Shown here piece after piece: positions 1 to 64,000 of a DNA stretch of 64,000 nt. Origin of the DNA: an uncultured Ignavibacteria bacterium (lineage in GTDB: Bacteria; Zixibacteria; MSB-5A5; WJJR01). Position numbers and translations under genes: made by a program. Location of the stretch: the NCBI GenBank assembly GCA_964371625.1, contig CAYJMP010000001.1, forward strand, positions 1,492,601 to 1,556,600, read 5' to 3'. The notes under the pieces were generated by a model that was not told where the DNA came from, did no database searches, and worked only from the letters and a program-made list of their open reading frames with translations. How positions within the stretch are numbered: the first letter of the stretch is position 1; each line of letters opens with the position of its first letter.

Positions 1-552
1 GCCGAAGCCCTGAGCCGGGAGCTGGACATTCCGGCGCGCTTCTTCTGCTGCGACATCTATGATCTACCCGATCACCTCGCGGAACAATTCGATGTCGTGT
101 TCACCTCCTATGGAGTACTCTGCTGGCTGCCCGACATTCCCCGCTGGGGACAGATTGTCGCGCGCTATCTCAAGCCGGGCGGCCGATTCCACATTGTCGA
201 GTTTCATCCCATGACCAATCCCTTCGATCCAAACAATCGGGAAGGCACCATGGAACTTGCGCTCCCGTACTTTCACCGGGTTCAACCGTTGCGCTGGGTC
301 GAGAAGGGATCCTACGCAGATCCCGATGCTGATTTTGTCCACGAATCGTACGAGTGGCCATACAGCATTGCCGACGTGATCAACTCCCTTATCGCTGCCG
401 GCTTACGCATCGAATATTTCAACGAATTCCCCGACAGCATCTCTGAATGCTTCCCCGGACGCATGCGCGAGGACGCCGACGGGATGTGGCGCCTGATCGA
501 ACATCCAGACTCGCTGCCACTGATGTTCTCTATCAAAGCCGTGAAGCACTGA
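1..552 (+). CDS. Class I SAM-dependent methyltransferase, 5'-truncated at window edge
   Basis: Frame 1 is open from nt 1 into ORF 97..552. Translation AEALSRELDIPARFFCCDIYDLP...DVVFTSYGVLCWLPD...LKPGGRFHIVEFHP resembles the C-terminal half of a Rossmann-fold methyltransferase (motif II/III region). The gene converges on the cytochrome cluster. Confidence 0.45.
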   Translation, partial: AEALSRELDIPARFFCCDIYDLPDHLAEQFDVVFTSYGVLCWLPDIPRWGQIVARYLKPGGRFHIVEFHPMTNPFDPNNREGTMELALPYFHRVQPLRWVEKGSYADPDADFVHESYEWPYSIADVINSLIAAGLRIEYFNEFPDSISECFPGRMREDADGMWRLIEHPDSLPLMFSIKAVKH

Positions 553-574
553 GGGCGTTCTGGCACCGAAAAAT

Positions 575-640
575 GCAGGCTCGCGAGTACGCTCGCCCTC
601 CACATCCTGATTTGGAGGACGAGCGTACTCGCGAGCCTGC
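575..640. terminator. Long near-perfect inverted repeat (about 21-bp stem) between convergent genes; likely bidirectional terminator
   Basis: GCAGGCTCGCGAGTACGCTCG ... CGAGCGTACTCGCGAGCCTGC with an inner CCTCCA/TGGAGG pairing. On the minus strand the hairpin is followed by GCATTTTTCGG. It lies 6 nt after the stop of the 646..3432 gene. Confidence 0.45.
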
Positions 641-645
641 TCTTC

Positions 646-3432
646 TCAGCGGTACCCGAAGACTTCGGCCCAGATAATGAGAAGGATCAGCCCCAACCCA
701 AGCGAGAGCGCGATCCAGCCAAAGACTTTCATACCCTTGACCACCATAGGCGGCAGAGGCTCGGCCAAGTGCTTCTTGAGTTGACCGGTGCGAACCAACT
801 CCTCGAATTCCCGAGGCCGATCAAGGCGGAATTCCTGAATCGGCACGCGTCCCGTGAAGATGACCGTGTCCATCGGGAATTTGTCCGGACGGAAGTGTGT
901 ATTGAAAAAGTGTACGGTGAAGATGAAACCCACCGCCAATAGCGCTTCATCCGAGTGGATGATGGTCGCCACGTTGATGAACCACCCCGGCAGCAACTTT
1001 GTGAAGAATTCCGGGAACCACAACATCAGCCCGGTCGAGCCGATGATCAGCACGCCCCAGAAGACCGCGAAGTAGTCAAATTTCTCCCAGTACGTCCATC
1101 GCCCATAGCGCGGACGCGGCCCGGCGCCGACAAACCACTTGAGCGTTGCTTTCAAGTCCAGCCAGTCGTTTCGGTTCGGCAGCATCGAATCTTTGTCGAG
1201 CAGGAACTTGAACCACGACTTCCGGCTTTCTTTGCGCCGCTTCCAGACGTCGTGCAGATGCATCGCGAAGTACCCAAAAGTAATCACGGCACACACCCGA
1301 TGCACAAATGACGCCGCCTCAAATCCACCGAACATGCGTGAGAGGAACTGCGCCCAACCCAGGTATGAAAACTTGAGCGTCATCCCCGTCAATGCCAACC
1401 CGAGGAAGCTGATGACCACGAGAATGTGCATTTGCCGCTGACGGCGCGTGAACCGCTTGAACTCCAGTCGATGCGGTTTGGCTTCGATCTTCTGGTGCTG
1501 CCGCATCGCCTGGAACGATCGCGGCATCCACATCAGGGTATGCGTCCCTGCGAGAGTCAACGTGCCAATCAAGAGCGTGCTCATGAACCAAAACGTGTAG
1601 TACAGAATCGGGTACTTGTTCTTGTCGTGATGGGTCGCGTGCGTCAAGTATCCAGCAAAACGCCGGTTCGAGCCGGGGTGGCATTGCGCGCAAGTCTGCA
1701 CGATGTTGGCACGTGATAGGTGCGACGCGGGCTCACTGGGCGGGAGAATGTCGTGCGAGCCGTGGCAATCGTAGCACTTGGCGGCCATGGTGTATCCGAG
1801 CTTGGAGACTTTACCGTGGAACGTCTCGAAATACGACTCGGTCACATCCTTGTGGCACTCGCCGCATTGCGCCGTGATCGCCAGCTTGAACCCCTCGTCG
1901 CCGGTTCGTGTGATCGTGTGCGATGAGTGGCAGTCGATACAGACCGGGAGCTTTTTGTCGCTGGTCGAGACCGCCGTTGAGTGAATGCTCTTCGAGAACT
2001 TCTCAAAGATCCCATTGTGGCACCGCGCGCATGTTTCCGGGACGTTTGTGTGGTTGACGCTCGACTCGGGGTTGTCTTTCGGCAGGACATGATGCGCCGT
2101 GTGGCAATCGGTGCACATGGCGGTCACCACCAGGCCGCTCTCCAAGAGTCCCTTGCCGTGGATGCTCTCTGTGTAGTGCTCGATGATGTCGTGCTGCGTT
2201 CCTGTGTAGCGGACCGCGGCCTTCTTACCCTCTCGGTGGCATTGCGCGCAGAGCTTCGGAACATTGATTGGGAATGTCGCGGACTTCTGATCGCGTCGAT
2301 CCCGGATCCCATGATCGCCGTGGCAGTCTGTGCATGTCGGCGCATTCGGATCGCCGCGATCGACCAGTTGTCCGTGCGTGCTCGTCGCGTACACCGAATC
2401 GACACCGGCATGACACACGCCGCAATCGACACGCGCCGCTACCGTCGCGCAGGGACGCTCGTGTCCCTGGCGCGATGCCCCCGTGTGGCATTGGGCGCAG
2501 GCAACTTTGGATCGGTGATGTATCGACGGCCCGAACTCGGCTGAGTCAACAAACAGCGAGACCGTGTCGGCGCCCCTCACGGTCTGCAAATCCGGCCGGA
2601 CATGACAAGTCATGCATTCATCGTCGGAGATGCTCTCCTCGTACACCAGGCGGCGGGTCCGATGCGGTTCATGGCAATCTATACAGACCGGGATTTTGTG
2701 CGGTTCTTTCTCCCACAACTCACCGCGGATGACCTTGGAATGCACATCCTCGATACGCCCATGACACTTCTGGCAGGTGTTTGGAATATTGCTCGCATGG
2801 ATGCTTGAGGCCGGGTCGGTGTGCGGCAGCACATTGTGCGCCGTGTGGCAGTCGGTGCACACTGCGACGACTGTCAGTCCTTTCTTGTAAAGCCCCTCAC
2901 CATGCGCGCCAAATGAATAGTGCGAGAGAATCGAATCCTGAGGAATGTCGTACGTCTGATGAACTGGAGTTCCTTCCTTATGGCAACGCCCGCACATGAA
3001 CGGAATCTGGAACTTCGTGACTCGCGAATTCGGCGACGTCGGGCCCATGATGTCATGCGAACCGTGGCAATCCCAGCATCGCGGCGCCAGCGGGGCGCCA
3101 GAGTTAACCATCCGGCCGTGCATGCTATTGTTGTAGACTCCGGCGATATCATCATGACAGAGGCCACAATCGACCGGAGCGAGTGGAGCGTCATGGGGAA
3201 ATTCGGCGCCCGCCAGATCGCCGTGGCAGTCTATACACGTGAGTGAACCATGCACCGATGCCTGAAAGCCGGGGAGTAGGAGATTGACCCGCTGACCTGT
3301 TCGCTCTGAGACGAGCGACGGATCCTCATGGCACATCATGCAATCTTCGAGCGACTGCGCCAAGCTGGCTGGCGACATGCAAACCGCCAGTGTCAACACA
3401 CCCAGCGCCACAATCGACAGCCGACGACGCAC
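646..3432 (-). CDS. Giant multiheme c-type cytochrome (19 CXXCH) fused to a C-terminal multi-TM cytochrome b-like domain (CbcL-like architecture)
   Basis: Signal peptide MRRRLSIVALGVLTLAVCMSPASLAQS. The 19 CXXCH motifs are CMMCH, CIDCH, CGLCH, CWDCH, CGRCH, CTDCH, CQKCH, CIDCH, CMTCH, CAQCH, CGVCH, CTDCH, CAQCH, CTDCH, CARCH, CIDCH, CGECH, CYDCH and CAQCH. The C-terminal ~330 aa is hydrophobic with paired His in TM segments (HTLMWMP, MHILVV, HRVCAVITFGYFAMHLHD, IIHSD...FTVHFFNTHF), typical of Ni/Fe-hydrogenase-type diheme cytochrome b. The start overlaps the stop of the upstream gene by 1 nt. Confidence 0.8.
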   Translation of the reverse strand: MRRRLSIVALGVLTLAVCMSPASLAQSLEDCMMCHEDPSLVSERTGQRVNLLLPGFQASVHGSLTCIDCHGDLAGAEFPHDAPLAPVDCGLCHDDIAGVYNNSMHGRMVNSGAPLAPRCWDCHGSHDIMGPTSPNSRVTKFQIPFMCGRCHKEGTPVHQTYDIPQDSILSHYSFGAHGEGLYKKGLTVVAVCTDCHTAHNVLPHTDPASSIHASNIPNTCQKCHGRIEDVHSKVIRGELWEKEPHKIPVCIDCHEPHRTRRLVYEESISDDECMTCHVRPDLQTVRGADTVSLFVDSAEFGPSIHHRSKVACAQCHTGASRQGHERPCATVAARVDCGVCHAGVDSVYATSTHGQLVDRGDPNAPTCTDCHGDHGIRDRRDQKSATFPINVPKLCAQCHREGKKAAVRYTGTQHDIIEHYTESIHGKGLLESGLVVTAMCTDCHTAHHVLPKDNPESSVNHTNVPETCARCHNGIFEKFSKSIHSTAVSTSDKKLPVCIDCHSSHTITRTGDEGFKLAITAQCGECHKDVTESYFETFHGKVSKLGYTMAAKCYDCHGSHDILPPSEPASHLSRANIVQTCAQCHPGSNRRFAGYLTHATHHDKNKYPILYYTFWFMSTLLIGTLTLAGTHTLMWMPRSFQAMRQHQKIEAKPHRLEFKRFTRRQRQMHILVVISFLGLALTGMTLKFSYLGWAQFLSRMFGGFEAASFVHRVCAVITFGYFAMHLHDVWKRRKESRKSWFKFLLDKDSMLPNRNDWLDLKATLKWFVGAGPRPRYGRWTYWEKFDYFAVFWGVLIIGSTGLMLWFPEFFTKLLPGWFINVATIIHSDEALLAVGFIFTVHFFNTHFRPDKFPMDTVIFTGRVPIQEFRLDRPREFEELVRTGQLKKHLAEPLPPMVVKGMKVFGWIALSLGLGLILLIIWAEVFGYR

Positions 3433-5465
3433 TAATGATCTCCGCTCTGTTTGCCGCTCTTGCCGCTGCCGCCCTCGTCGCCTTCATTACTCGGAGTCCG
3501 CCGGTCGGAGAGGTGCTCGGCTTCGTTCGTCGAAGTGGGCGGCAATGCCGGATCGCCGGGATGTTCATGGCGATACACGTCCTCCGGCATCTTCCCCGTG
3601 TACCAGGAGGGATTCATCGGATAAACCGCCGGGCTGAACACGGTTGAATACATGTGCCAGATCAGAATGGCAAGAGTCGCCAGCCAGGCTTCGTAGTAGT
3701 GGATCACCAACATCACATCCAGGAAACCTTTGGGGAAAAACTTGACGGCCAATGACTCTTCCCACATGAAGAGACCCGTGATGGCCATGATTACTGTGCC
3801 CCAGACCAAGGCCCAGTACTCCGCCTTTTCCACGTAACTGAACCGGCCGAATGATGGACGGGAAGCGCTGCGGCCAAGATTGTAGTAAATCATCTGCTTG
3901 AATTCCGAGATATCCGATTTCCCGGGCATCATGTCGATGATGAATTGCCGACCGCGCGGGCGTAACAGGTACCCGACATGCCACATCGCCGTCAGAATGA
4001 AGAGAATGGCGGAGACACGGTGGATCGTGCCGCGAAGCGGGAAACCGCCCTCGCGCCCGAACAATAACTGCACCCACCACGCGTCCGAAAAACGCAGCGC
4101 GAATCCCGTGACTACGAGAACGATAAACGTGACCATGAGAAACGTGTGCTGCCAGACCTCATTGAACGTCATGCGGACAAACTGCTTCCTGAGGTTTACC
4201 AAATGAATCTGTTTGCGCAGATCGATGAGCCAATGCAGGACCATCCCGCCGATCACGACAAAGATGATGACGATGTAGATGTTCTTAATGATCCCGGCGA
4301 TCGGTGTCCGGCTCACTCCGGGCGATCCGTGGATTGGCGCTGTTGCCGCGGCGACGGAGATCCCCGGATGACAATGGCCGCAGGTCTTCTGCAGGTTGCC
4401 TTGATTGATCGAAGACGCCGAGTCGGTTGACGGAAGAATGCGATGGCCGCCGTGACACGAGGCGCAGTTCGCCACTGTCACGTCCCCGGTCTTGCTCTTC
4501 AGGCCATGATAGCTGTCGACAAAAGTCTTCAAACGGCCGGTGGGTATCCCGTATTTCTCATTCAGGCGGGCCGACTCATGACAAGGTGAACAAGTGGCCT
4601 CAGCCACACGGCTGGGGCTCACCGGGGATCGCGGATCCCGCAGCGGCAGAATGCCGTGCTCGCCATGGCAATTGGTGCATACCGGCGAGTCCGTCTCGCC
4701 GCGCTCGGTCAGCTGCCCGTGGATTCCCTCCCAATAGTCCTGCTCGACGTTGCGATGGCATTTTCCACAAGTCTTCGGGATGTTGAAGTGGTTGATCGAG
4801 GACTCAGTGTTCCCAGCGGGCAGTATCCGATGTGCTGTCCCCGCAGTCGAATGGCAATCATTGCAGGTCGCGGCAAGGTGCACGCCCGCAGTCGAGGCAC
4901 GGCCATGGACGCTGCTCTCGAACACTTCTATGGGCCGCTCGAGCGGAATCTTGTGTTTCTTGACCAGATCGAGATTCTCGTGACAGCTAGCGCAGGTGCG
5001 CGGGAGATTGATGGGATTGACCTTCGAGTGACGGTCCGTCGAGGGCAGGATATCATGCGTCCCGTGGCAATCAGCGCAGTTGGGAATATCCTCGCCGACA
5101 CCGACTCGCAGCCGCCCGTGCCATTGGTAAATCGAAGTCTCCTCCTCGTGGCACGACCCGCAGTTGACCTTCGCAAGCTTCTCGGCATGTGGGAAATCAG
5201 AGACGCCAGCGAGGTCAGCATGGCAGCTTGAGCACTCAAAGGTCGCGTGCGCGGATTGACCGACCTGTTCCGCGGTAACGACCAATGAGTCGGCACGTGG
5301 CCCATAGTCCTCAAACATGTCGCGCGTGCCGTGGCACTCAAGACACGTGCTGTTGTCGGCGACCGCGGTTGCGAAGGAACACAGGCTGAACGCGAGGACG
5401 ATTACCAGCCAGATAGCAATGGTCGACCTCGAACTCTGATAACGTGGTAGGACGGCGTTGGACAT
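3432..5465 (-). CDS. Multiheme c-type cytochrome (11 CXXCH) fused to a C-terminal cytochrome b-like membrane domain (second CbcL-like protein)
   Basis: The 11 CXXCH motifs are CLECH, CSSCH, CGSCH, CADCH, CASCH, CNDCH, CGKCH, CTNCH, CSPCH, CASCH and CGHCH. The C-terminus is multi-TM with conserved His (MVLHWLIDL, HTFLMVTF, HRVSAILFILTAMWHVGY, VIHYYEAW...IWHMY). I chose the start at MSNAVLPRYQSS (5465), preceded by GAGAGGGG; the ORF extends to 5525. Confidence 0.75.
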   Translation of the reverse strand: MSNAVLPRYQSSRSTIAIWLVIVLAFSLCSFATAVADNSTCLECHGTRDMFEDYGPRADSLVVTAEQVGQSAHATFECSSCHADLAGVSDFPHAEKLAKVNCGSCHEEETSIYQWHGRLRVGVGEDIPNCADCHGTHDILPSTDRHSKVNPINLPRTCASCHENLDLVKKHKIPLERPIEVFESSVHGRASTAGVHLAATCNDCHSTAGTAHRILPAGNTESSINHFNIPKTCGKCHRNVEQDYWEGIHGQLTERGETDSPVCTNCHGEHGILPLRDPRSPVSPSRVAEATCSPCHESARLNEKYGIPTGRLKTFVDSYHGLKSKTGDVTVANCASCHGGHRILPSTDSASSINQGNLQKTCGHCHPGISVAAATAPIHGSPGVSRTPIAGIIKNIYIVIIFVVIGGMVLHWLIDLRKQIHLVNLRKQFVRMTFNEVWQHTFLMVTFIVLVVTGFALRFSDAWWVQLLFGREGGFPLRGTIHRVSAILFILTAMWHVGYLLRPRGRQFIIDMMPGKSDISEFKQMIYYNLGRSASRPSFGRFSYVEKAEYWALVWGTVIMAITGLFMWEESLAVKFFPKGFLDVMLVIHYYEAWLATLAILIWHMYSTVFSPAVYPMNPSWYTGKMPEDVYRHEHPGDPALPPTSTNEAEHLSDRRTPSNEGDEGGSGKSGKQSGDH

Positions 5466-5539
5466 AGACCCCTCTCGCCTTCGGCTCGCCTGCGGCGCGC
5501 CTGCGGGGAGATCGTCCCCCCACACTCAAATCCTACGTA

Positions 5540-5585
5540 TCAATGTCCGGATTGTCAACGAACCCTCGCCAAGGAATGACAGAGA
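5540..5585 (-). promoter_or_regulatory. Sigma70-like promoter candidate upstream of the 11-heme fusion gene
   Basis: The minus strand reads CGTTGACAATCCGGA-N-TTGA...TAGGAT: TTGACA, a 17-nt spacer, then TAGGAT, about 80 nt upstream of the start. The 15-mer CGTTGACAATCCGGA is identical to the element at 7125..7170. Confidence 0.35.
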
Positions 5586-5632
5586 GCCCGCAAGTCTCGA
5601 TGAATTTTGTCAACTTCTATAGGTCAGAATTG

Positions 5633-7054
5633 TCAACGTTTTGGCAGATCTTCCAGGACCGGAGTCGGATTCTCTTCCTCGTACGCCAACAACTGATGGC
5701 AGGCGCCGCAGTCCTGAGAAATGGTCAGACCCTCCGGCGAAACGTGATTCTCGTCGTGACAGCGGAAACACCCATTCGAGAATGTGTGCCCGATGAAATT
5801 GCGGTACGTCCCCCACACGATTCCCATTTCCGGGAAAATGTTGCGCGACCAGATGCCTGCGAGCACGTCCGCCGCCTGTTCTACCATTTCGCCCTTACTG
5901 CTCGCCAAATCCGGGTACTCAGTGCGATAATAAGTCCGCACTGCAACGCGGATGTCGCGGGCAGCGTCTTCGCGCGAGCCGTACGGCTGCTTCAGAATTC
6001 GGACTCCCTCCCGCTTGATAAACGGCAATTCGGCGGGCAGATCGCCCGTGACCAACGCTTCGTCGACGGCCACCTCGGGCACTTCAAAGGTGTGCGCCGG
6101 GCGATTGTGGCAGTCCATACAATCCATGACGCGACGCGGCATCGTCCGCAGTTCTTCGATAGGGTAAGGGGAATCGCTCGAGACGTACTCGGTCTGGCGT
6201 CCGTCAAGATCAGTCATTTTGATGTACGCAATGGTGTCACGGACTTCATCGAGAGCGACATACTCGACCTTGTTCTTGATGTTCATGTGCCAGTGAATAC
6301 CTGCGGTCCCGCCGAGTTTCGGGCTGCCTCCCCCGGTCTTCATCAGCAGGATGTTCTTGAGCGCCGTGTTGGCCGAGTCTTCCTGGTATCGCGTCTTCAC
6401 AACAAGCTTGAAGCTGTGAAACTTCTCCGGCCAATGACATTGCTCGCAGGTCTCTCGCGCCGGGCGCAGGTTGCGGACTGGCGAAGGGATGGGCTTTTCG
6501 TAGGTATCGAAGGTGACGGCGATCACCTGTCCCAAGCCCGACAGTTTGGATTTCACATACCAGTCCGCGCCCTCGCCAATGTGACACTCAACGCACGCGA
6601 CTCGCGCATGCGGGCCGTTCCGGTACGACGTGAGTTCCGGCTCCATAACCGAGTGGCATACCTCGCCGCAGAAGGTCGTCGTGTCCATGAAGACCACGCT
6701 CTCGTACGCGGTCGCCGCCATGAGCGAGACCACAAGCGCGGCGGTGATCGTCATCACGATGATTCGCCGACGGGTCCGCGTGTCATCGAGGTTGACTTCT
6801 ACACGAATCAGCCCCTTAGGCAATCCTGCCGCGTGGGCGAGCCGGCGTCGTTCCCAGCTCATCCCCACGGGAATCAATACAATGCCCAACAATATGAAGC
6901 CGGGAAGCACGAGAAAGGCGATGACGCCGATATATGGGTTCGATTCGAAACCCAGCCAGGCAGCCACAAGGATGAACAGTATGAACACCGCTGACACGCA
7001 AACGGTCAGCAGACCCGCGAAACTGATCCAGTTGCTTGTCAGTCGTTTAAGCAC
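5633..7054 (-). CDS. Membrane-anchored multiheme c-type cytochrome (6 heme motifs), possible NapC/NirT- or ImcH-like quinol-oxidising inner-membrane cytochrome
   Basis: Two N-terminal TM helices (FAGLLTVCVSAVFILFILVAAWLGF; IGVIAFLVLPGFILLGIVLIPV). Heme motifs are CGEVCH (CX3CH), CVECH, CEQCH, CMDCH, CFRCH and CGACH. The antisense ORF 5543..6994 is judged spurious. Confidence 0.6.
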   Translation of the reverse strand: MLKRLTSNWISFAGLLTVCVSAVFILFILVAAWLGFESNPYIGVIAFLVLPGFILLGIVLIPVGMSWERRRLAHAAGLPKGLIRVEVNLDDTRTRRRIIVMTITAALVVSLMAATAYESVVFMDTTTFCGEVCHSVMEPELTSYRNGPHARVACVECHIGEGADWYVKSKLSGLGQVIAVTFDTYEKPIPSPVRNLRPARETCEQCHWPEKFHSFKLVVKTRYQEDSANTALKNILLMKTGGGSPKLGGTAGIHWHMNIKNKVEYVALDEVRDTIAYIKMTDLDGRQTEYVSSDSPYPIEELRTMPRRVMDCMDCHNRPAHTFEVPEVAVDEALVTGDLPAELPFIKREGVRILKQPYGSREDAARDIRVAVRTYYRTEYPDLASSKGEMVEQAADVLAGIWSRNIFPEMGIVWGTYRNFIGHTFSNGCFRCHDENHVSPEGLTISQDCGACHQLLAYEEENPTPVLEDLPKR

Positions 7055-7124
7055 CTTACTCTCCCTTGCCCTTCATGCATGATGGCCAAGCCGGCCGAAC
7101 CATGTCAGAGGGCTCTAAACCTAT

Positions 7125-7170
7125 CCTCAATCATCCGGATTGTCAACGCCGTCAGTTCAATCACTGACAG
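7125..7170 (-). promoter_or_regulatory. Sigma70-like promoter candidate upstream of the 6-heme membrane cytochrome gene
   Basis: The minus strand reads GGCGTTGACAATCCGGATGATTGAGGATAGGTT: TTGACA, a 17-nt spacer, then TAGGTT, about 80 nt upstream of the start at 7054. Confidence 0.3.
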
Positions 7171-7244
7171 TCAACTGGCATATATGACAAAGCGGGCCGC
7201 CGAAAATCCGGCGGCCCGCTGCGACAGAAGAGTGGTCCGAATCG

Positions 7245-8306
7245 CTATTTCGCAGCCGACTGGGCCAGGTAGTCTAAACTCGCCGCGATGACATCCTCCG
7301 CATAGCGGGGATTGTGCACTCCATCACTCAGATCGTAATGCAAGAGCTTGTAATTCCACACCACGCCTCGATCATTGGCATTCAGTGGCGCGGCGGCACC
7401 TGTCCTGACCGAATCGCCGTTTTCACTCACCCAGCCACGAGCAAAGAGCGCATCACGGAGTTCATCGAGATGCTCATTAAAGGCGTCTTGAACGGCATTG
7501 ACATCGGTCCTCGCCATCTGATCCGCCGAGGATCCCGTCCAGTTTAGGTGGCAACCGGCCTCGCGGCAACCGCTCGAGTTAATTCTGGTGCCCGACGAGT
7601 AATTGATGGCAAAACTGTGGCCACCGGAGATCGCATTGTCCGGAAGATTCGCCATGTGGCAGGTCACGCAGCCGTTGGCGATGGCGTTGTGAGTGGCGTT
7701 GGTCCGATAAACTGCGCCGGGCAGCACCCAAGCGCCCTGCCCAGACAAGACATTTGACTGTGGGCCGTAATGTGTACCCCACCGGTAGCTGGTGATCAGT
7801 GTCGCTTCGTCATCTATCGCGGGCTCCGGGGCACGTGCCTGATGACAAACCGCGCATGTATTACTCTCAGCTTTGTCATAAGACGTACCCACAGTCATCG
7901 CTGTCGCCCCCTCCTTGCGTAGACCGAAATCCCCGAAAGTGTGAGGGGCGTGGCAAGCAAAACAGCCAATGTGAGACGACTCCTCCAACGGGGCGGACTC
8001 ACCCGTTGCGATGTAGGTCTGGTACCCTTCCGTACTGTGGCAGCGGGAGCATGCGGCGCTGCTCTCCGCGGTGCCCCGGACATATGTGTCGCTCAAGTTG
8101 TGCCGTGAGAGGGCAAACTGCGTTTGGATCGTCCGCAGATAGTACACCGAGTCGTCAACAAGTTCGTATTCGTCCGTGTGGCAATTCATACACGTTGCCA
8201 CCCCTGGCGGACCCTGCGGGCCCACGTCGCCCTCGCAACTGGCCAACCCCAAGAGCATCAGCCCGACAGCCAATGGCATGGCCGCCTTCAACCATTGTTT
8301 CATCCC
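7245..8306 (-). CDS. Multiheme c-type cytochrome lipoprotein (5 CXXCH plus one CX4CH), candidate outer-membrane/extracellular component
   Basis: Lipoprotein signal MKQWLKAAMPLAVGLMLLGLASC (lipobox LASC). Motifs are CMNCH, CSRCH, CFACH, CAVCH, CVTCH and CREAGCH. A short collagen-like GPQGPPG stretch follows the lipobox. The ORF extends to 8330; MKQW is the preferred start. Confidence 0.65.
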   Translation of the reverse strand, partial: GMKQWLKAAMPLAVGLMLLGLASCEGDVGPQGPPGVATCMNCHTDEYELVDDSVYYLRTIQTQFALSRHNLSDTYVRGTAESSAACSRCHSTEGYQTYIATGESAPLEESSHIGCFACHAPHTFGDFGLRKEGATAMTVGTSYDKAESNTCAVCHQARAPEPAIDDEATLITSYRWGTHYGPQSNVLSGQGAWVLPGAVYRTNATHNAIANGCVTCHMANLPDNAISGGHSFAINYSSGTRINSSGCREAGCHLNWTGSSADQMARTDVNAVQDAFNEHLDELRDALFARGWVSENGDSVRTGAAAPLNANDRGVVWNYKLLHYDLSDGVHNPRYAEDVIAASLDYLAQSAAK

Positions 8307-8351
8307 GCGCTCCTTTCGATCACTATTCAAAATCCTCGTCTTTCATGACCA

Positions 8352-9470
8352 TCATTCCGGATCCCGTCCGTGACAACGCTCGCAGAAACCGACGCCTGGC
8401 CGACGCGCCCCGCCCTCGTGACAGACATAGCAAACAGCGTTTTCATCGTCGTGCCATGAGCCCTTAACATCGCGCATGAATCCCTCGGGATGTGGCGAGA
8501 TGGTGTTGCGATGGCATCGCAGGCATGTCGGCTCGGCAGCACTCTCTTCGTGGCAGGCCGCGCAAACCTCAATATCGGTGCGCGCAAACTCGGCGTGCCT
8601 GTGGTATTCGAAATCGGCCAAGTCATGCCACACTGGCTTCAGCCGCGAACCATCATTCTCGGGGTTATGGCAGGCATTGCAGAATGTCTGCGGTTCGTGG
8701 CAAACTGCGCAGTCCAAGGTCTTCGCGCGCACGTCACTACCGTGCGTCCAACGGTAGTTCAGATCATGCGCCCGCTGCAGAATCAAAAGGTCGTTTCCCT
8801 CATGGGCTGAAGCCATCGGACCAATTCGATCGACCGGCGCGTCCGCCTTATTCAAGATCGCCAGTCCCAGCGCCGCCCCTTCGTGGCACTCCGAGCAGTA
8901 ACTCTCACGATGACATGTCTCGCACGATTTGGCGTCGCCCCGCGCCTTGATTGAGTGATCCGACACCCAGTCGGCCACGTGATCCTTGGGGCGGAGCAAC
9001 TGTACCTGCGAATGGCACACGTTGCAGTTGTCGTTCATCTCACGTTCGCCGTGGCAATCAGTGCAAATCGACATCGACGGCAGGGCATGACTCGGAGCCT
9101 TCGTCGATTTCTCGACCCCTGCATGACAGCTCGCGCATTCCATCCCCATCGACACGTGCTTGGCGTGGTCGAAGATGAGTTCACGCGCCGGTGTCGGCCA
9201 CGGCGATGAGCCATCGGCCGGGACCGTCCAGTTCATGTCGGCTTGCTCGTGACAGCCGTAGCAGTCTGCAAGAGTGGGCAGCAGTATCGTCACCGAGGTC
9301 GTGGCAGAACTGGCCGCTTTGTGGCAATCGAGGCAGGCGGCGCCAACGTCTTCAATATGCTTTTTATGATCGAAGGGGATCGTGGGAGTCTTCGTGCCCG
9401 AGGCGTATGCCGAAAAGAAGATTGCTCCCGCCGCCATCACCAAACCCACTATGGTTGCGCGCCGCTTCAT
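8352..9470 (-). CDS. Periplasmic multiheme c-type cytochrome (13 CXXCH), MtrA/OmaB-like candidate
   Basis: Signal peptide MKRRATIVGLVMAAGAIFFSAYASG. The 13 motifs are CLDCH, CYGCH, CASCH, CTDCH, CNVCH, CETCH, CSECH, CAVCH, CNACH, CAACH, CLRCH, CYVCH and CERCH. The ATG overlaps the stop of the upstream beta-barrel gene (ATGA-type coupling at 9470). Confidence 0.75.
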   Translation of the reverse strand: MKRRATIVGLVMAAGAIFFSAYASGTKTPTIPFDHKKHIEDVGAACLDCHKAASSATTSVTILLPTLADCYGCHEQADMNWTVPADGSSPWPTPARELIFDHAKHVSMGMECASCHAGVEKSTKAPSHALPSMSICTDCHGEREMNDNCNVCHSQVQLLRPKDHVADWVSDHSIKARGDAKSCETCHRESYCSECHEGAALGLAILNKADAPVDRIGPMASAHEGNDLLILQRAHDLNYRWTHGSDVRAKTLDCAVCHEPQTFCNACHNPENDGSRLKPVWHDLADFEYHRHAEFARTDIEVCAACHEESAAEPTCLRCHRNTISPHPEGFMRDVKGSWHDDENAVCYVCHEGGARRPGVGFCERCHGRDPE

Positions 9471-10771
9471 TATTGCCCACCCCCCTCGGTCGATCCCTGC
9501 CCACCCAAGCGGTTGAAGAACCACCAGGAGAATCGCGCGATCACGCGGAAATCCGATTCGTCTCCGGCGAACGACGCCATGGTCTTCAGGTCTTGAGTCA
9601 GATATTGCAGCTCCAGATCCCACGATGCTTGCGGCATCCACTGCCACCGCACCCCGGCCCACGCCGAGGCTTCGGTATTGGATTCTTCCTGATCCTCGAA
9701 GAGTTCGTAAGTCGAATAGTGCGAGCCGCCGCGCAATGTCCAGCGTGGGTTGAGCGGATACATGGCTTCCCCGGACAACGACACGGTCGATCCGGAGGCT
9801 CCCGCCTTGGTGTGGAGCATGAGTGAGAAATACTTGTGTGAGGCCCCGAGATCAAAACGTTGGGCACTTTCATCAGCGATGTCCACCAAGGCCCCGCCGA
9901 CTGTCAATGTCCAGGTCTCGTTCACGCGGTAGTGCAGTCGCAATCGTCCTTCGCGGAACTCGGTATCACCAAACACCCAAAAGATCGAATTGTAAGCGAG
10001 GCCGGGACGACGATAGCGAAATTGCCCTTGCACGCTGAGCTTCGAAGTCGCATCCCAGCGCGCCGAAATATGCGCCCGCTGGATCCGTGAGCGCGGTTGA
10101 TCATAGAGGAGATTTCCATAGAGAGAACCGAACGCCGGGAACGACCTGCGCCAATCGAGTCCGAAATTACGGGACGCGAGATCATCCACCTCCGTCGACC
10201 CATAACTGCGCTGAATTCGGCGCTCGGCAAAGGTCAGAAACATGGTTCCCATCATCGGGCATCGTCTGCCGACTCGTAGACCGAACGCATGCCCCTCATC
10301 GAAATCTCTCGGCTTGAATCGTCCGTCTTCCGGAGCGAGTGATCCGATGTATCCGCCAAGCTCAAATTCTTTCCAGAAGCGCAAATCGGCAGAGCCGCCG
10401 TCAATAGCTAACGAGCCATTCGGCCAACTCATCCGGTGGCGTCCAACAGTCAGATCGAGGACGTTCGCCAGCTTCTTCCAGCGCGCATAGAGGTCGTAGA
10501 CACGGTAATCGTCGACATTGTCTCCCTGACTGCGCGAGTCCAAACGGCCGCGCATGGTCGTCGCGATTTCCAAGTCCTGGCCGCCGATCCGGCCGAGACG
10601 CAAGCCCAATGTCCCGGAGTTCTGCCAATGCCGTGTGTCGGTGCTGTCGAGCTCACTGCGCTCCCACAAATAGCTGGAAACACCGACTCGACCCGTGAGC
10701 ACAGCCGCGTTGGCTGATATCGAAATCCCGAGGAGAATGACCAGAGCAAGACTAACAGGTATACGGTTCAT
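9470..10771 (-). CDS. Predicted outer-membrane beta-barrel protein, candidate porin of a porin-cytochrome conduit
   Basis: Signal peptide MNRIPVSLALVILLGISISANA, then ~410 aa rich in alternating aromatic/Gly beta-strand-like segments (YRVYDLYARW, FGLRVG, LYGNLLYD, WTLTVGGALV, RVIARFSWWFF). It is first in the operon, immediately upstream of and coupled to the 13-heme cytochrome. No homology search was possible; the call rests on position and composition. Confidence 0.45.
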   Translation of the reverse strand: MNRIPVSLALVILLGISISANAAVLTGRVGVSSYLWERSELDSTDTRHWQNSGTLGLRLGRIGGQDLEIATTMRGRLDSRSQGDNVDDYRVYDLYARWKKLANVLDLTVGRHRMSWPNGSLAIDGGSADLRFWKEFELGGYIGSLAPEDGRFKPRDFDEGHAFGLRVGRRCPMMGTMFLTFAERRIQRSYGSTEVDDLASRNFGLDWRRSFPAFGSLYGNLLYDQPRSRIQRAHISARWDATSKLSVQGQFRYRRPGLAYNSIFWVFGDTEFREGRLRLHYRVNETWTLTVGGALVDIADESAQRFDLGASHKYFSLMLHTKAGASGSTVSLSGEAMYPLNPRWTLRGGSHYSTYELFEDQEESNTEASAWAGVRWQWMPQASWDLELQYLTQDLKTMASFAGDESDFRVIARFSWWFFNRLGGQGSTEGGGQ

Positions 10772-11202
10772 CGGGCTCCCCCACGATTTGACGACCCTTC
10801 CATCCACCGATAGTATCGGCGGGTCATTTCGATCCGAGAACCATGACCGCGATCACGGTACATTTGTTGACATCCGCTGGCAAGGAAGAACGCCACAAAC
10901 GTCAACTGTTTTTGACAACATAAGCCGAAAGATTGCCGTGCGCTGGGCCCCTACGAGGCGAGTGGCCACTCACTTGCGCGTGCCCCTAAATACGACAGAC
11001 TAAGTAGTATTTGCAACATCGGACTCACGACGCCCCGCATCGGCATCTCGAGAAAGCCGGCTGACCAATGCTCAGCGGCACGAGGACAATCCGCACATCT
11101 TAGTCCATGTGACTCAACAAATTCGCCGCCGCGCCGATACTGAATAATGGACCTCAGGCGCCCCGGGCGCAGTCCCCGTTACGCCTGAATCGAGCGAGCG
11201 TC

Positions 11203-12747
11203 ATGACACTTACTGACACCGGACACATCGTCTTGAAAGCCGTCGAAGTCTTCGGCGGTCTGCCCGATGACATCCTCGACGTGATTCGTTCCTACATGGA
11301 AGAGCGCACGACTCCGGCGGGAATGGTGCTGTTCGAAGAAGGCCAGAAGGCCGAGGATGTCTTCTTCCTCCGCAAGGGCACGGTCCAAATCATCAAGACG
11401 CAGGATGGGAGGGCCGAGGTCTTGGCGCGTCGCGGACGGGGTGAGGTCATTGGCGAGATGGCGCTCTTAGACGCCTCACCACGGTTTGCCACCGCCATCT
11501 GTGAAACCGAGTGCGACCTGTTCGTCCTCTCACGCAGTCGTTTCTATGATCTCCTCCCCCAGCATCCGAGCATAGCGGAACGCATCATGCGAGTCATGAG
11601 TCAGCGTGTGCGCGAAGCCGATGTCAAACGCCTTGAGGGACTGGAAGCCAAGACACGTGAGTTGGAAGCGGCACGGTCGCGGCTGGAAGCTTCTTTGACA
11701 TACCGCGATCGCGTTCTCGCGAACGCGCCATATCCGATTATCGTCACCGACGTCGTCAATCGGGTCCAACTTGCCAACAACGCTGCGCAGCGTACATTCG
11801 GCAATCCGAAGAAGCGCATCCTGTGGGAATGGATCATTCCGAAAAACCCCGATCTCAAAGCCGAATTGGAATCACGGCTCCAACGCTCCTCCAGCTGGAA
11901 GACCGAGCTGGAATTGACGGGCCCCGAAGACGCGCAACTGTTCTGCAAACTCGTGGTGGTACCCATTGCCGACACCGGGGATGGCCGGTCGGCGCGTTTA
12001 TGGATCTTCGAGGACCTGACGGAGATTCGCGCGCTGCAATCCCGGGCGCTGGACCGCGAGCGGCTGGCGCTCAAAGGCGAAATGGCCGGTGAAATCGCCC
12101 ACGAACTCAACAACTACCTCGCGGTGCTGTTGGGAAATGTTGAACTCCTCCCCATGTTCCTGGGGAATTCACTGCCGCCGGCCGCGCAAAAGTCGCTGAG
12201 CAGCATTCAACACGCCCTCGGGCAAGTCACGCTATTCACCGACAGCCTGTTGCGCTCGCGCCATCCCGCAGGACAACTCACAGAAATCAACTTGAATGAG
12301 TTCCTTGAAAATCAGATCGCCTTTCTGCGTCCGCAAAAGCGGCTAAAGAAAGCTGTGATCGAAACGCGTTGGGGCGAGAATATCCCGGCGTTCGAATGCG
12401 ATGCTTCGGGACTTCAACAAGTCTTCTACAATCTCCTCCTGAATGCTGCGGACTCTCTGGCCGCTGCGGGCCCGGACTGCCATTCCATTTTCGTCACCAC
12501 GAACTTCGACAACGCCACCCATCACGTTGAGTTGATCGTCGAAGACAATGGGCCCGGCATCCCGCCGGAAGTGCAATCGCGGATGTTCAGAGAGCGTATC
12601 TCAACCAAACCGACCGGGCATGGCTTCGGCTTAATGACCATTGCACGGATCATCCAGGAACACGGTGGCACGATTACGCCCGGTTCGCGTGAAGGCGGCG
12701 GCGCCCGATTCATTATTCGTCTTCCGCTTAAACCAGCCCACTCTTAA
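11203..12747 (+). CDS. Sensor histidine kinase with N-terminal cyclic-nucleotide-binding (CAP/Crp-type cNMP) domain
   Basis: The N-terminus (LFEEGQKAEDVFFLRKGTVQII...GRGEVIGEMALLDASPRFATAICETECDLFVL) matches the cNMP-binding beta-roll signature (GE..ALL....R.A.A). A coiled-coil follows. The HisKA box is EMAGEIAHELNNYLAVLLGNVELL. The HATPase_c region is IVEDNGPGIP...GHGFGLMTIARIIQEHGGTI. Confidence 0.8.
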   Translation: MTLTDTGHIVLKAVEVFGGLPDDILDVIRSYMEERTTPAGMVLFEEGQKAEDVFFLRKGTVQIIKTQDGRAEVLARRGRGEVIGEMALLDASPRFATAICETECDLFVLSRSRFYDLLPQHPSIAERIMRVMSQRVREADVKRLEGLEAKTRELEAARSRLEASLTYRDRVLANAPYPIIVTDVVNRVQLANNAAQRTFGNPKKRILWEWIIPKNPDLKAELESRLQRSSSWKTELELTGPEDAQLFCKLVVVPIADTGDGRSARLWIFEDLTEIRALQSRALDRERLALKGEMAGEIAHELNNYLAVLLGNVELLPMFLGNSLPPAAQKSLSSIQHALGQVTLFTDSLLRSRHPAGQLTEINLNEFLENQIAFLRPQKRLKKAVIETRWGENIPAFECDASGLQQVFYNLLLNAADSLAAAGPDCHSIFVTTNFDNATHHVELIVEDNGPGIPPEVQSRMFRERISTKPTGHGFGLMTIARIIQEHGGTITPGSREGGGARFIIRLPLKPAHS

Positions 12748-12762
12748 GAGGATGATGGCCAC

Positions 12763-13107
12763 ATGGACCTGATGTGGTTCCTCTTTCTCGCGCATCTGAC
12801 CGGGGACTATGCGCTCCAGTCTGACCGCATGGCGGCAGAAAAGGGTCGCAGACTGTCGCAACTGACTCGGCATGTGGTGATCTATACACTCTGTATTGGC
12901 GCCACGTTGTGGCTCTACGCTGCGGCAACTTCACAGTTCAAATTCTATTCCTGGCACGCGGCCGGAATGCTGGCCCCACTTCTGGCGTTGCACTGGATTC
13001 AGGATTACATCAAGGGCCACTACCTCGCCCACAGCAAGCAAGCGTACTACGCCGACCAAGTCTTGCACTTGGCCCAACTGTACATCATCCGGCTGCTTCT
13101 GATATGA
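12763..13107 (+). CDS. Small hydrophobic membrane protein (DUF3307-like), translationally coupled to the downstream cyclase
   Basis: 114 aa with 3-4 predicted TM segments (MDLMWFLFLAHLTGDYALQ..., VVIYTLCIGATLWLYAAA, LAPLLALHWIQDYI). Its stop TGA at 13105..13107 overlaps the ATG at 13104 of the next gene. Confidence 0.4.
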   Translation: MDLMWFLFLAHLTGDYALQSDRMAAEKGRRLSQLTRHVVIYTLCIGATLWLYAAATSQFKFYSWHAAGMLAPLLALHWIQDYIKGHYLAHSKQAYYADQVLHLAQLYIIRLLLI

Positions 13108-16100
13108 CCGAATCGGGGAGACCAGACGAAGCGGTCGTGGCGCTGGTCTCGCGCCGACTCTGGACTACTCAACAGAGCCGCGAGTCCCGCATCTGCAACG
13201 GCTCAGTCCTTTTCGCCGACATTGCGGGGTTCACCCACCTGACCGAGACCGCGAAGCTGCGCGCCGGTACTCGCGGCATCGAGGAACTGACCGCCCGCAT
13301 CAATGCCGTCTTTGATGACTTGGTCGTGGCGGCGCACTCAACCGGCGGCGACATCCTGAAATTCGGAGGGGACGCGATCCTCGTCGCCTTCGATGCCAAT
13401 GGCGATGATCAAGATGCCGTCGCCCGCGCGATTCGCTGCGCCGGACGGATGCAAACAGCAATCGCGCGCCATCGTCGCGCCACGCTGCGATCACTTTCGC
13501 TGCATCTCGGCATTGCTCAAGGGCCGTGGTGGGAATATGTGGCGGGAATCACGGGCGCAAGGCGTGAGCACTTTGTCTGGGGAGAAACCATCGCACGGGC
13601 CATGGATGCCGCGGACTCTGTCAGTCGTAACGTGCGCATTGACTGCCCTGCCCGCCTTCTGCCACGCGATGGCGTGAGTCGATTCGATCGAGTCGGCGCT
13701 CACCAATTCGACCTCAAATCGTCCGCCCCGGGAATCGCCTCCATCTCCCGGCACGTCTTTGAAACTCCGAATGATACCCAAGCGATCTGGGATTTCGTAC
13801 CCGAGGTCCTCCGCGATCCCGACCGAATTGCGGCGTTCGACGCCGCCCATTCCGCCGAGCATCGGCGTGTCTCAACGGTCTTCGCGTTTTGGAAGTGTCC
13901 GCAGGGCATGAAAAATCCTGTTCAGAGCGCGGAGCTATTCAATTCCGTTTTCCAATGCGCCCATGCCGCATCTTCTTCCGAGAACGGCGTGTGGGCTCGC
14001 AGTGATCCCTCCGGTGACAAGCAGAAGATTCTGGTTCTCTTTGGAGCAACGCAAAGCTCGACGGACGATGTGAATCGCGCGGTGTCGTTTGCCAATACCC
14101 TGCGGGATGACTTTGCCAAACTGCGAAAGAAGTTTCCGTCTCTCAAGCTGGGAATCGGTGTCGCCACGGCGACTGTGTTTACCGGATTTGTCGGCAACAA
14201 GGAGCGTCGCGAGTTTACCGCGATGGGGGACGGTGTCAACCTTGCGGCCCGCCTAGCCGCAAAAGCGAAAAACGGCAGCATTCTCGTGGACGCAACGACG
14301 CGAGACGAGTCGACGCGTTATCAATTCCGGCCCGCGGGAGTGTTGGCGCTCAAGAATGTCCGCAAGCCAACGGCCGTGTTTCGGCCTGCCGGAGTGATCT
14401 CGGTCGATGCCAGGAAGACGGCAGACCATATTGTCGAGCACCCGACGGCCCTGCGTCGTTGTCTGATGCTTTGGGAGGATGGGGCACACAGTGTCCATAT
14501 TGCCGTCGAGCCCGGCACCGATGCGCGCAAATTCCTCGCTCAGCTGACTTCACGCTTGCGCGATTTTGGCAGCAACCACCTCGCAGTGACATTTGACCCG
14601 GGTGATGCCTCGCGTCCACTGGCAGGCCTTCGGCGGTTGTGCGCGATCTTGTTGCCGAGCGCGAACGATCCCCTGGCTGAATTGCTGGAGGATTCGGAAA
14701 GACACGTGCCTCGCATGCTTGCCCGTCTTGGGTTGGAAGCGGCAGCCAATGAGATCGCGCGACTAGTACTGCGACAGGTGGCACCGGCGAGCCCTATCGT
14801 TTTGGATCACGTCGAATTCCTCGAAGGATTGGATCGCAAAGCCATCGAAACGCTCATCGAGAAGGCGCCAAACCGATGGCTGGTCATCGAGTTTCAGGAC
14901 GAGCCGCACACGTCTTCGCCAAGTGGTGCAGAGGTTGTTACGCTTGGCGCATTGACGCGCGACGAATTGACACGGGTCATCGGCGACATTTTGGAACCGG
15001 CCCGTCCATCACGATCCTTGATTGACTTCTTGTACGAACGCTCTCATGGGACCGTCCGCCTGGCGCGGTCTTTTCTCTCGCATCTCATTTCCGCGGGCGC
15101 CGTCACCCGTTCGGGGGGGCACCGCGCCGTCTGGCAGTTGCGCGATCCAGACAGTGTGAACATCCCCGATGGTCTGCGCGCGCATTTCCTCCAGCATGTG
15201 GACCGGCTTCCCCATCCTGAACGAATGGTCCTCCGGGCCGTGACCCTCCTCAATGATTCGGCACCGTTTCAGGCAATTGCCCGCCTGTGCAATGATCTCG
15301 ACGAGGCGAAGATTGCAGCCTGCCTGGAAAAGTTGAAAGAGCATGGTCTGATTGAACTGCACAGTGGCGACCGGGAATTGCGTGCATCTGTCTGTGATCT
15401 GACCTGTCGTCAGGCTGTATACGAGACAATGTCATACCGCCTGCGCGAAGCATGGCACCAAGAGGCGGCGTCCTTCTGGCGCGCCGTGACGCGACCCGAC
15501 CCTGCTCGCATTGGGGAGCATCTATTTCGCGCGCGCCGGGTTGAATCGGCCAAGTGGCTGTCTCAGGCGGCGACACGGGCTCAGCGATTGTGGTCGCTGG
15601 ACCGCGCACGCCAATTCAGCCGATGGGCAATTCTCGCCGCACAAGGCAATTGTAAGGTCGATTATGCATCAGTTATTCCCCCTCTCTCCAAGCACCCGGC
15701 GCATACGGAAGTGACACTTTTTGATTCTCTCGCCGAGATCTTTCGATTGCAGGGGCTTCATGTTGAAGCAGGGCGCATCCACCGCTGGCTGGCGCGGATC
15801 GCCAAGGGCTCAAAGAACCTCCGGCTGTCCTGTCATCATCGCCTGGTCGCGGCGCGCATGGATTGGTACAGCGGTCATTACGAGAAATCCGGTCGACAGG
15901 CTCTATCTGTTTTGCGGCAATCACGGCGCCTGAAAGATCAGACTTTGACGGCAGAGTCGGCCTATCTCTTCGGTGAGACGTGCCGACGCACCGGTCGAGT
16001 CAATGCGTCCCTGCGAGCCCTCACCGAAGCCGAGGCGCTCCTTCGGGATTCGGACAAACGAGATGTTTATGCTGATGTGCTCAATGCCCTTGGGCTTCTG

Positions 16101-17093
16101 CATTGGAACTGCGGCCGGCTCGAAGATGCGCACGCGTGTTTCGAGAGATCACTGCGGGCTCTTGCCCGCAGTGGTGACCCGGCCCGCCGCGGCCAGGTCG
16201 CGAATAATCTCGGGATTCTCCATGAAGAGCAAGGCCATCTCCGTCGGGCCGAACACTACTACGCCAAATCGTTTACGGTCTTCGACCGCACCGGCGTACG
16301 ACGCCACCGCGCCTACAGCCTGGGCAACCTGGCCAATTTGCATCGTCACGGCGCGCGGTATGAACGTGCCCGTGCCGCCTACGAAGAGGTTGATACCGAA
16401 CTGCGCGCGATGGGTGAGGCGCATGCCGCGGCGTACACGGTCGGAAATCTCGGAGATCTCGCGCGTGACTTTGGCGACTGGGATGTCGCGCACGAACGCT
16501 ACGATTCCACACTCAAATTCGCCATCAAAGCCGGCGATGAGGAGTTGAAAGCCGAATGCTTCGGCCGCCTGGCGCACCTGCACCTGTTGGCCGGGCGCTA
16601 TAACTGCATGCCGAGACTCCTGCGTAAGTCAAAGGAAGCCGCCAAGTGCGCCGATTCACGCGAATTCGCTCTCTATGAGCAAATGCTGCGGGCCGAACTC
16701 GAGATGGTTCAGTCCAACAAATCAGTCGCCGAGAATCGATTCGTCGAGGCGCACAGGGCCGCAACCGAAGTCGGACTCGTCTATTATCAATTGTGGGCGC
16801 AGCATGGACTCGCGCGACTGGCCCACAAACCGGGCCGGATCATCATGTCTGGGATGACGAAAGCACGAAGGAGCGGCTACCGCTGGTGGGAACTGCGCTT
16901 TGCCGAATTGGGCGCGCGGGATGACATGCCGAAGCACGTTCGGGAGCGTTGCCTCACTCAATGCACCACATTGGCGCGCGAAATCGAAGCTGGCATTGGC
17001 GACCCGAGGACGAGGAGCCGTTTCCTTGAATTGCTGCTGAGTCGCAAATTGAGTCTTGTCGCGTCTAATTCCCCGGTCTTGCCTCAGGAGTAA
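13104..17093 (+). CDS. Tandem class III adenylate/guanylate cyclase domains followed by a long TPR-repeat region (signal-transduction protein)
   Basis: First CHD: VLFADIAGFTHLTE...KFGGDAILVAF...GIAQGPWWEYVAGITGARREHFVWGETIARAMD. Second CHD: KILVLFGATQSS...GIGVATATVFTGFVGNKERREFTAMGDGVNLAARLAAKA. Multiple TPR-like repeats lie in the C-terminal half (NALGLLHWNCGRLEDAHACFERSL...ANNLGILHEEQGHLRRAEHYYAKS...YSLGNLANLHRHGARYERA). I did not see a clean Walker A. The start is at MTESGRPDE (13104); the ORF-track extension from 12909 is rejected because it overlaps the previous gene. Confidence 0.75.
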   Translation: MTESGRPDEAVVALVSRRLWTTQQSRESRICNGSVLFADIAGFTHLTETAKLRAGTRGIEELTARINAVFDDLVVAAHSTGGDILKFGGDAILVAFDANGDDQDAVARAIRCAGRMQTAIARHRRATLRSLSLHLGIAQGPWWEYVAGITGARREHFVWGETIARAMDAADSVSRNVRIDCPARLLPRDGVSRFDRVGAHQFDLKSSAPGIASISRHVFETPNDTQAIWDFVPEVLRDPDRIAAFDAAHSAEHRRVSTVFAFWKCPQGMKNPVQSAELFNSVFQCAHAASSSENGVWARSDPSGDKQKILVLFGATQSSTDDVNRAVSFANTLRDDFAKLRKKFPSLKLGIGVATATVFTGFVGNKERREFTAMGDGVNLAARLAAKAKNGSILVDATTRDESTRYQFRPAGVLALKNVRKPTAVFRPAGVISVDARKTADHIVEHPTALRRCLMLWEDGAHSVHIAVEPGTDARKFLAQLTSRLRDFGSNHLAVTFDPGDASRPLAGLRRLCAILLPSANDPLAELLEDSERHVPRMLARLGLEAAANEIARLVLRQVAPASPIVLDHVEFLEGLDRKAIETLIEKAPNRWLVIEFQDEPHTSSPSGAEVVTLGALTRDELTRVIGDILEPARPSRSLIDFLYERSHGTVRLARSFLSHLISAGAVTRSGGHRAVWQLRDPDSVNIPDGLRAHFLQHVDRLPHPERMVLRAVTLLNDSAPFQAIARLCNDLDEAKIAACLEKLKEHGLIELHSGDRELRASVCDLTCRQAVYETMSYRLREAWHQEAASFWRAVTRPDPARIGEHLFRARRVESAKWLSQAATRAQRLWSLDRARQFSRWAILAAQGNCKVDYASVIPPLSKHPAHTEVTLFDSLAEIFRLQGLHVEAGRIHRWLARIAKGSKNLRLSCHHRLVAARMDWYSGHYEKSGRQALSVLRQSRRLKDQTLTAESAYLFGETCRRTGRVNASLRALTEAEALLRDSDKRDVYADVLNALGLLHWNCGRLEDAHACFERSLRALARSGDPARRGQVANNLGILHEEQGHLRRAEHYYAKSFTVFDRTGVRRHRAYSLGNLANLHRHGARYERARAAYEEVDTELRAMGEAHAAAYTVGNLGDLARDFGDWDVAHERYDSTLKFAIKAGDEELKAECFGRLAHLHLLAGRYNCMPRLLRKSKEAAKCADSREFALYEQMLRAELEMVQSNKSVAENRFVEAHRAATEVGLVYYQLWAQHGLARLAHKPGRIIMSGMTKARRSGYRWWELRFAELGARDDMPKHVRERCLTQCTTLAREIEAGIGDPRTRSRFLELLLSRKLSLVASNSPVLPQE

Positions 17094-17544
17094 AGCAGTG
17101 CCAGAGTATGACGCTGGCCATCACAAGAAACCCGCACACCATGAGAACGGAGCTTGGATAAATGACCCAAGCCGCCCACCGCTCCCCGATCGCGATCAGC
17201 CAAAGTGAGCCGAAGGTCGACAGCAGGGAAAGTAAAGTCTCTGTGGCCCAAAGGCTCTTCCATCTTGCCAACACGTCAGTGAACGCAAAGAGCACCGCCA
17301 CTGCAAAGAACAGCATGCCCATCCCCAGAAGATGGGTGTGCACAATCTCGAGCATCTCCCCCGTCGACTTTCCGAACTTCAGTTCTTCTTCATTGCCTTG
17401 GTAGTGATCTGAGATTCCTTCGGATCGCATCCCCGTGTTGTGCGCGATGAACGCGAGGCCCGCGGCGTACCCCAAAAGACTCACGAGGATGAACACTGCG
17501 ATCGGCATGCGCAGGTATGACGGCAGCGTTCGGAGTCGCACCAT
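17065..17544 (-). CDS. Small 4-TM membrane protein with conserved intramembrane His (possible heme-b/electron-transfer membrane partner of the flavinylated protein)
   Basis: MVRLRTLPSYLRMPIAVFILVSLLGYAAGLAFIAHNTG...LEIVHTHLLGMGMLFFAVAVLF...SLLSTFGSLWLIAIGERWAAWVIY...VLMVCGFLVMASVILWHCF. The start M (MVRLRT) overlaps the stop of the upstream FMN-binding gene; the alternative start 17559 (MGEPI) is possible. Confidence 0.4.
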   Translation of the reverse strand: MVRLRTLPSYLRMPIAVFILVSLLGYAAGLAFIAHNTGMRSEGISDHYQGNEEELKFGKSTGEMLEIVHTHLLGMGMLFFAVAVLFAFTDVLARWKSLWATETLLSLLSTFGSLWLIAIGERWAAWVIYPSSVLMVCGFLVMASVILWHCFTPEARPGN

Positions 17545-18134
17545 TATTGGTTCTCCCACTTTTCCGCCCGTACTTGCTCGGCCAGGGCCAGCGCCTTGCG
17601 CACACCCGCATTCAAGGCGTTAACCGAGATCGTGGCGCCGGTGATGTTGATGATATCACGATTGATACGGATCGGGTCGGCCAGAGACTTTCCCCGGTAC
17701 TGCTTGAGGAATCTCGTCTGCCGCACGTCTCCCCCACGGCTCTCACGGTACACCAGCACGCGCACATCGACGATGTGCAATGCCGTATCCACTCCCGCCA
17801 TAAACGTGATCGGTCGATATTTTCCCTGCTCATCGGCGACCACGGCCGTGCCGAGCAACTTTCCTGCGGAAAACACATCGATATAAACGAATGCGCTGTC
17901 GCGCAATTCGCAGCCAAGCCGAGCGCGAAGTTTCGCGCACATGACCGAGTCCACCACGATGACCTGAGATAATGCCGAGTCTGCATCGGGAAAAATCTCG
18001 GCTAGGGCCGCGTCTTCTGAAGTGAGCACCTCGACTGCCCCGATTTCATCTTCCGTCGGGATTTCCTGCGCTCCGCTGGACACCAAATGCCCGAACACGA
18101 GGAATACGGATGAGAACAGGCGCAAGGTAGTCAT
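17544..18134 (-). CDS. Secreted FMN-binding domain protein (FMN_bind-type, substrate for covalent flavinylation)
   Basis: Signal peptide MTTLRLFSSVFLVFGHLVSSGAQE. The C-terminal motif DIINITGATISVNALNAGVRKAL matches the FMN_bind S/TGAT flavinylation motif (NosR/RnfG/PplA-like). ATGA overlap with the upstream ApbE gene. Confidence 0.6.
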   Translation of the reverse strand: MTTLRLFSSVFLVFGHLVSSGAQEIPTEDEIGAVEVLTSEDAALAEIFPDADSALSQVIVVDSVMCAKLRARLGCELRDSAFVYIDVFSAGKLLGTAVVADEQGKYRPITFMAGVDTALHIVDVRVLVYRESRGGDVRQTRFLKQYRGKSLADPIRINRDIINITGATISVNALNAGVRKALALAEQVRAEKWENQ

Positions 18135-19210
18135 GGGTGCAGCGCCTCGAGATCCCCGATCACTGTCACGCCCTCGTCGATGTCGGGCCAACTTGAATCG
18201 ATCATTACCGCCGCAAAATCCTGATTGGACACAAGCCATTCCTTCGCTTTAGCACTCCCCATGACAAACAATCCTGATGACGCTGCGTCGACCGCCAACC
18301 CCTGATGGCCGAACACGGTGATGGATAGCAGGTCGGTTTGTGCCGGCATGCCGGTCCTCGGATCCATCAAATGACCGACGCGTTTTCCTTCCAGCGACAT
18401 GCGGAATGTCTCGATGTTCCCCGACGTCGCCACGGTGGAGAATCGATGGCGAACACGCATAGCGGGATCGAATCGACCACGTAGCGGGTCTCGAATCACG
18501 CACTCCCAAGTGCCGATGCCATTCTTGGCGGCTCGGAAGATGTCACCGCCACAATTGGCCATCGCCGATTCCGCGCCCGCGGCGAGCGCCGCGCAGACCG
18601 CTCGCTCCGCAGCGAGTCCCTTCGCCCATCCCCCCGAATCCAATTCGATCTCGGTTGATTCGCGCAGGAGGCGCCCGCCGTGCAAATCGCACTCGAGCAT
18701 GCGGTAATCCCAATCCCGTGTCGATGGGGATTCCTTCGTGGGCACGGAGCTCTCAAGTGGGCTCCGGAATCCCCAGCGCCGCATCATCGGCTCGACCGTC
18801 GGATCGAACATCCCCTCGAACCGCCCTGCCCAATGGAGACTCGCACCGATGGCTTCGAGCAGGGACTCATCGTCGATGTCGACGGAGAGGGTCTTGTTGG
18901 AATTGAATTGTGAGAGAGACGATCGCATGTCGAACACAGAATACACGCGATCAACCTCGCGAATCGCCTCGACCATCGCGGCAACCGCCAGTCGGGCCAC
19001 CTCCAGCTTTTCACTCTCGGCCTGAAGGGTATTCCAACCTCCCATTGCCCAGAGCTCCCGATGGAGCTTGGGGCGGCCCATTGCCTCAACAGGGCGAAGT
19101 AAGAGTGGAGGCACAAAGAGCGCTCCCGCCAACGTCGCGCCCGCGCCAAGAAAGCGACGACGCGTCCAAGTGGGTTCATCAGAACGTGCGGCCACGAATC
19201 GAGACTTCAT
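18131..19210 (-). CDS. apbE: FAD:protein FMN transferase (ApbE/Ftp family) with Tat signal
   Basis: Twin-arginine motif TRRRFLGAGATLAGALF. The ApbE signature region is ELDSGGWAKGLAAERA, with MDPRTGMP near the C-terminus. Confidence 0.75.
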   Translation of the reverse strand: MKSRFVAARSDEPTWTRRRFLGAGATLAGALFVPPLLLRPVEAMGRPKLHRELWAMGGWNTLQAESEKLEVARLAVAAMVEAIREVDRVYSVFDMRSSLSQFNSNKTLSVDIDDESLLEAIGASLHWAGRFEGMFDPTVEPMMRRWGFRSPLESSVPTKESPSTRDWDYRMLECDLHGGRLLRESTEIELDSGGWAKGLAAERAVCAALAAGAESAMANCGGDIFRAAKNGIGTWECVIRDPLRGRFDPAMRVRHRFSTVATSGNIETFRMSLEGKRVGHLMDPRTGMPAQTDLLSITVFGHQGLAVDAASSGLFVMGSAKAKEWLVSNQDFAAVMIDSSWPDIDEGVTVIGDLEALHP

Positions 19211-19216
19211 CGTCGC

Positions 19217-20380
19217 CTAGAAGTACGTCGCCAGTGAGAAACTGAACAATTTGCTGGGCACTGACCACGTCGTCGCGCCGGTTCCGCGCGTCCATGACCA
19301 ACTGTAGTCGGCTTTGACAACCGTGCCTTCGACCGGACGCATATTGAGACCGAAAGTGGCCGCCTGCTCATCGTCGCCGTCGCGATCGGTGTCGTAGTCG
19401 ACGCGGTCCCACCGCACCACGCCGGTGAACACGCTCTCCGGATAACGCCGGATCGCGCCAAAGCCGAAGTGGTATCCCACCTGGGCATAGAAGCCCATTT
19501 GCGCCTCTGCGGTCGGGGAGGCTGATGGCGCTACATCGGCGGAGACCAACGCCCCCTCCCCGCTGAACTGGTACGGCCCGCGCTGCAGATCCCAGTCCAG
19601 CGCGCCGATTGTGAGATCCTGCTCGCCGAAGTCGTCGTACTTCCCATGATGCCCGGATATCCCGACATCGACACCGAGCATCGGCGAGGCCGACAAACGA
19701 CCAGTGATCGCCTTGTTCTCGTTGTTATCAGTCTTCTGTGAACCGCGACCGCCGCGTACGCGCAGCCGCTGATTGCTGTCTATGATTCTCTGATTGAACC
19801 CGTTTATGATGTAAAGCTCGTACCCGATGACCCAATCCTGCGGATAGAACGACCCAAAGACCCCCATGCCGGCCTCGGACAATGTGGTCGGGAGCAGTTG
19901 ACGCGAGACTGCCGGCCTATTGGTGAGATCGTTGAGCGGCGAATCATGGATGAGGTTAAATTTCCCCAATGGCGTCAGAAGCACACCACCACGGATGTTG
20001 AGCGCATCCGAGAATACCCAGTCCATGAAGGCGTATTCCAATTTGATCTCGCCGTCCGTCTCCTCGTCGCCGGCCACTGCTCCTCCGTGCTCGAACTCGA
20101 TCTCCGTTGCGACGTGGATGTAATCAACCGGTTGCGCGAATATGAACGGGATGAGTCGATGCTGGTCGAACGTGGAATGCTCCCCGGATATTAGAAGTTC
20201 GTGATCCATATATCCACCGATCGCGATGCCGCCCGCGAAGTTTTTCAGATAGGGCTTGTCGGTGATTCCGCCTGGAACGACCGGGCGCGGACCAGTTGCA
20301 ACTTGCGCATGTGACGATTTTGCGGCCAGGATGCCGCAACCAAGGAACGCGGCGGCAAAAACGATCGACTTACGATACAT
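19217..20380 (-). CDS. Predicted outer-membrane beta-barrel protein (porin-like), first gene of the ApbE operon
   Basis: Signal peptide MYRKSIVFAAAFLGCGILAAKSSHAQ. Beta-rich composition and a C-terminal ...FSFSLATYF ending in Phe, typical of OM beta-barrels. A 6-nt gap separates it from apbE. Confidence 0.45.
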   Translation of the reverse strand: MYRKSIVFAAAFLGCGILAAKSSHAQVATGPRPVVPGGITDKPYLKNFAGGIAIGGYMDHELLISGEHSTFDQHRLIPFIFAQPVDYIHVATEIEFEHGGAVAGDEETDGEIKLEYAFMDWVFSDALNIRGGVLLTPLGKFNLIHDSPLNDLTNRPAVSRQLLPTTLSEAGMGVFGSFYPQDWVIGYELYIINGFNQRIIDSNQRLRVRGGRGSQKTDNNENKAITGRLSASPMLGVDVGISGHHGKYDDFGEQDLTIGALDWDLQRGPYQFSGEGALVSADVAPSASPTAEAQMGFYAQVGYHFGFGAIRRYPESVFTGVVRWDRVDYDTDRDGDDEQAATFGLNMRPVEGTVVKADYSWSWTRGTGATTWSVPSKLFSFSLATYF

Positions 20381-20555
20381 GAAACCCTCCAAAAGGTGAC
20401 GCAGCGTCGACGCTGCAACAAGACACACCACAGTCATCCCCACTCAAGATGATTGCAGACATGTGAACGGAGAATAGCTCTCGTAGGTCAGGGGCCCGCT
20501 CTCCGAAGGCCCTGAGCGAAGTCGAAAGGGTTGGGCCCTGACTTGCCGCTGTGAG

Positions 20556-20569
20556 TTAGGCGCACCTAA
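20556..20569. promoter_or_regulatory. Palindrome TTAGGCGCACCTAA (TTAGG-N4-CCTAA), candidate metalloregulator operator upstream of the beta-barrel/ApbE operon
   Basis: Perfect inverted pentamers TTAGG/CCTAA, the same half-sites as DtxR/IdeR iron boxes but with shorter spacing. It lies about 175 nt upstream of the operon start. Confidence 0.3.
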
Positions 20570-20595
20570 CAATAAAGGAAAAAAAGAGAGAACCC

Positions 20596-21096
20596 TCACC
20601 TCTTTGCCTCGATCCGGCATGATTCTTCCAGTTCGCAGTCGCGACAATGCTCCCCGGCCATGCGCAATTCCAGATACTCGTGGAAATGCTCGATCATGGC
20701 GGCAATATCCATCCGGCAGTGTTGCATGTAGTCTAGGAATGCGGTCAGGCGCGCCATCGTCTCGGCTCCCATCACATGTTCGACTTCGCAGGCATCACGC
20801 GCGGCCGTGCGCGGGTTGAGCTGCAGGACCTCGACAAAGAACTTCTGCAGGACTTCATAACGGCTGTTGATCGCCTCGGCCAGCTTCTTCCCCCGCGACG
20901 ATAATTGCACCGTCCCGTACGAGGTATGCAGCACCAACCCTCGCGCCTTCAGCGATCGCAGGGCCTCGGACACCGACGGCATGGTCACCCCCAGCGACTC
21001 GGCGATGGCTTTCACGCGCACCGCTTCCCCGTCAAGCCCCAGACGCAGGATCGTCTTGAGGTACATTTCCATGTTGGACGAAAGTGGCTTGGTCAC
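20596..21096 (-). CDS. DtxR/MntR-family metal-dependent transcriptional repressor
   Basis: N-terminal MEMYLKTILRL...AESLGVTMPSVSEALRSLKARGLV, a winged HTH typical of DtxR/IdeR/MntR, then a metal-binding/dimerisation region with His/Cys/Glu. Confidence 0.8.
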   Translation of the reverse strand: MTKPLSSNMEMYLKTILRLGLDGEAVRVKAIAESLGVTMPSVSEALRSLKARGLVLHTSYGTVQLSSRGKKLAEAINSRYEVLQKFFVEVLQLNPRTAARDACEVEHVMGAETMARLTAFLDYMQHCRMDIAAMIEHFHEYLELRMAGEHCRDCELEESCRIEAKR

Positions 21097-21120
21097 TGGT
21101 TCTCCTCCGCGCGCAGATTA

Positions 21121-21134
21121 TTAGGCCGCCCTAA
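21121..21134. promoter_or_regulatory. Palindrome TTAGGCCGCCCTAA (TTAGG-N4-CCTAA), second candidate operator about 25 nt upstream of the DtxR-like gene (autoregulation candidate)
   Basis: Same TTAGG-N4-CCTAA architecture as the site at 20556..20569. Confidence 0.3.
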
Positions 21135-21538
21135 CTCAGTCAAGTAGATTCCTGCTCGCGCGGCCAGGGTTTGACATTCCTCTGCCCTACATCGGCGACG
21201 CCGTCTCTCCGATTCGAACCCGGCGAACAGGAGAATTTCCAATCGGTATCTGGCTGAATACAATCGACTTAGGGATATACCCACGCGAATTCAATTCGCC
21301 TCCGAAAACTGCCCCACAAGCGGTGAAGCGCCCGGCAGGGTCACTGCCAATGTCGGTGGCACGCAGGAGGGCCGATACAGTGTAAAGCTTGACAAGGCCA
21401 AGCGATGGATATTCGATGAGGGTGACAGTTGAGGCGTTATGCCTGAACTTCCGGCCCCGGCGCGAGAGGCGGCACGTGAGTGTTGGATTCGGATCCGGAC
21501 GAATGAGTTAGAAATGACGGTTCACTTGTTAACGAAGA

Positions 21539-22756
21539 GTGGAAGAGGGTGAGGACTTAGTAATGTTGAAAGAGAAGAATTCAGGACGGCGACATACTTC
21601 TAATGACAGCGCAATCTCGGCGGTGCACGCAATCGCAGCGAGAGACCATCGCCGCTTGTTACCAGCGATCATCAGTATGGCTGCAACAACCGTCGTCGTG
21701 GCAATCTGCCTGGGACTGCATCCTTCAGGCGCCAGAGCGGGAGTCGAATCCTCCGTCGCAAGTCAGCCCGACAGGGTGGCCGTGGATAGTGGCCAATCCT
21801 CTGGCGCTGTCACAGGAGGGCCATCGATCCACTTTCCGGAGCCATCATTTGATTTTGGCACGGTCTCTCAGGGAACCAAAGTCGCCCACACATTCGCCGT
21901 GAAAAACACCGGCGATAAACCGCTGAAATTGATCAGGGCAAAGGCAACGTGAGGGTGCACAGCTGCCGTCTTGACAGTGACGGACATTCCCCCGGGCGGG
22001 GAAGGCAAAATAGAGGTGACCTTCGACAGCACACACAAGAAAGGCAAGCAGCAGAAGTCTATCACCGTAGAATCGAACGATCCTGCTCATCCGGAGTCGA
22101 CCCTACGGATTTCCGTGCTGATCGAGGTTGAGTTTGAATTCGAGTCTTCCATCTTGAGCATCGGTCACATTCGCAAAGGAGCACCCACAACCAAGACTGC
22201 GGTTCTGTTGATCAAGGATCCCTCCAAGAGAAGCCTGATCAATCTCACTTCCCAATCTTCTCAGATCGCTGCCCGGTTGGTTGAATCGGCAGCCGTCGAC
22301 AGTGGCCGAATTGATGTTGAAATCACCGTGAGTCCTGAGACGCCAGCCGGAAAAATGAATCAGTGGGTTATGGCAGAGATATCGGATGGCTCGTATCCGA
22401 CAGCAAGGCTGCAGATCGAAGGAACCGTTGTTGGCAATGTTGAGGTAAGTACTGAGAATGTGCGCTTCACAGTCGATACCTCCCGAGCGGCAACTGCTCC
22501 GACCGAACAAGAGATACAAGTCAGCGGCACACAGAGCGAATTCAAATTCCGGCTGCTGGGTGTTGAAGATTCCAAGGGCCTCTTGGCAATCGACATTGAT
22601 ACTGTGGCTGCTGGAGAGCGGTACGTAATCAGAGCGAAACCTAACGCGAATGCCTTGAAACTGAGGGGCAGTGCTTCGGGCGTAATGCGGATACTGACTG
22701 ACGATTCAGAACAGCCTGTGTTTGCAATCGGTTATGGCATCATTATCAGGCGCTGA
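21539..22756 (+). CDS. DUF1573-family secreted protein interrupted by an in-frame TGA (21950..21952) at the first Cys of the conserved SCGCT motif; selenocysteine candidate or pseudogene
   Basis: ORFs 21539..21952 and 21971..22756 are in the same frame. The joined translation ...FDFGTVSQGTKVAHTFAVKNTGDKPLKLIRAKAT[TGA]GCTAAVLTVTDIPPGGEGKIEVTFDS... matches the DUF1573 consensus ...PL.I..V..SCGCT...PG..G.I.V.F. A hairpin CCGTC-TTGACAGT-GACGG begins 13 nt after the TGA. Confidence 0.5.
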
Positions 22757-23170
22757 CCACAGAATCTGGCAAGCCACTGGGCATCGGCTTGGATGACGGC
22801 CCATACCGTTCCATGACTGACAGGCTTTCAACATGCTGCAGTGATGGGACTACTCGCCAAATGTGAGCAACCGGGGACTTTCGTGGTATTCACAGTCCTG
22901 CCTTGGCACCTATGGGGAGTGCCTCTGTCTGGCCCTCACCGCGGCCGGAGTGTAAGATCAGGCCCGAAGAAACCACATCTCGCGAGACAATCTTACTGCG
23001 GCAGCCACAACACCCCGGAGAACCGAATTTCCTCAATGTGGGTTTTGAGATTTCAGCTCGGAGCGGTGTATTACACTCTGAGCGCCGGCGCTTGCGGGCG
23101 AGTGGTGATGCCCGTTCTCAGGCCTCCGCCAATTCAAGATCGGATGCACTTCCTCCGTCGGAGTCCGATA

Positions 23171-24304
23171 ATGTCGCGAACCATCCCATTGCTTTTGCTG
23201 TTCCTGGCATGCGAGGCCCACGCGGCCTTGCCAAAGGTCCGTCTGACCCCGGTCTATCCGCATCTCCAATTCGATCGCCCGCTCTGCATCACGCATGCGA
23301 ATGATGGGGCGGGGCGGTTGTTCGTGGTCGAACAGGCGGGACGCATCCACGTCATGCCAGACGATCCCGGAACGAAGCAGTCATCGGTCTTCCTGGATAT
23401 CAGCGAGAGAGTCCGCACGGCGCACAACGAAGAGGGCCTGCTCGCTTTGGCGTTTCATCCTGGATACAAGGACAATGGCTTCTTCTATATCTACTACTCC
23501 GCCTCGGATCCTCGCCGCGGCGTACTCTCGCGCTTCCGTGTATCTCCCGACAACGAGAACGCTGCCGATCCGTCCTCAGAACGCGTGGTCCTGGAAGTCG
23601 AGCAACCGTACGGCAACCACAATGGCGCGACGGTGCTCTTTGGTCCCGATGGGTACTTGTACATCAGCCTCGGCGACGGCGGCTCGGCAGGCGATCCGTA
23701 CGGCAACGGGCAGAACCTCGACGCGCTCCTCGGGAAAATCCTCCGTCTTGATGTCAATCGTACCGATTCATCAAAGAACTATGCTATTCCATCGGACAAT
23801 CCCTTTGTTGGTGTTAAAGGCGCGCGCCCGGAAGTATGGGCGTATGGCTTGAGAAATGTCTGGCGAATGAGTTTCGACCGGCAAACCGGAGAACTCTGGG
23901 CCGGTGATGTCGGTCAGAACAAATGGGAAGAAATCGACATCATCGTCCGCGGCGGCAACTACGGCTGGAATATTCGCGAGGGGATGCACCCCTTTGAGGA
24001 TGCCGAACCGATATCTAAATTGATCGATCCCGTGGCTGAGTATGGCCGCGATGATGGTGCCTCGGTCACCGGAGGGTACGTCTATCGCGGGTCGCGTTTC
24101 CCCGCTCTTCAAGGCGTATACATCTACGCCGACTATGTCACCGGCACGATCTGGGGACTGCACCACTCCGATGGTCGGAAACTTGAAAAGGCGACTCTGC
24201 TCGAACAGCCTAACAACATCTCCTCATTCGGCGAGGACGCCGAGGGCGAAGTCCTAGTGACATGCTTCGATGGCCGTGTGTATCGGCTCGAAAGCGCGCC
24301 TTAG
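23171..24304 (+). CDS. PQQ-dependent sugar (aldose/sorbosone) dehydrogenase family, secreted
   Basis: Signal peptide MSRTIPLLLLFLACEAHA. Motifs EGLLALAFHP, YIYYS, SLGDGGSAGDP, YAIPSDNPF, WAYGLRNVWR and GGNYGWNIREG are typical of the soluble glucose dehydrogenase/YliI beta-propeller family. Confidence 0.8.
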   Translation: MSRTIPLLLLFLACEAHAALPKVRLTPVYPHLQFDRPLCITHANDGAGRLFVVEQAGRIHVMPDDPGTKQSSVFLDISERVRTAHNEEGLLALAFHPGYKDNGFFYIYYSASDPRRGVLSRFRVSPDNENAADPSSERVVLEVEQPYGNHNGATVLFGPDGYLYISLGDGGSAGDPYGNGQNLDALLGKILRLDVNRTDSSKNYAIPSDNPFVGVKGARPEVWAYGLRNVWRMSFDRQTGELWAGDVGQNKWEEIDIIVRGGNYGWNIREGMHPFEDAEPISKLIDPVAEYGRDDGASVTGGYVYRGSRFPALQGVYIYADYVTGTIWGLHHSDGRKLEKATLLEQPNNISSFGEDAEGEVLVTCFDGRVYRLESAP

Positions 24305-24460
24305 CCTTCACTATTCCGGGGCGTCCTATAAATCATTGATTGCCAATCCAATACCTTCCGTACGGCTGCTAATCGGCGCCGCCGCCGAAATACACCCAAA
24401 TCGATCCATATTTAACATCTGAGGATACTGCGCCTCCGCCGTAAGTCGCCGATACCTATA

Positions 24461-25120
24461 GTGATGCGAACCGGCGCGATCACCATAGCACTCGGTACTC
24501 TCGGTCTGATTTCGGCTGCCTCATTGGGCACCGCTGGCGAAATCCGCGGTCGCATTCGTGCGAGCGCAAGCGAAGCAGCCCCGCCCGCACGCTATGTCGT
24601 GCGGGGACAGAAAACCACACCCGCCAGCACGAGTGTCGTCGGTACTGTTGCGATTGCCCTCGAACCGCTCGACGCGAAGATTGTCACGCACAGACCCGAC
24701 ACTCCGTTCGTGATGGCTCAGGCGAACACTTCCTTCGTCCCGAACCTGTTGGTGGTGCCGGTCGGAGCACGAGTCACGTTTCCCAACCATGACGCGTTCT
24801 TCCATAACGTGTTCTCATACTCTCCTCCTCGTTCATTCGACCTCGGCCGCTATCCGCAAGGTGAGTCACGCACGGTTCGCTTCGAAGAGCCGGGCATTGT
24901 CCGCATCTTCTGCGAGATTCATGCTTCGATGTACGCCTCGATCCTCGTGGCGCCTTCGGACCTCACCCAGATCATCAGTTCGCAAGATGGATTCTCGTTC
25001 CCCGGCCTATCGGCGGGGCATTATCGCGTGGTGGCCGTCGACGCGGCAGGGCGACGTGCCAAATCCGATATCGATTTGAAAGAAGATCAGGTTAGTGATC
25101 TGATACTGACCCTAGAGTGA
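24461..25120 (+). CDS. Secreted cupredoxin-like (type-1 copper-like) domain protein
   Basis: Signal peptide. The C-terminal fold motif is VPVGARVTFPNHDAFFHNVFS...FCEIHASMYASILV; the His...Cys-x-x-His-x-x-x-x-Met spacing resembles blue-copper ligands. It lies 22 nt upstream of a histidine kinase gene. Confidence 0.4.
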   Translation: MMRTGAITIALGTLGLISAASLGTAGEIRGRIRASASEAAPPARYVVRGQKTTPASTSVVGTVAIALEPLDAKIVTHRPDTPFVMAQANTSFVPNLLVVPVGARVTFPNHDAFFHNVFSYSPPRSFDLGRYPQGESRTVRFEEPGIVRIFCEIHASMYASILVAPSDLTQIISSQDGFSFPGLSAGHYRVVAVDAAGRRAKSDIDLKEDQVSDLILTLE

Positions 25121-25141
25121 TCGAAAGGCGCTCGAGCAATC

Positions 25142-26920
25142 ATGTTTCTGCCTCTGCGGATGAAGTTCCTGTTGGTCGCGGCCGGCGTCGCTGTCGCCGC
25201 GTTGGGCTCTGCCCTCTGGGCTGTGAGCTATCAGCTCGAATCGCGCATGGCCGCGCAGATTGCCGGCATCCTCTCCGGAGCGGAATCGACCTTCATCAAC
25301 TGGAAAGACGAGCACCAGAAGCATCTTCAAGCGGAGGCGCGAATTGTCGCCCACGACCCGCGCTTCTTTGCGGCCGTGGCCGAGGGCGATGAGGCGACCG
25401 CCGCGCCGACGGCACGCGAATTCCAGAAGATGGCGGGCAGCGACCTCTTCCTCGTCTGCGACCGCCGTGGACGTCGTCTGGCGCACTTGGGAGCGGGTGA
25501 GGCGGACGTAGAGCTCGCCTGGCCGGCCTCGATCCCACCGGTCGGCCAGATTGTTCGCGCTGATAATTCGATCTTCCTCCTGCAATCTCAAGCCGTCACC
25601 GTGGGACCGGACACGGTCGGGTACGTCGCCCTGGGACTGCGTGTCAACGAAGATCTGGCTCGCACTATGGCACGGGTGGCCGGCGCCGATGTCATGTTTT
25701 TCGACAACAAGGACATCTTCGGCTCTACACTTTCGAAAGCCCAATCCCTTGAGTACGTGCGCAAGTTCAAGTCGAACGCGACAGTGACGGCAGTGGTCGA
25801 GCCGGAGTTGATCAATGTCGGGGGCGAGCGGGTACTTTGTCGCATCGGCCGCCTGACCAGTGATCAAGGCGCCACTTATGCCGTCATCATGTCACTCGAC
25901 AAACGCCTGAATCCCCAGATCGCCGATTTGCGCAGCACCGTGCTCTGGGTGGGAAGTATCGCGCTCCTTTTTGCCTTCGCCGTGTCATGGAGTGTCGCCC
26001 GCCGCGTCACAGCGCGGGTCCCGAAACTGGTTGCCGCGGTGGAGGCGGTCGCGCGCGGCGACTATGACCGTGTGGTCAGCCACGAGGGGCGGGATGAGTT
26101 GCGTGTGGTCGCCGACGCCGTCGACCGGATGCGCCACGAGCTGGCCGCACAGATCGATGCCATTCGCAAGGCGAATGCCGAGAAACTTGCCGCCGAACGG
26201 CTCGCGGTCATTGGGAACATGTCATCGACGATCATTCATGACTTCAAGACACCTATCCAAGTGATCCGCACCGCCGTTGAATTGTCTTCAGGGCAGAACG
26301 TCCGCCCCGAAAAACGCGAGGAGTACGCCCGCATGATCATGCGTGAATTGGACCGCATGGTGGGGATGGCGCAGGACCTCCTGTCATTCGCCCGGGGTGA
26401 ACGGCGCATGTCGCGCACAGAGATCGATCTTGTGGAATTCCTGAATGTGGCCGTCATCGCCTGGCGGCAGATCTGCGATCCCGAGGGCATTGAGGTGCGG
26501 TGTGAATGCATGGCGCCGCACACGATTGTCGCCATCGATCAGGACAAGATTCGCCGGGCCCTCGACAATATCGTGATCAACGCGACCGAGGTTCTCAAGG
26601 CCGGCGGCACGATCGCGATCGCCTGCCGTCGCGACGGCGACAGTGTGACCATCGGGATTTCGGATACAGGACCGGGTATCCCCGCGAATATTCGCGACGT
26701 GATCTTCGAACCCTTCGCGACATTTGGGAAGGAAAAGGGCTCGGGCCTGGGGTTGGCCATGGCCAAGAAAGCCGTTGAAGATCACGGTGGTGCGATCACG
26801 CTTGAGAGCGCACCCGGCATGGGGACGACATTTACGATAAGACTTCCCATCGGGCCGTTCAGCCGGTTTCCACTGCACACGGAAGTGGGGGAATCCAAGC
26901 ATGCGTCTGTTACGGTCTAG
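25142..26920 (+). CDS. Membrane sensor histidine kinase (periplasmic sensing domain, HAMP, HisKA, HATPase_c)
   Basis: N-terminal TM segment; a second TM at LWVGSIALLFAFAVSWSV; HAMP-like region; H-box AVIGNMSSTIIHDFKTPIQVI; N/G boxes DNIVINATEV, ISDTGPGIP, GSGLGLAMAKKAVEDHGGAI. Confidence 0.8.
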   Translation: MFLPLRMKFLLVAAGVAVAALGSALWAVSYQLESRMAAQIAGILSGAESTFINWKDEHQKHLQAEARIVAHDPRFFAAVAEGDEATAAPTAREFQKMAGSDLFLVCDRRGRRLAHLGAGEADVELAWPASIPPVGQIVRADNSIFLLQSQAVTVGPDTVGYVALGLRVNEDLARTMARVAGADVMFFDNKDIFGSTLSKAQSLEYVRKFKSNATVTAVVEPELINVGGERVLCRIGRLTSDQGATYAVIMSLDKRLNPQIADLRSTVLWVGSIALLFAFAVSWSVARRVTARVPKLVAAVEAVARGDYDRVVSHEGRDELRVVADAVDRMRHELAAQIDAIRKANAEKLAAERLAVIGNMSSTIIHDFKTPIQVIRTAVELSSGQNVRPEKREEYARMIMRELDRMVGMAQDLLSFARGERRMSRTEIDLVEFLNVAVIAWRQICDPEGIEVRCECMAPHTIVAIDQDKIRRALDNIVINATEVLKAGGTIAIACRRDGDSVTIGISDTGPGIPANIRDVIFEPFATFGKEKGSGLGLAMAKKAVEDHGGAITLESAPGMGTTFTIRLPIGPFSRFPLHTEVGESKHASVTV

Positions 26921-28025
26921 CGGCCTCCTGATCACCACACTCGCCGCCATGGCCCCGCCAGTCAGCGCGCAGGTCCATGTCAGCGCCTTGTTGTCCATGG
27001 TTGCCCGCAACAAGGACGCAGCCATCGAGAGCAACAAGACCAACTTCGGCATCACGGCCTATGACGCGGTCTATTCCCGTCTCTTTGTCGACGCCGCCGT
27101 GACCGATCGTCTCTCGGCATTCCTCCAACTCTTCTCTCATGAGTACGACGGCGCGATTTTCTATGGCGCCTATGTTCGGTACGACCACACGCCCAACACC
27201 CATCTTGAAGCCGGTTTGATGCCGCTCCCGGTCGGTTTGTGGCCGCCCCGTACCTACGCCGACAAGAACCCCCTGGTATCGGTCCCGGCGATCTATCAAT
27301 ACAAGACTCCGGTGGATGGATACAAAGAACTGCAGACCTCGCCCGAGCAACTTCTGGATGAGCGTGGCGAATCGGAATATGCGCCGATTCTCTACGAGTT
27401 TTGCTGGAACACAGGCGTTCACGCTTACGCGTCGTACCGCCAATTCGATTTCGGGTTCGCCCTGCTTAACGGCTCACTCGGATCGCCACGCCGCGAAGTC
27501 GTTTACAATCGCCCCGCCGTGGCGGTGCATCTCAACTGGGTCCCAAGTGCGTATGCGACCATTGGCGGGTGGGTCTCAGGAGGTCCGTATCTATCACCCG
27601 GCTTCGAGGCGGGCCTGCCTTCGGGAAAGCAGGTCGAAGATTACAACCAGCTGATGGCCGGCGGGCTGCTCCAAGCCTCCGCCGGGCATGCGGAACTGAA
27701 TGCGGAAGTGATTATCAACCGCTTTGAACATCCCCACCTCGGCGATCTCGACAACGTCGGTGGGTATGCAGACATCAAATACACGTTCGCCACACGATCG
27801 TGGGCGGCTGGCCGGTTCGATGCGCTGACTTTTTCCAGGTTGGACGCTCCGGGAGCCAATTCCCAGAAATGGGAATACCCACTGGTTCGATTCGAATTCG
27901 GTGTGGGAAGACGGCTCTCTGAACGGTCACTCGTGAAAGCCGTCACTCAGATCGTTCGGCGCCAGGACGCGCCGAACTCATTCGATGGGGAAATTTACGC
28001 CATCCAGTTCACGGTTGAACTGTAG
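26901..28025 (+). CDS. Hypothetical secreted/outer-membrane protein
   Basis: Signal peptide MRLLRSSGLLITTLAAMAPPVSAQ, beta-rich composition; overlaps the kinase gene by 20 nt. No recognisable motif. Confidence 0.4.
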   Translation: MRLLRSSGLLITTLAAMAPPVSAQVHVSALLSMVARNKDAAIESNKTNFGITAYDAVYSRLFVDAAVTDRLSAFLQLFSHEYDGAIFYGAYVRYDHTPNTHLEAGLMPLPVGLWPPRTYADKNPLVSVPAIYQYKTPVDGYKELQTSPEQLLDERGESEYAPILYEFCWNTGVHAYASYRQFDFGFALLNGSLGSPRREVVYNRPAVAVHLNWVPSAYATIGGWVSGGPYLSPGFEAGLPSGKQVEDYNQLMAGGLLQASAGHAELNAEVIINRFEHPHLGDLDNVGGYADIKYTFATRSWAAGRFDALTFSRLDAPGANSQKWEYPLVRFEFGVGRRLSERSLVKAVTQIVRRQDAPNSFDGEIYAIQFTVEL

Positions 28026-28056
28026 TTGACAATACTTGTCCTGACAGTATCTTGGG
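28021..28056 (+). promoter_or_regulatory. Sigma70-like promoter candidate upstream of the secreted protease gene
   Basis: TTGACA-ATACTTGTCCTGACAG-TATCTT: -35 box, 16-nt spacer, -10 box, about 60 nt upstream of 28117. Confidence 0.3.
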
Positions 28057-28116
28057 GGTCGTAACATGGTCCTCCCTGCCGTTCCTAAACTCAAGCTTTG
28101 AAAAGGTACCTCGATA

Positions 28117-31100
28117 ATGCCACGCTCGTTTAGTGTCGTAGGTCTTGTGAGGATCCTCGCGGTCCTCTGTTGCCTCTGTTTCTTGGGAATCGATCAGACC
28201 GGATCGGTCAATGTCTCGCTGGCCGAACCGGGAGACAAATCCGATTACACGGTCCCCGACGATTTGGGCGGCCGCAAGTTTCACGCCGACTCTGCATACT
28301 CGCTGACGCGGGGCGAAGGCTCGACAACGGACGGGACGCAATTCGAGGTCATCTACGGCACGGACGATCGCAAGGACATCTACAACGTCATCGATGCCCA
28401 ACAATTACAGGTCGCGCAGGCCACTTGCCTGATCGTCGATGTCAGCGAGTTGACAAACAACGGCAATGGGACGTACTCGCTGGCGACATCCGCTTGGACT
28501 ACCCAGGGCGGAACGACGATCTGCGCCGCTGAACCTTTCCGTGGACAGCTGACAGCAGGATTTTGCACTGGCTTTCTCATCGGCGACAGCTTGTTGGCCA
28601 CAGCGGGGCACTGCATCAGCAACCTTGACTGCGGCGGTACGGCGTTCGTCTTCGGATTCCAGCAGATCGATGCAACAACCCCACCGGTGACCACGATCGC
28701 GGCGGACAACATCTACTTTTGCGATGGTATCGTTACGCGCCAATACTCCGGTGACTTCGATTATTCGCTGGTGCAGCTTGATCGCGCGGTGGTCGGCCGG
28801 GAGCCCTTGCCCATTCGGAGAACCGGCGTGGTCAGCAACAGCGATCCGCTCTTTGTCGTTGGACACGGCATCACACTCCCGATGAAGGCCGCCGACAACG
28901 CGGTGGTCAAGAACGCCAACGGCGCGACCGCCTGGTTCCAGGCCAATCTCGACACCTACGGCGGCAACTCGGGGTCCCCGGTCTTCGGTGTCAATTCGGG
29001 CATGATTGAAGGGATCCTCGTCCGGGGCGCGCCGGACTTCGTCACGGTGGATGGATGCGTTAGATCCAATCAGGTCCCGGATACCGGCAACACCGGGAGC
29101 GGCCTGAAGTTCGAAGAAGTCAGCAAGACGATTACCTTTCAGTCCTTCGTGCCCGAATTGATCTCTGAGGCCGGCACGATCAAACTCAATCGACTTAAGT
29201 ACAACTGCGCCGATCTGGCCCAACTGGAAGTGCGCGATCTCGACCTTCAGGGCGCAGGGATTCTCGGTGTCACCGTCGGGACCAGCTCCGGAGACTCGGA
29301 AACATTAACACTGACGGAGACAGGACTGGCGACGGGGATTTTCCAAGGGGCGATTTCTACCAGCGACGGAGCCGTCAACCCTGGTAATGACAAAGCCGAT
29401 GTAGCCCATGAAGACAGCATCTTCGCGATCTACACCGACGCCGACGACGGCACCGGATCACCGGCCACAGACGCAGACACCGCTTCGATCGATTGCCAGG
29501 GACCGGTCATCTCCAACGTCAACACACCGGAGATTGGCGGATCGTACGCGCTCGTCGCCTTCGATACGGACGAGCAAGCGGTATCGCAAGTCGACTACGG
29601 GGTAACCTGCGGCAACCTCACGGGCACGGCGGCGGGCGGCGCGACAGCTTCGCATCTGGTCAATGTCGCGGGGTTAACACAACTCACAACCTATTACTAC
29701 ACTGTGGAAGCGAGTGACGCCGCCGGCAACACGACCATTGCCGACAACCTCGGAGCCTGCTACAGCTTCACGACCGTCGACCAACCCGATTTTTTCACGG
29801 AGATCTTCACGACCGGCGATAACGATCTTGACAATCAGTCGCTGACGTTTACACCCGATGCCTCAAGCGATTTCTACAGTGTTTGCGTCGGACCAGCCGC
29901 ATCGTTTCCGACTGACCCCAGCACGGGTACCGCCGTCACTCTGGGCGATGATGCAGATTCGTTGGTGAATTTGACCGGAGGCGCGCAGGTTCACTTGTAC
30001 GGTACCGCTTACTCCTCGCTCTACATCAGCTCAAATGGATATCTGACCTTTGTGGCGGGCGACGACGACTATGATGAATCGCTCGCGGACCATTTTGCCA
30101 TCCCTCACGTGTCAATTCTCTATGACGATCTCCATCCCGGTCAGGGATCGGCGTCAATCCGGCGCGAGCAATTTTCCGATCGCTTCGTGGTGACGTATCA
30201 GAACGTCTCAGAGTACAATGCCGGCAATCTGAATAGCTTCCAAGCCGAGCTGTATTTCGATGGCAAGATCGTGATGACTTACCTCGCCATCGCCGCCTCG
30301 GACGGCTTGGCGGGACTATCCCAAGGCGTTGGGATTCCGGTCGGCTTTACTGAGTCGGATCTCTCCGCGTATGGGGGGTGCAGCTGCCCGGACGGGGATG
30401 CCGATGGCGTGTGTGACCTTGACGACAATTGTCCTCTGACGGCTAATCCCCTGCAGGAAGATAGCGATGTCGACTCGGTGGGCGATGTGTGTGATAACTG
30501 CCCAGATACCGCAAACACGACACAGACGAACTCGGATGCGGACGGCATCGGCGATGCCTGCGACAACTGTGCTCTCGTTGCCAATAATGACCAAGTGGAC
30601 ACCGATGGCGATGGACTCGGCGATGCCTGCGACAATTGCCCGCAAATCGCCAATCCACTGCAGGAGGACCTCGACGCCGATTCGGTCGGAGACGTTTGCG
30701 ACAATTGCCCCTCCCTCCCCAACACGGCCCAAGTCAACTCTGATGCCGACTCACTCGGCGACGCTTGTGATAATTGCCCCTTGGTCTCGAACATCGACCA
30801 GACGGATGGCGATGGCGACAATGTCGGCGATTCCTGCGACGGTTGCCCATACATCCCCAATCCCGATCAAGTCGGTTGCTCGCATCACGGTGACCCGGAC
30901 ACAAACGGGGTGACGGATATTATCGATGTGGTGATGATCGTCGAGATCGCTTTCCGCTACGGCGACGCCTTGGTCGATCCGACGTGCCCGCACGCGCCCG
31001 CCGGCCGCACCGATGTAAACTGTGATGGTGTGACGGATATCATCGACGTGACCATGATGGTAAACGTCGCTTTTCGGGCAGGAACCGAGCAGTTCTGCAA

Positions 31101-31140
31101 CCCCTGCAAGTGCAATCCCTATCCGACGAATTGCCCTTAG
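28117..31140 (+). CDS. Large secreted multidomain protein: trypsin-like serine peptidase (S1) domain, beta-rich middle region, about 6 thrombospondin type-3-like calcium-binding repeats, and a C-terminal Cys-containing dockerin-like module
   Basis: Signal/TM at the N-terminus. S1 catalytic motifs are LLATAGHC (His), then Asp, then GGNSGSPVF (Ser). TSP3-like repeats: [96 protein letters not shown]... The C-terminal [25 protein letters not shown]...[25 protein letters not shown]...CNPCKC resembles paired dockerin repeats. Confidence 0.7.
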
Positions 31141-31218
31141 AAACGAGTGGATACCGAATGCAAAAGGAGCCGGTCAAATGACCGGCCCCTTGGTTCTGGA
31201 CTCGGGATTCGAGGAGGG

Positions 31219-32361
31219 TCAACAGCGCCACCGTCGATTCAAATGCGGTGAGAACTCTCCTCCCGCAACAAAGTCCGCGAGTGTCACGGGTTGGCGTTTC
31301 GCGCCCCACTGCCCGGGTTGAGAATCGAAGAGTCCCGCGATCATACTGCCGCATCTTTCGCAGTGCCCCTCCCCGGTCAGATGCCAATCGGTCATCGTGT
31401 ACCAGTCGCGCCCGATCAACTTCTCGCCGCAATTCGGACAGTAGGTCGATTCACCATCTTCATCGTGGACATTGCCTGTGTACGCGTAGTGTAAGCCGTT
31501 CTGAAGTGCGATCCGTCGCGCCCGGGAAAGGGTCGCCGCGGGTGTTTGTGGACGGTCGGTGAGTTTCCAATCCGGGTGGAATGCGGTGAAGTGAATCGGC
31601 ACATCTCTCCCGAGATGTTTCACAATCCAGCGTGTCATCGCGTCGATTTCCGCATCGCTGTCATTCATGCCCGGGATGATTAAGTTGGTAATCTCGAACC
31701 ACACAGACGTTTCATTCTTCAGATAGACCAGGGTGTCAAGTACCGCATCCAGATGGCCGCCGCAGACGTTACGGTAGAACGCCTCGGAGAATGCCTTGAG
31801 ATCGACATTCGCCGCATCCATGTGACGGTAGAATTCCGCTCGTGGATCGGGGGCCATGTATCCCGCCGTCACGGCAACTGTCTTGATGCCGGCTGCACGA
31901 CACGCCGCCGCGACGTCGATCGCGTACTCCATAAAGATCACCGGATCGTTGTAAGTGAACGCAATACTGCGGCAGCCCAATTCGACCGCGGCATGTGCCA
32001 CCAATTCGGGCGATGCCTGATCGGCCAGAGTGTCGGTTTCCCGCGACTTGCTGATGTCCCAGTTCTGACAGAAAAGGCAGGTAAGGTTGCAGCCAGCGGT
32101 ACCGAATGACAGCACCGGTGTGCCCGGCAAGAAATGGTAGAGCGGCTTCTTCTCGATCGGATCCACGCAGAACCCGCTCGAACGGCCGTAAGTTGTCAGC
32201 ACGACGGCGTCATCCTGCCGCATCCGGACAAAGCACAGCCCCCGCTGCCCCTCGTTCAATCTGCAGAATCGCGGGCAGACGTCACACTGAACGCGGCCAT
32301 CGTCCAGACGGTGCCAATATTTCGTTGGCACCACCGCCTCTATCGGCATCAATGCCTTCAC
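31219..32361 (-). CDS. Radical SAM enzyme of the AmmeMemoRadiSam-system type (PFL-activase-like)
   Basis: N-terminal KYWHRLDDGRVQCDVCPRFCRLNEGQRGLCFVR, the radical-SAM cluster GCNLTCLFCQNW, and a C-terminal Cys-rich YCPNCGEKL...CERCG; these match the AmmeMemoRadiSam radical SAM family signature as I recall it. Confidence 0.6.
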   Translation of the reverse strand: MKALMPIEAVVPTKYWHRLDDGRVQCDVCPRFCRLNEGQRGLCFVRMRQDDAVVLTTYGRSSGFCVDPIEKKPLYHFLPGTPVLSFGTAGCNLTCLFCQNWDISKSRETDTLADQASPELVAHAAVELGCRSIAFTYNDPVIFMEYAIDVAAACRAAGIKTVAVTAGYMAPDPRAEFYRHMDAANVDLKAFSEAFYRNVCGGHLDAVLDTLVYLKNETSVWFEITNLIIPGMNDSDAEIDAMTRWIVKHLGRDVPIHFTAFHPDWKLTDRPQTPAATLSRARRIALQNGLHYAYTGNVHDEDGESTYCPNCGEKLIGRDWYTMTDWHLTGEGHCERCGSMIAGLFDSQPGQWGAKRQPVTLADFVAGGEFSPHLNRRWRC

Positions 32362-32422
32362 TCTGATAAGTTATACGCACGCACCGTGAATTTGTAGGCG
32401 GAGGTGACGCTGTGCCAGGTAC

Positions 32423-34606
32423 TTAACAGGATTTGACAATCTCCGCGGGGATGGACTTGAATGCCGGGGTCTTTGATTGGGGGTCGATCCTGCGGGGCAC
32501 CAGGATATTTGCCTCCGGGTAGTACATGGCGATATTGCCGGGCGCGATGTCAATGATCGCCACATGGGCGTGTAACGCCCCCACCTCGGTTCGCACGGTC
32601 ACGCCGTCGCCCTCGCGAAGCAATAAGATTCCGGCATCCCGCGCAGAGATCATCACGACGTCCCGTCGGGTGTTACCGCGGTACAGATCCTCTTCCTCGT
32701 AGACCACGGTATTGAATTGGCCCTCTGACCGAATGGTTGTTAGGCGGAATTCGCCTTTCCCGGCGACCGCGGCCGGCAGGCGTGTGACAAAAAACTGCGC
32801 CCGTCGTTCAGTCGTGCCGAACTCTGGCAGATGAAATGTCCGCCCGCGGATCTGAAATTCGTGCCTGGTCTTGTCGATCTCGGCCAACTCTTCAAGACCC
32901 GGCACGACACGCGCCATTTCCTGGCGCAGGTGCCGGTGCGAGCGCAGCGCCTTCCAATCGAATCGGCCCGATGGCAGAATCCGCTCGGCGAGTTCCGCGA
33001 TCACCTCGACTTCCGAGCGCATCTCACCGGCCACGGCAGGTATACCGCCGTCCGACAGGCGCACGAAATTGAACATCGACTCCTGTGTCGTCGCCTGGAA
33101 TTCTTCATCGCGCGCCAGCACCGGCAGAATGATCGACGTCTGATCACGCCCGTGGATATGCCCCTCGTTCAGTTTGGTCGTGATTGAGAGCGTGAAGGGA
33201 ATTCGCCGGAGCGCGATCCCGGCCCAATCACGATCGGGATTAGAGGAGAAGAGATTGCCCCCGAGCAAGACCGCCGCTTTGATCCGCCCCGCATGTGCCG
33301 CCTCCATCGATGCATATGTGTCCATTCCCGGCGTCCGGGGGACAGTGATTCCATAAACCTCCTCCAGCTTCTCGGCAAACACCCGCTTGACCGCCGGCGA
33401 GACGCCGACAGATCCGACTCCCTGCACATTCGAATGTCCGCGAATCGGTAGAAGCCCACACCCCGGCTTGCCCACCCATCCGCGCGCCAGCGCGAGATTG
33501 GCCAGCGCAATGATATTGTCTACGCCATTCTCGTGGTGCGTTAGCCCCATCGCCCAGAGAAAGATGCCGCGTTGCGCCTTGAGCAAGGCGGACACCGCGC
33601 GACTCAGACTCTCTTGATCCAGGCCGCACGCTTCGAGGAGGTCCCGCCACGACGTCTGCATGACATCGTGGACGACCTCTTCCCAACCCTGCGTGTGTTG
33701 ACTGATAAAGTCGTGGTCGATTCCCCCGCGCTCGAACACGCCCTTGAGCAGCGCTTTGAAGACGGCGACATCGCTGCCCACATGCGGTTGGAGATAGATG
33801 TCGCTGACGGTCGAGCCGAAGAGCATACTACGCCAATCCGACGGCACACGGAATCGTGTCAGCCCCAGTTCCTTGATCGGATTCACCACGATGACAATTC
33901 CGCCGCGACGTCGCAACTGCACCAATTGCGAGATCAGGCGCGGATGATTGCTGGCGGGGTTGGCCCCGGCGACGATCGCGAGATCGGCTTTGGCGAGGTC
34001 ATCCAGTACAATGGTGGAGGTTCCAGTGCCAACCACGCGACTCAATGCCACACCGGATGCCGAATGGCAGTAGAACGAACAATTGTGAATGTGTGCGGTG
34101 CCGAACGCCCGTGCGATCAACTGAAAGAGAAACGCCGCCTCATTGCTCGATCTCCCCGATGAATAGAAGAAGACTTCGTCCGGGGGAACGCCGGAAATCT
34201 TCTCACCAGAAAGCCTGAGCGCTTCATCCCAGGAGACTCGCCGGAAGTGCGTATCGCCGGGGCGGGCGATGATGGGGAATGCGAGCCGTCCGAGACGCTC
34301 AATTGCCGCGGGGCTCAGTCGCCCAAGGTTCTCAATCGACATCTCTGCAAACAGATCTTCACTGATCGCGCCTTGCATATCCCCCGCCTGCGCTTGCACC
34401 GACTTCTTGCACACCTCGGGGAAATGCCCGGCCTCGTTGACCATGCCACCAGCTTGGCCGCCCATTCCCAGCGCGCAGGTCTTGCAGACATTGCGTCCGC
34501 GCAGACGCCGGTAAAGACGAAGGACCCCACCAGCCTCCCGTCCTTTCTTCCAAACATAGAGGAGGGCGGGCATACCTCCGGCGGCGCTGACTTTCGGTTT
34601 GGCCAT
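32423..34606 (-). CDS. FdhF/YdeP-family molybdopterin oxidoreductase (formate-dehydrogenase-like)
   Basis: Start chosen at MAKPKVSAAGGMPALLYVWKKGREAGG, typical of the YdeP-family N-terminus; the ORF extends to 34825. It has a Cys cluster CKTCALGMGGQ and a molybdopterin oxidoreductase-like body. It is divergent from queE. Confidence 0.7.
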   Translation of the reverse strand: MAKPKVSAAGGMPALLYVWKKGREAGGVLRLYRRLRGRNVCKTCALGMGGQAGGMVNEAGHFPEVCKKSVQAQAGDMQGAISEDLFAEMSIENLGRLSPAAIERLGRLAFPIIARPGDTHFRRVSWDEALRLSGEKISGVPPDEVFFYSSGRSSNEAAFLFQLIARAFGTAHIHNCSFYCHSASGVALSRVVGTGTSTIVLDDLAKADLAIVAGANPASNHPRLISQLVQLRRRGGIVIVVNPIKELGLTRFRVPSDWRSMLFGSTVSDIYLQPHVGSDVAVFKALLKGVFERGGIDHDFISQHTQGWEEVVHDVMQTSWRDLLEACGLDQESLSRAVSALLKAQRGIFLWAMGLTHHENGVDNIIALANLALARGWVGKPGCGLLPIRGHSNVQGVGSVGVSPAVKRVFAEKLEEVYGITVPRTPGMDTYASMEAAHAGRIKAAVLLGGNLFSSNPDRDWAGIALRRIPFTLSITTKLNEGHIHGRDQTSIILPVLARDEEFQATTQESMFNFVRLSDGGIPAVAGEMRSEVEVIAELAERILPSGRFDWKALRSHRHLRQEMARVVPGLEELAEIDKTRHEFQIRGRTFHLPEFGTTERRAQFFVTRLPAAVAGKGEFRLTTIRSEGQFNTVVYEEEDLYRGNTRRDVVMISARDAGILLLREGDGVTVRTEVGALHAHVAIIDIAPGNIAMYYPEANILVPRRIDPQSKTPAFKSIPAEIVKSC

Positions 34607-34703
34607 AAAAAGAAGAACCGAATCTGTCGGATTTCCCGCAAGTGGCCCGTTTATTCGGCCCCGCCCCCTTGTACCGATCCGGTTCGCGGGGTATTTTGTG
34701 GGT

Positions 34704-35360
34704 GTGGATAACGACGCGAACACCCTCGTGATCAACGAGATATATCCGAGCATCCAAGGCGAGTCCTCGTATGCGGGCCTTCCCTGCGTTTTTGTACGGC
34801 TCACTGGCTGCAGTCTGCGCTGCACTTATTGCGATACGGAATACGCCTTCTATGACGGCGAGCGGCGTTCAGTGGATGATGTGCTCAATCAAGTTTCAGA
34901 ATACAAGATACGCTTGGTAGAAATTACCGGCGGCGAACCGCTCCTGCAAAAGGGCTGCGCGACTCTGGCCAAAGGGCTGCTCGGTTTAGGAAAACAGGTT
35001 CTGGTTGAGACTTCGGGCGCATTTCCTATCGATGTCCTGCCCGAAGGCGCGATCCGCATCATGGACCTGAAATGCCCATCATCGGGCGAGTGCGATAAGA
35101 ATGACTGGGACAATATCAAGCGGCTCAAACCGTTCGATGAGGTCAAATTCGTCATCGGCGACCGCGAAGATTATGATTGGACCCGGGACGTGATGCAGAA
35201 ATACAACCTCTCGAAACGATGTGCCGTGCTCATTTCAACGGTCTTCGGGAAGATTGATCCCGCCGCCGTGACTGAATGGATGCTGGCCGATAATCTTGAC
35301 GCGCGATTCCAACTGCAGATGCACAAGTACATCTGGGATCCATTACAACGGGGCGTATGA
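34704..35360 (+). CDS. queE: 7-carboxy-7-deazaguanine synthase (radical SAM)
   Basis: INEIYPSIQGESSYAGLPCVFVRLTGCSLRCTYCDTEY is the QueE signature (CX14CX2C-type cluster). The start is uncertain: GTG at 34704 or 34728 is preferred over ATG at 34599, which would overlap the divergent gene start. Confidence 0.7.
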   Translation: MDNDANTLVINEIYPSIQGESSYAGLPCVFVRLTGCSLRCTYCDTEYAFYDGERRSVDDVLNQVSEYKIRLVEITGGEPLLQKGCATLAKGLLGLGKQVLVETSGAFPIDVLPEGAIRIMDLKCPSSGECDKNDWDNIKRLKPFDEVKFVIGDREDYDWTRDVMQKYNLSKRCAVLISTVFGKIDPAAVTEWMLADNLDARFQLQMHKYIWDPLQRGV

Positions 35361-36055
35361 AGAGCCCGCGTCCCGCTGTGGTTTTGCTCTCTGGCGGTCT
35401 TGATTCCGCCGTGGCGTTGGCCATCAGCCGTAGCGCCAGCTTCTCTCCCTATGCTCTGACCATCGACTATGGCCAACGCCATCGGGTTGAATTGGAGTGC
35501 GCCCAGCGTCTGGCCCAGGCGATGGCTGTTGAGCGTCATATCGTCCTGTCCGTCGATCTCACCCAGTGGGGCGGCTCGGCGCTGACCGCCGCTATCGATG
35601 TCCCCGTGAGGCGCAAGACGGAGTCAATCGGTCAGGATGTTCCGATCACGTACGTGCCAGCTCGGAATACGATCTTCCTTTCGTTGGCCATGGGCTGGGC
35701 GGAGACGTTGAATTGCTCCGATGTCTACATCGGCGCGCATGCGCTTGACTACTCCGGCTACCCCGACTGCCGCCCGGAGTACTTCACCGCGTTCACGCAA
35801 ATGGCCGAACTGGCCACCAGGGCCGGCGTCGAGGGCGCCCGTTGGCAGATCCATACACCACTTCTGCACATGACGAAATCGGACATCATTCGCTTGGGAC
35901 TGTCACTGGGGGTGCCTTTTGCCCAGACGGTTAGCTGCTATCAGCCGCAGATCGATGCCGAGGGAATCATCGCCTGCGGCGTCTGTGATGCCTGCATCAT
36001 CCGCCGCAACGCCTTTACAGAACTGAAGGCCACAGATCCGGTGCGATATGCTTAG
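35357..36055 (+). CDS. queC: 7-cyano-7-deazaguanine synthase
   Basis: VVLLSGGLDSAVAL PP-loop and a C-terminal zinc-binding CYQPQ...CGVCDAC; ATGA overlap with the queE stop. Confidence 0.85.
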   Translation: MKSPRPAVVLLSGGLDSAVALAISRSASFSPYALTIDYGQRHRVELECAQRLAQAMAVERHIVLSVDLTQWGGSALTAAIDVPVRRKTESIGQDVPITYVPARNTIFLSLAMGWAETLNCSDVYIGAHALDYSGYPDCRPEYFTAFTQMAELATRAGVEGARWQIHTPLLHMTKSDIIRLGLSLGVPFAQTVSCYQPQIDAEGIIACGVCDACIIRRNAFTELKATDPVRYA

Positions 36056-36067
36056 TAGGAATTCAGC

Positions 36068-36760
36068 GTGATGATCCTCGAGTGCAAACTGACCTTCGAA
36101 GCGGCGCATCGCAACACGTCGGCACAGGCCGATCAGCGGACCCGCCGTCTGCACGGCCATTCCTACGAGGCAACGATCGCCGTGAAAGGGGAACTGGATC
36201 AGACGATCGGCTGGGTCATGGATTTCGCTGAGGTGAAAGATCGTGCCCGGACTGTGATTGACCGACTCGATCACTACACTCTGAACGAAATTGCGGGAAT
36301 GCGTGACACGACACGCAAAGATGTCGAACGCTGGGCTTCCGAGTCATTGCGCCCCATTCTCCCGGCGTTACACGATTGCCGGATTGCCATAATCGGCGAG
36401 CATCAGTGGTCACCGGCCCTCAAACGCATTCCTTCGGGGGGCGAACGTCTAATCTTCGGCTTCGACGCGGCGCATTTTCTTCCGGCCCTGCCGGAGACGC
36501 ATAAGTGCCGACGGATCCATGGCCATAGCTTTCGGGTCGCCGTGTCATCCCCCGATGCCGGCAAACTTGCTGATCCCCTGTTTGATATCTATACGATGCT
36601 GGATCATCGCCTGTTAAATGAAGTCCCCGGCCTGGAAAACCCGACATCGGAGAGGCTCGCTCAGTGGATCGATCAAGAATTGAAAGGTCGCAAGTGTGGT
36701 TACACGGAAATCAGAGTCGCGGAAACGTGTACTTCCTCCTGTCGCTTGAATCGTGAGTAA
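36068..36760 (+). CDS. queD: 6-carboxy-5,6,7,8-tetrahydropterin synthase, duplicated two-domain form
   Basis: Two tandem PTPS-like halves, each with the catalytic triad motifs (CKLTFEAAHR...LHGHSY and FDAAHFLP...CRRIHGHSF). Confidence 0.7.
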   Translation: MMILECKLTFEAAHRNTSAQADQRTRRLHGHSYEATIAVKGELDQTIGWVMDFAEVKDRARTVIDRLDHYTLNEIAGMRDTTRKDVERWASESLRPILPALHDCRIAIIGEHQWSPALKRIPSGGERLIFGFDAAHFLPALPETHKCRRIHGHSFRVAVSSPDAGKLADPLFDIYTMLDHRLLNEVPGLENPTSERLAQWIDQELKGRKCGYTEIRVAETCTSSCRLNRE

Positions 36761-36855
36761 TAACACGGCAAGAGCGTCATTGCGAGGAGGAGTCCGCCGC
36801 GGTGGACGACGACGAAGCAATCCTTGTTGCTCTGTATGATGAATAGGAGAACTCG

Positions 36856-37296
36856 ATGAAGAAACGCAGCTCACCCCGCGCCTCCCTCACCCACCTCGGC
36901 CGCGGCCCGGCCAAACCAATTCGAAAACTCGAGGCCTTCCCCAACTCGTATCCCAAGCGCGACACGGTCATCACGTTCAACTGCGACGAGTTCACATGCC
37001 TCTGCCCAATCACCGGGCAACCCGACTTCGCGACGTTGGAGATTTCCTATATCCCCAACAGGCTCGTCCTCGAAAGCAAGTCGTTGAAGCTGTATCTGTG
37101 GACCTACCGCGATGTCGGCATCTTCCACGAGAATGTCTGCAACGAACTTCTCGACGCCCTTTCCGCATTCCTCAAGCCCCGCTGGATCCGCGTAATCGGC
37201 CGCTTCTACGCCCGCGGCGGAATTGGCATTGATGTGATAGCAGAAGGCGGCAGGCCGCCTAAGCAACTTCCGGCAGGCTCTGCGAACGGTTGGTAG
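36856..37296 (+). CDS. queF: NADPH-dependent 7-cyano-7-deazaguanine reductase (unimodular type)
   Basis: TCLCPITGQPDFATLEISYIP (catalytic Cys) and the QueF motif ESKSLKLYLW. Confidence 0.8.
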   Translation: MKKRSSPRASLTHLGRGPAKPIRKLEAFPNSYPKRDTVITFNCDEFTCLCPITGQPDFATLEISYIPNRLVLESKSLKLYLWTYRDVGIFHENVCNELLDALSAFLKPRWIRVIGRFYARGGIGIDVIAEGGRPPKQLPAGSANGW

Positions 37297-37300
37297 ACTG

Positions 37301-38242
37301 CTACTTCGGTGGGCGAAATATCGGAATCTTGTCCGTATCGGCTTCGACATACTCGGACATCGAGTCCGATCCATCGAAGAGACGGTCGATGAGCGCCTCT
37401 TCGATATTGTTGGTGCTCTCGTCAGTCTCGGGAACAGTCATGGAATCGCTCGCCGCGGCGACACTCCCCGCCGCGTCCCGGACTTCAGCAATCGCGACGG
37501 TGATGTTGTCGTGACCACCGGCGGCATTCGCTGCTTCGATCAGGGCATCGATGGCTGACGTCGGATCGTCCGCGTGGCGCTTGACCACGGCCGCCATCTC
37601 GTCGTCGTCGATCGCGCCGCAAAGACCATCGGAGCAGAGGAGATACCAATCCCCCTGTGCCACCGGCATCACGGTGACATCTACCGAAACCACCGGCCGC
37701 GTCCCCAGCGCCCGCGTGATGATGTTGCGGTCGGGGAAAGTCCGTGCCTGCTCGGCCGTTATCTCGTTTTGCGCCAGAAGTTCGGCAACAAGCGAATGAT
37801 CGACTGTAATCGGTTCGAGTGCGCCGTTGCGGAAGAGATAGGCCCGGGAATCACCGACATGGCAGATCACGGCGCGTCCGGGAACAAACCGAGCGGCCAC
37901 GAGTGTCGTGCCCATCCCACGTGTGTGCTTTTGCGACTGTGCTGTCTGAAATACCCGACGATTCGCCAGACGTACCGCCCAGACCAAGTCTTCGGCCTCG
38001 CGAGGCAAAGACGACTCGTCGCCAGCGAGTGGAGATGGCGGACGTTCGAACTCCCCGACCCGCATCAGGTAAGCGGCGACCGTCTCGACAGCCCGCTGAG
38101 AAGCGACTTCTCCAGCGGCATGGCCCCCCATGCCGTCGCAAACAACCATGGTCTCACGCTCGGGAATGAGGCAGTAGCTGTCCTCATTGATCCGGCGGAC
38201 CCGGCCAATGTCGCTATCTCCGAATAGGGCCACAGTTGTCAT
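37301..38242 (-). CDS. PP2C-family Ser/Thr protein phosphatase
   Basis: LFGDSDIGRVRRINEDS, VVCDGMGGHAAGEVAS and LLCSDGL are conserved PP2C/Stp motifs; start at MTTVALF. Confidence 0.8.
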   Translation of the reverse strand: MTTVALFGDSDIGRVRRINEDSYCLIPERETMVVCDGMGGHAAGEVASQRAVETVAAYLMRVGEFERPPSPLAGDESSLPREAEDLVWAVRLANRRVFQTAQSQKHTRGMGTTLVAARFVPGRAVICHVGDSRAYLFRNGALEPITVDHSLVAELLAQNEITAEQARTFPDRNIITRALGTRPVVSVDVTVMPVAQGDWYLLCSDGLCGAIDDDEMAAVVKRHADDPTSAIDALIEAANAAGGHDNITVAIAEVRDAAGSVAAASDSMTVPETDESTNNIEEALIDRLFDGSDSMSEYVEADTDKIPIFRPPK

Positions 38243-38401
38243 AAGCGAAGGGGGCTTAATAATAGTCGCGGCCCGGTCCCACCTCAGGACCCGGCCGACA
38301 AACCTCCGCATAGATACTAAATCGGCATGCGGGAGGCAACCAATAGCGCCAGATGTATCCCTTTATCAATCAATGGACAACAATGCGATTGACTTGGGGA
38401 A

Positions 38402-39556
38402 TTACAGGGCGATGAGCAGAATAATTACCAGGAGAAGCAGGATTCCCACCCCGGCGACAATCCACCCCCAGCGCGGGATCTTGCCACTGGCACGTGGTTC
38501 ATCCAACGGGACAAAGGGATTCTCAGCCGCGCTGGCCTCACGGCGGCGACGGCGTACCACCGGTGGCTCTTCCGCCGCAAAATCACCCAATGCCGGGACT
38601 TCATGACGCGGCGCGGGCATCGGAGCCGCTGCCGGCTCAATCGGGCGAAGCGGAGGCTGTGGAGACGCTTGTCGAGGCTGCGGCACGGCCATGGCCGGAG
38701 CGGCTTCTCGACCCAGCTCGACTCTCAGCAACGTGCTTTCGCGTGACGAACGTATCTCGATCAGATCCTGCGCCCTCACTTCAACCCGTTGTCGCGGCGG
38801 AGCCGCATTCCCATTGACGAATGTCCCGGCCGCGCTGCCAGTATCCTCAACGTAGACGCGGTCGCCCACAACATGTACCGACGCATGCCGACGGGATACG
38901 CTGTTGTCGACATTCCCCTGTGCATCGAAGCGAATCACGATATCATTCTGACCGGATTCACGTCCGATCCGGGTCTCTCCCGATTTCAGATCCCAGTGCT
39001 GGCCCTTGAGTGGACCTGCGGTCGCAACCAGTCTCCCGACTCGCCGAACAAAGACGGTCCGTTCCATGTCCGCCGGACCAGCCGGCGCTGAGATACTCGG
39101 CGTCGTCGCAACTGCTGGCGCCGATGGTTGACTCGACTCCAATGGCGGCGGCAGATCGGGCTCAAGTGGTGGCGGCAAGGGCGGCTGACTCGCTGGGATC
39201 GCGGATTGTGCCATTGGCTGAACCGGAGCCGCAGATGCGGCCACGCCCAAGACTTCTCCAGGCAGATACTCGATTCTGACCTGATATCCTTCAATGCCGA
39301 GTATCGCCCCCTCGGGAATTTCGACTGGCCCCTCGACGGCGACGCCATTCAGGGTAAATGCCGGTATGCGCGAGATTGGCTCGACTTTATAGCGGTCGGC
39401 TGTTGAAGCGCGCACAAGGGCCGCCTGCTTAAGCGAGATCAGCAGGTCATCGATGACCACCTGCGCGGTGCGGGCAGAACCTAACTCGATGCGATCGCCA
39501 TGAGCATCGATTTGGCTCACCGGCTGGCCGTTGCGTGTGATCGAAAATCTGGGCAT
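38402..39556 (-). CDS. FHA-domain protein with Pro-rich linkers and C-terminal membrane anchor
   Basis: The second FHA-like region is TRIGRESGQNDIVI...VSRRHASVHVVGDRVYVEDTGSAAGTFVNG, with an additional N-terminal FHA-like segment. Pro-rich low-complexity linkers and a C-terminal TM WIVAGVGILLLLVIILLIAL. Confidence 0.65.
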   Translation of the reverse strand: MPRFSITRNGQPVSQIDAHGDRIELGSARTAQVVIDDLLISLKQAALVRASTADRYKVEPISRIPAFTLNGVAVEGPVEIPEGAILGIEGYQVRIEYLPGEVLGVAASAAPVQPMAQSAIPASQPPLPPPLEPDLPPPLESSQPSAPAVATTPSISAPAGPADMERTVFVRRVGRLVATAGPLKGQHWDLKSGETRIGRESGQNDIVIRFDAQGNVDNSVSRRHASVHVVGDRVYVEDTGSAAGTFVNGNAAPPRQRVEVRAQDLIEIRSSRESTLLRVELGREAAPAMAVPQPRQASPQPPLRPIEPAAAPMPAPRHEVPALGDFAAEEPPVVRRRRREASAAENPFVPLDEPRASGKIPRWGWIVAGVGILLLLVIILLIAL

Positions 39557-39589
39557 GGGGTCGATTATTCGTGAAATCCAACAGGTGTC

Positions 39590-40954
39590 TTACATCGGCT
39601 TCATCTTGAGTGTAATCTCTTTTGTCTTCCGGCCCTTCTTGACCCGTTCACCATTCGGCTTGGCGGACTCGAAACCGGTTCTCTCCGCCCACCAGTTATA
39701 ATCTCCGATCGGAACACGGGCCGTCAGGATGCCGTTCTCGTCGGTCGGCCCATAACGTACGGTGCGACCATCGTGTTTATCAACGCCAAACACTTCGGCC
39801 CCCGCCACGCGTTTTTTGCGCCCCTGTTTGACGACAAACCGCACCCAGGCCATCTCCTCGTCTTCCCCTCCCGGTTCCTCTTGACGAATCTTTGGCAGGG
39901 GACGCATCGCCACCGTGATCTCACTGGCAAATGCCGGCAAGAAGACCGTTGTGTCGGCATAGCCCGGGCAGGTCAGGAACATCTCCGAACCCCGCCCCTC
40001 TAGCAGGATATTGCGAGGCGTGGAAATGCCGTCATCCGGATTAATGACGTACTCCTGCCCTTGCCTCACCCAAGAGACACGAGCGTTGAGGTCCGAGAAG
40101 GGATTCTGCGCATCGACGGCGGCCAGCCAAACCGCCCGACTCAACACCGCGAAAATCGTCTCCCTACGGTCCTTGGCCGAGGACACCTCGATTATGGCAT
40201 CATCAAAAGGCGCCAAACGTAGCGTCAGCTTGTGATCCCCATACGGGATGGCCACGCGATCATCTGTTCGTCCGATCGGCACCGGATTGTTGTCGAGATA
40301 GATGTCCGCGCCGGCCGGAATCGAGGTGACACGAATGCGAGCGGCGAACACCCCGGTGAGTTGAGCCGGGGCTTCCGCGCTGGCCGATCGCCATTGCCAA
40401 TGCGTCGTGTCGGTTTCCTCGACAAGACCGACCAGCGGATTGAAACGCACCGGTTCCGAGGCTTCGCCCTCCAACTCGAATGAAACCTCGAGCGTATCGG
40501 TTGCCGGCACCGAGTAGCTCGCGATCTCGTAAGGACGTAAGGCACGACCATTGACGACCGGTTGGGCTCCCGAGGGGAGTGAGGTCAACTCAACTGGGAT
40601 CGAGAACACAAACTCGGGAAACACTGGTATCGGCCCATCCTCCGGCACGATCAAGAGAGTCTCCACAGGGGCCAATTCGGCGTGTTCAAGGCGGATCCTG
40701 AGTATGCCCGGATCGAAGGACTCGTATTTATACGGCGTCGAACCGACCAGAGAATTATTGATGTACACCTCGGCCCGCGAGGGGATGCTGCGGATCACAT
40801 AGGGCGATCCATCATCGACTTCCACCACATCCGCTTCCCCCTCGGCCACATGCGGTCCTGCCGGGCCGAAGTACTTAACCGCAGAGACGATAAGCAAAAT
40901 CACTGCCGCCAGGATGACCGACAACCACACAACCGATTTCGTCTGCTCGCTCAT
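39590..40954 (-). CDS. Membrane-anchored PEGA-domain protein
   Basis: N-terminal TM VVWLSVILAAVILLIVSAV. PEGA-like motifs are IRSIPSRAEVYINNSLVGSTPY and VTSIPAGADIYLDNNPVPIGRTD. Confidence 0.55.
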   Translation of the reverse strand: MSEQTKSVVWLSVILAAVILLIVSAVKYFGPAGPHVAEGEADVVEVDDGSPYVIRSIPSRAEVYINNSLVGSTPYKYESFDPGILRIRLEHAELAPVETLLIVPEDGPIPVFPEFVFSIPVELTSLPSGAQPVVNGRALRPYEIASYSVPATDTLEVSFELEGEASEPVRFNPLVGLVEETDTTHWQWRSASAEAPAQLTGVFAARIRVTSIPAGADIYLDNNPVPIGRTDDRVAIPYGDHKLTLRLAPFDDAIIEVSSAKDRRETIFAVLSRAVWLAAVDAQNPFSDLNARVSWVRQGQEYVINPDDGISTPRNILLEGRGSEMFLTCPGYADTTVFLPAFASEITVAMRPLPKIRQEEPGGEDEEMAWVRFVVKQGRKKRVAGAEVFGVDKHDGRTVRYGPTDENGILTARVPIGDYNWWAERTGFESAKPNGERVKKGRKTKEITLKMKPM

Positions 40955-41270
40955 TTCTCCTAAAGACACGTACAACTCCACCCCTCGGAAGTGCAACACT
41001 ACATCAAGATTCTCATTTCAACCAGTAGTACCCGCGAGGGGTGGTTTTTCGCCATCGCCGGGTCTGGAAATCGTGGGGAGATTTCGCGGGCCCCCGGCCA
41101 AGAATGGGGTTGTGAAGTTATTCACATCAGGCTGGGCTTGACCTTGTGTTTGGCCGAAGTATATTGAGAGTGGGCCAGTTCGGTCACTCACCGGCCCAAG
41201 CTTGCTGGTAAAGTAACTCCAGTTTGGTCCGACCAGAAGGTGGCGTTCCCTCACCCCGCTCTGCCGGAGG

Positions 41271-42992
41271 TTGTCGATGCAACTCCTTGATCCGCATGGA
41301 GGCGGTCGACGATTGATGCGTTCCGCAGTTGTGACGCTCATCGCCGGTTTTGTCACACAGGGCTCGCTTGCCGCTGACCCGGCAACGTCGCTGCTGGTGA
41401 TGGTCAATGAGATCTACTCCAACGGCGACGGCACCAAACAGTTTATCGAACTCATCGCCCTCTCCGAAGGTCAGACCAACTTCGCCCCGACCCACATCGA
41501 GGCGATCAACTCCGATGGCACCGATACAACCATGGTCTATGACTGGACCACGTCCTTCCCACAACTTGGCAACAACGAGACCGTCCTTCTGGCCACAGCC
41601 GCCGTCCAGGCTGAGCTCGGCTTCAACGTCGATCGCATAATTCCGAGCAATTCGATTTACCTCGTCGATGGCAAGATCGTCTTCGATCAGGACATCGGAG
41701 CCGCGATCGATGCCGTGGCCTATGGCGCGTACTCCGGGGACAATACCGGCTTCGGAACGCCGGCGCCGTCCCTGCCGACCAATGGCATTCAGTCCCTCAC
41801 CCGAATTCGCTATAGCTTCGTCACTCCCAATAACTCGACCGATTTCACTCATGCGGTAAACTCCCCGAAGCGCAATGACGGCGCGACCGGCACTCTGCAG
41901 GGAGATCCGTTGCCCCCGGTGTTGGCACCGATTGGGTCGCAAGGCGTGGAGGAGGGCCAACTGCTGAGTTTCGGTGTCAACGCCACCGACGGCAATGGGA
42001 CAACGCCAACCCTCATGGCTTTCGATGTGCCTATGGGGGCCAGCTTCAACGATCACGGGAATGGAAACGGTACCTTCAATTGGACTCCCACTTACTTGCA
42101 GGCGGTGATCGATACCGTGCTGTTCGTCGCGTCCGACGGCCAGTTGGCCGACTCTGAATACATTGAAATCACCGTCATCGAAGTGACCGACCCGCCCTTC
42201 GCCTACGACTCGCTCGCGACCACCACCGAGGACACGCCCTTTGCCGCTCAGCTACAGGCCAGCGATCCCGATGGCGACACTCTCATCTACAGTATTCTCT
42301 CCGGGCCGTATCGGGGGCAGGTGAGTGACTTGGACACATTGACCGGCTCATTCACCTACTCGCCGAGTCTCGACCTGACCGGCCCCGACTCGCTGGCTTT
42401 CCGCGTATTCGACCGTAATGTCTATTCCAACTCGGCCAGGTGGCGTGTCACCGTTACTCCGGTGAACGATCCTCCCGCGGCCGCCGATGTCGAAGCCAGC
42501 ACCGTAAAGAATTTCAGCGTCATGGTTGGCGCGATGCCCGTCTCCGATGTCGACAACAGCTCCTGGACCATCACCCATGTCGTCGGACCATTCAATGGCA
42601 CGGTCTCGAGTTTCAATGCCGCGACCGGATCATTCAATTATTCTCCCAGTTTGGATTATGTCGGCAACGATTCCGTAACGTATCGCGCTTCCGATGGTAC
42701 CGACACATCCGCGCATGCGCTTGTCCGTCTCACGATCTACCCCGAATGCGGCTGTCCGTGCCCCGGAGATCCCGCCTGTGACGGCGTGCGTTCCGATGTC
42801 CTCGACGTCGTCAGCACCATTGGCGTCGCCTTCCGCAATGTCGCAGCCGTCACCGACCCGACCTGCACCAGGGCGCGCACCGATGTCAACTGCACCGGTT
42901 CGACGGACGTCATCGATGTCGTGAAAGTTGTCGGTGTCGCCTTTCGCAATCTCGCCGCCGCCACCGAGTACTGCAATCCCTGCGCGCCGTAG
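41271..42992 (+). CDS. Secreted protein with N-terminal lamin-tail-like domain, tandem cadherin-like/tandem-95-type repeats and C-terminal Cys-containing dockerin-like module
   Basis: LVMVNEIYSNGDGTKQFIELIALS is an LTD-like motif. Repeats end in the ...TVTPVNDPP motif (DxDGDTLIYSI..GP..G.V...TGSFTYSPS). C-terminus: ECGCPCPGDPACDGVRSDVLDVVSTIGVAFRNVAAVTDPTCTRARTDVNCTGSTDVIDVVKVVGVAFRNLAAATEYCNPCAP. Confidence 0.6.
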   Translation: MSMQLLDPHGGGRRLMRSAVVTLIAGFVTQGSLAADPATSLLVMVNEIYSNGDGTKQFIELIALSEGQTNFAPTHIEAINSDGTDTTMVYDWTTSFPQLGNNETVLLATAAVQAELGFNVDRIIPSNSIYLVDGKIVFDQDIGAAIDAVAYGAYSGDNTGFGTPAPSLPTNGIQSLTRIRYSFVTPNNSTDFTHAVNSPKRNDGATGTLQGDPLPPVLAPIGSQGVEEGQLLSFGVNATDGNGTTPTLMAFDVPMGASFNDHGNGNGTFNWTPTYLQAVIDTVLFVASDGQLADSEYIEITVIEVTDPPFAYDSLATTTEDTPFAAQLQASDPDGDTLIYSILSGPYRGQVSDLDTLTGSFTYSPSLDLTGPDSLAFRVFDRNVYSNSARWRVTVTPVNDPPAAADVEASTVKNFSVMVGAMPVSDVDNSSWTITHVVGPFNGTVSSFNAATGSFNYSPSLDYVGNDSVTYRASDGTDTSAHALVRLTIYPECGCPCPGDPACDGVRSDVLDVVSTIGVAFRNVAAVTDPTCTRARTDVNCTGSTDVIDVVKVVGVAFRNLAAATEYCNPCAP

Positions 42993-43102
42993 CGCCCCCA
43001 GAAATTGCCAGGGCGGCCCGACGGGTCGCCCCTACAACCAACGTATGCTGCTATGGGTCTTCAAACCCATATCGTCACGGCGTCAAAGTGCCGCGACGCA
43101 TC

Positions 43103-44200
43103 CTAGTCGTCCAACTTGTAACCTTCGGGCACCTCGAAGGCGCCGGCTGGAACCGCGCTTGTTTCAATCCCGGTGACAGTCGTTGTCATCCAGAACATCG
43201 CACCCGCGGGGGCACCGGCGGGTTTCTCGTTTTTGGCTTCTTCCTTATCCTCGCCCGTATCCTTCTTGCCGAACAGCCCACCCAGCGCTTTAGCGGCCAT
43301 CCCTGATGGATCGCTGGGGCTCTCTTCGTTCTTGTCGGCCTGCTCGCCGTCTTCCTCTTCTTCCTGTTCCTTCTCGGCCTTCTCCGCTTCGGCCTCTGCT
43401 TGCGCCATGGCATCGCCGCCCATGCTGAAGCTCATCACCGTCTTCATCGCAAACCCTTCGAGCTTCTTGGCTTCCTCGGCGAGTTTCTCAGCGTCAACGC
43501 CGTACATCGCCAGCATCTTGGCCATCGACTGCCCGGCCCGGTCCGTCTCGTAACCCATCGCTCGCGCCATCTTGACTCCGAAGGCAGTGACCTCGTCCGA
43601 TCCCGGCACGTTCCTCGCTAGCATCATGTCCATCTTGACGTCGAGCGTGATCGAGTCGCCTGTCTCGCGATTGGTACCTTTGGTGGTCATGGTCATGATC
43701 GCCTGTTCGCATTCATAACCGGCGATCGTCTCTCTCTTCCCGGTCCGCGAGATGTCGAACTCCGGCTCCGAGAAGATGATCTCCGATGTGTCGATCGTGG
43801 GTTTCTGCTGTGCCATCGGGTCGGCGCTGCCGGACATCATCGCGCCCAGAGAATCCATCATCTGCCGCATCTCGGCGAATGTCATCTCCGTGTATTTCTT
43901 GTCCTTGTGGTTGACGTTCCAGATCAACTCTTTGTCGAGGCGCGTGATGGTCGTGGTCTGGATCGGTTTGCCGCCCCCGAACATCTTCATGAGTTTGTTT
44001 TCCATCTTTGTTTCGCTGTCGTTGGCCATCATGTCGCCGGAGTATGACTCGGACGATATCGTCGACGCCTTGAGCAGCCCGCCCATCCCGTCCATGAGCG
44101 AATTGCGCTTGATCGTCACATCGCCGTGCGCGGTCGCCTGCGAAACCGCGACCAATGCGATTCCAAGCAGCGCATGTCGCAGCCAAGTTCTCTTGAACAT
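43103..44200 (-). CDS. Secreted Met-rich protein with an acidic low-complexity segment (function unknown; Met-rich motifs are reminiscent of Cu(I)/Ag-binding periplasmic proteins)
   Basis: Signal peptide MFKRTWLRHALLGIALVAVSQATAHG. Met clusters are MMANDSETKMENKLMKMFGG, EMRQMMDSLGAMMSGSADPM and KMDMMLARN. An EAEAEKAEKEQEEEEDGEQ acidic stretch. Confidence 0.45.
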   Translation of the reverse strand: MFKRTWLRHALLGIALVAVSQATAHGDVTIKRNSLMDGMGGLLKASTISSESYSGDMMANDSETKMENKLMKMFGGGKPIQTTTITRLDKELIWNVNHKDKKYTEMTFAEMRQMMDSLGAMMSGSADPMAQQKPTIDTSEIIFSEPEFDISRTGKRETIAGYECEQAIMTMTTKGTNRETGDSITLDVKMDMMLARNVPGSDEVTAFGVKMARAMGYETDRAGQSMAKMLAMYGVDAEKLAEEAKKLEGFAMKTVMSFSMGGDAMAQAEAEAEKAEKEQEEEEDGEQADKNEESPSDPSGMAAKALGGLFGKKDTGEDKEEAKNEKPAGAPAGAMFWMTTTVTGIETSAVPAGAFEVPEGYKLDD

Positions 44201-44320
44201 CTATCCTCCCTGTGATTGTTGGTGAGCACCGTGGCGAACGGCGCCAAATTGCCCCACAAAGCCGCGCAACGCAAGACCCGTTTGGACCTTCTTGTTTCTG
44301 TCACAACGGAAGACGTCATC

Positions 44321-44462
44321 GCACTCTCCCCCTCTGGGGGAGATGTCGGCAGCGCGGCTCTATGCGCTGATGACAGAGAGGGCATCCCACGCGCCGATTG
44401 CCCTCTCTGTCATCGCGGCAAAAAGCGCCGCGATGACATCTCCCCCAAAGGGGGAGAGAGCG
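44321..44462. repeat. Large imperfect palindrome (about 140 bp) built from two TCTCCCCC-N3-GGGGGAGA hairpins and an inner GATGACAGAGAGGGCA/TGCCCTCTCTGTCATC inverted repeat
   Basis: The first hairpin is CTCTCCCCC-TCT-GGGGGAGAT; the second is CATCTCCCCC-AAA-GGGGGAGAG. It lies immediately 3' of the DUF559 gene. Confidence 0.45.
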
Positions 44463-44476
44463 AGTCTGCAGTCAAT

Positions 44477-44926
44477 CTATTTGAGTTGCTGTTTCCAGAG
44501 AGGTCGACAGACTTCCAGTATCCTCGCCATGACACCATCGAGGTTACTGACCACGTCGCCGTTCGCGAATCTAATGACCCTGTAGCCTTGCGTCATGAGC
44601 CAAGTTTGACGAGCCAAATCGTACTCGAACTGATTCTCATGCGACGAACCATCGAGTTCAATTACCGTCTTTGTCTCGTGATGATAGAAGTCGACAATGT
44701 ACGGGCCAATGGGATGTTGCCTGCGGAACTTAATCCCCTCGAGGCGATGAGCCCGCAGGCGCGACCAGACCAGACGCTCGATCGGGGAGGTCTCCTGCCG
44801 GAGTTCACGCGCTCGTTCCCACATACCAGGGGGAGTCCATGGTCGTTTGAATTTCGTTGGTCGCGGGTCGTCCATCACTCGATTCGTGCAGTTATGTAGG
44901 AACGCTTGCACCTGAGAGGCAATCAC
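44477..44926 (-). CDS. DUF559-family endonuclease-domain protein (Vsr/restriction-endonuclease-like fold)
   Basis: IKFRRQHPIGPYIVDFYHHETKTVIELDGSSHENQ...RQTWLMTQGYRVIRF matches the DUF559 signature. Confidence 0.65.
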   Translation of the reverse strand: MIASQVQAFLHNCTNRVMDDPRPTKFKRPWTPPGMWERARELRQETSPIERLVWSRLRAHRLEGIKFRRQHPIGPYIVDFYHHETKTVIELDGSSHENQFEYDLARQTWLMTQGYRVIRFANGDVVSNLDGVMARILEVCRPLWKQQLK

Positions 44927-44933
44927 TTTGAAG

Positions 44934-44958
44934 CACTCTCCCCCTTTGGGGGAGAGTG
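44934..44958. repeat. Third copy of the TCTCCCCC-N3-GGGGGAGA hairpin, just 5' of the DUF559 gene
   Basis: GCACTCTCCCCC-TTT-GGGGGAGAGTG; together with the 44321..44462 element it brackets the DUF559 gene. Confidence 0.45.
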
Positions 44959-45055
44959 TTCAGCCGCATGTAAGCCTGAAGAGGTATCACCCACATAACA
45001 AAAACCCCCGCCAACTCTCTGGCGGGGGTTCGAAATTTCAGAATCAGATCTCGAG

Positions 45056-46396
45056 TTACTTCAGAAGCACCATCTTCCGGATGTCGGACCGGCCATTCTG
45101 CAAAAGCCGCGAGAAGTAGATCCCCGACGACACCGGATTGCCATTCTCGTCGCGGCCATCCCACGCTTCGGTGTAGATGCCCGCTTCACGATGGCCGTCG
45201 ATCAATGTGCGCACCCGCTGTCCCAGCAGATTGCACACCGAAAGCGAGACCTGCCCGCTCTTATCCAGACCAAACGTGATGTTGGTCCCGGCGTTGAAGG
45301 GATTCGGGTAGTTTTGCGCCAGCGCAAACGAGTTCGGCAAGAGCCCGTGCCCGCCATCACCGATATCGGAAACCGTCTCGACCGTCAAGGTCGTCCAAGC
45401 GCCCGAATTCGCCGGGCCATAAGTGTCGGATGACACCTTGGCGCGCACTTCCACGTCTTGATTCGGCGTGCCTTCAGGGATTTCGATCTCCGCAACGATG
45501 GTCGCCGTTTCAGCAGGTTCGAGATTGAGGCCGAGACCCGCAACCGACTGGATGATGACATTCCACGCCGGATCCAACTCGATACTGACCGTGAAATTGC
45601 CCGCGATATTCCCCGTGTTGGTAATCGAGTACGTGATAAACGCCGAACTGCCGGCGCTGCCATTCTCAGCGGTCGGCCCCGTCAGCGTTATTCCGCTGGC
45701 GCTGGTCGCACCGACAATATCCGCCAACTTGCTGCAGCCAAATGAACCAGAAAATGTCACCGGTGCGTTGACAACCGTGGCCGCGAGACCGTTGATGCGA
45801 AACGCCAGCACTTCACCGGGGTCGGGCCCTTCATCTACCAACGGTGTTGATGGATCGTCCCCATAGGCGTGTCCCAGCCAACTACCCGCAGAGTTTGTGC
45901 GTGTCACCCCGCACAACTCACCTCCGACACTCTCAATTTCGATGACGTCGCCCGGGACAATGAGATCCGTCAGAAACGTCGTGCCGCCATCACTGTAATC
46001 GCAATATGAGAGCGGGTTATAGAAATAATCAGGCACGGCGGTCAGGCGAACAGTCGTGTTCGAGATCGGCTCTGGGAGATTGCGCACCACCACCGGGAAG
46101 TGGCTTGCCTGGAATACCCCGCCACCAAGATCGTCATTCCGCCACACGCGCAAATCGAACGTGGCCGGACCAATCGCACCCAGTGAGAAAGCTCCCTGAG
46201 CATTCGAACTGCCCGAAAGGAGGATGGTCCCGTCCGGGTAACTGTCCCATGCTTCGACGGTCGCCCCGGAGATCGCATTTCCGCTGCCATCTTGCACACG
46301 TCCTGCAATCTGAGACCACACAGCGGAAGGGGCCGCGAGAATCAATCCCGCTGCCAGCGTCGTTGCCAACCATTTCTGCCGCATTGTCTTGCTCAC
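45056..46396 (-). CDS. Secreted protein with type IX secretion C-terminal sorting domain (Por_Secre_tail)
   Basis: Signal peptide MRQKWLATTLAAGLILAAPSAVWSQ. The C-terminus LAQNYPNPFNAGTNITFGLDKSGQVSLSVCNLLGQRVRTLIDGHREAGIYTEAWDGRDENGNPVSSGIYFSRL...KMVLLK is a canonical T9SS type-A CTD. The exact start is uncertain among GTG/ATG candidates at 46384..46405. Confidence 0.7.
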   Translation of the reverse strand: MSKTMRQKWLATTLAAGLILAAPSAVWSQIAGRVQDGSGNAISGATVEAWDSYPDGTILLSGSSNAQGAFSLGAIGPATFDLRVWRNDDLGGGVFQASHFPVVVRNLPEPISNTTVRLTAVPDYFYNPLSYCDYSDGGTTFLTDLIVPGDVIEIESVGGELCGVTRTNSAGSWLGHAYGDDPSTPLVDEGPDPGEVLAFRINGLAATVVNAPVTFSGSFGCSKLADIVGATSASGITLTGPTAENGSAGSSAFITYSITNTGNIAGNFTVSIELDPAWNVIIQSVAGLGLNLEPAETATIVAEIEIPEGTPNQDVEVRAKVSSDTYGPANSGAWTTLTVETVSDIGDGGHGLLPNSFALAQNYPNPFNAGTNITFGLDKSGQVSLSVCNLLGQRVRTLIDGHREAGIYTEAWDGRDENGNPVSSGIYFSRLLQNGRSDIRKMVLLK

Positions 46397-46508
46397 TTCC
46401 ACCACCCCTTTTGAGTTTCGATCCCGCTGGCCCGTATTGGGCCAGCGGGATCGATGTCATACATACGGATTCAGTTCACGATCTACAACCCCGCAGACAA
46501 CGTGCCAA

Positions 46509-49500
46509 TTATTTCAGCAGCGTCATCTTCTTGGTTGCCGACCATTCCGGCGTGGTCACGCGGTAGAAGTACACACCGCTCGGGACCGTGGAGCCGTTCT
46601 GGTCCTGACCGTTCCACGCTACGCGCACTGTGCCGGCCGCATCGAAGCCCTCAAAGGTCTGCACCGTCTGGCCCATGATATTGTAGACCGTCAGGGTCCA
46701 TTGAGAAGCATTCTTGATCACGAACGGCATCACCGTGCCCGCGTTGAACGGGTTCGGATAGTTCTGCAAGAGCGAGTACTCGGTCGGTACGGCGCTCGCC
46801 TCATCAACGGTCAGCGCGATCGCCTGGTTGTCGCGATCGATCCAGCGCACGTCGTTTCCGGCGGACGCTGCCACACCGTTGACCTGGAAGCTCAACTCTT
46901 CACCGTACACCGCACCCTCGATCTCTGATGTCTGCGGCACATCGCCATAGACGTGGACCAGGAACGCGCCATTGGCGCCCACGGTGCCTTCACCGATCAA
47001 GGTGCCGGACGAGTTGCGGACCGAGATCGTCGAGCCCGCATTCAGATTCGACGAGTTCGCGTAGTAGTCGGCGACCATCGGCGTGGCCGTCACACGGCCC
47101 GACGTCGAATTCGCCACCAGCTTCGCCGTGCCTGCGAGACAGCCCTCGGCCTCGGCCGGATAGATCAGCGTATCTTCCGACTTCATCTTGATCCAGTAAC
47201 CGTGGCACGACTCCATACAGACCAGGTCGTTGTTCTGTGGTTCGCGCAGTTCGTTCCACGACGCCACACCATAACCGCAGATCAGGGTAAAGATGTGCGC
47301 GTAGTTGCCGTCCAGCGACTCGAGCGCATGCCCGAGGTTGTCCATCTCCATCGGGAGGTATGGAATGTAGTTCCAGCCCTCACAGAGGTAGATCGGCGTC
47401 GACGGGTCGATAACTTCACCCTCGATGCAGATTGTGTCTTCCTGCAACATATGGATGTCGTAGCCGAACCACGGCGACACGTCAACCAGGTCGTTGATCG
47501 GACGGTTCGCGAACCAGGAGATTGAACCGTAATCGCACAGTCCCGAACGAACCGCGTCATAGTTCAAGTCAATGGTCGCCAACACCGCTTCCCGCGCGTA
47601 ATCGGGGAGTTGTATGTTGTATGACCACATGTTCCAGCCTTCGCACAGAGTGCAGCAGAGTCCGGTCGGACGGCAATCCCACGCCGCGTCGAACCGGTAG
47701 CTGGCGAAGTTGAGCCAGGTATCCGGAGCCACCACCGGGCATTCGCAATTCAGCCACAGCGTGATCGAGTCGCCCGGCAGCGCGCCTTCGTCTTCCGGCG
47801 TCTTGATGTCATCGCCGAGAACGTGGATCAGATACGTGCCGGCGCTATCAAGCTCGACATAGGTGATGCCGCAAATCACGCCATCCGGATCGGTCGCGTA
47901 GATGACATCGCCCGGCTGGATCGGGAAGCCTTCAGAGGTCGCATCCGAAGAATAGTAGTCGGTGAAGTACGGCCAGTTCGGCAGCGGCACGAAGTTGATC
48001 GGGTCAAGATGGATGATCAACTCGCCGTCCTCGCATGACCACGGACCAACGACGTCGGTGCAGTACCCCTTCTTCCACGCGCGGATTTCATACTTCTCGC
48101 CGGGGGTCACGGCGAAGCAGAACTTGCCCCAGTCCGTCGTGGTGGAGGTGATCAGCACGCCATCCGGATACGACGTCCACAGTTCAACCGTCGCGTCGTC
48201 AAGTCCGCAGAGGCTCTTTTGTTCGAAGCAGTCGCTGTTGTACACCCAGCCGCAGATCGAATCGCATTCGACTGTGTCGCGCGGGCAGATACGCAACTCG
48301 ACTCTCACCCACTGCTGGGCATCGATCGCGCACAGCTTGTTGCCGGTGACACAGATCGAGTCGATGATCGTATCGCAGACTTCCGGACACTTGATCGAAT
48401 CCGGGTTCAAGCTGACATAGAACGTGTCGTCCGCGGTGCCGTCGCTCGGCTCAACATTGAACCAGTTGGCATCCCACGTGGCCACCCATTCCAGCACGCC
48501 GCCGTCGGCATTGCTGACGTACACGGGCAGCGGATTGGCCTTCTGATCGCAGAAGATCTCGAAGAGCAGATTCTTCGGCTCAACAACCATGATCGGCTGG
48601 GCCTCGACGACGAGCTTGACCACCAGTTGATCGCAACCGGAGATCACATCGGCGCCCTTTTCGCACGGACAGAACGTTACAGTCTGATAGTATGTGCCGA
48701 CCGCCAGCGTGCACGGATCGACGCAGATTTCGATCTCGCCCGGTGTCGTGCCGGAGGTCGGATCGACCCAAACCCAACCGGTCTCGCCAACCAGCGACCA
48801 GCACGTCTCCTCGCAACCCAGCTTGGCGATATTGACCGGCAAGCAGAGCTTGTCGTTCCAGATGTCGCCGGTGTAGGTGAAGGACAGCGTGTCAGTATCG
48901 AGGACCACACCCGGCGTGTCCTGGTTGGTCTCGAAGATCACGTAGAACGAATCCGAGATCGCGCCCGGGGCGTTGTGCAAGTACACCCAGCCCTCGACGG
49001 TGGCCGCGACGCCCGTGGCGCACGCGATCACATCGACCAAGGCCGGTCCGTTGCCCGGATTCGGCGAAACGCTGATGCCCGGAACCGCGGTCTCGGCCTG
49101 GTAGAAGCACTCCTCACCCTTATTCGGGGAGATACAGAAGATATCGACCTGCTGCGTGTCGCAGCCACAGGTCACCTTGAACGTCAACGTGTCGGTCTCA
49201 TCCGTCACGTGCGGTCCCGGAACCTCTTGCGACGGCGGCAACACTGTGATCGTGAAGCAGCATGAATCGAAGTTCTGCGCCGCATCATACGCGCGACAGC
49301 AGACCGTGTAGGGACCGCCGACCAGGAAGAAAGCCCCGGACGACGAGTCACAATCGTATGTGACGCCCGGGCAGTTGTCTGTGGCACCCGTCGTCCAGTT
49401 CACCACGGCGCCAGTCTGACCAAACGCGGCGTTAATCGTGATGTTGTCAGAGCACGTAATGACCGGAACTTCGGTGTCTTCAACTGTAACGTTGAAGAAG

Positions 49501-52445
49501 CACGTGTCCTTATTCCCCGCGTTGTCAGCCACGATGTGCCTGACCTGCGTGGTTCCGACCGGGAAGAACGATCCGGCCGGTGGGGAATAGACGCTGCTTG
49601 CGACTTCACAATTGTCCGTGGAGCCAACACCGTTGGCCAAGAAGTCAAAGATCGCGCCGCATTGGGCGGGATCGTTGGGTATTGTAAAGTCATCCGGGCA
49701 GAAGGCGACAGGATGTTCCGTATCGCTGACTGTCACCGTCGTCCAGCACGTATCCGAGGCATTGCCGGCATTGTCATAGGCCACGACCGACATGTCCCAG
49801 ATGCCGACAGGAATGTCGTAGCACTCGACGCCCTTGGTCGAGAAGACCGCTTTGACCGGCGTGTAGATCACCACGGTGATCAAATTCAAACCGCAGTTAT
49901 CGTCTCCGCCAACCACGGGGTTAATATCTTCAACGCAGATCTGACCACTGCAGAAACCGGGATCGTTATCGACATTGATCGGGCCGCACGTCACCGTCGG
50001 CGGCGTGTTGTCGACCACCGTCACGAAAGCCGAGCAGGTATCTTCGTCGCCTTCGTCATCGGTCACGGTCAGGAGAACGAGAGTCGATCCCAAGCTGTAC
50101 GGTCCGGGCGGGGCCTGAGACGTTGTCACCGAACCGCCGTCCGGATCATTCGAACCATTGTTGATGTCGGCGTTCGCTTCGCAGTTGGTATCGGCGTCGA
50201 CGATACGGTCGGTGCAGAGTGCCACTGGCGGAACCTTCACATCCGGCAGCTCTTCAACGGTGACGCTGAAGTGGCAGGTATCGGCGTTGCCGCAGTTGTC
50301 TGTGGCAATCACTTCGATATCATAGTTGCCCGGAACCGTGAACGACGTACCCAACGGCGGATTGTAGCTGATGTCCACCGACGGATCGCAATTGTCGCTG
50401 GCCGAAGCCGCACTGTAGGAGACGTTGACCGACGGCGTACCAAACGGCACCTGCACGAGCGTGTCGTTCGGACAGGTCACGACCGGCGCGATCGCGTCGC
50501 GAATCGCAAACACCTGTTCGCAGCCTTGCTCATTACCGGCGGCATCGGATAGGATATAGAAGTATTTGAAATACCCGGTGCATTCATCAGCAGTCGGCTG
50601 TTGTCCGCTCCAGTTCAGGTTGAACGGCCCGGGGCAGTTGTCGGTGATCGTCCCGCCCGCCGTGAGGAAGGCCGCGACGTCCGCAAGGTGCGCCGGAACG
50701 TCGTCGAAACACGCCACCGTCACCGTATCCGGGCAGACAACCACCGGAGCGGTGTTATCCTCGACGGTGACCGTCGCATCGCAGGTATCGGCCAAACCAC
50801 CCTGGTCGGTGACGATCAACTTCACCGGGTTCGCACCAAGAGCGTACGGTCCGGCGGGTTCGAGAGCCAGGATCAGGTTGGTGCCGTCCTCGTTGTCATT
50901 CGAGCCGTTGTTGACCTGGGCCGCAGTCGCGCTGCCCTGGCAATTGCCGTCAGCGTCCACAACGACATTCTGGCAAACCGCGGTCGGCGGCGTGTTCCCC
51001 GGCGGATCTTCAATGATTGTCACATTGAAGAAGCAGGTGTCGGCGTTGCCGCACAGGTCGCTTGCGATCAGACGAACCTGCGTCGTTCCCACATTGAATG
51101 TGGAGTTCGACAACGGCGAATGAATGATGTTGACGTTATTGCAATTGTCCGTGATGTCAGCGTCCGAATAAAGCACAGCTGTGCTCGTCGTCCCGTTCGG
51201 AAGATGGATTGTCGTGTCGTTGGGACAGGCCGTGATCACCGGCGCTTCCGTGTCATCCACCGTGATCAATTGCGCGCAGGTGTCCGCGTTGCCGGCGTCA
51301 TCGGTAAGCACATAAAGGCGCGTGATGACCTCCGGGCAGGACTGCCCATCACTGGTCTGACCCGCGTACGAGAACGTCCAACCCGCACCCGCGCAGTTGT
51401 CGGCGAAGGTTCCGCCAGCGGTGAGGAAAGCCGCCGCGTCGGCATAGGCCGCCGGAATATTGGCCGAACACTGCACCGCGATGTCGCCCGGGCAGGTGAT
51501 GGCCGGGTCCGTATCATCGACAACCGTGATCGTCGCACTGCACGAATCAACATCGCCGTCATCGTCGGTGACAACCAACCAAACAGGATTGGCGCCCAAT
51601 GCATACGGCGGGCCGGGATGCAGGACCATGCTTTGGATCGTGCCATCTGAATCTGTCGAGCCATTATCCACCAAATCGGCGGTCGCGTCCCCTTGGCAAA
51701 GGCCGTTGGCCGCCACTTGGATATTTTGGCAAACGGCATTCGGCGGAACATTCGGAACCTGCACGCACGAACCGGTTCCGACTGTGATGAAGCCGGGAGT
51801 GAAGTCCGGCTGAACTGCCGAGGTAAATTCATCAACGAAGGTTAAATGACTTGCAGGCTTGGTGCACATCGTGTCGATGATGATGCAGCCGTTTGTCGCC
51901 TTGAGGTTGAAGCGGATCAGAAGGGATGCATTTGGTGTGCCCGCTCCGTCCGCACCCGGGGCGAGGAAAATGTCCTCGCCGATATCAGGATCGCCCGTGC
52001 TGACGGATGCGAACAACATGGCATCTGGGCTGTGCCCGTCAAATTGAGCGCCTGCCGCACCCCAGCCATAGTCACCACCGCCGGTGCAGTTTGCACCTGC
52101 GGCCTCCGGCACCGCATATTTGCGGGTGGTTACACTCGCAGCCGGCCCATTGGGGTTTGCGTTGCCAAGCGCGCTGTTGTTCATCCGATTCGCGTTGACA
52201 AGCCCCCAAAACGATGTCGTCGATGTCCCGGAGTCGATCTCGGCGCCGCCGTTGAAGGATCGGATCTCCAGTGGGACGACGATGCCCTGAATGTTTATGT
52301 CATTGGTGATGAAGACACCAACGCTACAGGGTGCCGCGTCGGCCGCGTAAGTCCGCGACTCGACCACGACGGAGTTAACCGCATTCGCGGTTGCCGCCCA
52401 CAAACAGAGAAGCAGACAACACGCGATGAGTGCTACCTTTTTCAT
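46509..52445 (-). CDS. Giant (about 1980 aa) cell-surface protein with repeated HYR-like domains and a T9SS C-terminal sorting domain
   Basis: Start at MKKVALIACCLLLCLWAATANA, preceded by AAAGGAGAG. Repeated HYR-type endings are DLCGNADTCFFNVTIIE, DNCGNADTCHFSVTVEE, DNAGNKDTCFFNVTVED and DNAGNASDTCWTTVTVSD. The C-terminal LLQNYPNPFNAGTVMPF...YFYRVTTPEWSATKKMTLLK is a T9SS CTD. The many antisense ORFs within it are judged spurious. Confidence 0.8.
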   Translation of the reverse strand: MKKVALIACCLLLCLWAATANAVNSVVVESRTYAADAAPCSVGVFITNDINIQGIVVPLEIRSFNGGAEIDSGTSTTSFWGLVNANRMNNSALGNANPNGPAASVTTRKYAVPEAAGANCTGGGDYGWGAAGAQFDGHSPDAMLFASVSTGDPDIGEDIFLAPGADGAGTPNASLLIRFNLKATNGCIIIDTMCTKPASHLTFVDEFTSAVQPDFTPGFITVGTGSCVQVPNVPPNAVCQNIQVAANGLCQGDATADLVDNGSTDSDGTIQSMVLHPGPPYALGANPVWLVVTDDDGDVDSCSATITVVDDTDPAITCPGDIAVQCSANIPAAYADAAAFLTAGGTFADNCAGAGWTFSYAGQTSDGQSCPEVITRLYVLTDDAGNADTCAQLITVDDTEAPVITACPNDTTIHLPNGTTSTAVLYSDADITDNCNNVNIIHSPLSNSTFNVGTTQVRLIASDLCGNADTCFFNVTIIEDPPGNTPPTAVCQNVVVDADGNCQGSATAAQVNNGSNDNEDGTNLILALEPAGPYALGANPVKLIVTDQGGLADTCDATVTVEDNTAPVVVCPDTVTVACFDDVPAHLADVAAFLTAGGTITDNCPGPFNLNWSGQQPTADECTGYFKYFYILSDAAGNEQGCEQVFAIRDAIAPVVTCPNDTLVQVPFGTPSVNVSYSAASASDNCDPSVDISYNPPLGTSFTVPGNYDIEVIATDNCGNADTCHFSVTVEELPDVKVPPVALCTDRIVDADTNCEANADINNGSNDPDGGSVTTSQAPPGPYSLGSTLVLLTVTDDEGDEDTCSAFVTVVDNTPPTVTCGPINVDNDPGFCSGQICVEDINPVVGGDDNCGLNLITVVIYTPVKAVFSTKGVECYDIPVGIWDMSVVAYDNAGNASDTCWTTVTVSDTEHPVAFCPDDFTIPNDPAQCGAIFDFLANGVGSTDNCEVASSVYSPPAGSFFPVGTTQVRHIVADNAGNKDTCFFNVTVEDTEVPVITCSDNITINAAFGQTGAVVNWTTGATDNCPGVTYDCDSSSGAFFLVGGPYTVCCRAYDAAQNFDSCCFTITVLPPSQEVPGPHVTDETDTLTFKVTCGCDTQQVDIFCISPNKGEECFYQAETAVPGISVSPNPGNGPALVDVIACATGVAATVEGWVYLHNAPGAISDSFYVIFETNQDTPGVVLDTDTLSFTYTGDIWNDKLCLPVNIAKLGCEETCWSLVGETGWVWVDPTSGTTPGEIEICVDPCTLAVGTYYQTVTFCPCEKGADVISGCDQLVVKLVVEAQPIMVVEPKNLLFEIFCDQKANPLPVYVSNADGGVLEWVATWDANWFNVEPSDGTADDTFYVSLNPDSIKCPEVCDTIIDSICVTGNKLCAIDAQQWVRVELRICPRDTVECDSICGWVYNSDCFEQKSLCGLDDATVELWTSYPDGVLITSTTTDWGKFCFAVTPGEKYEIRAWKKGYCTDVVGPWSCEDGELIIHLDPINFVPLPNWPYFTDYYSSDATSEGFPIQPGDVIYATDPDGVICGITYVELDSAGTYLIHVLGDDIKTPEDEGALPGDSITLWLNCECPVVAPDTWLNFASYRFDAAWDCRPTGLCCTLCEGWNMWSYNIQLPDYAREAVLATIDLNYDAVRSGLCDYGSISWFANRPINDLVDVSPWFGYDIHMLQEDTICIEGEVIDPSTPIYLCEGWNYIPYLPMEMDNLGHALESLDGNYAHIFTLICGYGVASWNELREPQNNDLVCMESCHGYWIKMKSEDTLIYPAEAEGCLAGTAKLVANSTSGRVTATPMVADYYANSSNLNAGSTISVRNSSGTLIGEGTVGANGAFLVHVYGDVPQTSEIEGAVYGEELSFQVNGVAASAGNDVRWIDRDNQAIALTVDEASAVPTEYSLLQNYPNPFNAGTVMPFVIKNASQWTLTVYNIMGQTVQTFEGFDAAGTVRVAWNGQDQNGSTVPSGVYFYRVTTPEWSATKKMTLLK

Positions 52446-52540
52446 TCGTGCTCTCCTTTTGAGGAAAGTGTTATGATTTGTTCGCATCATTCTATTTGCA
52501 CGTTGGAACTCCGCCAGAGACGCGGAGCGGTCCTTCTTGT

Positions 52541-52918
52541 CTAACGGCTCCCCCCGAAGACAAATGCGCGAAGTTGATCCTGTGTAAATCCGATGAAAAG
52601 TCGCCGCCCGAAGCTGTAAAAACACGCCGAAATTGCCGAGGCCGCCCACTTGAACGGAAGGGCAAAAGATGCATACCGCCTGGTCTTCGGCAACGTGATC
52701 ACGAAACGGCGAAGTTGTGCGTCAGTTAAACGGATGCGCTCACTGAGCGCAACAAACCGGTTGGTAAAGGCGAAGTTGTCCCCGCTGATAAAAGAAAGGT
52801 CAATGACCGCAACGTCCAGCCTAGACCCGGACGGGGTCGCCCGACCGACTTCTATGATAAGCTTTTCAGTCAACTTGTCAATATCCATCCCGGAGATTCC
52901 TAACTCAGTCCATACCAA
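52541..52918 (-). CDS. Hypothetical small protein (weak call)
   Basis: 125-aa ORF immediately upstream of the giant gene; no recognisable motif and no clear RBS. Confidence 0.2.
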   Translation of the reverse strand: MVWTELGISGMDIDKLTEKLIIEVGRATPSGSRLDVAVIDLSFISGDNFAFTNRFVALSERIRLTDAQLRRFVITLPKTRRYASFALPFKWAASAISACFYSFGRRLFIGFTQDQLRAFVFGGSR

Positions 52919-53064
52919 TAGAGAAGTCCCGTAGATATCGCATTCAGTATGCCAACAGCATACCGAAACCGCCGATTACATAACACTCTGTAGTCCAGCG
53001 CCTTACACCATCCGACCCCACGCGGCCCGCCACGGCCCCGCCGCCGCACTCCTGCAACCCTTTG

Positions 53065-53610
53065 CGCACATTTTAGGAGGACAGGCATTCTTGCCTGTCG
53101 TATCGCCACCACGGAGATCACCCCGCGTCCACCGCAAAGAACACCGGCCCACGAATCAGAGACAGGAGGACAGGCATTCTTGCCTGTCGTATCGTCGCAA
53201 ATTGGCGGCGGTTCGTTCGCCGCCGATTGGTGGCGATATCCCCCCTGCGCGGAGATCATCCCGGCGTCCACCGCAAAGAACACCGGCCCTCTCGGGCCGG
53301 TGTGGACAGGCAGGAATGCCTGTCCTCCTGATTAACAATTAGACGTTGGTTCCTCTAATCCCGGATCATCGGTGACGATATCCCCGCGCGGAGATCACCC
53401 CGGCGTCCACCGCAAAGAACACCGGCCCTCCGAACCATGCCCAGGAGGACAGGCATTCTTGCCTGTCGTATCGTCACCAATTGGCGGCGGCTTCTTCGCC
53501 GCCGATTGGTGACGATATCCCGCACGCGGAGATCACCCCGGCGTCCACCGCAAAGAACACCGGCCCTTTCGGGCCGGTGTGGACAGGCAGGAATGCCTGT
53601 CCTCCTGATT
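53065..53610. repeat. Array of nested palindromic REP/REPIN-like repeats (at least 3 units), 5' of a RAYT gene
   Basis: Each unit begins with AGGAGGACAGGCATTCTTGCCTGTCGTATCGTC(A/G)CCAATTGGCGGCGG and ends with ...GGTGTGGACAGGCAGGAATGCCTGTCCTCCTGATTTACAA; the ends are ~24-bp terminal inverted repeats. Each end is itself a hairpin GACAGGCA-TTCT-TGCCTGTC. An inner inverted pair is CAATTGGCGGCGG/CCGCCGATTGG. Spacing is irregular and there are no unique spacers, so this is not a CRISPR array. Confidence 0.6.
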
Positions 53611-53638
53611 TACAAGTGATTGACAACTTCTTATCCAC

Positions 53639-54100
53639 TTGCGATCGATGCGACGCATGGCTGACTTATCGATTTCGCATCGGCATCTGCCGCACTGGTC
53701 GTTGAACGGCGCCTGGTATTATGTGACTTTCTGCTTGGGATCCGGAACACTTACGGACCAAGAGCAGCAATTGGTCCTGGGACACATCAAGAGCGGACAT
53801 CCGAAGTTCTATCGATTGACCGCTCTTTGTGTGATGCCGGACCACGTGCATGTCATTCTGTCACCCAATAACGGCCGCAAGATCTCCGACATCATGAAAG
53901 GCATCAAGGGCGTCTCTTCGAGGGATATCAATCGACTTCGAGGGGTGCGCGGGGCGCTATGGCAGGGCGAGTCCTGGGACCGAATCTTGAGGGACGAAGG
54001 AGAATTCCAGGAGAAACTCAAGTACATGTTGATGAACCCCGTTGAAGAGGGACTGACCGATGATCCTTGGACATATCGAGGTTGGTTCCTCCAATCATGA
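53639..54100 (+). mobile_element. REP-associated tyrosine transposase (RAYT, IS200/IS605 TnpA-like HUH Y1 transposase)
   Basis: The HUH motif is MPDHVHVILSP. The catalytic Tyr region is KLKYMLMNPVEEGL. 153 aa. Flanked on both sides by the REP units. Confidence 0.75.
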
Positions 54101-54145
54101 TTCACATCCTTTCCCGCATCCATCGCAAAAAGCACCTCTGATTCC

Positions 54146-54410
54146 CAGGAGGACAGGCATTCTTGCCTGTCGTATCGTCACCAATTGGCGGCGGCTTTCG
54201 CGAAGCGCCCTGAGCAAAGTCGAAAGGGTGCCGCCGATTGGTGACGATATCCCCGCGCGGAGATCACCCCGGCGTCCACCGCAAAGAACACCGGCCCTCT
54301 CGGGCCGGTGTGCACAGGCAGGAATGCCTGTCCTCCTGATTTACAATTAGACGTTGGTTCCTCTAATCGCGGATCATTGGTGACGATATCCCACACGCGC
54401 GCCATCGTCA
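54146..54410. repeat. Fourth REP/REPIN unit plus partial unit, 3' of the RAYT gene
   Basis: Same AGGAGGACAGGCATTCTTGCCTGTCGTATCGTCACCAATTGGCGGCGG ... GACAGGCAGGAATGCCTGTCCTCC ends as at 53065..53610; the trailing partial copy is TAGACGTTGGTTCCTCTAATCGCGGATCATTGGTGACGATATCCC. Confidence 0.6.
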
Positions 54411-54425
54411 AGCACACAACAAAAA

Positions 54426-54464
54426 CCAAACGGGGTGGAGGATTTCTCCTCCACCCCGTTTTGG
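54426..54464 (-). terminator. Rho-independent terminator candidate for the 54514..57936 gene
   Basis: Perfect 15-bp stem AAACGGGGTGGAGGA-TTTC-TCCTCCACCCCGTTT; on the minus strand it is followed by TTGGTTTTTGTTGTG. Confidence 0.55.
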
Positions 54465-54513
54465 AATTTCGTCGTCAGGATGACCGCTTAGACGGCCACC
54501 TGCCGATTGTCGA

Positions 54514-57500
54514 CTACGGTTTCCACTTCACGCACGGATCGACGAACGAGTTGTTCGCGGTGATCGCCACGTTACGGAACGCCACGCCGACCATCTTCGT
54601 CACGTCGAGAACGTCGATTGCGCCACTGGCGTCGACGTCACGGCTGTCGAAGTTGCAACCGGCCTGGGCAGGCTTGTCGCTCGCCGTGCCCGAAGGATCG
54701 ATCGCAGGATCAACGATCACGTTACGGAAGGCGCCGCCGACGACGTGAGTCACGTCGAGCACGGTCGCGCTGCCATCGCAAGCGGGATCATAACGGCACG
54801 GACAAATCGCGCAGCCGCTGAACGCGCCACCATTCACCAACGCCGCCGCCGCATCGACCTTCGCCTTGAAGGCAACATCATCGAGCGTGTCGGAAACGAG
54901 GATGGCATAGTGGCTTCTCACGGTCGTCGTGCGATACGTTCCGGCAACAGTCTGGAAGGTCTGGCCGTTGTCGAATCCGACCATCACGTACAGATCGGTA
55001 TCCGCGACTTCGCCAACTTCGACGCCGGAAACGGTTTGCAACAACTGGTACAGGTGGCCGTCAGAAGGACCGCCCGCGGTCTGGTTGTCGATGTTGTTTC
55101 CAACATACGCGCCGTTAAAGTCGGAGGCCGACGGTACGGCGATACCGGCGCGGAAACGCTCGGCGGTATTCTGAGGAGTCGGAGTGGTTCCGACCCGGTT
55201 CACGCCACGAACGTACGCGAGGTTGCGTGTCGCGTCGCCCAAGCCGTGGTTCGTCGCGCCGCTCTGCATGGTGTCGATCGGGTTGCGCTGGGCCGGGATC
55301 ATATCCAAGTCAGCCAGCATACCCGTGGTGACGCCGCTCACCGGCAACGTCGCCTCCGGGCCCGGGAAGACCAGATAGTTGACGATGACAACTTCGTCAG
55401 CACTGATATCCTGCGGGAAGTACCAGCTCACGTTGACGCCCATGATCGAGTCGCGGGTGCTCATGTACGCACCGGCTGTGGCGTACGGCTGAGCGCCGAC
55501 GTACCCGAGCGTGTCAACCCACAGCGAACTCTGCGAACGGAAGCCATTCTGGCCGTTCGAGAGACGGTCAAAGAAGCGGAGGAACACGGTGGTGTCTGTT
55601 GGTCCCTGCGTTCCATGCGCCATCAGAAGCGACGCATCAAAGAAGCTCGACGATGAGTCGGAATTACGCCACAGACCGCCCTCGTCTTCTTGTGATCCAA
55701 ATCGACCGCTGCTCTGAACGTCCAGCGCGAGCGAACCCGGGCTCGCCACACCGGTCTTGAGAATCTCCGCTTGCGGACAGAAGAAGATGTCGAAAACGAA
55801 GAATTCAACCGGATAGACGCGCGGGCTGGGGTTTTCGGTCGTGGCCGCGTTGTGCGAAATCGAGATCTGGCCCATGTAGAGACCTTCGGCCGCGTTGTTC
55901 GACGCCATGTTGACCGTCATGTCAATGTCCGGATCGCCGGCGGGAATCGAATAGGCGCCCAGGGCATGACCCGTAATCGACAGAGTCGGAAGTCCGGTGA
56001 AATCCGTCAAAGCAATACCAGCGCCGCCACCCTGATTCAACGTGGCATTACCCAGGTTGAGGATCGACAGCGGAGCCGTCGTTGCTCCCGCGCGCGGGGC
56101 ATTGTATTCGCACAACGGATCGGTGCCCAACGTGGCTTCGAACACCGGAGCGATCAACGGGCACACGCCCGCCGGAGCGATGCCGGAGCCCGAAAGCTGC
56201 AGGTAGTGCACCGGGTTCAACTGCCAGGAGCCTTCACCCTGCGGAATGCCACCAGCATCCATGTCGCTGACGAAGAACAGATCGATGTCTTTCACCACAC
56301 GGCCGATCGTCGACCAGTGCTCGGAACGGCAAACGCTGTCCGGATTGGCCGGCAGACCGGTACCGATGTCGGCGAGACCCGGCTGGCAGCCTGGGGTCTT
56401 GGTGTTGGTCAGGTTGACCGGCGGTGACCAGGTGTTGCCACCCGTGTTCGAAATGGCCAGGTAGATTTCGCCATTCATGTAGCCGCCGTTGCGGCCTTCG
56501 AACGAATACTCGGAAGAGTAATCAGCCAACTGGGCCGGCGTGTTGCCGCCAAACTGCGTGTACGTCACATACACGTAGTTGTTGTTCGAGCCGCCGCCGC
56601 ACGTCGTCGAACCATCGCCAATACCCATCGTGAGCTTGGTCAGGTTCAAGTTGAACACGCCGGTCGAGACCGGGCGGTCCCAGTAGCCGAGGGCCACGGT
56701 GCGGATCGTCGGAACGTTGTTGCTCCAGTGCTTAATCGCGATGTGCTCGCTGTTGGCGTTTTCCTGCTCGTCCCACATGATGTGCAGGTTGCCGGAATTG
56801 TCATAGGTCGTGGTCAGATGCACCCACGAGGTAAACATGTCCGGCAGGCCATAGTTGGTCACCATCGTCGGGGTCGGAACCGGATCGACGTTTGGCACAA
56901 GCGCCAACCAGTCGGTGCCGTTCGTGAGCGACTCGATGTAACCGACGTTGCTGTAGCCACCCTCGGTCTCATGGGTGACGATGGCCACTTTATTGCTGGT
57001 GGCATCGGCGCCCAGCACATAGCTGATGTCCCCGGTCGTACCAACAAACGCCGGGCCCGACCACACGCTGACACCGTCAAAACGCCAGTACCACAACTTG
57101 TGGGTCGGGCAGTCGTTGGTGTTCGTGTGGGCGATTTCGTGAAGAATGGCGTTGGAACGGTCGGCAGTCAGACGCGGCCAGAGAACGCCGCCGGTGCCGC
57201 CGCCGGTGCCGGCGCAGCTATTGTCCTGACCGGTGAGACCATAAATCTGGTAAGTGTCATCACCGAACGGGAGTTGCGCGTGCCACGGCTCGTAGGGCTC
57301 GAGAGTGTAGTCGTTCTCGGCCTGGTGCAGGGCAATCTGCGCGTGATTGAGATTGTCCACGTCGATGCCGCAATAGCCGCCGCGGTTCGTCGCGCCGGTG
57401 ATTTCGATACCGTTGTAGCCGGTGCCGATGGTCATCGACGGATACGCGCCCGGATCGTCGTATCCCGAATACAGCACATACCGGTCAGAGTTTTCCCCTG

Positions 57501-57936
57501 TCGACGGGATGTACTTAAACGACATCCAGGTGAAGTGAAGACGCGAACCAGCCGGTGTGCGGGCAACGTTGTAACCCTGCGAATCGTTGGCCTGATAGTC
57601 GTAGCTGGTGAAGCCGATGTCCTGCCCCGGCGACGGCGGGGGCGGAACAGCGCCGACCGCAGCGAATGCCTCGCGCGACGGCATGCTCTCGTTGATAATC
57701 GAGCTGTTGAAATCGTGACTCACCGGGCCGCGGCCGGCATCCATGATGCGAGTCTGCAACCACTGGCGGTTCACTTCGTTCCGGTACTGCTCGGTCTGCC
57801 GATGTCGGTCGACCCGACGCTGAATTTTGCGCTTGGCGATGGCATCGGGGGTGTTGGCCGCGTTGACCACCACGGTGCTTGCTGCCGCCGCGACGACCAA
57901 GAGGGCCACCCCAATTTTCACAATCTTCCCCGTCAT
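54514..57936 (-). CDS. Large (1140 aa) secreted protein of unknown function with C-terminal Cys-containing dockerin-like module
   Basis: Signal/anchor MTGKIVKIGVALLVVAAAASTVVVNAA. A long Gly/Thr/Asn-rich beta-type body. C-terminus: CAICPCRYDPACDGSATVLDVTHVVGGAFRNVIVDP...SRDVDASGAIDVLDVTKMVGVAFRNVAITANNSFVDPCVKWKP, the same module as in the 28117 and 41271 proteins. Confidence 0.6.
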   Translation of the reverse strand: MTGKIVKIGVALLVVAAAASTVVVNAANTPDAIAKRKIQRRVDRHRQTEQYRNEVNRQWLQTRIMDAGRGPVSHDFNSSIINESMPSREAFAAVGAVPPPPSPGQDIGFTSYDYQANDSQGYNVARTPAGSRLHFTWMSFKYIPSTGENSDRYVLYSGYDDPGAYPSMTIGTGYNGIEITGATNRGGYCGIDVDNLNHAQIALHQAENDYTLEPYEPWHAQLPFGDDTYQIYGLTGQDNSCAGTGGGTGGVLWPRLTADRSNAILHEIAHTNTNDCPTHKLWYWRFDGVSVWSGPAFVGTTGDISYVLGADATSNKVAIVTHETEGGYSNVGYIESLTNGTDWLALVPNVDPVPTPTMVTNYGLPDMFTSWVHLTTTYDNSGNLHIMWDEQENANSEHIAIKHWSNNVPTIRTVALGYWDRPVSTGVFNLNLTKLTMGIGDGSTTCGGGSNNNYVYVTYTQFGGNTPAQLADYSSEYSFEGRNGGYMNGEIYLAISNTGGNTWSPPVNLTNTKTPGCQPGLADIGTGLPANPDSVCRSEHWSTIGRVVKDIDLFFVSDMDAGGIPQGEGSWQLNPVHYLQLSGSGIAPAGVCPLIAPVFEATLGTDPLCEYNAPRAGATTAPLSILNLGNATLNQGGGAGIALTDFTGLPTLSITGHALGAYSIPAGDPDIDMTVNMASNNAAEGLYMGQISISHNAATTENPSPRVYPVEFFVFDIFFCPQAEILKTGVASPGSLALDVQSSGRFGSQEDEGGLWRNSDSSSSFFDASLLMAHGTQGPTDTTVFLRFFDRLSNGQNGFRSQSSLWVDTLGYVGAQPYATAGAYMSTRDSIMGVNVSWYFPQDISADEVVIVNYLVFPGPEATLPVSGVTTGMLADLDMIPAQRNPIDTMQSGATNHGLGDATRNLAYVRGVNRVGTTPTPQNTAERFRAGIAVPSASDFNGAYVGNNIDNQTAGGPSDGHLYQLLQTVSGVEVGEVADTDLYVMVGFDNGQTFQTVAGTYRTTTVRSHYAILVSDTLDDVAFKAKVDAAAALVNGGAFSGCAICPCRYDPACDGSATVLDVTHVVGGAFRNVIVDPAIDPSGTASDKPAQAGCNFDSRDVDASGAIDVLDVTKMVGVAFRNVAITANNSFVDPCVKWKP

Positions 57937-58540
57937 GCGTGTCTCCTTAAAGAACTTGCTTGAAACGTTGTCGTCCCGCTTGCGCGAAACGCCGTTTACT
58001 CTTCCCCGTCTCCACCGCGCCGCTGGGAGCTAACACAGATGGAGCGGAGATGCTTTTCTGAGTGCGTCCGTCCCGAAACTATTGTGTGAGTACCACCTCC
58101 CCGGAACCTCAAGCGCAATGCTTGACGGCCGTTGTTTTCGTTCAACTGGTTAACGTCTTGGCAGATTTTGTAGGCATAAGATCTTCCGTATGCCAGTCGA
58201 TGTCATCACGTTGTCAATCGCGGACACTATGGCCCGTCGGGTTGTCGCTTGTGCCAACTCGGCACGCGCCCGGGGAGAGGACCCGGACTGAAGGGGCAAG
58301 TAAGAGAAAGTAATACGGTTAAGTGCCTACCGCGAAGGTCCTACCAGTCTTTGCTATAATCCGCAACTGCGCGAAGCCACCAAACCCGAATAACACTATA
58401 AAGTGAAGTCAACCTTTGTCAAGCCGATTTTGATTTTTCGCAGTCAAAAGCCAACGCAGATTCTGCGCCGACGGTTCGGCTGCCACAAACAGGTAACGCT
58501 ACGCCGCGTATTCAAAAAGCACGTATATTCGATGGAAACC

Positions 58541-58898
58541 GGGGGCGACTGGATTCGACGGAGTCGCTGATGGGAGGTTTGCCCGCCGAGGTCCCCAAGA
58601 TCCTCGCTAAACCGTTGGGAAACAAAACAAACGCCTACGATAACTCGTACGCGCTGGCTGCCTAACTTAGCTTAGGCGCCCCATAGGCCCGAAGCCCGCC
58701 CTCGGCGTTGGGTCTCTTGGCCGAAAATGAGGGATAGCGCCCGACCGCTCCCGCCGGCCCGACGCGAAACTAAAGACGGGATAGCGCCACCGTAGCCTGT
58801 CGCTCGGCGCCGGTCGCGCGAATAAAAACGACCGACTATGCGGGTAGACGGCCTCTTGTAGGCACTTTCGGACGGGGGTTCGATTCCCCCCGCCTCCA
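58541..58898 (+). ncRNA. ssrA: tmRNA (SsrA)
   Basis: 5' GGGGGCGACTGGATTCGACGG. 3' GGACGGGGGTTCGATTCCCCCCGCCTCCA forms a T-arm plus a 7-bp acceptor stem with a G3-U70 pair (alanine identity). The internal tag reading frame GGA AAC AAA ACA AAC GCC TAC GAT AAC TCG TAC GCG CTG GCT GCC TAA gives (G)NKTNAYDNSYALAA*. ORFs called inside it are spurious. Confidence 0.85.
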
Positions 58899-58913
58899 TT
58901 CTGCTTCGCGAGC

Positions 58914-58931
58914 TTGCGCTGGCGCGCAAGT
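58914..58931 (+). terminator. Hairpin CTTGCGC-TGG-GCGCAAG just 3' of tmRNA, nested in a longer inverted repeat (TTCTGCTTCGC ... GCGAAGCAGAA)
   Basis: Perfect 7-bp stem; no T-tract, so it may be a processing/termination structure or a recombination site rather than a canonical terminator. Confidence 0.3.
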
Positions 58932-59005
58932 TCGCTACGCAGAACAAGTTCTGCATTACGTCGAGTCACATCTCAGAAAGAGCGAAGCAGAATGCCCTTC
59001 GAAGC

Positions 59006-59050
59006 TAATCCGCCGCAGGCGGATTCAGCGAAGTAGGGCCGGTGACGCCC
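59006..59050. repeat. Left copy of an about 45-bp direct repeat flanking the GIY-YIG minigene
   Basis: GCTAATCCGCCGCAGGCGGATTCAGCGAAGTAGGGCCGGTGAC against the right copy GCTAATGCGCCTTTGGCGCATTCAGCGAAGCAGGGTGACATT; each contains a short hairpin. Confidence 0.4.
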
Positions 59051-59095
59051 ACAAAGTGACACCTCACACACCCGCTCTTTCAAATATTCGATCGC

Positions 59096-59338
59096 ATGAA
59101 GTACGTGTATCTCCTCCGCAGTCTCTCCAACCCTCGTCAGACATATGTGGGACTGACCGACGACCTAAAACGCCGACTCGAAGAACACAACAACGGCAAA
59201 TCCCCACACACCTCGAAACACCAACCCTGGGAAATCGAAGTCGCTATCCGTTTCAACGATGACATGAAAGCCGCTCTCTTCGAGCGCTACCTCAAATCCG
59301 GCTCCGGCGACGCCTTTGCAAAACGGCACCTGTGGTGA
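59096..59338 (+). CDS. GIY-YIG nuclease-domain small protein
   Basis: MKYVYLLRSLSNPRQTYVGLTDDLKRRLEEHNNGKS... is a canonical GIY-YIG motif; 80 aa. Confidence 0.75.
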   Translation: MKYVYLLRSLSNPRQTYVGLTDDLKRRLEEHNNGKSPHTSKHQPWEIEVAIRFNDDMKAALFERYLKSGSGDAFAKRHLW

Positions 59339-59357
59339 TAGAGGGCCCGCCCTGCGT

Positions 59358-59401
59358 AGCTAATGCGCCTTTGGCGCATTCAGCGAAGCAGGGTGACATT
59401 A
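59358..59401. repeat. Right copy of the direct repeat flanking the GIY-YIG minigene
   Basis: See the left copy at 59006..59050. Confidence 0.4.
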
Positions 59402-59505
59402 TTTTCAGGTCGCTCGCTTTTCTTCTCAATCCTCAGACATGAACCCCTCATAATTCAGCCTCATCGGTAGTACCGCATCTTCACGAAGAAAGGGCGGATG
59501 ACATC

Positions 59506-61113
59506 ATGAGGCAGTTACTGGCGTCGTGCTCCTGCGTGGCGATTATCACTTTGGCGATGTGCGATCAGGTGGATTCCTGCACAAGCATGCTCGTCACCAA
59601 GGGAGCGTCTCGGGACAGTTCGGTCATGATTACCTACACCTGCGACGGCGAATTCCATCCGCAGCTCAGGTACTCTCCGCCGGCTGACCACAGGACAGGT
59701 GACTCCTTGGCTATCAGCGAGTGGGGTGGCCAAGTGCGTGGCTGGATCAAGCAGGTTCCGCACACCTACGGCGTTGTCGGCGAGATGAACGAACATCAGG
59801 TTGCCATCGGTGAGACAACTTTTGATGGCCGAATGGAGTTGGCGGATACGACCGGGCTGCTCGAGTATTGGGACCTGATGCAGCTGGCGCTTCAGCGCGC
59901 CCGAACCGCCCGCGAAGCCATATCGGTCATGACCGAACTGGCCGCCCAATACGGATACCGATCCACCGGAGAGTCTTTCTCCATAGGCGATCCTTCGGAG
60001 GCCTGGATTATGGAGATGATTGGTCGCGGCCCCGACGGATCAGGGGCGGAATGGGTCGCGGTGAAAATCCCCGATGGTTACATCTCCTGCCATGCCAACA
60101 AAGCGCGCATCGGTGAATTCCCACTGAACGATCCCGAGAACTGCCGCTACTCCGCGAACGTCATCTCGTTCGCGGTGGCCAAGGGATACTATGAACCCAA
60201 CTCCGGAAAGCCGTTTCGTTTCTGCGACGCCTATTGCCCGCCATTACCGAAGGATTATCGGTTTGGTGACACTCGAGTCTGGAGCATCTTCCGGCGTGCC
60301 GCCCCATCGCAGGAATTCTCGACGGATTATCACCGTGCCGTGCCCGGCGCAGAACCCTACCCGCTGTGGATAAAGCCAGACGAGAGACTATCCGTACAGG
60401 ATGTCTTCGGGCTCATGAGGGATCATTACGAAGGGACCCCTTTCGATATGACAAAAGGGATAGATGCCGGCCCCTTCGGTTCACCCGATCGCTGCCGTCC
60501 CCTGACATGGACAGTTGATAGTGTGGATTACGCCTGGGAGCGATCCATATCGACGCCACAGACCGCTTACTCCTTCGTCTCACAATCGCGCGCATCGCTT
60601 CCGGATCCTGTTGGCGGTGTCTACTGGTACGGCCTGGACAACACCTACACCTGCTGCTATGTCCCGCTGTATTGTGGCATTGATGCCGTGCCTCAATCCT
60701 ACACTGTTGGCGCGCTATCGCGATTCTCGTGGGAGTCGGCCTGGTGGGTTTTCAACTTCGTCTCCAATTATGCCAATCTCAAGTACTCGCACATGTTGCC
60801 GGAAATTCAGGCAGTACAGGCCAAGTTGGAGGGGAACTGCTTTGAGCTTCAGCCGGTGATGGAGAAAACCGCCGTCGAGCTCGGCAAGAGCGATCCGGCC
60901 CTGATGACTCGGTATCTGACTGACTACTCAGTGTCTCATGCGGAGATGGTCGTGGCGCAATGGAAAGACCTTGGAGAACATCTCATTACCAAGTACAACG
61001 ATGGATTCGTCAAAAACGACAAGGGAAGCCCTGAAGAAAAAGGATATCCAGAGGGCTGGCAGAGAGAAGTGCTGAAATCGCGGCCGGATCAATTTCGTTT
61101 GCAGCCGAAATGA
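59506..61113 (+). CDS. C69-family dipeptidase (Ntn-hydrolase, secreted)
   Basis: The signal peptide is followed by the nucleophile Cys in CTSMLVTKGASRDSSVMITYTCD, which matches the C69 N-terminal signature. Confidence 0.75.
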   Translation: MRQLLASCSCVAIITLAMCDQVDSCTSMLVTKGASRDSSVMITYTCDGEFHPQLRYSPPADHRTGDSLAISEWGGQVRGWIKQVPHTYGVVGEMNEHQVAIGETTFDGRMELADTTGLLEYWDLMQLALQRARTAREAISVMTELAAQYGYRSTGESFSIGDPSEAWIMEMIGRGPDGSGAEWVAVKIPDGYISCHANKARIGEFPLNDPENCRYSANVISFAVAKGYYEPNSGKPFRFCDAYCPPLPKDYRFGDTRVWSIFRRAAPSQEFSTDYHRAVPGAEPYPLWIKPDERLSVQDVFGLMRDHYEGTPFDMTKGIDAGPFGSPDRCRPLTWTVDSVDYAWERSISTPQTAYSFVSQSRASLPDPVGGVYWYGLDNTYTCCYVPLYCGIDAVPQSYTVGALSRFSWESAWWVFNFVSNYANLKYSHMLPEIQAVQAKLEGNCFELQPVMEKTAVELGKSDPALMTRYLTDYSVSHAEMVVAQWKDLGEHLITKYNDGFVKNDKGSPEEKGYPEGWQREVLKSRPDQFRLQPK

Positions 61114-61140
61114 GCAATGGTGTCGCAATCGAACCGGCCA

Positions 61141-63448
61141 CTATCGACGTTTCAATGCCTCATCAAGAAAGTCTATCATCAGATGATGAACGTGCTTTTG
61201 CATCGCCGGAGTTGACAGGCCATGCTTGCCGCCCGGGTAGGTCATCAGGCGGAACTGTGTCCCCTGCTTTTGAAGTGCGTCCATCAACTCGGTTGAGTTC
61301 ACAAAGAGCACGTTGTCATCAGCCATACCGTGAATCAAAAGCAGTGGTGATGTGAGGCCGGCCAACGCGCTGAACACCGCGCTCGAATCGTATCCGACAG
61401 CATTCTCTTGCGGCGTACCGAGGTAGTGTTCCGTGTAATGTGTGTCATACTCGCGCCAATCGGTCACCGGCGCTCCTGCAACCCCGGCAGCGATTTCGGC
61501 ACCACCTTTGGCAAGCAGCATCACTGCCATGTATCCGCCGTAGCTCCAGCCGTTCACGGCGATCCGCGACCGATCGACAAACGGTTGCTCCTTCAGCCAC
61601 CGGATTCCCACGAGCTGGTCGCGCACTTCGACCTCACCCAGCCGATGGTAGATCGCGTCGGCGAATCTGCGACCTCGTCGCGCCGTGCCACGGTTGTCGA
61701 GCTCGAAGACAATGTACCCCTGTTGCGCCAAATACTGGGTGAACGGATCACTCCAGCCTCTCGAGACTGTTTGGCTGCCGGGCCCGCCGTAGACGCTGAC
61801 AATCACCGGGTATCGTTTGGCCGGATCAAAGTGCGGCGGCTTGCATAAACCGTAGGCGAGCAATTGGCCGTCCTCTGCAGGAATGAATCCGTATTCCTGG
61901 GTCACATGTAAGCCGGCGTGCCGCCAGTATGGGTGATCTTGATTGAGGCGGTTTTCTTCGATCCATGCCAGGAAACGGCCATCCGGTCCGCGCACGCTGG
62001 TCTGCGGCGGCGTAGAGGGATTGGAGAAACGGTCGACATAGAGCGAAACGGTGTCGGCTTCATCGGGGAACGTGGCATCATGCCAGCCCGCGCCGGCACT
62101 GATCCTCACCGGTTCCCCCGGCACCCCATCGATTCTAACAGTGTACACTTGCTTATCGATGATCGTGTCGCGATTGGAGGAGAAGTACACGAGCCCCAGC
62201 GATTCATCAATATCCAGCAACTCATCGACATTCCAATCGCCCGCCGTCAACGGACGCAGAAGATTACCATCCACACCGTAGAGATACAGATGGTTATAAG
62301 AGCTGCGTTCTGATGACCAGACGAGCGCGGGCCGATTCTTAAGGAAGTGCAGGTCATCGGTGACATTGACCCAGGTGCTCGATGTCTCCGTTAAGATGAT
62401 TCGTTGCGCGAGCGTTGCGGCATCGACACTCATCAATTCGAGGCGTTTCTGATCGCGACTCTGACGTTGATAGCTCAATGTCTTGCCATCGGGTAGCCAC
62501 TTCACGCGTGCCAGATAGATGTCGGTGTCGGAGCCCAAATCAATCCAGCGGACCGGGCTCGCTGACGGGCTGACCAGCCCCAACCGGACAACGACGTTGG
62601 GGTCCCCGGCCTTGGGATAGCGCTGTTCGACCATTGCCGTGCTGTCGGCATAGATTTCGAAGCGCTTGATGATCGGAACGGGTGACTCATCGAATTGCTT
62701 GAAGGCGATTTGGCTGTCATCCGGCGCCCACCAGTAGCCGTGATATTGTCCCAACTCTTCCTGTGCGATGAACTCCGCCTCGGCGTTATGGATGTTCCCG
62801 CCGCCATCGAAGGTGAGCTGGCGTTCCTGACCACTGTCCAATTCGATGACGTATAGATTCTGGTCGCGCACGAATGATACGTAACGCCCCTTGGGGGAGA
62901 TCTTTGGGTCCAGGATCCCGGCGCTGGCCAGGAGTCGGCGGGTCTTCGTCGCGGCACGATCGTCGACTTCACAGAGGTACAGTGTGTCGCCCAACGGGAA
63001 AAGCAGCATCTGACCATCCGGCGACCATTGATAACTCAGGATGCCACGAAAGGATGCGGTGCGGGCACGTTCACGACGGGCCTTCTCGACATCGGGCAAT
63101 TGCTCCTTCGGGAGCAGCACCTTTGAATCCACAAGCAAATGTGACTCGTGGTCCTTGGCGTCATACGCCCACAGGTCGAGCTGATACTGATCGTCCTTGC
63201 GTCCGCGTAGATACCCCACGCGTTTTCCGTCGGGAGAAATCTTCACGCCCCGTGGAGTAACTCCGGAAAGCGAAGTGTCGCCGAAGACCCCCTCGATCGT
63301 TAGTGGCGCCGTTCCGGCCAGGTCCAGCGCCCCGGGGACATCAGAGGCATCCGCTTGGACTGAAATTTGTGCGCCTGAATCGTCGATTTGGGCCAAACTC
63401 AGCGCCAAAACGAAGATGCCGTAACGAAGTACAGAGAATTCTACGGTC
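61141..63448 (-). CDS. S9-family serine peptidase, dipeptidyl-peptidase IV-like (beta-propeller plus alpha/beta-hydrolase)
   Basis: Nucleophile motif GWSYGGYM, then Asp (GMADDNV) and His (GGKHGL) in the canonical order. N-terminal DPP-IV-type propeller. The start is proposed at GTG (63448), preceded by GGAGG with a 6-nt spacer and giving the signal peptide VTVEFSVLRYGIFVLALSLAQ; the ORF extends to 63534. Confidence 0.75.
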
Positions 63449-63665
63449 ACGATGAGCCTCCGCGAATGGTCGGGTGTGTCACATATTGAGACAGCGCCAC
63501 CTGACTTAGGCAAGTAACAAATCCCTCTTGGCAAAGTAGTGATTGATGCCGCAAAAAAGGATATCGACTGGGAGGTTTTGACAGCACCGAAAACTGAGCG
63601 CTTCCCCTGAAAGTGCTTTCCACGCTATCCTCTGCTTGGTGTGACCCCTCGGAGGAGACATTCGG

Positions 63666-64000
63666 ATTGCAGAACCACTCATCGATTGACTACCAGGAAC
63701 TCGGCCTGCGGGCCGGACTGGAAGTCCACCAACAACTCTTGACAGACACCAAGATGTTCTGTCATTGCCCCGCCGGTCACTACACTGAGACCCATGACGG
63801 CGAAGTGCTCCGTCACATGCGCCCGACCCTCTCGGAACTCGGCGAGTATGACGGGACGGCGCTGATGGAGTTTCGGACCAAGAAGAACATCATTTACCTG
63901 CTTCATAAAGAAAACGTCTGCACCTACGAAATGGACGACACGCCTCCTTTCCTTGTCAATCAGCAGGCCATCGACATCGCGATAGAGCAGTGCCTCATGC
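63666..64000 (+). CDS. Glu-tRNA(Gln) amidotransferase subunit E-like protein (GatE/GatB family, archaeal-type GatE-like N-terminus), 3'-truncated
   Basis: SSIDYQELGLRAGLEVHQQLLTDTKMFCHCP...RHMRPTLSELGEYD...CTYEMDDTPP resembles the GatE N-terminus (DY.ELGLK.GLEIHQQL...LFC.CP; RYLRPT.SELGE; C..E.DEEPP) more than bacterial GatB, which has IGLEVH...C..C...PN...CPVCLG. The TTG start is preceded by GGAGGAGA. Confidence 0.45.

Follow-up and report, generated by a model that had tools for sequence, protein, structure and literature searches.

[quoted passage not shown]

Six co-directional genes in a 64,000-nucleotide stretch of DNA (hereafter the window) probably encode a modular electron conduit that links the quinone pool of the inner membrane with the cell surface. 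According to our model, three alternative quinol/quinone oxidoreductases, one ImcH-type and two CbcL-type, would trade electrons between menaquinol and their own periplasmic hemes, and the periplasm would be bridged by long heme domains or by soluble carriers. Electrons would then cross the outer membrane (OM) along a 13-heme cytochrome, predicted to be nearly all bis-His, that sits inside a 22-strand barrel, and a lipid-anchored hexaheme cytochrome of NrfA/OcwA fold on a short Gly-X-Y tether, probably with one open-coordination heme, would serve as the outer terminal module. Our inferences concern where in the cell the proteins sit, whether they form a complex and whether the lipoprotein is surface-exposed, as well as the quinol-oxidase role, the direction of flow and the acceptor. 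We favour outward over inward flow; if so, the cell would respire an acceptor outside the cell or at its surface, for example Fe(III), humics, electrodes, partner cells or another oxidant. Parallels of this three-part logic have been published for Geobacter ExtEFG/ExtABCD (PMC6148476) and for Pcc clusters, including that of I. album (PMC4245776).

Gene layout and integrity of the cluster

ORF calls in the window place the six genes on the minus strand across positions 646-10771, in one direction and in the order given by a first-pass annotation of this DNA, which had also counted about 55 heme sites; our motif count over the six genes is 53 CXXCH, one CX3CH and one CX4CH, 55 in total. Given how common Cys and His typically are, we estimate that chance would yield well below one CXXCH in ~2,800 residues. 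The features are:

9470..10771, minus strand: predicted OM beta-barrel, 433 aa, Sec signal peptide, 0 heme motifs
8352..9470, minus strand: periplasmic 13-heme cytochrome c, 372 aa, signal peptide, 13 CXXCH
7245..8303 (ORF to 8330), minus strand: lipoprotein cytochrome, 352 aa, 5 CXXCH and 1 CX4CH
5633..7054, minus strand: ImcH-type inner-membrane cytochrome, 473 aa, 5 CXXCH and 1 CX3CH
3432..5465 (ORF to 5525), minus strand: CbcL-type c/b fusion, 11-heme, 677 aa, 11 CXXCH
646..3432, minus strand: CbcL-type c/b fusion, 19-heme, 928 aa, 19 CXXCH
10772..11202, no strand: divergent intergenic region between the barrel and kinase genes, presumed promoter/regulatory region
11203-12747, plus strand: cNMP-binding PAS histidine kinase gene, across the divergent intergenic region from the barrel gene
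13104-17093 (gene call in L001; mechanical ORF 12909-17093): adenylate cyclase-TPR gene

The 13-heme gene starts at the ATG at 9470, with a signal peptide beginning MKRRATIVGLV..., and the same call is made on an identical public contig; a mechanical ORF at 8352-9662 was rejected for this gene because it runs into the barrel gene. The tight or overlapping spacing described at first pass holds for the barrel and 13-heme genes and for the 11-heme and 19-heme fusion genes, each pair overlapping by 1 nt, as well as for the 13-heme and lipoprotein genes, which are 48 nt apart, but not around the ImcH-like gene, which is flanked by gaps of 190 nt and 167 nt. Since each of these gaps carries a promoter-like match, the six genes may form up to three transcription units, perhaps not one operon. 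The divergent intergenic region, in which a repeat search found no strong repeats, is presumed to be a promoter and regulatory region, and the kinase and adenylate cyclase-TPR genes beyond it are syntenic in a related locus (L002).

Identical sequences of all six proteins are found on 31-34 public contigs, one of them 3.33 Mb long, and L002 carries a 72-86% identical copy with equal gene order and syntenic flanks; assembly chimerism, a concern raised at first pass, is therefore excluded. The GC content is 55-61%.

Inner-membrane cytochromes and the direction of electron flow

The 5633..7054 product has three N-terminal TM helices, a CX3CH directly after TM3 and then five CXXCH, with a Pfam Cytochrom_NNT match of 36.8 bits (cutoff 24.1), a sequence pattern that fits the published ImcH architecture (PMC4251993, PMC6295460); the protein is presumed to be a quinol oxidase. 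It shares with ImcH (GSU3259) the three helices, the CX3CH straight after them and a NapC/NirT-homologous region, and its five further CXXCH lie within the published range of 5-9 (PMC6295460). The absence of the C-terminal motif leaves it one heme site short of Geobacter ImcH and of the Ignavibacteria orthologs; the latter show the complete seven-motif ImcH pattern. The protein has more than 7,900 homologs and is 47% identical to Acidobacteria proteins. Its gene adjoins the porin-cytochrome module, whereas Geobacter imcH is monocistronic (PMC4251993), and the 2018 survey found no mtrAB/mtoAB genes beside imcH (PMC6295460).

In the 11-heme fusion the periplasmic c domain is followed, at the C terminus, by an FdnI/HydC-like membrane domain of the dihemic cytochrome b kind, matching Pfam Ni_hydr_CYTB at 43.8 bits (cutoff 30.1) and TIGR01583 (formate dehydrogenase gamma) at E 1.3e-15 with a score below cutoff. 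The 19-heme fusion scores 29.3 bits for Ni_hydr_CYTB, just under the same cutoff, and has an extra C-terminal TM helix beyond the cytochrome b domain. Five His are invariant in each membrane domain (H440, H482, H496, H589 and H604 in the 11-heme fusion; H669, H711, H725, H826 and H841 in the 19-heme fusion), including two pairs 14-15 residues apart, one pair in or beside predicted TM helix 2, as would be expected for two b hemes. Both fusions are CbcL-like, with intact b-heme histidines. Unlike Geobacter CbcL, which has nine c-heme sites, they carry 11 and 19 and are two tandem paralogs. An internal repeat of the 19-heme fusion is 41% identical (E 3e-54), and its residues 264-895 align to residues 31-658 of the 11-heme fusion (E 3e-94); it is a paralog derived from the 11-heme type, in which an 8-heme module was duplicated to give 19. 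The common build, an N-terminal multiheme c domain followed by an FdnI/HydC-type b domain with conserved His, is that of CbcL/MtoC/MtrH (PMC6295460). The lipobox, N-terminal membrane helices and C-terminal cytochrome b domains are all present, and the ImcH/CbcL-type resemblance noted at first pass is borne out by the ImcH architecture and the intact b-heme His of both fusions.

Nothing in the sequence fixes the direction of flow, as had been recognised from the outset. With the hardware unchanged, electrons could run inward: the donor would be extracellular Fe(II), reduced minerals, a cathode or a syntrophic partner, and the c/b fusions would work as quinone reductases that pass the electrons on to the quinone pool. 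We regard this as unlikely, even though CbcL/MtoC-type proteins are found in metal reducers as well as metal oxidisers, CbcL/MtoC/MtrH homologs of Fe(II) oxidisers are thought to be bidirectional (PMC6295460), Fe(II) oxidation was the role preferred by Castelle et al. for another Mtr-like cluster, that of Zixibacteria RBG-1 (PMC3903129), and FeGenie-based surveys assign both oxidation and reduction genes to Zixibacteria (PMC8478452). To date, quinol oxidation in reducers is the only role to which ImcH-type proteins have been linked (PMC6295460), and the likeness of the presumed surface module is to the terminal reductases OcwA and OmhA. As Castelle et al. argued (PMC3903129), a surface lipoprotein cytochrome is usually missing from the known oxidiser conduits (MtoAB, PioAB), and the window has a presumed one; the scanned window ORFs contain no Cyc2, Rieske/cytochrome b or RuBisCO-type context. 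In line with a conduit, Ignavibacteria with Geobacter-like PCCs are enriched on anodes (PMC7399161). The step to metal respiration, suggested at first pass, is unsafe, since I. album, which has a cluster of the homologous type, was tested on Fe(III) and Mn(IV) oxides and failed to grow on either (PMC4245776).

Outer-membrane barrel, 13-heme cytochrome and lipoprotein

The predicted structure of the barrel product has 22 strands (pLDDT 81.8), and its structural neighbours are OM barrels only, among them 22-strand TonB-receptor barrels (~350 residues aligned) and MtrB, in line with the beta-barrel first proposed. The barrel shows no family-specific similarity to MtrB/PioB, and neither a profile search nor the predicted structure revealed a plug or other transporter domain. 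The barrel gene is adjacent to, and co-directional with, a 13/14-heme gene in 61/61 informative related loci, at an estimated median gap of 65 nt (a 1-nt overlap in the window). We presume that the predicted barrel is a sheath around the 13-heme cytochrome.

All 13 CXXCH motifs of that cytochrome, and likewise 12 non-motif His, are invariant across 58 homologs, and a motif scan of the six genes found no CXXCK in the cluster cytochromes, which indicates a wire-type bis-His cytochrome and, presumably, a trans-OM heme wire. A 14th heme site is found in 51 of the 58 homologs, where the window protein has W81. Assignment of the protein to MtrA/DmsE was rejected (TIGR03508, 18 bits against a cutoff of 192). 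The window barrel has 22 predicted strands, as compared with 26 in the MtrB structure (PDB 6R2Q), and the window wire has 13 hemes against the 10 of Shewanella MtrCAB, MtoAB and PioAB. Both window values fall inside the published Pcc ranges of 18-22 strands and 5-14 periplasmic hemes (PMC4245776). The Geobacter sulfurreducens ExtEFG/ExtABCD conduits, which consist of an OM barrel predicted to have 18-21 strands, a dodecaheme cytochrome in the periplasm and a lipoprotein cytochrome with five hemes (PMC6148476), have the three-part composition in common with the window; in Geobacter, ImcH and CbcL are encoded at loci apart from the conduit, whereas in the window they are contiguous with it.

In the 7245..8303 product, a lipobox (LASC) is followed by a short collagen-like G-X-Y tether and a hexaheme core whose structure and profile comparisons support an NrfA/OcwA fold and membership of the NrfA superfamily, with OcwA and OmhA, not periplasmic nitrite reductases, as closest relatives. 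An MtrC-type decaheme identity was rejected: at 30.0 bits the domain match does no more than equal its threshold, and structural searching prefers OcwA and NrfA. OcwA (Thermincola potens, 6I5B) and OmhA (Carboxydothermus ferrireducens, 6QVM) are proven cell-surface terminal reductases of this superfamily (PMC6703420); they share with the window protein a C-terminal three-helix bundle with a GVHNP motif and a His motif (GPHHGPQ versus GVHH-PQ) that in OcwA/OmhA lies over the open heme. Unlike them, the window lipoprotein has Tyr for the second His of the HH pair, six heme sites instead of nine or 11 and no N-terminal c554-like module, and it combines lipid and Gly-X-Y tether anchoring in a diderm, whereas OcwA/OmhA belong to a Gram-positive wall/S-layer. 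H178, which is invariant, lines up with the distal, non-bonding His of OcwA/OmhA (PMC9250108), and besides it only five invariant His are available for six heme sites; one heme probably has open coordination. We presume the lipoprotein to be the surface terminal module.

The probable open-coordination heme leaves room for catalysis on a small molecule, and the lipoprotein could instead be a catalytic NrfA-like reductase, not a mineral-contact cytochrome; supplied with electrons by the cluster, that heme would reduce a soluble or colloidal substrate (nitrite, hydroxylamine, NO, polysulfide/S0 or selenite/tellurite, for example), either on the cell surface or within the periplasm. The protein is homologous to NrfA, ONR and OcwA in fold and profile, some family members have weak Pfam Cytochrom_C552 matches and a JGI 'nitrite reductase' label, and the H178 alignment and His count are compatible with such a role. 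OcwA slowly reduces nitrite and hydroxylamine (PMC6703420), I. album does not respire metal oxides (PMC4245776), and selenite/tellurite have been linked to Geobacter ExtHIJKL (PMC5877670). We nevertheless consider this reading improbable, given that the CXXCK active-site motif is absent, the window protein does not reach E<0.01 for Cytochrom_C552, and the protein it matches best in structure is a reductase of metals and electrodes at the cell surface. A periplasmic small-molecule reductase would not need a dedicated OM barrel and 13-heme wire, and the lipid anchor, tether and obligate barrel pairing suit a surface module. The concern that the cytochromes might be generic NrfA/HAO-type reductases is answered in part: CXXCK is missing and a profile search of the cluster proteins found no HAO signature, yet the lipoprotein does fall in the NrfA superfamily, nearest to OcwA/OmhA.

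Conservation across lineages

The named homologs closest to the cluster proteins belong to Candidatus Zixibacteria, in which porin-cytochrome clusters have been known since 2013 and Mtr/Pcc-like clusters with Fe-cycling potential repeatedly reported (PMC3903129, PMC7005843, PMC8478452, PMC9769843); the suggestion at first pass that the clade may be undescribed, or the conduit assembled independently, is not supported. Dozens of Ignavibacteria MAGs contain clusters homologous to the core of barrel, 13/14-heme cytochrome and lipoprotein. Inner-membrane modules lie <=10 kb away in most of 35 full-length loci (CbcL-type in 30/35, ImcH-type in 16/35) and still co-localise where gene order is rearranged between Zixibacteria-like and Ignavibacteria loci. 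Conserved synteny ties the modules together in two phylum-level lineages and, together with the 61/61 pairing, this lends good inferential support to the full inner-membrane-to-surface conduit envisaged at first pass. That the six genes are mere neighbours, the barrel an ordinary porin or transporter and the cytochromes parts of separate periplasmic respiratory chains, is highly implausible: generic porins and TonB-receptor barrels match the barrel as well as, or better than, MtrB, and the two sizeable gaps (190 and 167 nt) hold promoter-like sites, but the invariable barrel/13-14-heme pairing, the start/stop overlap in the window, the barrel's lack of a plug or other transporter domain and the retention of the whole module set across lineages with barrels only ~25% identical argue against it.

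The OM core also matches the published I. album Pcc, IALB_1840-1837, which speaks against its novelty, the likeness being drawn solely from architecture and MAG homologs; that cluster comprises a periplasmic cytochrome (IALB_1840), a porin (IALB_1839), a protein of 14 hemes and 400 aa (IALB_1838) and an OM cytochrome with an atypical motif (IALB_1837) (PMC4245776). Ignavibacteria loci found with the window barrel (~25% identity, tblastn E 1e-14 to 5e-32) run in the order 4-heme gene, barrel, 14-heme gene (~412 aa), 6-heme gene and, in many cases, a lipoprotein gene homologous to that of the window (25-31% identity), with ImcH-type and CbcL-type genes upstream in the same orientation; their 14-heme protein is 32-38% identical to the window 13-heme protein (E ~1e-65). 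Set against this type, the window has no counterpart of the 4-heme and 6-heme (IALB_1840/1837-like) genes and no 14th heme site, its order is inverted, with the inner-membrane genes downstream of the barrel, and its 19-heme unit is fused to a cytochrome b domain where Ignavibacteria have separate genes. New here are the predicted NrfA/OcwA fold of the lipoprotein, shared with surface reductases of Gram-positives, its probable open-coordination heme and short collagen-like tether, and the 8-heme module duplication behind the 19-heme fusion.

As regards the T9SS proposed for the lineage, T9SS-type C-terminal sorting domains are present on two nearby proteins (45056-46405 and 46509-52649), where the CHU_C profile scores 28.4 bits, above its cutoff, and Por_Secre_tail ~24 bits, just below.

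Gene content and integrity of the cluster

An ORF scan of the window revealed six successive long ORFs on the minus strand within 646-10807, and translation with motif counting, read from the 19-heme cytochrome c/b fusion to the barrel, gave 19, 11, 5 (plus one CX3CH), 5 (plus one CX4CH), 13 and 0 CXXCH motifs. These amount to 53 canonical and two atypical motifs, or 55 c-type heme sites, bearing out the six-gene cluster of about 55 heme sites described in the first-pass annotation; no CXXCK motif was counted in any of the six cluster proteins. True gene boundaries were taken from the gene calls for a public contig of identical sequence (L001).

Table. Genes of the cluster, from gene calls on the identical contig
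9470-10771, minus strand: barrel
8352-9470, minus strand: 13-heme cytochrome
7245-8303, minus strand: lipoprotein cytochrome
5633-7054, minus strand: NapC-like (ImcH-type) cytochrome
3432-5465, minus strand: 11-heme c/b fusion
646-3432, minus strand: 19-heme c/b fusion

Two of the gene junctions, including that between the barrel and 13-heme genes, overlap by 1 nt, and one is a 48-nt gap. The NapC-like gene is flanked by gaps of 190 and 167 nt, both containing promoter-like matches from a scan that is uninformative for an FCB-type organism, and therefore a single operon is not established. Two mechanical ORFs were discarded as artefacts unsupported by the gene calls on the identical contig: a 483-aa antisense ORF over the ImcH-like gene (5543-6994, plus strand) and a version of the 13-heme ORF lengthened upstream by 64 codons, into the barrel gene (8352-9662, minus strand).

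The six proteins are sequence-identical on 31-34 public contigs, as long as 3.33 Mb, ENA ERZ13692951 being one example of the 100%-identical population, and their nearest named homologs, at 50-68% identity, come from Candidatus Zixibacteria MAGs, which supports assignment to Zixibacteria. In the related public locus L002 (CAZQIZ010000003.1), the barrel and c/b fusions are 72-86% identical to those of the window, the six-gene order is unchanged, and both flanks are kept. These comprise, upstream of the barrel gene, a histidine kinase, DUF3307, adenylate cyclase, FMN_bind, ApbE and an unknown gene; the 19-heme fusion gene is followed by a gene homologous to the 97-552 ORF, an ORF that overlaps an L001 gene called as a methyltransferase. 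Together, the identical public contigs and the order and flanks of L002 rule out assembly chimerism.

The L002 record is labelled "uncultured Ignavibacteria bacterium", and that of another related locus, L004 (DATKYL010000282.1), "Acidobacteriota bacterium". The cluster proteins of both are far nearer to those of the window and of named Zixibacteria MAGs than to those of Ignavibacteria (barrels 72% and 55% identical, respectively; non-barrel proteins of L002 up to 86%), and the labels are probably unreliable, reflecting loose naming or mis-binning.

Protein modules of the cluster

The ImcH family is defined by three N-terminal TM helices, an atypical CX3CH motif beside the TM domain, 5-9 CX2CH motifs and NapC/NirT homology (PMC6295460). 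A further mark of the family is an identity of at least about 31% to Geobacter ImcH (GSU3259). The 473-aa NapC-like protein of the window shows every feature of the published ImcH architecture (PMC4251993, PMC6295460), with TM helices at residues 12-30, 42-60 and 98-116, a CX3CH motif at 129 right after the third helix, five CXXCH motifs, and NapC/NirT homology (PF03264, 36.8 bits, above the 24.1 cutoff). The protein has more than 7,900 homologs, and the top-ranking 120 belong to Zixibacteria and Acidobacteria. In Ignavibacteria, orthologs from the same cluster show a full seven-motif pattern; the final motif is missing from the window protein.

Both c/b fusions combine a multiheme c domain, with 11 and 19 hemes, and an FdnI/HydC-type cytochrome b, as do CbcL, MtoC and MtrH, from which they differ in heme number. 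Against PF01292, the 11-heme fusion scored 43.8 bits, above the cutoff, and the 19-heme fusion 29.3 bits, 0.8 bit below it. Five His are invariant across 39 cytochrome b domains, including two pairs 14-15 residues apart, a pattern consistent with two b hemes per fusion, which would add four b hemes to the 55 c-type sites. The two fusions are paralogs (E 3e-94), and the larger contains a tandem duplication of a ~248-aa 8-heme module (residues ~56-261 versus 300-509, 41% identity, E 3e-54). In Ignavibacteria (L021, L034), one gene encodes the 19-heme unit and a separate, adjacent gene its cytochrome b.

Structure prediction for the barrel product (433 aa) yielded a modelled 22-strand barrel (mean pLDDT 81.8), preceded by a signal peptide. 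Its family comprises 488 representatives of 50% clusters, every one annotated as hypothetical, from Zixibacteria, Ignavibacteria/Bacteroidota, Fidelibacterota and KSB1. Membership of the MtrB/PioB family was rejected, with scores of 18.2 bits against a threshold of 23 for PF11854 and 17.8 against 240 for TIGR03509, and only 4 of 24 barrel-family members matched the MtrB/PioB model, weakly. MtrB/PioB barrels are ~650-700 aa long and the MtrB structure has 26 strands, as opposed to the 433 aa and 22 strands found here.

At all 61 loci with downstream DNA present, a homolog of the 13-heme cytochrome is the next co-directional gene after the barrel. Among 58 homologs, each of the 13 motifs and another 12 His are invariant, the pattern that a heme wire with bis-His ligation, as opposed to an enzyme, should show; a 14th heme site, present in most relatives, has been lost in the window. 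Placement among the MtrA/DmsE/MtoA decahemes was rejected (TIGR03508, 18 bits against 192.2; 13 hemes versus 10), and the protein finds its best sequence matches in the PDB among ActA-like and c7-like cytochromes. When the barrel, ImcH-like, 13-heme and 19-heme sequences were searched against the PDB, weak generic matches alone were returned (TonB receptor, NrfH, ActA/c7, NrfB). A catalytic role of the large cytochromes as in NrfA or HAO was likewise dismissed, since they show no CXXCK, no family match and a near-complete set of conserved distal His. The barrel and 13/14-heme core is common to the window, Ignavibacteria, KSB1 and Fidelibacterota, and, judged from sequence, points to a putative FCB-wide conduit type that is sequence-distinct from Mtr.

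The lipoprotein cytochrome has a LASC lipobox, five CXXCH motifs and one CX4CH. In an alignment of its family, the lipobox Cys is nearly invariant and is followed by Gly-X-Y repeats; in the window, four triplets lie directly after the lipidated Cys, at residues 23-37 (CEGDVGPQGPPGVA), and some homologs, for example P0348, have much longer collagen-like runs with a Pfam Collagen match. A trimeric stalk formed by these repeats is conceivable. The acidic residues found at +2 and +4 from the Cys bear a loose resemblance to the export signals of surface lipoproteins in Bacteroidota.

The same alignment shows five invariant CXXCH motifs, a sixth C..CH with variable spacing, and six invariant non-motif His. 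A single-sequence PDB search with the lipoprotein gave no match, and its kinship with OcwA and NrfA was visible only by family profile and fold search, the profile giving sequence-level matches to OcwA (9e-10), NrfA (4e-9) and OmhA (6e-7). In these alignments, motifs 3-6 correspond to NrfA hemes 2-5, and a C-terminal GVHNP helix motif is shared. By fold and profile, the homology to NrfA is real, and the lipoprotein is closest to proven extracellular reductases. [quoted passage not shown] An invariant His, H178, is part of a consensus, GPHHGPQ, that reads THYGPQ in the window and aligns with GVHH-PQ of OmhA. In OcwA and OmhA, the histidines of a conserved His-His motif sit over the open-coordination heme without bonding to it (Costa 2019, Soares 2022), and we infer that H178 is the counterpart of this motif. 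The lipoprotein is probably a hexaheme cytochrome with five bis-His hemes and one penta-coordinated heme, at motif 2 (C85).

Identity as an NrfA nitrite reductase was rejected, there being no CXXCK active-site motif and no match to PF02335 (Cytochrom_C552) at E<0.01. The first-pass annotation had listed generic nitrite- or sulfite-type reductases, for example with NrfA or HAO active-site motifs, among the findings that would speak against a conduit. This applies in part, the lipoprotein being NrfA-type, but it lacks the CXXCK motif, is lipid-anchored and tethered, is obligately paired with the barrel, and has proven extracellular reductases as its nearest kin.

Linkage, electron flow and relation to known systems

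At Ignavibacteria loci, co-directional genes run in the order CbcL-type(s), ImcH-type, 11-heme, 4-heme, barrel, 14-heme, 6-heme and lipoprotein homolog. Of the 35 loci whose flanks are complete, 30 have a CbcL-type gene within 10 kb and 16 a strong ImcH-type match. The part set is kept despite this reshuffled order, in lineages with barrels only ~25% identical, and it is mainly this persistence which argues that the parts work together. A second cluster variant was observed in three Zixibacteria MAGs (L005, L007, L010; barrels 50-55% identical), in which 4-heme and 9-heme (1-2 hydrophobic segments) genes precede the barrel and a 13/14-heme gene follows it; neither a lipoprotein homolog nor a strong ImcH-type match was detected in their flanks.

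The best-supported model is a conduit that would connect the quinol pool to the cell surface through three alternative inner-membrane entry/exit modules. If these behave like ImcH and CbcL of Geobacter, they may differ in the redox potential to which each is tuned. The trans-envelope conduit originally proposed appears largely right as to function. Outward electron flow is favoured because ImcH has so far been implicated in quinol oxidation only, because the lipoprotein resembles surface reductases, and because a putative surface cytochrome is present. Inward flow through the same conduit is a live alternative, as is reduction of a small molecule at the probable open heme of the lipoprotein.

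The cluster agrees with the description of porin-cytochrome (Pcc) systems (Shi et al. 2014: 18-22 strands beside 5-14 hemes) in its 22 strands and 13 CXXCH motifs, and the outer-membrane lipoprotein cytochrome of such systems, often with atypical motifs, has its equivalent in the LASC and CX4CH protein, whose surface location is putative. A further mark of Pcc clusters is BLAST similarity (E<0.01) to OmaB/OmbB/OmcB of Geobacter or to an accepted member such as IALB_1839/1838; for the window, the sequence link is indirect, via Ignavibacteria MAG homologs with the IALB architecture, and the Geobacter and I. album proteins were compared by their published descriptions. The I. album Pcc cluster, with periplasmic cytochrome IALB_1840, porin IALB_1839, the 14-heme, 400-aa IALB_1838 and outer-membrane cytochrome IALB_1837 with an atypical motif, has the architecture of the Ignavibacteria loci found here, and I. 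album uses neither Fe(III) nor Mn(IV) oxides (PMC4245776). Geobacter ExtEFG and ExtABCD have a like composition of barrel, dodecaheme and pentaheme lipoprotein (PMC6148476).

Mtr-like or Pcc-like clusters were proposed in Zixibacteria in 2013 (PMC3903129), 2020 (PMC7005843), 2021 (PMC8478452) and 2022 (PMC9769843), and Ignavibacteria have Geobacter-like PCCs and are enriched on anodes (PMC7399161). Because of these reports, the kind of system and its occurrence in Zixibacteria are already known, and the earlier suggestion of a possibly undescribed clade or an independently assembled conduit was overstated, Pcc clusters having been reported for both Zixibacteria and I. album. A 2026 preprint on EET in peat deals with Acidobacteriota and Verrucomicrobiota and does not bear on the window cluster.

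Several details of the cluster deserve follow-up though the kind of system is known. A literature search of incomplete coverage found no description of an NrfA/OcwA fold in a Pcc-associated lipoprotein, of a collagen-like tether on a Pcc lipoprotein, of a 19-heme duplicated CbcL-type fusion, or of contiguous ImcH-type, two CbcL-type and Pcc genes, and these four features may be new. Zhong & Shi 2018 did not find mtrAB/mtoAB genes beside imcH (PMC6295460).

A tentative reading, which we regard as rather doubtful, is that of a complete EET "supercluster" of an FCB-superphylum type, whose outer module would be a minimal hexaheme lipoprotein of NrfA/OcwA fold, with a collagen-like tether and one open heme, not of the MtrC/OmcB type. 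If true, this would for the first time connect the OcwA/OmhA class of Gram-positive surface reductases with a porin-cytochrome conduit of diderms, and might explain why I. album has the cluster without metal-oxide respiration, the real acceptor being something else.

If the NrfA/OcwA fold of the lipoprotein is confirmed, diderms, like monoderms, would have turned an ancient catalytic scaffold into a surface outlet for electrons, and automatic Fe(III)-reduction readings of such clusters would call for caution. Zixibacteria, as yet uncultured, abound in aquifers, sediments and the deep subsurface and are routinely scored as "iron cyclers" by HMM hits alone; the locus offers a concrete, complete parts list, with three putative modules for the quinol pool, a putative wire for the outer membrane and a putative cytochrome for the surface.

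Neighbouring genes

Table. Features outside the cluster
11203-12747, plus strand: histidine kinase, cNMP-binding, PAS; divergent from the barrel gene
12763-13107, plus strand: DUF3307 protein; divergent from the barrel gene
13104-17093, plus strand (mapped L001 call; mechanical ORF 12909-17093): adenylate/guanylate cyclase with TPR repeats; divergent from the barrel gene
17065-20380, minus strand: extracytosolic flavinylation module, co-oriented with the cluster and 6.3 kb upstream of it, made up of the next four entries
about 17065-17544, minus strand: small Aq_1264_TM membrane protein
17544-18134, minus strand: FMN_bind protein
18131-19045, minus strand: ApbE flavin transferase
19217-20380/20443, minus strand: unknown 387/408-aa protein, no Pfam match
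32423-34825, minus strand: molybdopterin oxidoreductase catalytic subunit, 800 aa
45056-46405, minus strand: secreted protein, T9SS-type C-terminal sorting domain (FlgD_ig / CHU_C / Por_Secre_tail)
46509-52649, minus strand: secreted protein, 2046 aa, HYR domains, T9SS-type sorting domain (FlgD_ig / CHU_C / Por_Secre_tail)
58541-58898, plus strand: tmRNA gene, tag AYDNSYALAA

The kinase, DUF3307 and cyclase genes all adjoin the cluster in L002 too, suggesting that cyclic nucleotides regulate the conduit; a response regulator was not seen near these three genes (11203-17093), and the intergenic region upstream of the barrel gene contains no convincing repeats. The flavinylation module also keeps its synteny in L002 and could serve the conduit as a redox partner that works through flavins; tight binding of FMN is a property of OcwA. 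A DtxR/Fe_dep_repress regulator is located past this module. No cluster cytochrome carries a T9SS-type sorting domain, and the presence of such domains in the two secreted proteins nearby fits an FCB-group organism.

Follow-up and report, generated by a model that had tools for sequence, protein, structure and literature searches.

Two adjacent multiheme cytochrome c/diheme cytochrome b fusions of the CbcL/MtrH/MtoC family in a candidate extracellular electron transfer operon of an uncultured Zixibacteria-like bacterium

CbcL (GSU0274) of Geobacter sulfurreducens works in extracellular electron transfer as a menaquinol oxidase of the inner membrane. The protein (619 aa, six transmembrane (TM) helices) consists of a signal peptide, a periplasmic all-bis-His c domain, a linker TM helix and a diheme b domain of the FdnI/HydC type, and has no FeS, flavin or Mo partner. 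It carries nine low-spin bis-His hemes, and it passes electrons to the soluble cytochrome PpcA (PMC9129911). Quinol oxidation with cytoplasmic proton release and a lower growth yield has been discussed for CbcL (bioRxiv 10.1101/2022.08.31.506072). Zhong and Shi surveyed homologues at about 29% identity or more to CbcL, MtrH or MtoC and in 2018 tabulated members with 3–23 hemes, including 928-aa proteins with 19 hemes and forms with 11 (PMC6295460). Most members have six TM helices, a few have five or four (PMC6295460). Castelle et al. described in the genome RBG-1 an 'Mtr' cluster in which respiratory cytochromes occur together with a porin and a decaheme-like cytochrome; it carries MtrA- and MtrB-like genes (PMC3903129).

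The window analysed here is a stretch of 64,000 nucleotides from an uncultured bacterium that is Zixibacteria-like by its nearest homologues. It encodes two adjacent proteins with the plan of CbcL, signal peptide to b domain and likewise without FeS, flavin or Mo partner; CbcL is the one whose function has been tested. The first (gene A) carries 19 hemes and six TM helices, the second (gene B) 11 hemes and five TM helices. They are the last two of six genes on the minus strand, in the order F-E-D-C-B-A, followed by a terminator. The features are as follows.

9470..10807, minus strand: gene F, first gene of the operon, outer-membrane beta-barrel candidate with weak MtrB/PioB-like matches below cut-off
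8352..9470, minus strand: gene E, periplasmic 13-heme cytochrome, start ATG at 9470
7245..8330, minus strand: gene D, lipoprotein multiheme cytochrome, lipobox LGLASC, five CXXCH plus CX4CH, MtrC/MtrF domain II/IV-like
5633..7054, minus strand: gene C, ImcH-like inner-membrane cytochrome, three N-terminal TM helices, five CXXCH and one CX3CH, NapC/NirT/NrfH-like region
5530..5558, minus strand: candidate sigma-70-like promoter in the C-B spacer, TTGACA-17-TAGGAT, best match in the region (10/12), a consensus match only
3432..5465, minus strand: gene B, B-type, 677 aa from the ATG at 5465, 11-heme c/diheme b fusion with five TM helices and an acidic cytoplasmic tail
4368..5345, minus strand: heme domain of B, residues 41-366, one 8-heme module plus three hemes
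3630..4304, minus strand: cytochrome b domain of B, helix TM0 and FdnI-like four-helix core, ligands H440, H482, H589, H604
646..3432, minus strand: gene A, A-type CbcL/MtrH/MtoC homologue, 928 aa, GTG start, 19-heme c/diheme b fusion
3358..3432, minus strand: predicted signal peptide of A, residues 1-25 (hydropathy peak at residues 7-25, basic n-region), putative cleavage between MRRRLSIVALGVLTLAVCMSPASLA and Q
2671..3342, minus strand: heme module 1 of A, hemes 1-8, residues 31-254, delimited by heme spacing
1927..2616, minus strand: heme module 2 of A, hemes 9-16, residues 273-502, internal duplicate of module 1
1678..1866, minus strand: membrane-proximal triheme unit of A, hemes 17-19, residues 523-585, spacing 25/30/28
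649..1614, minus strand: cytochrome b domain of A, linker helix TM0, FdnI-like four-helix core and sixth C-terminal helix, ligands H669, H711, H826, H841
562..645, minus strand: intrinsic terminator directly after the A stop, perfect hairpin of about 30 bp followed by a U-run

The six genes are read as one operon because they are co-oriented, F/E and B/A overlap by 1 nt (the start of E overlaps the TAA of F), and a strong terminator follows A. The terminator RNA folds at -64.5 kcal/mol (z = -10.9), and no shuffled sequence folds as well. A consensus scan missed it since its pattern does not allow for so long a stem; inspection of the sequence, together with folding, brought it to light. The mechanical open reading frame of B runs on to 5525. 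The ATG at 5465, which is preceded at 5 nt by the Shine-Dalgarno-like sequence GAGAGGGG, was taken as its start. The sigma-70-like match is possibly an internal promoter for B-A.

A CbcL-type fusion to an FdnI/HydC-type diheme cytochrome b had been proposed from the sequence alone, and the b domains bear this out. They share with E. coli FdnI (the gamma subunit of formate dehydrogenase-N, 1KQF chain C) and with the cytochrome b of Hyd-1 a four-helix fold and four His ligands for two transmembrane-stacked b hemes. A profile built from 28 b domains of the A and B types matches FdnI residues 2-214 with an E of 3.2e-14. Such a profile was needed to reach FdnI: as a single sequence, the A b domain gave no match in a phmmer search of the PDB at E up to 10. 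The FdnI ligands H18, H57, H155 and H169 align to invariant His in both A (H669/H711/H826/H841) and B (H440/H482/H589/H604). The paired His in successive helices, a feature already pointed out by the sequence-only reading, are conserved in the alignment (H669, H711/H725 and H826/H841 in A; H440, H482/H496 and H589/H604 in B). Foldseek likewise places 1kqf_C first for the AF2 models of both A (TM-score 0.70) and B (TM-score 0.72, rmsd 3.8 Å); the heme-b protein ranked after it is E. coli Hyd-1 cytochrome b. The modelled helices span residues 608-650, 663-687, 704-736, 780-805, 816-846 and 895-925 in A (pLDDT 75-87) and 388-425, 434-458, 477-500, 544-568 and 581-609 in B (pLDDT 75-93). A thus has six C-terminal TM helices and B five, and each protein begins with a hydrophobic, signal-peptide-like segment. 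Two further conserved cytoplasm-side His (in TM0 and at TM2'+14) are unexplained by the two-heme model of FdnI. On an unlikely reading, this pair (TM0, TM2') might provide ligands for a third b heme or act as a gate to the quinol site.

The family models give graded scores. B matches Ni_hydr_CYTB (PF01292) at 43.9 bits, above the gathering cut-off of 30.1, and the formate dehydrogenase gamma model with an E of 1.2e-15. A reaches 29.3 bits with PF01292, just below the same cut-off, next to its c7/c3/paired-CXXCH matches in Pfam. With TIGR01583 the two proteins score 30 and 58 bits, below the cut-off of 115.85. A gamma subunit of formate dehydrogenase-N or NiFe hydrogenase was rejected, as there are no Mo/FeS or NiFe subunit genes in the operon or its flanks, and a stand-alone four-TM gamma subunit was rejected because the b domain forms one protein with multiheme c sequence. 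FdnI itself is a separate subunit fed by FdnGH and reduces menaquinone, whereas in A and B an additional helix on the N-terminal side links the b domain to the c domain, without catalytic subunits. The hallmarks of the CbcL/MtrH/MtoC family, namely a periplasmic multi-CX2CH domain, an HydC/FdnI-like b domain and conserved His ligands, are found in both proteins; against the family norm of six TM helices, A has six and B five. The A b domain shares 43-48% identity (E 1e-72 to 1e-82) with 9-heme proteins of 615-640 aa whose hemes are spaced as in CbcL, and 38% with one protein of MtoC-like spacing. The last four hemes of B are also CbcL-like (29/42/28 vs. 28/43/28 in CbcL). Among the 50%-identity cluster representatives, the heme spacing of GSU0274 found near matches and no exact one, so direct identity of A or B to CbcL is not claimed.

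We consider it quite probable that A and B are CbcL/MtrH/MtoC-family inner-membrane bc cytochromes that oxidise menaquinol and pass electrons along their c hemes to partners encoded in the operon. Most likely, they act as menaquinol:periplasmic-cytochrome oxidoreductases. We infer the following quinol site, sidedness, direction and partners. The signal peptide would export both proteins, and the all-bis-His c domain, with 19 or 11 hemes, would thus be periplasmic. The linker helix TM0 would cross the membrane and lead into the FdnI/HydC-type four-helix bundle, in which two b hemes are predicted to form a stack spanning the membrane. On the model of FdnI and of Geobacter CbcL, the heme b on the cytoplasmic side would be the place where menaquinol is oxidised. 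From there, electrons may pass to the b heme on the periplasmic side, the membrane-proximal c heme, the c-heme chain and, finally, to periplasmic or outer-membrane partners. The putative partners come from the same operon: the 13-heme E, the porin F and the lipoprotein cytochrome D, with the ImcH-like C as a third quinol dehydrogenase. The three inner-membrane proteins probably work side by side as points of electron entry, each tuned to its own acceptor potential or energy yield, in the manner of ImcH, CbcL and CbcBA in Geobacter.

It is the genomic context, i.e., a porin, periplasmic and lipoprotein cytochromes and an ImcH-like gene, that supports a role in extracellular electron transfer, through oxidation of menaquinol or reduction of quinone. 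C has the traits of ImcH (three N-terminal TM helices, six heme motifs where ImcH proteins have 6-10, and a NapC/NirT-like region with NrfH matches) and shares 50% identity with RBG-1 G0778, an ImcH homologue according to Table S3 of PMC6295460. D scores 30.0 bits against PF22113, exactly the cut-off. Pairs of F-like and E-like genes adjoin A-type genes in several other phyla.

The same machinery could run in the opposite direction, with A and B as quinone reductases that receive electrons from Fe(II) or another extracellular donor via the outer-membrane conduit, as proposed for MtoC. We regard this as unlikely, though worth keeping in view. The last three hemes of A have the 25/30/28 spacing of the MtoC/MtrH-type entries in Table S2 of PMC6295460, MtoC-type relatives are present in Fe(II) oxidisers, and for the orthologous cluster of RBG-1 the preferred reading of Castelle et al. 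was Fe(II) oxidation (PMC3903129). In the survey of Zhong and Shi, oxidising and reducing members could not be told apart by any feature of their sequences (PMC6295460), and sequence does not fix the direction here either. However, ImcH homologues occur only in Fe(III) reducers according to the same authors (PMC6295460), and an ImcH-like gene shares the operon with A and B. In addition, D, with its MtrC/MtrF-like domain, is a candidate extracellular reductase, of which RBG-1 was described as devoid (PMC3903129). Neither point is decisive.

The heme domains differ in length by a whole module. A contains 19 CXXCH motifs and B contains 11, with no CX3-4CH or CXXCK motif in either. All motifs are invariant across 46 homologues of A and 60 of B, so they are not due to chance. 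The periplasmic part of A has 21 more invariant His outside the motifs (46 homologues), enough to bis-His-ligate each of its 19 hemes. Modules 1 and 2 of A are 40% identical (score 501 vs. 40.5 ± 7.6 for shuffles), and the single 8-heme module of B aligns to both halves. A has the architecture of B plus an internal duplication of the 8-heme module. It arose from a B-like architecture by tandem duplication, 8+3 becoming 8+8+3. Among solved structures, PDB 28pb chain A ('Cytochrome c', 278 aa; profile E 2.8e-10) comes nearest to hemes 1-5 of the module, with the same heme order and spacing, a good alignment in the N-terminal ~110 residues only and no b domain. The modules also show local similarity to the NrfB pentaheme (2ozy, E 3e-6) and to the MtrA/DmsE decahemes (TIGR03508, model E 1e-26), which are soluble or porin-inserted proteins and not membrane-anchored b fusions. 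The scores stay far under the cut-offs (94 vs. 192.2 bits for A), and membership of A in the MtrA/DmsE family was rejected. Membership in the c7-polymer ('nanowire') family was rejected as well, since the TIGR04257 triheme model has a cut-off of 40 bits and A reaches 35.1 and B 32.5. The Pfam Cytochrome_C7 matches of A and B are generic.

In the 19-heme protein the sequence-only reading saw a possible periplasm-spanning, nanowire-like conduit. MtrA spans about 8 nm with 10 hemes, and GSU1996 about 12 nm with 12. On this scale, the chain of A would reach about 15-19 nm if fully extended. This raises the idea that heme number is set by whole 8-heme modules (8+3 = 11; 8+8+3 = 19) and that the 19-heme domain is a rigid extended wire crossing the periplasm, which would dock on the outer-membrane porin-cytochrome complex and connect it to the quinone pool directly, without soluble shuttles. 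If true, this would be a hard-wired inner-to-outer-membrane circuit in many uncultured phyla, replacing the soluble shuttles of the Geobacter or Shewanella style. Besides the 19 bis-His hemes in three tandem units, the unusual conservation of A-type sequences across phyla (47-64% identity; 19 motifs in 108 of the 120 best homologues) would be expected if length matters. We nevertheless find the proposal doubtful. No particular length appears to be required, since in the same operon the paralogue B has 11 hemes and the periplasmic cytochrome E has 13, and heme counts among family members are continuous from 5 to 23. Moreover, A lies below the cut-offs of the c7 'nanowire_3heme' and DmsE/MtrA models, the AF2 heme domains of A and B have a pLDDT of about 35-80 and a pTM of 0.45-0.51, and Geobacter CbcL uses the soluble PpcA as acceptor.

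A and B are 30% identical (E 3e-94), in agreement with the paralogous architecture noted before, and are old, anciently diverged paralogues. Their junction, ...GGAGATCATTAGTGCGT..., reads TAGTG, so that one G is common to the TAG stop of B and the GTG start of A, and GGAG lies 7 nt upstream. The sequence-only reading took the 1-nt overlap as a sign of co-translation; the overlap is real, but the case that function requires co-translation is weak, as the gene arrangement differs among genomes. A co-translated hetero-oligomeric complex, in which A and B are obligate partners and not two independent oxidoreductases, appears quite improbable. Apart from the junction, it is favoured by the finding that a second c/b fusion directly adjoins the 19-heme gene in 15 of the 45 well-flanked A-type loci, in many phyla. 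However, the orientation of these neighbours varies (six upstream and three downstream on the same strand, six on the opposite strand), as does their heme count (11, 13 or 17), and in RBG-1 the A and B orthologues are convergent. A second fusion is found in 20 of the 45 loci and is missing within 10 kb in the other 25; an ImcH-like gene lies near the A-type gene in 14.

The two neighbouring open reading frames fill the coordinates given above, and the early description of adjacent 19- and 11-heme genes, each with its hemes ahead of a multi-TM domain, is correct. NCBI already holds identical 928-aa and 677-aa protein calls, so the gene models do not depend on the ORF calling used here. A frameshift or sequencing error joining separate cytochrome c and b genes, or ordinary formate dehydrogenase or hydrogenase gamma subunits (homologues bear the automatic JGI name 'cytochrome b subunit of formate dehydrogenase'), can be practically dismissed, since the fusion is conserved at its full length in species genomes (at least 598) and in metagenome clusters, of which there are hundreds, 108 of the 120 best homologues of A have 19 motifs as well, the operon has no FdnGH or hydrogenase genes, and both exact proteins were called independently in NCBI. 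Both conditions set for refuting the sequence-only reading, missing bis-His pairs and an artificial fusion, are contradicted by this conservation.

What did not stand is the view that the proteins are unusually large or exceptional. A-type proteins with 47-64% identity occur in at least 598 species genomes of many phyla, 19 hemes being the standard conserved form of this widespread subfamily, and forms with 19, 11 and up to 23 hemes were in print in 2018 (PMC6295460). The 19-heme Table S2 homologues of 913-951 aa have their hemes and TM helices at nearly the same residues as A (PMC6295460). For instance, Salinivirgaceae PLX25239.1 (928 aa, 19 hemes) has hemes at 29, 66, 89, 119, 147, 192, 220, 250, 273, 310 ... 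578 and TM from 612 (PMC6295460), vs. 31, 66, 89, 119, 147, 192, 220, 250, 273, 312 ... 581 and TM from 608 in A; the two belong to the same subfamily. The 11-heme entries of Table S2, e.g., Oter_2603 of Opitutus terrae (729 aa), have the 8+3 layout of B and a sixth TM helix absent in B. All B-type relatives have five TM helices followed by a hydrophilic tail. The 120 matches listed for B show 62-100% identity, and one is named '11 hemes c containing cytochrome'. The A-type and B-type proteins of Zixibacteria are absent from Table S2 (PMC6295460), and a literature search for '19 heme' CbcL-like proteins found nothing relevant besides Zhong and Shi. A and B are thus new members of a widespread, catalogued respiratory family linking the quinone pool to extracellular electron transfer.

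Within Zixibacteria, the RBG-1 cluster holds orthologues of A (RBG1_1C00001G0777, 926 aa, 64% identity), B (a 647-aa gene, 63% in the b domain) and C (G0778, 50%). The order differs: in RBG-1 the ImcH-like gene is followed by A, with B convergent on the other strand, whereas the six genes of the window lie on one strand. The RBG-1 cluster also has PetAB, NrfD/FeS and MtrB_PioB genes as neighbours. The locus is a candidate extracellular electron transfer cluster of a kind typical of Zixibacteria. In Geobacter, cbcL, the ImcH gene and the outer-membrane conduit are at separate loci, whereas here A and B share one operon with both an ImcH-like gene and an outer-membrane conduit.

The architectures are common, and exceptional size is not what sets the locus apart. 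For an uncultured Zixibacteria-like bacterium, it presents all parts of a candidate extracellular electron transfer circuit in compact form, as a single terminator-bounded operon that combines three couplers to the quinol pool (ImcH-like, 11-heme bc and 19-heme bc) with a porin-cytochrome conduit. The very widespread and well conserved 19-heme form also bears on the distance to which a cytochrome of the inner membrane may extend into the periplasm. In general, the locus helps to annotate iron and electrode respiration in metagenomes.

The genes A and B, which encode multiheme c/cytochrome b fusions, are the final two of six co-oriented genes in the order F-E-D-C-B-A.

Genes of the cytochrome operon
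9470-10807, minus strand: F, porin candidate, a beta-barrel with weak MtrB/PioB-like matches
8352-9470, minus strand: E, 13 hemes, its ATG overlapping the TAA of F by 1 nt
7245-8330, minus strand: D, lipoprotein cytochrome with a lipobox, 5-6 hemes and an MtrC/MtrF domain match at the cut-off
5633-7054, minus strand: C, ImcH-like, with three TM helices and 6 heme motifs, NapC/NirT/NrfH-like
3432-5465, minus strand: B, 11-heme c/b fusion, 677 aa when read from the ATG at 5465 (its mechanical ORF extends to 5525)
646-3432, minus strand: A, 19-heme c/b fusion, an ORF of 928 aa with a GTG start

The sequence-only reading had placed at 646-5465 two fusions with 19 (A) and 11 (B) CXXCH motifs and a 1-nt overlap, and it was right in all these details. 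A motif scan of both proteins revealed no variant heme motifs. The B/A junction reads GGAGATCATTAGTGCGT, with GGAG about 7 nt upstream, so that a single G is common to the TAG stop of B and the GTG start of A (TAGTG). All 19 motifs of A are invariant among 46 aligned homologues and all 11 of B among 60, which shows that they are not due to chance. The periplasmic part of A has 21 more invariant histidines outside the motifs in the 46-homologue alignment, a number that would be enough for bis-His ligation of all 19 hemes. The exact 928-aa and 677-aa proteins had already been called on an NCBI contig.

A was searched against 5.8 billion protein clusters, which gave 4770 proteins with E <= 1e-10. 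The best 120 of these 4770 are all 895-990 aa long and 58-88% identical to A, and those that are named come nearly all from Zixibacteria MAGs, the founding genome RBG-1 included. Exactly 19 motifs are present in 108 of the 120, 20-21 in eight and 18 in four; the last four are all 895-899 aa long and are read as probable N-terminal truncations. Homologues of B number at least 120 among the matches listed (62-100% identity), one of them bearing the submitter's name '11 hemes c containing cytochrome'. In a scan of one genome per species, with at least 600 matching stretches, a relative of A is encoded in at least 598 species genomes. The best 80 of these matches are full-length with 47-64% identity, and their taxa include Ignavibacteria, Zixibacteria, Acidobacteriota, Krumholzibacteriia, Eisenbacteria, Gemmatimonadota, Planctomycetota, Calditrichota, Bacteroidota, Omnitrophota, Latescibacterota, KSB1, Hydrogenedentota, Woeseiaceae and others. 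Judged from these sequence comparisons, A and B are neither artefacts nor rare.

The closest described relatives belong to the CbcL/MtrH/MtoC family of inner-membrane fusions. In Geobacter CbcL, nine bis-His c hemes are joined to a diheme b domain of six helices that resembles HydC/FdnI; the protein oxidises menaquinol when the extracellular acceptors are of low potential, and its electrons go to PpcA (PMC9129911; PMC6295460). Zhong and Shi (2018, PMC6295460) surveyed homologues in 15 phyla and described proteins 416-1034 aa long that contain 3-23 CX2CH motifs, conserved histidines and, in most cases, six TM helices; their Table S2 contains many 19-heme proteins of 913-951 aa as well as 11-heme proteins with an 8+3 layout. 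Salinivirgaceae PLX25239.1 (928 aa), with hemes at 29, 66, 89, 119, 147, 192, 220, 250, 273, 310 ... 578 and TM helices from 612, matches A almost residue for residue (hemes at 31, 66, 89, 119, 147, 192, 220, 250, 273, 312 ... 581, TM helices from 608). An exhaustive HMMER search with the b domain of A retrieved 398 cluster representatives (50% identity) at E <= 1e-30. The 67 apparently complete ones carry 5 to 22 hemes, most often 9 or 11; in the b domain, representatives with nine hemes and CbcL-like spacing share 43-48% identity with A. Together with Table S2, these counts place A and B inside what this described family is known to span. A count of 19 hemes lies towards the upper end of that span, yet is a common catalogued form; the exceptional size first ascribed to these proteins is thus not upheld, given a family range of 3-23 motifs, a 19-heme form tabulated in 2018 and its relatives in so many species.

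The membrane domains support the CbcL-type architecture. The Pfam model Ni_hydr_CYTB (PF01292) matches B with 43.9 bits, over the cut-off of 30.1, and A with 29.3 bits, just under it; the NCBIfam formate-dehydrogenase gamma model matches both, under its equivalog cut-off. When a profile built from 28 aligned b domains of A-type and B-type was searched against the PDB, E. coli FdnI (1kqf_C) was the sole real match (E 3.2e-14, FdnI residues 2-214). The heme-b ligands of FdnI, H18/H57/H155/H169 in the numbering of Jormakka et al. 2002, agree with the profile alignment.

Counterparts of the FdnI ligands (each an invariant His in 28/28 sequences)
FdnI H18: A H669, B H440
FdnI H57: A H711, B H482
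FdnI H155: A H826, B H589
FdnI H169: A H841, B H604

The conserved bis-His pairs proposed as a check on the b domains were therefore found, and this speaks for real diheme domains. The TM domains of the AF2 models are confident (pLDDT 75-93), and the top Foldseek match of both models is again 1kqf_C, with TM-scores of 0.70 (A) and 0.72 (B, rmsd 3.8 Å); the matches also include E. coli Hyd-1 cytochrome b. In both proteins the periplasmic heme domain is followed by an extra helix, TM0, which brings the chain to the cytoplasmic side, where the FdnI-like bundle begins. A has a sixth TM helix at the C-terminus; B and all B-type relatives have five and end in a hydrophilic acidic tail. Two further conserved histidines lie on the cytoplasmic side, H631 and H725 in A (649-1614) and H411 and H496 in B (3630-4304), and have no counterpart in FdnI. 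The first (A H631/B H411), near the end of TM0, is His in at least 90% of the 28 diverse sequences and invariant in each orthologue set; the second (A H725/B H496), 14 residues past the TM2' ligand, gives way to Q or N in 3 of the 28. The two residues might form part of the quinol site or be ligands of a third heme.

The two proteins had been supposed to be paralogous neighbours, and this is borne out: A 264-895 aligns to B 31-658 with 30% identity (E 3e-94), and the N-terminal part of B aligns also to A 2-351. A itself contains two 8-heme modules, residues 25-266 and 267-512, which share 40% identity (score 501 vs 40.5 +/- 7.6 in shuffles) and are each 35-36% identical to the single module of B; A thus has the B-like 8+3 layout with the 8-heme module doubled (8+8+3). 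The paralogy is old, since A-type and B-type b domains share just 24-29% identity and both types have separate sets of orthologues in various phyla. Proteins of the subfamily mostly have 11 or 19 hemes, numbers of the form 8n+3 that come from whole-module duplication (loci L003-L082), with minorities of 13, 16, 17, 21 or 22-23. The modules are weakly similar to NrfB, DmsE/MtrA and c7 domains, under all family cut-offs. Among solved structures, the first five hemes (A 28-154, window 2971-3351) are closest to PDB 28pb_A (278 aa, a recent deposition described just as 'Cytochrome c'; E 2.8e-10), which could be a template for modelling the 8-heme module. The heme domains have low confidence in both AF2 models (pLDDT about 35-80, pTM 0.45-0.51). 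A periplasm-spanning 19-heme wire is an improbable reading.

The operon carries several further signals. The F/E overlap TAATG (9468-9472, minus strand) is of the same 1-nt kind as TAGTG at B/A; it indicates that E really begins with the ATG at 9470 (MKRRATIVGL...) and that its mechanical start at 9662 is too far upstream. A perfect hairpin of about 30 bp with a U-run lies directly 3' of the stop of A (562-645, minus strand; -64.5 kcal/mol, z = -10.9) and is read as an intrinsic terminator; a consensus terminator scan missed it. The 167-nt C-B spacer holds a sigma-70-like match, TTGACA-17-TAGGAT (5530-5558), and a Shine-Dalgarno-like GAGAGGGG, so that B-A may also be transcribed on its own. 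Other genes of the window are as follows.

Flanking genes
11203-12747, plus strand: cNMP-binding/PAS histidine kinase, divergent from the operon
12909-17093, plus strand: adenylate/guanylate cyclase with TPR repeats, 1394 aa, divergent from the operon
18131-19210, minus strand: ApbE flavin transferase, near the operon
19217-20443, minus strand: unannotated membrane-like protein, 408 aa, near the operon
20596-21096, minus strand: DtxR-type iron-dependent repressor, near the operon

The two divergent regulators together might form a module that controls the operon through cyclic nucleotides. Very large ORFs occur elsewhere in the window at 46509-52649 (minus, 2046 aa), 54514-57936 (minus, 1140 aa) and 28117-31140 (plus, 1007 aa).

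The RBG-1 orthologues of A, B and C are located in a gene cluster that Castelle et al. (2013, PMC3903129) assigned to an 'Mtr pathway' and that includes, in their description, multiheme cytochromes of the inner membrane. C is 50% identical to RBG-1 G0778, listed as an ImcH homologue by Zhong and Shi 2018 (PMC6295460). The RBG-1 cluster is larger than the operon of the window and differs in gene order: the 19-heme gene comes after the ImcH-like one, and the 11-heme gene is convergent on the other strand. At this locus (L001 5634-22781) the three orthologues lie in between PetAB (Rieske/cytochrome b), an NrfD/4Fe-4S pair, two monoheme cytochromes, MtrB_PioB and an MtrA-like gene. Among 45 loci with at least 5 kb on either side of the 19-heme gene, 20 contain a second c/b fusion (11, 13 or 17 hemes), 14 an ImcH-like gene and eight F-, E- or D-like genes. 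The second fusion is directly adjacent in 15 of the 45: upstream and co-oriented in six, as in the window, downstream and co-oriented in three, and on the opposite strand in six. These counts make the pairing recurrent, not a fixed unit. The 1-nt overlap once taken to suggest co-translation is real, but this variable pairing speaks against an obligate co-translated A-B complex. In some Calditrichota, KSB1 and Melioribacter genomes (loci L058, L076, L066, L071), a stand-alone heme-less b-domain ORF of about 230-290 aa lies immediately upstream of a multiheme fusion; this could reflect splitting of the fusion or duplication of a b subunit.

If A and B work like FdnI and CbcL, quinol would bind at the b heme on the cytoplasmic side. 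Electrons would then pass through both b hemes across the membrane, continue along the c hemes and exit to periplasmic or outer-membrane cytochromes. Quinol protons would be released to the cytoplasm, making this a low-yield route, as argued for CbcL by Joshi et al. (bioRxiv 10.1101/2022.08.31.506072). The shared operon suggests that C, B and A may act as couplers in parallel, perhaps with potential windows that differ. Outward flow, with quinol oxidation for the reduction of Fe(III), Mn(IV) or an electrode, is somewhat favoured by the ImcH-like gene and by lipoprotein cytochrome D. The MtoC-like heme spacing in A and the earlier interpretation of the RBG-1 cluster lean towards inward flow, with quinone reduction during Fe(II) oxidation. 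In general, we value the locus mainly as a clean, complete candidate operon for extracellular electron transfer.

Follow-up and report, generated by a model that had tools for sequence, protein, structure and literature searches.

Genes at the locus

The window analyzed here, a 64-kb stretch of DNA, carries four closely packed genes on its minus strand, running from 20380 down to 17065 in the order porin, ApbE, FMN_bind, and 4-TM (Table 1). All four lie where the first-pass annotation had placed them, at 17065-20380. That annotation also described the operon as translationally coupled, which is borne out at two junctions: ApbE and FMN_bind overlap in an ATGA, and FMN_bind and the 4-TM gene overlap by 1 nt in a TAATG. 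Coupling does not extend to the barrel gene and ApbE, which a 6-nt spacer separates without overlap. The four-gene arrangement is far beyond chance because the cassette is found again across phyla. Immediately upstream of the porin operon lies a gene that had gone unmentioned, encoding a regulator of the DtxR family.

Table 1. Operon genes, regulator gene, and operator-like palindromes in the window
Feature	Positions	Strand	Details
Porin gene	19217..20380	minus	ATG 20380 to stop 19217, 387 aa
ApbE gene	18131..19210	minus	359 aa, PF02424
FMN_bind gene	17544..18134	minus	196 aa, PF04205
4-TM gene	17065..17544	minus	159 aa, PF27139 (Aq_1264_TM)
DtxR/IdeR-family regulator gene	20596..21096	minus	166 aa, GTG start; family by Pfam
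Operator-like palindrome 5' of regulator gene	21121..21134	.	TTAGG-N4-CCTAA
Operator-like palindrome between regulator and porin genes	20556..20569	.	TTAGG-N4-CCTAA

A porin and a predicted flavinylation pair

The operon is headed, as proposed earlier, by an outer-membrane beta-barrel. Specifically, the AF2 model of the first gene product comprises a signal helix and 16 strands (pLDDT 80.5). Foldseek matches it to OmpC, OmpU, OmpK36, OprP, and Omp32 (E 5e-12 to 1e-9), with a resemblance to OmpC/OmpU/OprP-type porins at E about 1e-11. The signal peptide occupies residues 1-25 (ending …SSHA, before QV), and the C-terminus reads ATYF. The invariant residues include 18 acidic and 9 basic positions, with the ladder E93-x-E95-x-E97 among them. 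The protein has at least 918 homologs, many of which carry PF07396 Porin_O_P.

ApbE enzymes move FMN from FAD onto a Thr of a target protein. The ApbE of the window (PF02424, E=1.2e-50) aligns with solved ApbE/Ftp enzymes and retains the catalytic motifs ATSG and HLMDPRTG. Its Tat signal, R17-R18-R19-F-L-G with cleavage predicted after VEA43 (bases 19210-19082), is borderline by HMM, at 15.5 versus 16.7 bits. We consider the signal real because the twin-arginine motif is kept in all orthologs after ORF extension (L002, L003, L007, L010, and L012); public gene calls shorten ApbE to 304 aa. The conserved motif upholds the earlier view of a Tat-exported, extracytosolic enzyme.

The candidate target is the next gene product, an FMN-binding protein (PF04205, E=2.5e-9) with a signal peptide at residues 1-22 (ending …SSGA, before QE), in keeping with its first description as a secreted protein bearing ITGATIS. 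The acceptor residue whose presence was to be checked is there: Thr168, the second Thr of ITGATIS, lies within RDIINITGAT (codon 17633-17631), falls on the TGAT site of RnfG within the stretch that matches the solved chain 7zc6_G, and belongs to a motif that is invariant in orthologs. The protein is of the RnfG/NqrC kind, and its likeness to RnfG extends over the whole length (rnfG TIGR01947, E=4e-7), but at 30 versus 102 bits the match falls far under the family cutoff, and in place of a subunit anchor the protein has a signal peptide that looks cleavable. RnfA/B/C/D/E and NqrA/B/D/E/F genes are absent from the neighborhood of the operon. The protein has a single FMN domain and no lipobox.

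A membrane protein with one periplasmic HxH

The 4-TM protein carries the precomputed Pfam label PF27139 (Aq_1264_TM), a family without known function, and it matches no solved fold or known family. Its AF2 model has four TM helices (pLDDT 85) in an N-in/C-in topology, with a charge distribution that follows the positive-inside rule; P0187, in which Aq_1264_TM is naturally fused to ApbE, agrees with a C-terminus in the cytoplasm. Across the family, only G50, H69, and H71 are invariant. The two His form H69-x-H71 (17340-17332), where TM2 begins on the periplasmic side. The preceding periplasmic loop, residues 36-66, is acidic and contains the conserved motifs Y48-x-G50 and F57-x-K59. H47 is conserved in the protein's own clade only, and H150 is not conserved. 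Polar positions are conserved along TM3 and TM4, namely E102 (20/30), T110 (17/30), and S131 (23/30).

The His residues within the helices were first taken to mark a heme-b transmembrane carrier. That idea fails, as does a FoxB/MsrQ/DUF4405-style two-heme wire, which we rejected: the only invariant His lie on one helix at its periplasmic end, and the family has no conserved His on the cytoplasmic side. The same one-sided arrangement, which leaves no cytoplasmic-side ligand, and the lack of a fold or family match give the protein no assignable cofactor, and this counts against the iron reductase reading developed below.

A partner that exchanges with PepSY_TM

Searching with the 4-TM protein returned nine independent contexts. 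All nine contain the FMN_bind/4-TM/ApbE triad, down to 22% identity and with gene order shuffled in places; at L015, a 178-aa protein without a Pfam match occupies the FMN_bind position. Between the FMN_bind and 4-TM genes there is either an overlap of 1-4 nt or a 2-nt gap, both in the window's clade and in distant contexts, in line with the 4-TM protein being a dedicated partner.

We also took a census of 80 porin-centered loci. FMN_bind comes after the porin in 59 of 61 loci. Aq_1264_TM holds the third place in 32 loci and PepSY_TM in 21, with both together in none (22 versus 19 clusters after de-replication). The FMN_bind proteins paired with one or the other are 43% identical; the two membrane families themselves are unrelated (hhalign probability 0.3%). 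Characterized PepSY_TM proteins are periplasmic ferrisiderophore reductases (PMC13038864; PMC8238504). A role for the 4-TM protein as the membrane electron-input component would fit, because it fills the operon slot of PepSY_TM.

This exchange bears on a different role for the 4-TM protein, that of a small oligomeric permease or channel for reduced metal (Fe2+ or Cu+), with the electrons of the flavoprotein coming from elsewhere. The periplasmic HxH and the conserved polar residues of TM3 and TM4 would then form the entry site. Several features agree with such a protein: apart from two His at the periplasmic mouth no side chain is invariant, E102, T110, and S131 line TM3 and TM4, paired His for a heme wire are absent, and the window's operon encodes no other inner-membrane transporter. 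We nonetheless regard a permease as unlikely. The 4-TM protein sits in the exact slot of a reductase-type cytochrome rather than a transporter, its strict coupling is to FMN_bind and not to any metal-binding protein, and the periplasmic flavoprotein would be left without an electron source. Moreover, a second importer would be redundant beside the feoAB genes of most Aq_1264 variants or the FTR1 of L014.

Alternatively, the 4-TM protein could serve ApbE instead of the flavoprotein, as a membrane anchor or as a periplasmic FAD conduit for flavinylation. ApbE does require a periplasmic FAD supply, some ApbE clusters come with flavin transporters dedicated to them (PMC10979944), ApbE adjoins in 9/9 contexts from the 4-TM search, and the P0187 fusion could point to flavin delivery. 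The porin-centered census argues otherwise: among the 21 Aq_1264 variants with 3 kb or more of DNA downstream, just 2 have ApbE within 3.5 kb, whereas FMN_bind adjoins directly in every case. In addition, the swap with PepSY_TM, which is no flavin transporter, favors a redox role, and no known flavin transporter resembles a 4-TM bundle of 159 aa with an HxH on the periplasmic side. Service to ApbE is therefore decidedly improbable.

A DtxR-family regulator and its putative operators

No functional clue in the window is stronger than this regulator with its operators. The protein matches Pfam Fe_dep_repress (E=4e-13) and Fe_dep_repr_C (E=7e-15) and, like DtxR/IdeR, has an N-terminal HTH followed by a dimerization/metal domain. 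In an ungapped alignment, M11, C103, E106, and H107 coincide with the DtxR primary-site ligands M10, C102, E105, and H106, whereas the ancillary-site residues are not conserved. The regulator also differs from DtxR/IdeR in its length of only 166 aa and in a Cys/His-rich C-terminal tail that stands where the SH3-like domain would be. The gene occupies the same place in L001, L002, L005-L007, L009 (judged from its box positions), L019, and L020.

TTAGG-N4-CCTAA occurs just twice in 64 kb with one mismatch permitted. In eight orthologous loci, the arms of the copy before the regulator gene are invariant or one base off and its center varies; counting the copies before both the regulator and the porin gene, the phylogenetic footprint covers nine loci. 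The copy 5' of the regulator gene sits within a conserved TTGACnnnTTAGGnnnnCCTAATAAT promoter-like context, a position that suggests autoregulation. The other copy lies in the 215-nt regulator-porin gap, 176 nt upstream of the porin ATG. The porin-upstream palindrome is found too in L019-L022, in L087/L088, and in L003/L004, where no regulator gene adjoins. The half-site TTAGG resembles that of the classical DtxR/IdeR box, but this palindrome spans 14 bp, versus 19 bp for the classical box, and the spacing differs. Missing ancillary site, missing SH3 domain, and unfamiliar spacing all count against assigning the module to iron.

Specificity for iron is inferred from the four ligands. The architecture and mechanism proposed below would be the same if the metal were manganese or copper, with a Mn-responsive regulator or a cupric reductase. 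In NCBIfam, the regulator scores best with MntR models, in every case far under the cutoff. However, Mn-sensing MntR has Asp and Glu at the positions of the regulator's Met and Cys, and both positions matter for metal selectivity. Mn(II) uptake, furthermore, needs no reduction. For copper, PepSY_TM proteins may include copper reductases (PMC13038864), and one of them, CrpH, has been proposed as a cupric reductase. Copper proteins adjoin the module in two distant lineages (MopE-like in L015; a multicopper oxidase and a P-type ATPase in L012), but feoAB and FTR1 are the commonest neighbors. Overall, manganese or copper is quite unlikely as the metal. The copper-protein neighbors nevertheless run counter to an iron-only substrate, and the substrate of the module may not always be iron.

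Iron importers, not cytochromes, beside related loci

Pfam-confirmed feoAB genes lie beside 19 of the 22 Aq_1264 variants with enough upstream DNA (13/17 after de-replication). FTR1-YHS-FtsX-ABC iron-uptake clusters flank L014 and L018. The 64-kb window contains no Fe(II) importer gene, an observation that counts against the iron reductase reading.

The window does contain multiheme cytochrome genes: a large cluster at 646-9851 has 53 CxxCH motifs and encodes fused cytochrome b domains as well as domains resembling NapC/NirT and MtrC. Cooperation of the operon with this cytochrome conduit had been suggested, together with an analogy to Listeria, and both would make the operon a respiratory flavin-based EET module. 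The shared logic of ApbE, a flavinylated extracytosolic protein, and a membrane partner is evident: in the FmnB/PplA/EetAB/Ndh2 system of Listeria monocytogenes, an extracytosolic ApbE-type transferase flavinylates a secreted FMN_bind protein that receives electrons from a membrane component. That system, however, is respiratory and Gram-positive, its lipoprotein PplA carries two FMN domains, and it has dedicated NDH-2 and DMK biosynthesis genes. Here, the flavoprotein lacks a lipobox and contains a single FMN domain, and Ndh2, EetA/B, and demethylmenaquinone genes are absent. At the outer membrane, the operon supplies a plain diffusion porin instead of a cytochrome-sheath barrel. Cooperation with the cluster finds no support, since more than 7 kb, with a histidine kinase, DUF3307, and a cyclase-TPR gene, intervenes, and no cytochrome genes occur within 6 kb on either side of the other loci for which gene lists were inspected. 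Given also the metal-homeostasis context, with control by a DtxR-family metalloregulator and feoAB or FTR1 as neighbors elsewhere, the Listeria analogy is weak, and a respiratory role is very improbable.

A candidate Fe(III) reductase module

The operon is best read as an iron-responsive, assimilatory module for periplasmic reduction of a metal, most likely Fe(III), to which we assign a probability of roughly 0.55. We favor this reading because the regulator keeps the iron-type M/C/E/H set and has footprinted operators, because feoAB or FTR1 flank the modules of relatives, and because the third slot alternates with PepSY_TM, a ferric-reductase type. Likewise, the parts of a flavinylation chain are present, from the ApbE motifs and Tat signal to the aligned acceptor Thr, and the FMN_bind/4-TM overlap or 2-nt gap and the 9/9 recurrence of the triad point to a partnership.

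The proposed sequence of events is as follows. Low intracellular Fe(II) would release the DtxR-family repressor from both operators, and the operon would be transcribed. Small ferric species or cations would pass into the periplasm through the acid-lined, 16-stranded porin. ApbE, exported folded by Tat, would take FMN from FAD and attach it to Thr168 of the RnfG-like protein; our analysis supplies the domain identities behind this step, and established ApbE knowledge its chemistry. The flavoprotein would dock on the Aq_1264_TM protein and be reduced there from the membrane pool, on the periplasmic side, at a site around the invariant HxH that could be a quinol site, a single heme, or a metal center, possibly at an oligomer interface. 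Reduced FMN would then turn insoluble Fe(III) into importable Fe(II), which would enter the cell via a separately encoded importer; in related organisms, this is FeoAB or FTR1, with its genes next door.

Known systems share parts of this scheme. In the PepSY-like flavinylation-associated clusters for iron reduction (Meheust et al. 2021, PMC8238504) and with PepSY_TM ferrisiderophore reductases such as FoxB, ApbE and a flavinylated protein of the periplasm likewise go together with a small partner in the inner membrane for iron assimilation, and in sister clusters of the present porin/FMN_bind pair that partner truly is PepSY_TM. The PepSY-like clusters, however, have a flavinylated DUF2271 protein rather than FMN_bind, a TonB-dependent receptor rather than a porin, and reported Fur repression rather than a DtxR-family regulator. 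P19/FTR1 clusters with an FMN-binding gene (PMC8238504) similarly link FMN_bind to an iron importer, as L014 and L018 do by placing the module directly beside FTR1-YHS-FtsX-ABC genes. Those clusters are mostly Gram-positive and lack a porin and an Aq_1264_TM partner, and no P19 gene is present in the window, L014, or L018. Finally, a model of cyanobacterial reductive iron uptake follows the route proposed here: ferric species enter via a porin (passively) or TBDT and are reduced in the periplasm, and Fe(II) is imported by FeoB/ZIP (PMC7676907). There, the reductase is uncertain (ARTO or superoxide has been proposed) and not genetically linked to porin or feoB, whereas here porin and candidate reductase lie side by side, joined in many relatives by feoAB.

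The membrane partner differs as well. PepSY_TM/FoxB proteins have four heme-ligating His at both membrane faces, whereas the sequence-unrelated Aq_1264_TM has one periplasmic HxH. An uncharacterized family, Aq_1264_TM, sits in the operon position held elsewhere by the ferric-reductase cytochrome PepSY_TM.

Organization of the operon

Five genes on the minus strand encode, in order, a DtxR-family regulator, a porin, the flavin transferase ApbE, an FMN_bind protein and a small 4-TM membrane protein. The first-pass annotation had described a translationally coupled operon that begins with an outer-membrane β-barrel and ends with the 4-TM gene. Its coordinates and junctions are correct with one exception: the barrel and ApbE genes do not overlap and are instead separated by a 6-nt spacer. 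Its general logic, which brings ApbE together with a secreted flavinylated target and a partner in the membrane, is also right, and its picture omitted the regulator and operators directly upstream. Names for the operon's four proteins were sought in the source records, and none are given there.

Features of the 64-kb window, in window numbering
Feature	Position	Strand	Remarks
Multiheme c-type cytochrome cluster	646-9851	minus	five genes, CxxCH counts 19, 11, 5, 5, 13
Guanylate-cyclase/TPR gene	12909-17093		1394 aa; convergent with 4-TM gene, overlap 29 nt (17065-17093)
4-TM protein (Aq_1264_TM)	17544-17065	minus	159 aa
FMN_bind protein	18134-17544	minus	196 aa; one-base TAATG overlap with 4-TM gene
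ApbE	19210-18131	minus	ATGA overlap with FMN_bind gene
Porin	20380-19217	minus	387 aa; signal peptide MYRKS…SSHA/QV, C-terminus ATYF; then spacer
Operator box	20556-20569		5' of porin gene
DtxR-family regulator	21096-20596	minus	166 aa; then 215-nt gap
Regulator Cys/His-rich tail	20596-20720		residues 126-166
Operator box	21121-21134		5' of regulator gene
Two DUF1573/HYDIN-like Ig-domain proteins and a glucose/sorbosone dehydrogenase (GSDH) β-propeller	21539-24304	plus	divergent from regulator
Weak cupredoxin-like ORF	24461-25120		after GSDH gene
ORF	41184-42056	minus	overlaps next ORF
ORF	41271-42992	plus	overlaps previous ORF
Composition anomaly (2-kb bin)	42001-44000		GC skew -0.144, AT skew -0.191
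2046-aa ORF	46509-52649	minus	

Several neighboring features deserve mention. The cyclase-TPR gene, a DUF3307 gene and a cNMP-binding histidine kinase gene form a trio that is syntenic with the cassette in four close relatives (loci L001 and L005-L007). In L005-L007, a protein of about 200 aa with no Pfam match is encoded 3' of the 4-TM gene (6730-7350 in those loci), and the window has no counterpart. In the Zixibacteria locus L002, the cassette is followed by another DtxR-family gene, shorter than the first, and by a gene for a CorA-type cation channel (6677-8341). Farther away in the window, the bin whose composition departs from the rest coincides with the two overlapping ORFs.

A flavin transferase, its predicted substrate and a porin

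The identity of the ApbE gene product as an FAD:protein FMN transferase is, by sequence, unambiguous. The protein matches PF02424 over the full profile and above the gathering score (E = 1.2e-50; 172.9 bits, cutoff 25.6; positions 12-265 of 266), and can be aligned along its entire length with FAD:protein FMN transferases of known structure. It keeps ATSG and HxxDPxTG, the motifs of the active site and of Mg/FAD binding; specifically, VATSGN and HLMDPRTG match up with the equivalent motifs of TM1553 and of the solved 4xgw. The N-terminus, TRRRFLGAGATLAGALF, contains TRRRFLGAG followed by a hydrophobic stretch. This segment scores slightly below threshold against the Tat model TIGR01409 (15.5 bits against a cutoff of 16.7). 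Nonetheless, every orthologous ApbE ORF, once extended, carries a twin-arginine motif (n = five to six; RRSFLCTG, RRRFVALG, RRRFLEAG, RRQFLLYT and RREFGRLV). Because of this conservation we take the Tat signal to be real, and the enzyme to be of the exported, extracytosolic type, as first proposed. In public annotation this very ApbE begins 55 codons downstream (304 aa) and loses the Tat signal (window 19046-19210); the calls for other orthologs are likewise shortened, to 300-306 aa. These short calls are annotation errors that would mask the periplasmic location.

The FMN_bind protein matches PF04205 above the gathering score (E = 2.5e-9, 38.1 bits against a cutoff of 22) and resembles RnfG across its full length. 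It has one FMN_bind domain and no lipobox Cys. Residues T165-G-A-T168 fall on the TGAT of RnfG in the solved chain 7zc6_G, and the [S/T]-G-A-[S/T] motif is invariant among orthologs, that of a Gemmatimonadales locus at 30% identity included, so the acceptor Thr anticipated in the first-pass annotation is present as T168. The canonical flavinylation motif is D-x-x-[S/T]-G-A-[S/T], with Asp at -6, and D-to-A substitution has only minor effects (PMC12052999). The sequence here, RDIINITGAT, has Ile at -6 and Asp at -8. Given those minor effects, and given that 7zc6_G likewise has no Asp at -6, we regard RDIINITGAT as a motif variant and not as disqualifying. The protein is thus treated as a predicted ApbE substrate of RnfG/NqrC-like type. 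It is not a subunit of an Rnf or Na+-NQR complex: it scores 30 bits against the rnfG model TIGR01947, whose cutoff is 102, and no Rnf or Nqr subunit genes occur in the operon or its flanks.

The gene ahead of apbE has no Pfam match of its own, and many of its homologs carry PF07396 (Porin_O_P). The family has at least 918 members, many of them labeled Porin_O_P. An AF2 model built with 26 homologs (pLDDT 80.5) shows a signal helix and 16 antiparallel β-strands, with an aromatic residue at the C-terminus, and matches OmpC, OmpU, OmpK36, OprP and Omp32 (E from 5e-12 to 1e-9). As modeled, the protein is a 16-stranded diffusion porin, and neither a TonB-dependent receptor nor a cytochrome sheath. 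Its invariant residues include 18 acidic and 9 basic ones, with E93-x-E95-x-E97 on one strand, and this acidic excess hints at cation selectivity.

A DtxR-family regulator and its operators

The regulator scores above the cutoffs of both Fe_dep_repress (HTH, 49.7 bits) and Fe_dep_repr_C (55.2 bits). When it is aligned without gaps to DtxR chains, its M11, C103, E106 and H107 fall on the DtxR primary-site residues M10, C102, E105 and H106. The ancillary site (His79, Glu83, His98) is not conserved; Tyr, Gln and Ala occupy the aligned positions. The Mn-sensing MntR has Asp and Glu where DtxR has its Met and Cys ligands. Because the regulator carries Met and Cys, its ligand set points to Fe(II). 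The protein stops at residue 166 and the SH3-like C-terminal domain is absent. In its place stands a Cys/His-rich tail, HC…HFH…HCRDCELEESC, possibly an additional site for sensing metal or redox state.

The 14-bp palindrome TTAGG-N4-CCTAA has exactly two matches in the 64-kb window, even when one mismatch is allowed, and these lie 5' of the regulator and porin genes. Across nine related loci, boxes occur at these two places only, with none elsewhere in about 12 kb. Except for a single-base change in one box, the arms do not vary; the centers do, and the context of the upstream box is constant: TTGACnnnTTAGGnnnnCCTAATAAT. The pattern reads as the phylogenetic footprint of an autoregulated repressor that governs the operon. 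The promoter context around the operators was read from conservation alone, as a generic scan for sigma-70 promoters and terminators returned nothing meaningful on the operon strand. One lineage keeps the boxes and has no adjacent regulator gene. Among porin-centered loci, the DtxR-type box is limited to the clade that resembles the window plus two further loci (L087 and L088), which indicates that other clades use other regulators.

Conservation of the cassette and exchange of the membrane partner

The five-gene cassette recurs in Zixibacteria and related MAGs. A scan of genome contigs returned five loci. The closest relatives are MAGs labeled Zixibacteria and Ignavibacteria. On the Gemmatimonadales contig (L012, 30% identity), the porin, FMN_bind, 4-TM and ApbE genes are all present in a different order. 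In four more distant loci (L014-L017, 22-28% identity), the gene at the FMN_bind position, the 4-TM gene and the ApbE gene occur together in 4/4; in L015, that position is filled by a 178-aa protein with no Pfam match. All nine contexts found with the 4-TM query contain this triad, which is the universal core of the system, and the FMN_bind and 4-TM genes are usually translationally coupled. The neighbors of L014 are a Porin_O_P gene together with FTR1/FtrD-like/YHS and FtsX/ABC genes, and those of L016 and L017 are uninformative. Beside the triad, L012 encodes a P-type ATPase, a cytochrome c and a Tat multicopper oxidase (126-4312), and L015 has two Cu-binding MopE-like proteins nearby (1-732 and 7302-9899).

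Following the porin reveals a different third gene. Specifically, a 4.5-Mb genome encodes a 55%-identical porin, followed by an FMN_bind protein 43% identical to that of the window and sharing the motif NRxIINITGAT. The locus continues with PepSY_TM, a ferric-reductase-type membrane protein, beside Rrf2-FTR1-YHS-FtsX-FtsX-ABC genes. We took a census of 80 porin-centered metagenome loci, annotated with HMMs from the sequences in hand. Of the 61 loci that extend 700 nt or more beyond the porin, 59 have FMN_bind next. In third position, 32 of the 80 loci carry Aq_1264_TM and 21 carry PepSY_TM; 5 carry neither, and the other 22 are truncated. No locus has both. De-replication at 90% porin identity leaves 22 Aq_1264_TM and 19 PepSY_TM clusters. 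The PepSY partner, which is unrelated to Aq_1264_TM, has two TM helices and a periplasmic repeat domain, and its conserved motifs are R..H...G and HTG. The operon slot is fixed, and its occupant changes by non-orthologous displacement. No third partner type emerged from the three loci that have porin and FMN_bind genes but no partner (L032, L035 and L045).

Iron-transport genes flank many of these loci. In many Aq_1264 variants, Pfam-confirmed feoB, often with feoA, lies divergently adjacent to the porin. Among Aq_1264 loci that reach 2.5 kb or more upstream, feoB is present in 19/22 (13/17 clusters after de-replication). Beside PepSY variants it is found in 3/9 clusters.

The 4-TM protein Aq_1264_TM

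Flavinylated extracytosolic proteins are a widespread alternative to cytochromes, and their function depends on an electron route across or from the membrane. Surveys of flavinylation list ten or eleven membrane partner types: Nqr/Rnf, NosR, EetAB, PceC, NapH-like, MsrQ-like, PepSY-like, DsbD, Nqr/Rnf-like and DUF4405 (PMC8238504, PMC10979944). Aq_1264_TM (PF27139) is absent from both catalogs, and we found no mention of aq_1264 in the literature searched. The PF27139 assignment is the precomputed Pfam label carried by this exact protein and all of its homologs. A family profile search of 1.84 billion representatives returned 399 clusters at 50% identity, nearly all of 150-180 aa. Carriers identified so far are diverse, mostly uncultured Gram-negatives: Zixibacteria, Gemmatimonadota, Myxococcota, Latescibacteria and many metagenomic lineages.

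An AF2 model (pLDDT 85) shows four TM helices plus a short helix in the first loop. Across 30 diverse members, net charge is +1.9 at the N-terminus, -2.3 in loop 1, +1.8 in loop 2 and +1.0 at the C-terminus, a distribution that fits an N-in/C-in topology. A natural Aq_1264_TM-ApbE fusion (the metagenomic protein P0187, 531 aa), joined via ApbE's own signal-anchor helix, would be workable only with a cytoplasmic C-terminus of the 4-TM domain. The same fusion suggests that the 4-TM protein could be an accessory to ApbE or to flavin supply, a role we consider very doubtful. An apparent second fusion, P0136 (340 aa), was set aside; it comprises only TM1-TM2 and a partial ApbE, and is thus probably a frameshift or an assembly chimera.

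The first-pass annotation saw in the 4-TM protein a plausible heme-b transmembrane carrier, with His residues inside helices, and named DUF4405 and PepSY_TM as families to consider. Neither matches by Pfam, nor do Ferric_reduct or Ni_hydr_CYTB, and no Pfam match recurs across 30 family members. The window's 4-TM protein matches DUF2871 (E = 0.005, below the cutoff), but this match appears in only one of the 30 and is for that reason treated as chance. Comparison of Aq_1264_TM with the PepSY partners by hhalign gives a probability of 0.3%, and Foldseek of the model against the PDB returns nothing below E = 1, hence no solved structural relative. The PepSY_TM, MsrQ and DUF4405 cytochromes are defined by four conserved His that ligate heme, a pair close to each face of the membrane (PMC10979944). 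The close clade of the 4-TM protein conserves DHY-GN, FGKS-EML, H-HLLGMG, TFG and PSS, and family-wide only G50, H69 and H71 are invariant. Both His lie on one helix, at the periplasmic end of TM2, and the family has no conserved His on the cytoplasmic side. The protein therefore falls outside the four-His definition, and we reject a di-heme transmembrane cytochrome of the PepSY_TM/FoxB, MsrQ-like or DUF4405 kind. With that signature absent, Aq_1264_TM probably works differently from the known partner cytochromes. Since its only conserved ligands would face the periplasm, a quinol-oxidizing site, or one heme or metal bound where the subunits of an oligomer meet, seems more plausible than a two-heme wire that spans the membrane. 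That the protein is a permease for the reduced metal seems to us unlikely.

Relation to extracellular electron transfer

The operon had been likened to Listeria-type respiratory EET, with the suggestion that it may cooperate with the large cytochrome conduit of the same window. Neither idea is supported. Listeria-type systems comprise Ndh2, EetA/EetB, DmkA/B and a lipoprotein with two FMN_bind domains. In contrast, none of these components is encoded in the operon or its 6-kb flanks, and the flavoprotein here is single-domain. By itself, the multiheme cluster resembles a conduit for extracellular electron transfer. Two of its genes have fused cytochrome b561/Ni_hydr_CYTB membrane domains, one of them also with a weak DUF4405 match, one gene is NapC/NirT-like and two are MtrC/MtrF-like. 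Signaling genes (the histidine kinase, DUF3307 and cyclase-TPR genes) stand between it and the operon. The 6-kb flanks of the other loci with gene lists examined contain no cytochrome genes, and for want of conserved synteny we reject the link.

A candidate route for reductive iron uptake

Characterized PepSY_TM proteins are heme-dependent periplasmic ferrisiderophore reductases, one of them maybe a copper reductase (PMC13038864), and PepSY-like flavinylation clusters have been linked to iron assimilation (PMC8238504). Given the slot shared with PepSY_TM, control in this clade by a DtxR of apparent Fe type, and the feoAB or FTR1 flanks in other loci, the best-supported reading of the module is an iron-repressed assimilatory ferric reductase. 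The porin would let ferric species in, the ApbE-flavinylated protein would reduce them, and the 4-TM protein would supply the electrons. Specifically, in the minimal four-helix Aq_1264_TM, a periplasm-facing HxH would pass electrons from the quinone pool to the flavinylated RnfG-like protein; the HxH site may hold quinol, or a single heme or metal center at an oligomer interface. The sequence comparisons show the identities of the genes, their coupling and conservation, the displacement of the partner and the operators; we infer the direction of electron flow, the substrate and the regulator's metal and, above all, the working mode of the 4-TM protein.

The copper neighbors in L012 and L015 are a reason not to assume iron everywhere. 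We consider it quite unlikely that the module is directed at Cu or Mn; some members of the Aq_1264_TM family may nevertheless serve copper rather than iron. Returning to iron, we put at slightly under even odds, roughly 0.45, the full proposal that Aq_1264_TM is a new class of flavinylation-associated redox subunit in self-contained, siderophore-independent reductive iron uptake. In many relatives, the pathway would combine Aq_1264_TM and a cation-type porin with FeoAB or FTR1.

Flavinylation-based iron assimilation is itself known; what sets this candidate module apart is a new membrane partner family, a dedicated porin and a new operator. FeoB, DtxR and porins go unmentioned in PMC8238504 and PMC10979944. 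The model of reductive iron uptake in cyanobacteria invokes a porin, a periplasmic reductase and FeoB, the reductase being uncertain (PMC7676907). In contrast, here a candidate reductase is encoded alongside the porin and, in many relatives, alongside feoAB. These genes are a defined set on which siderophore-independent reductive iron uptake can be tested. TTAGG-N4-CCTAA and its compact DtxR-like regulator give a starting point for predicting regulons in these uncultured lineages. Finally, Aq_1264_TM, a family of about 400 clusters, stands beside a gene at the FMN_bind position in every context examined and replaces PepSY_TM one for one.
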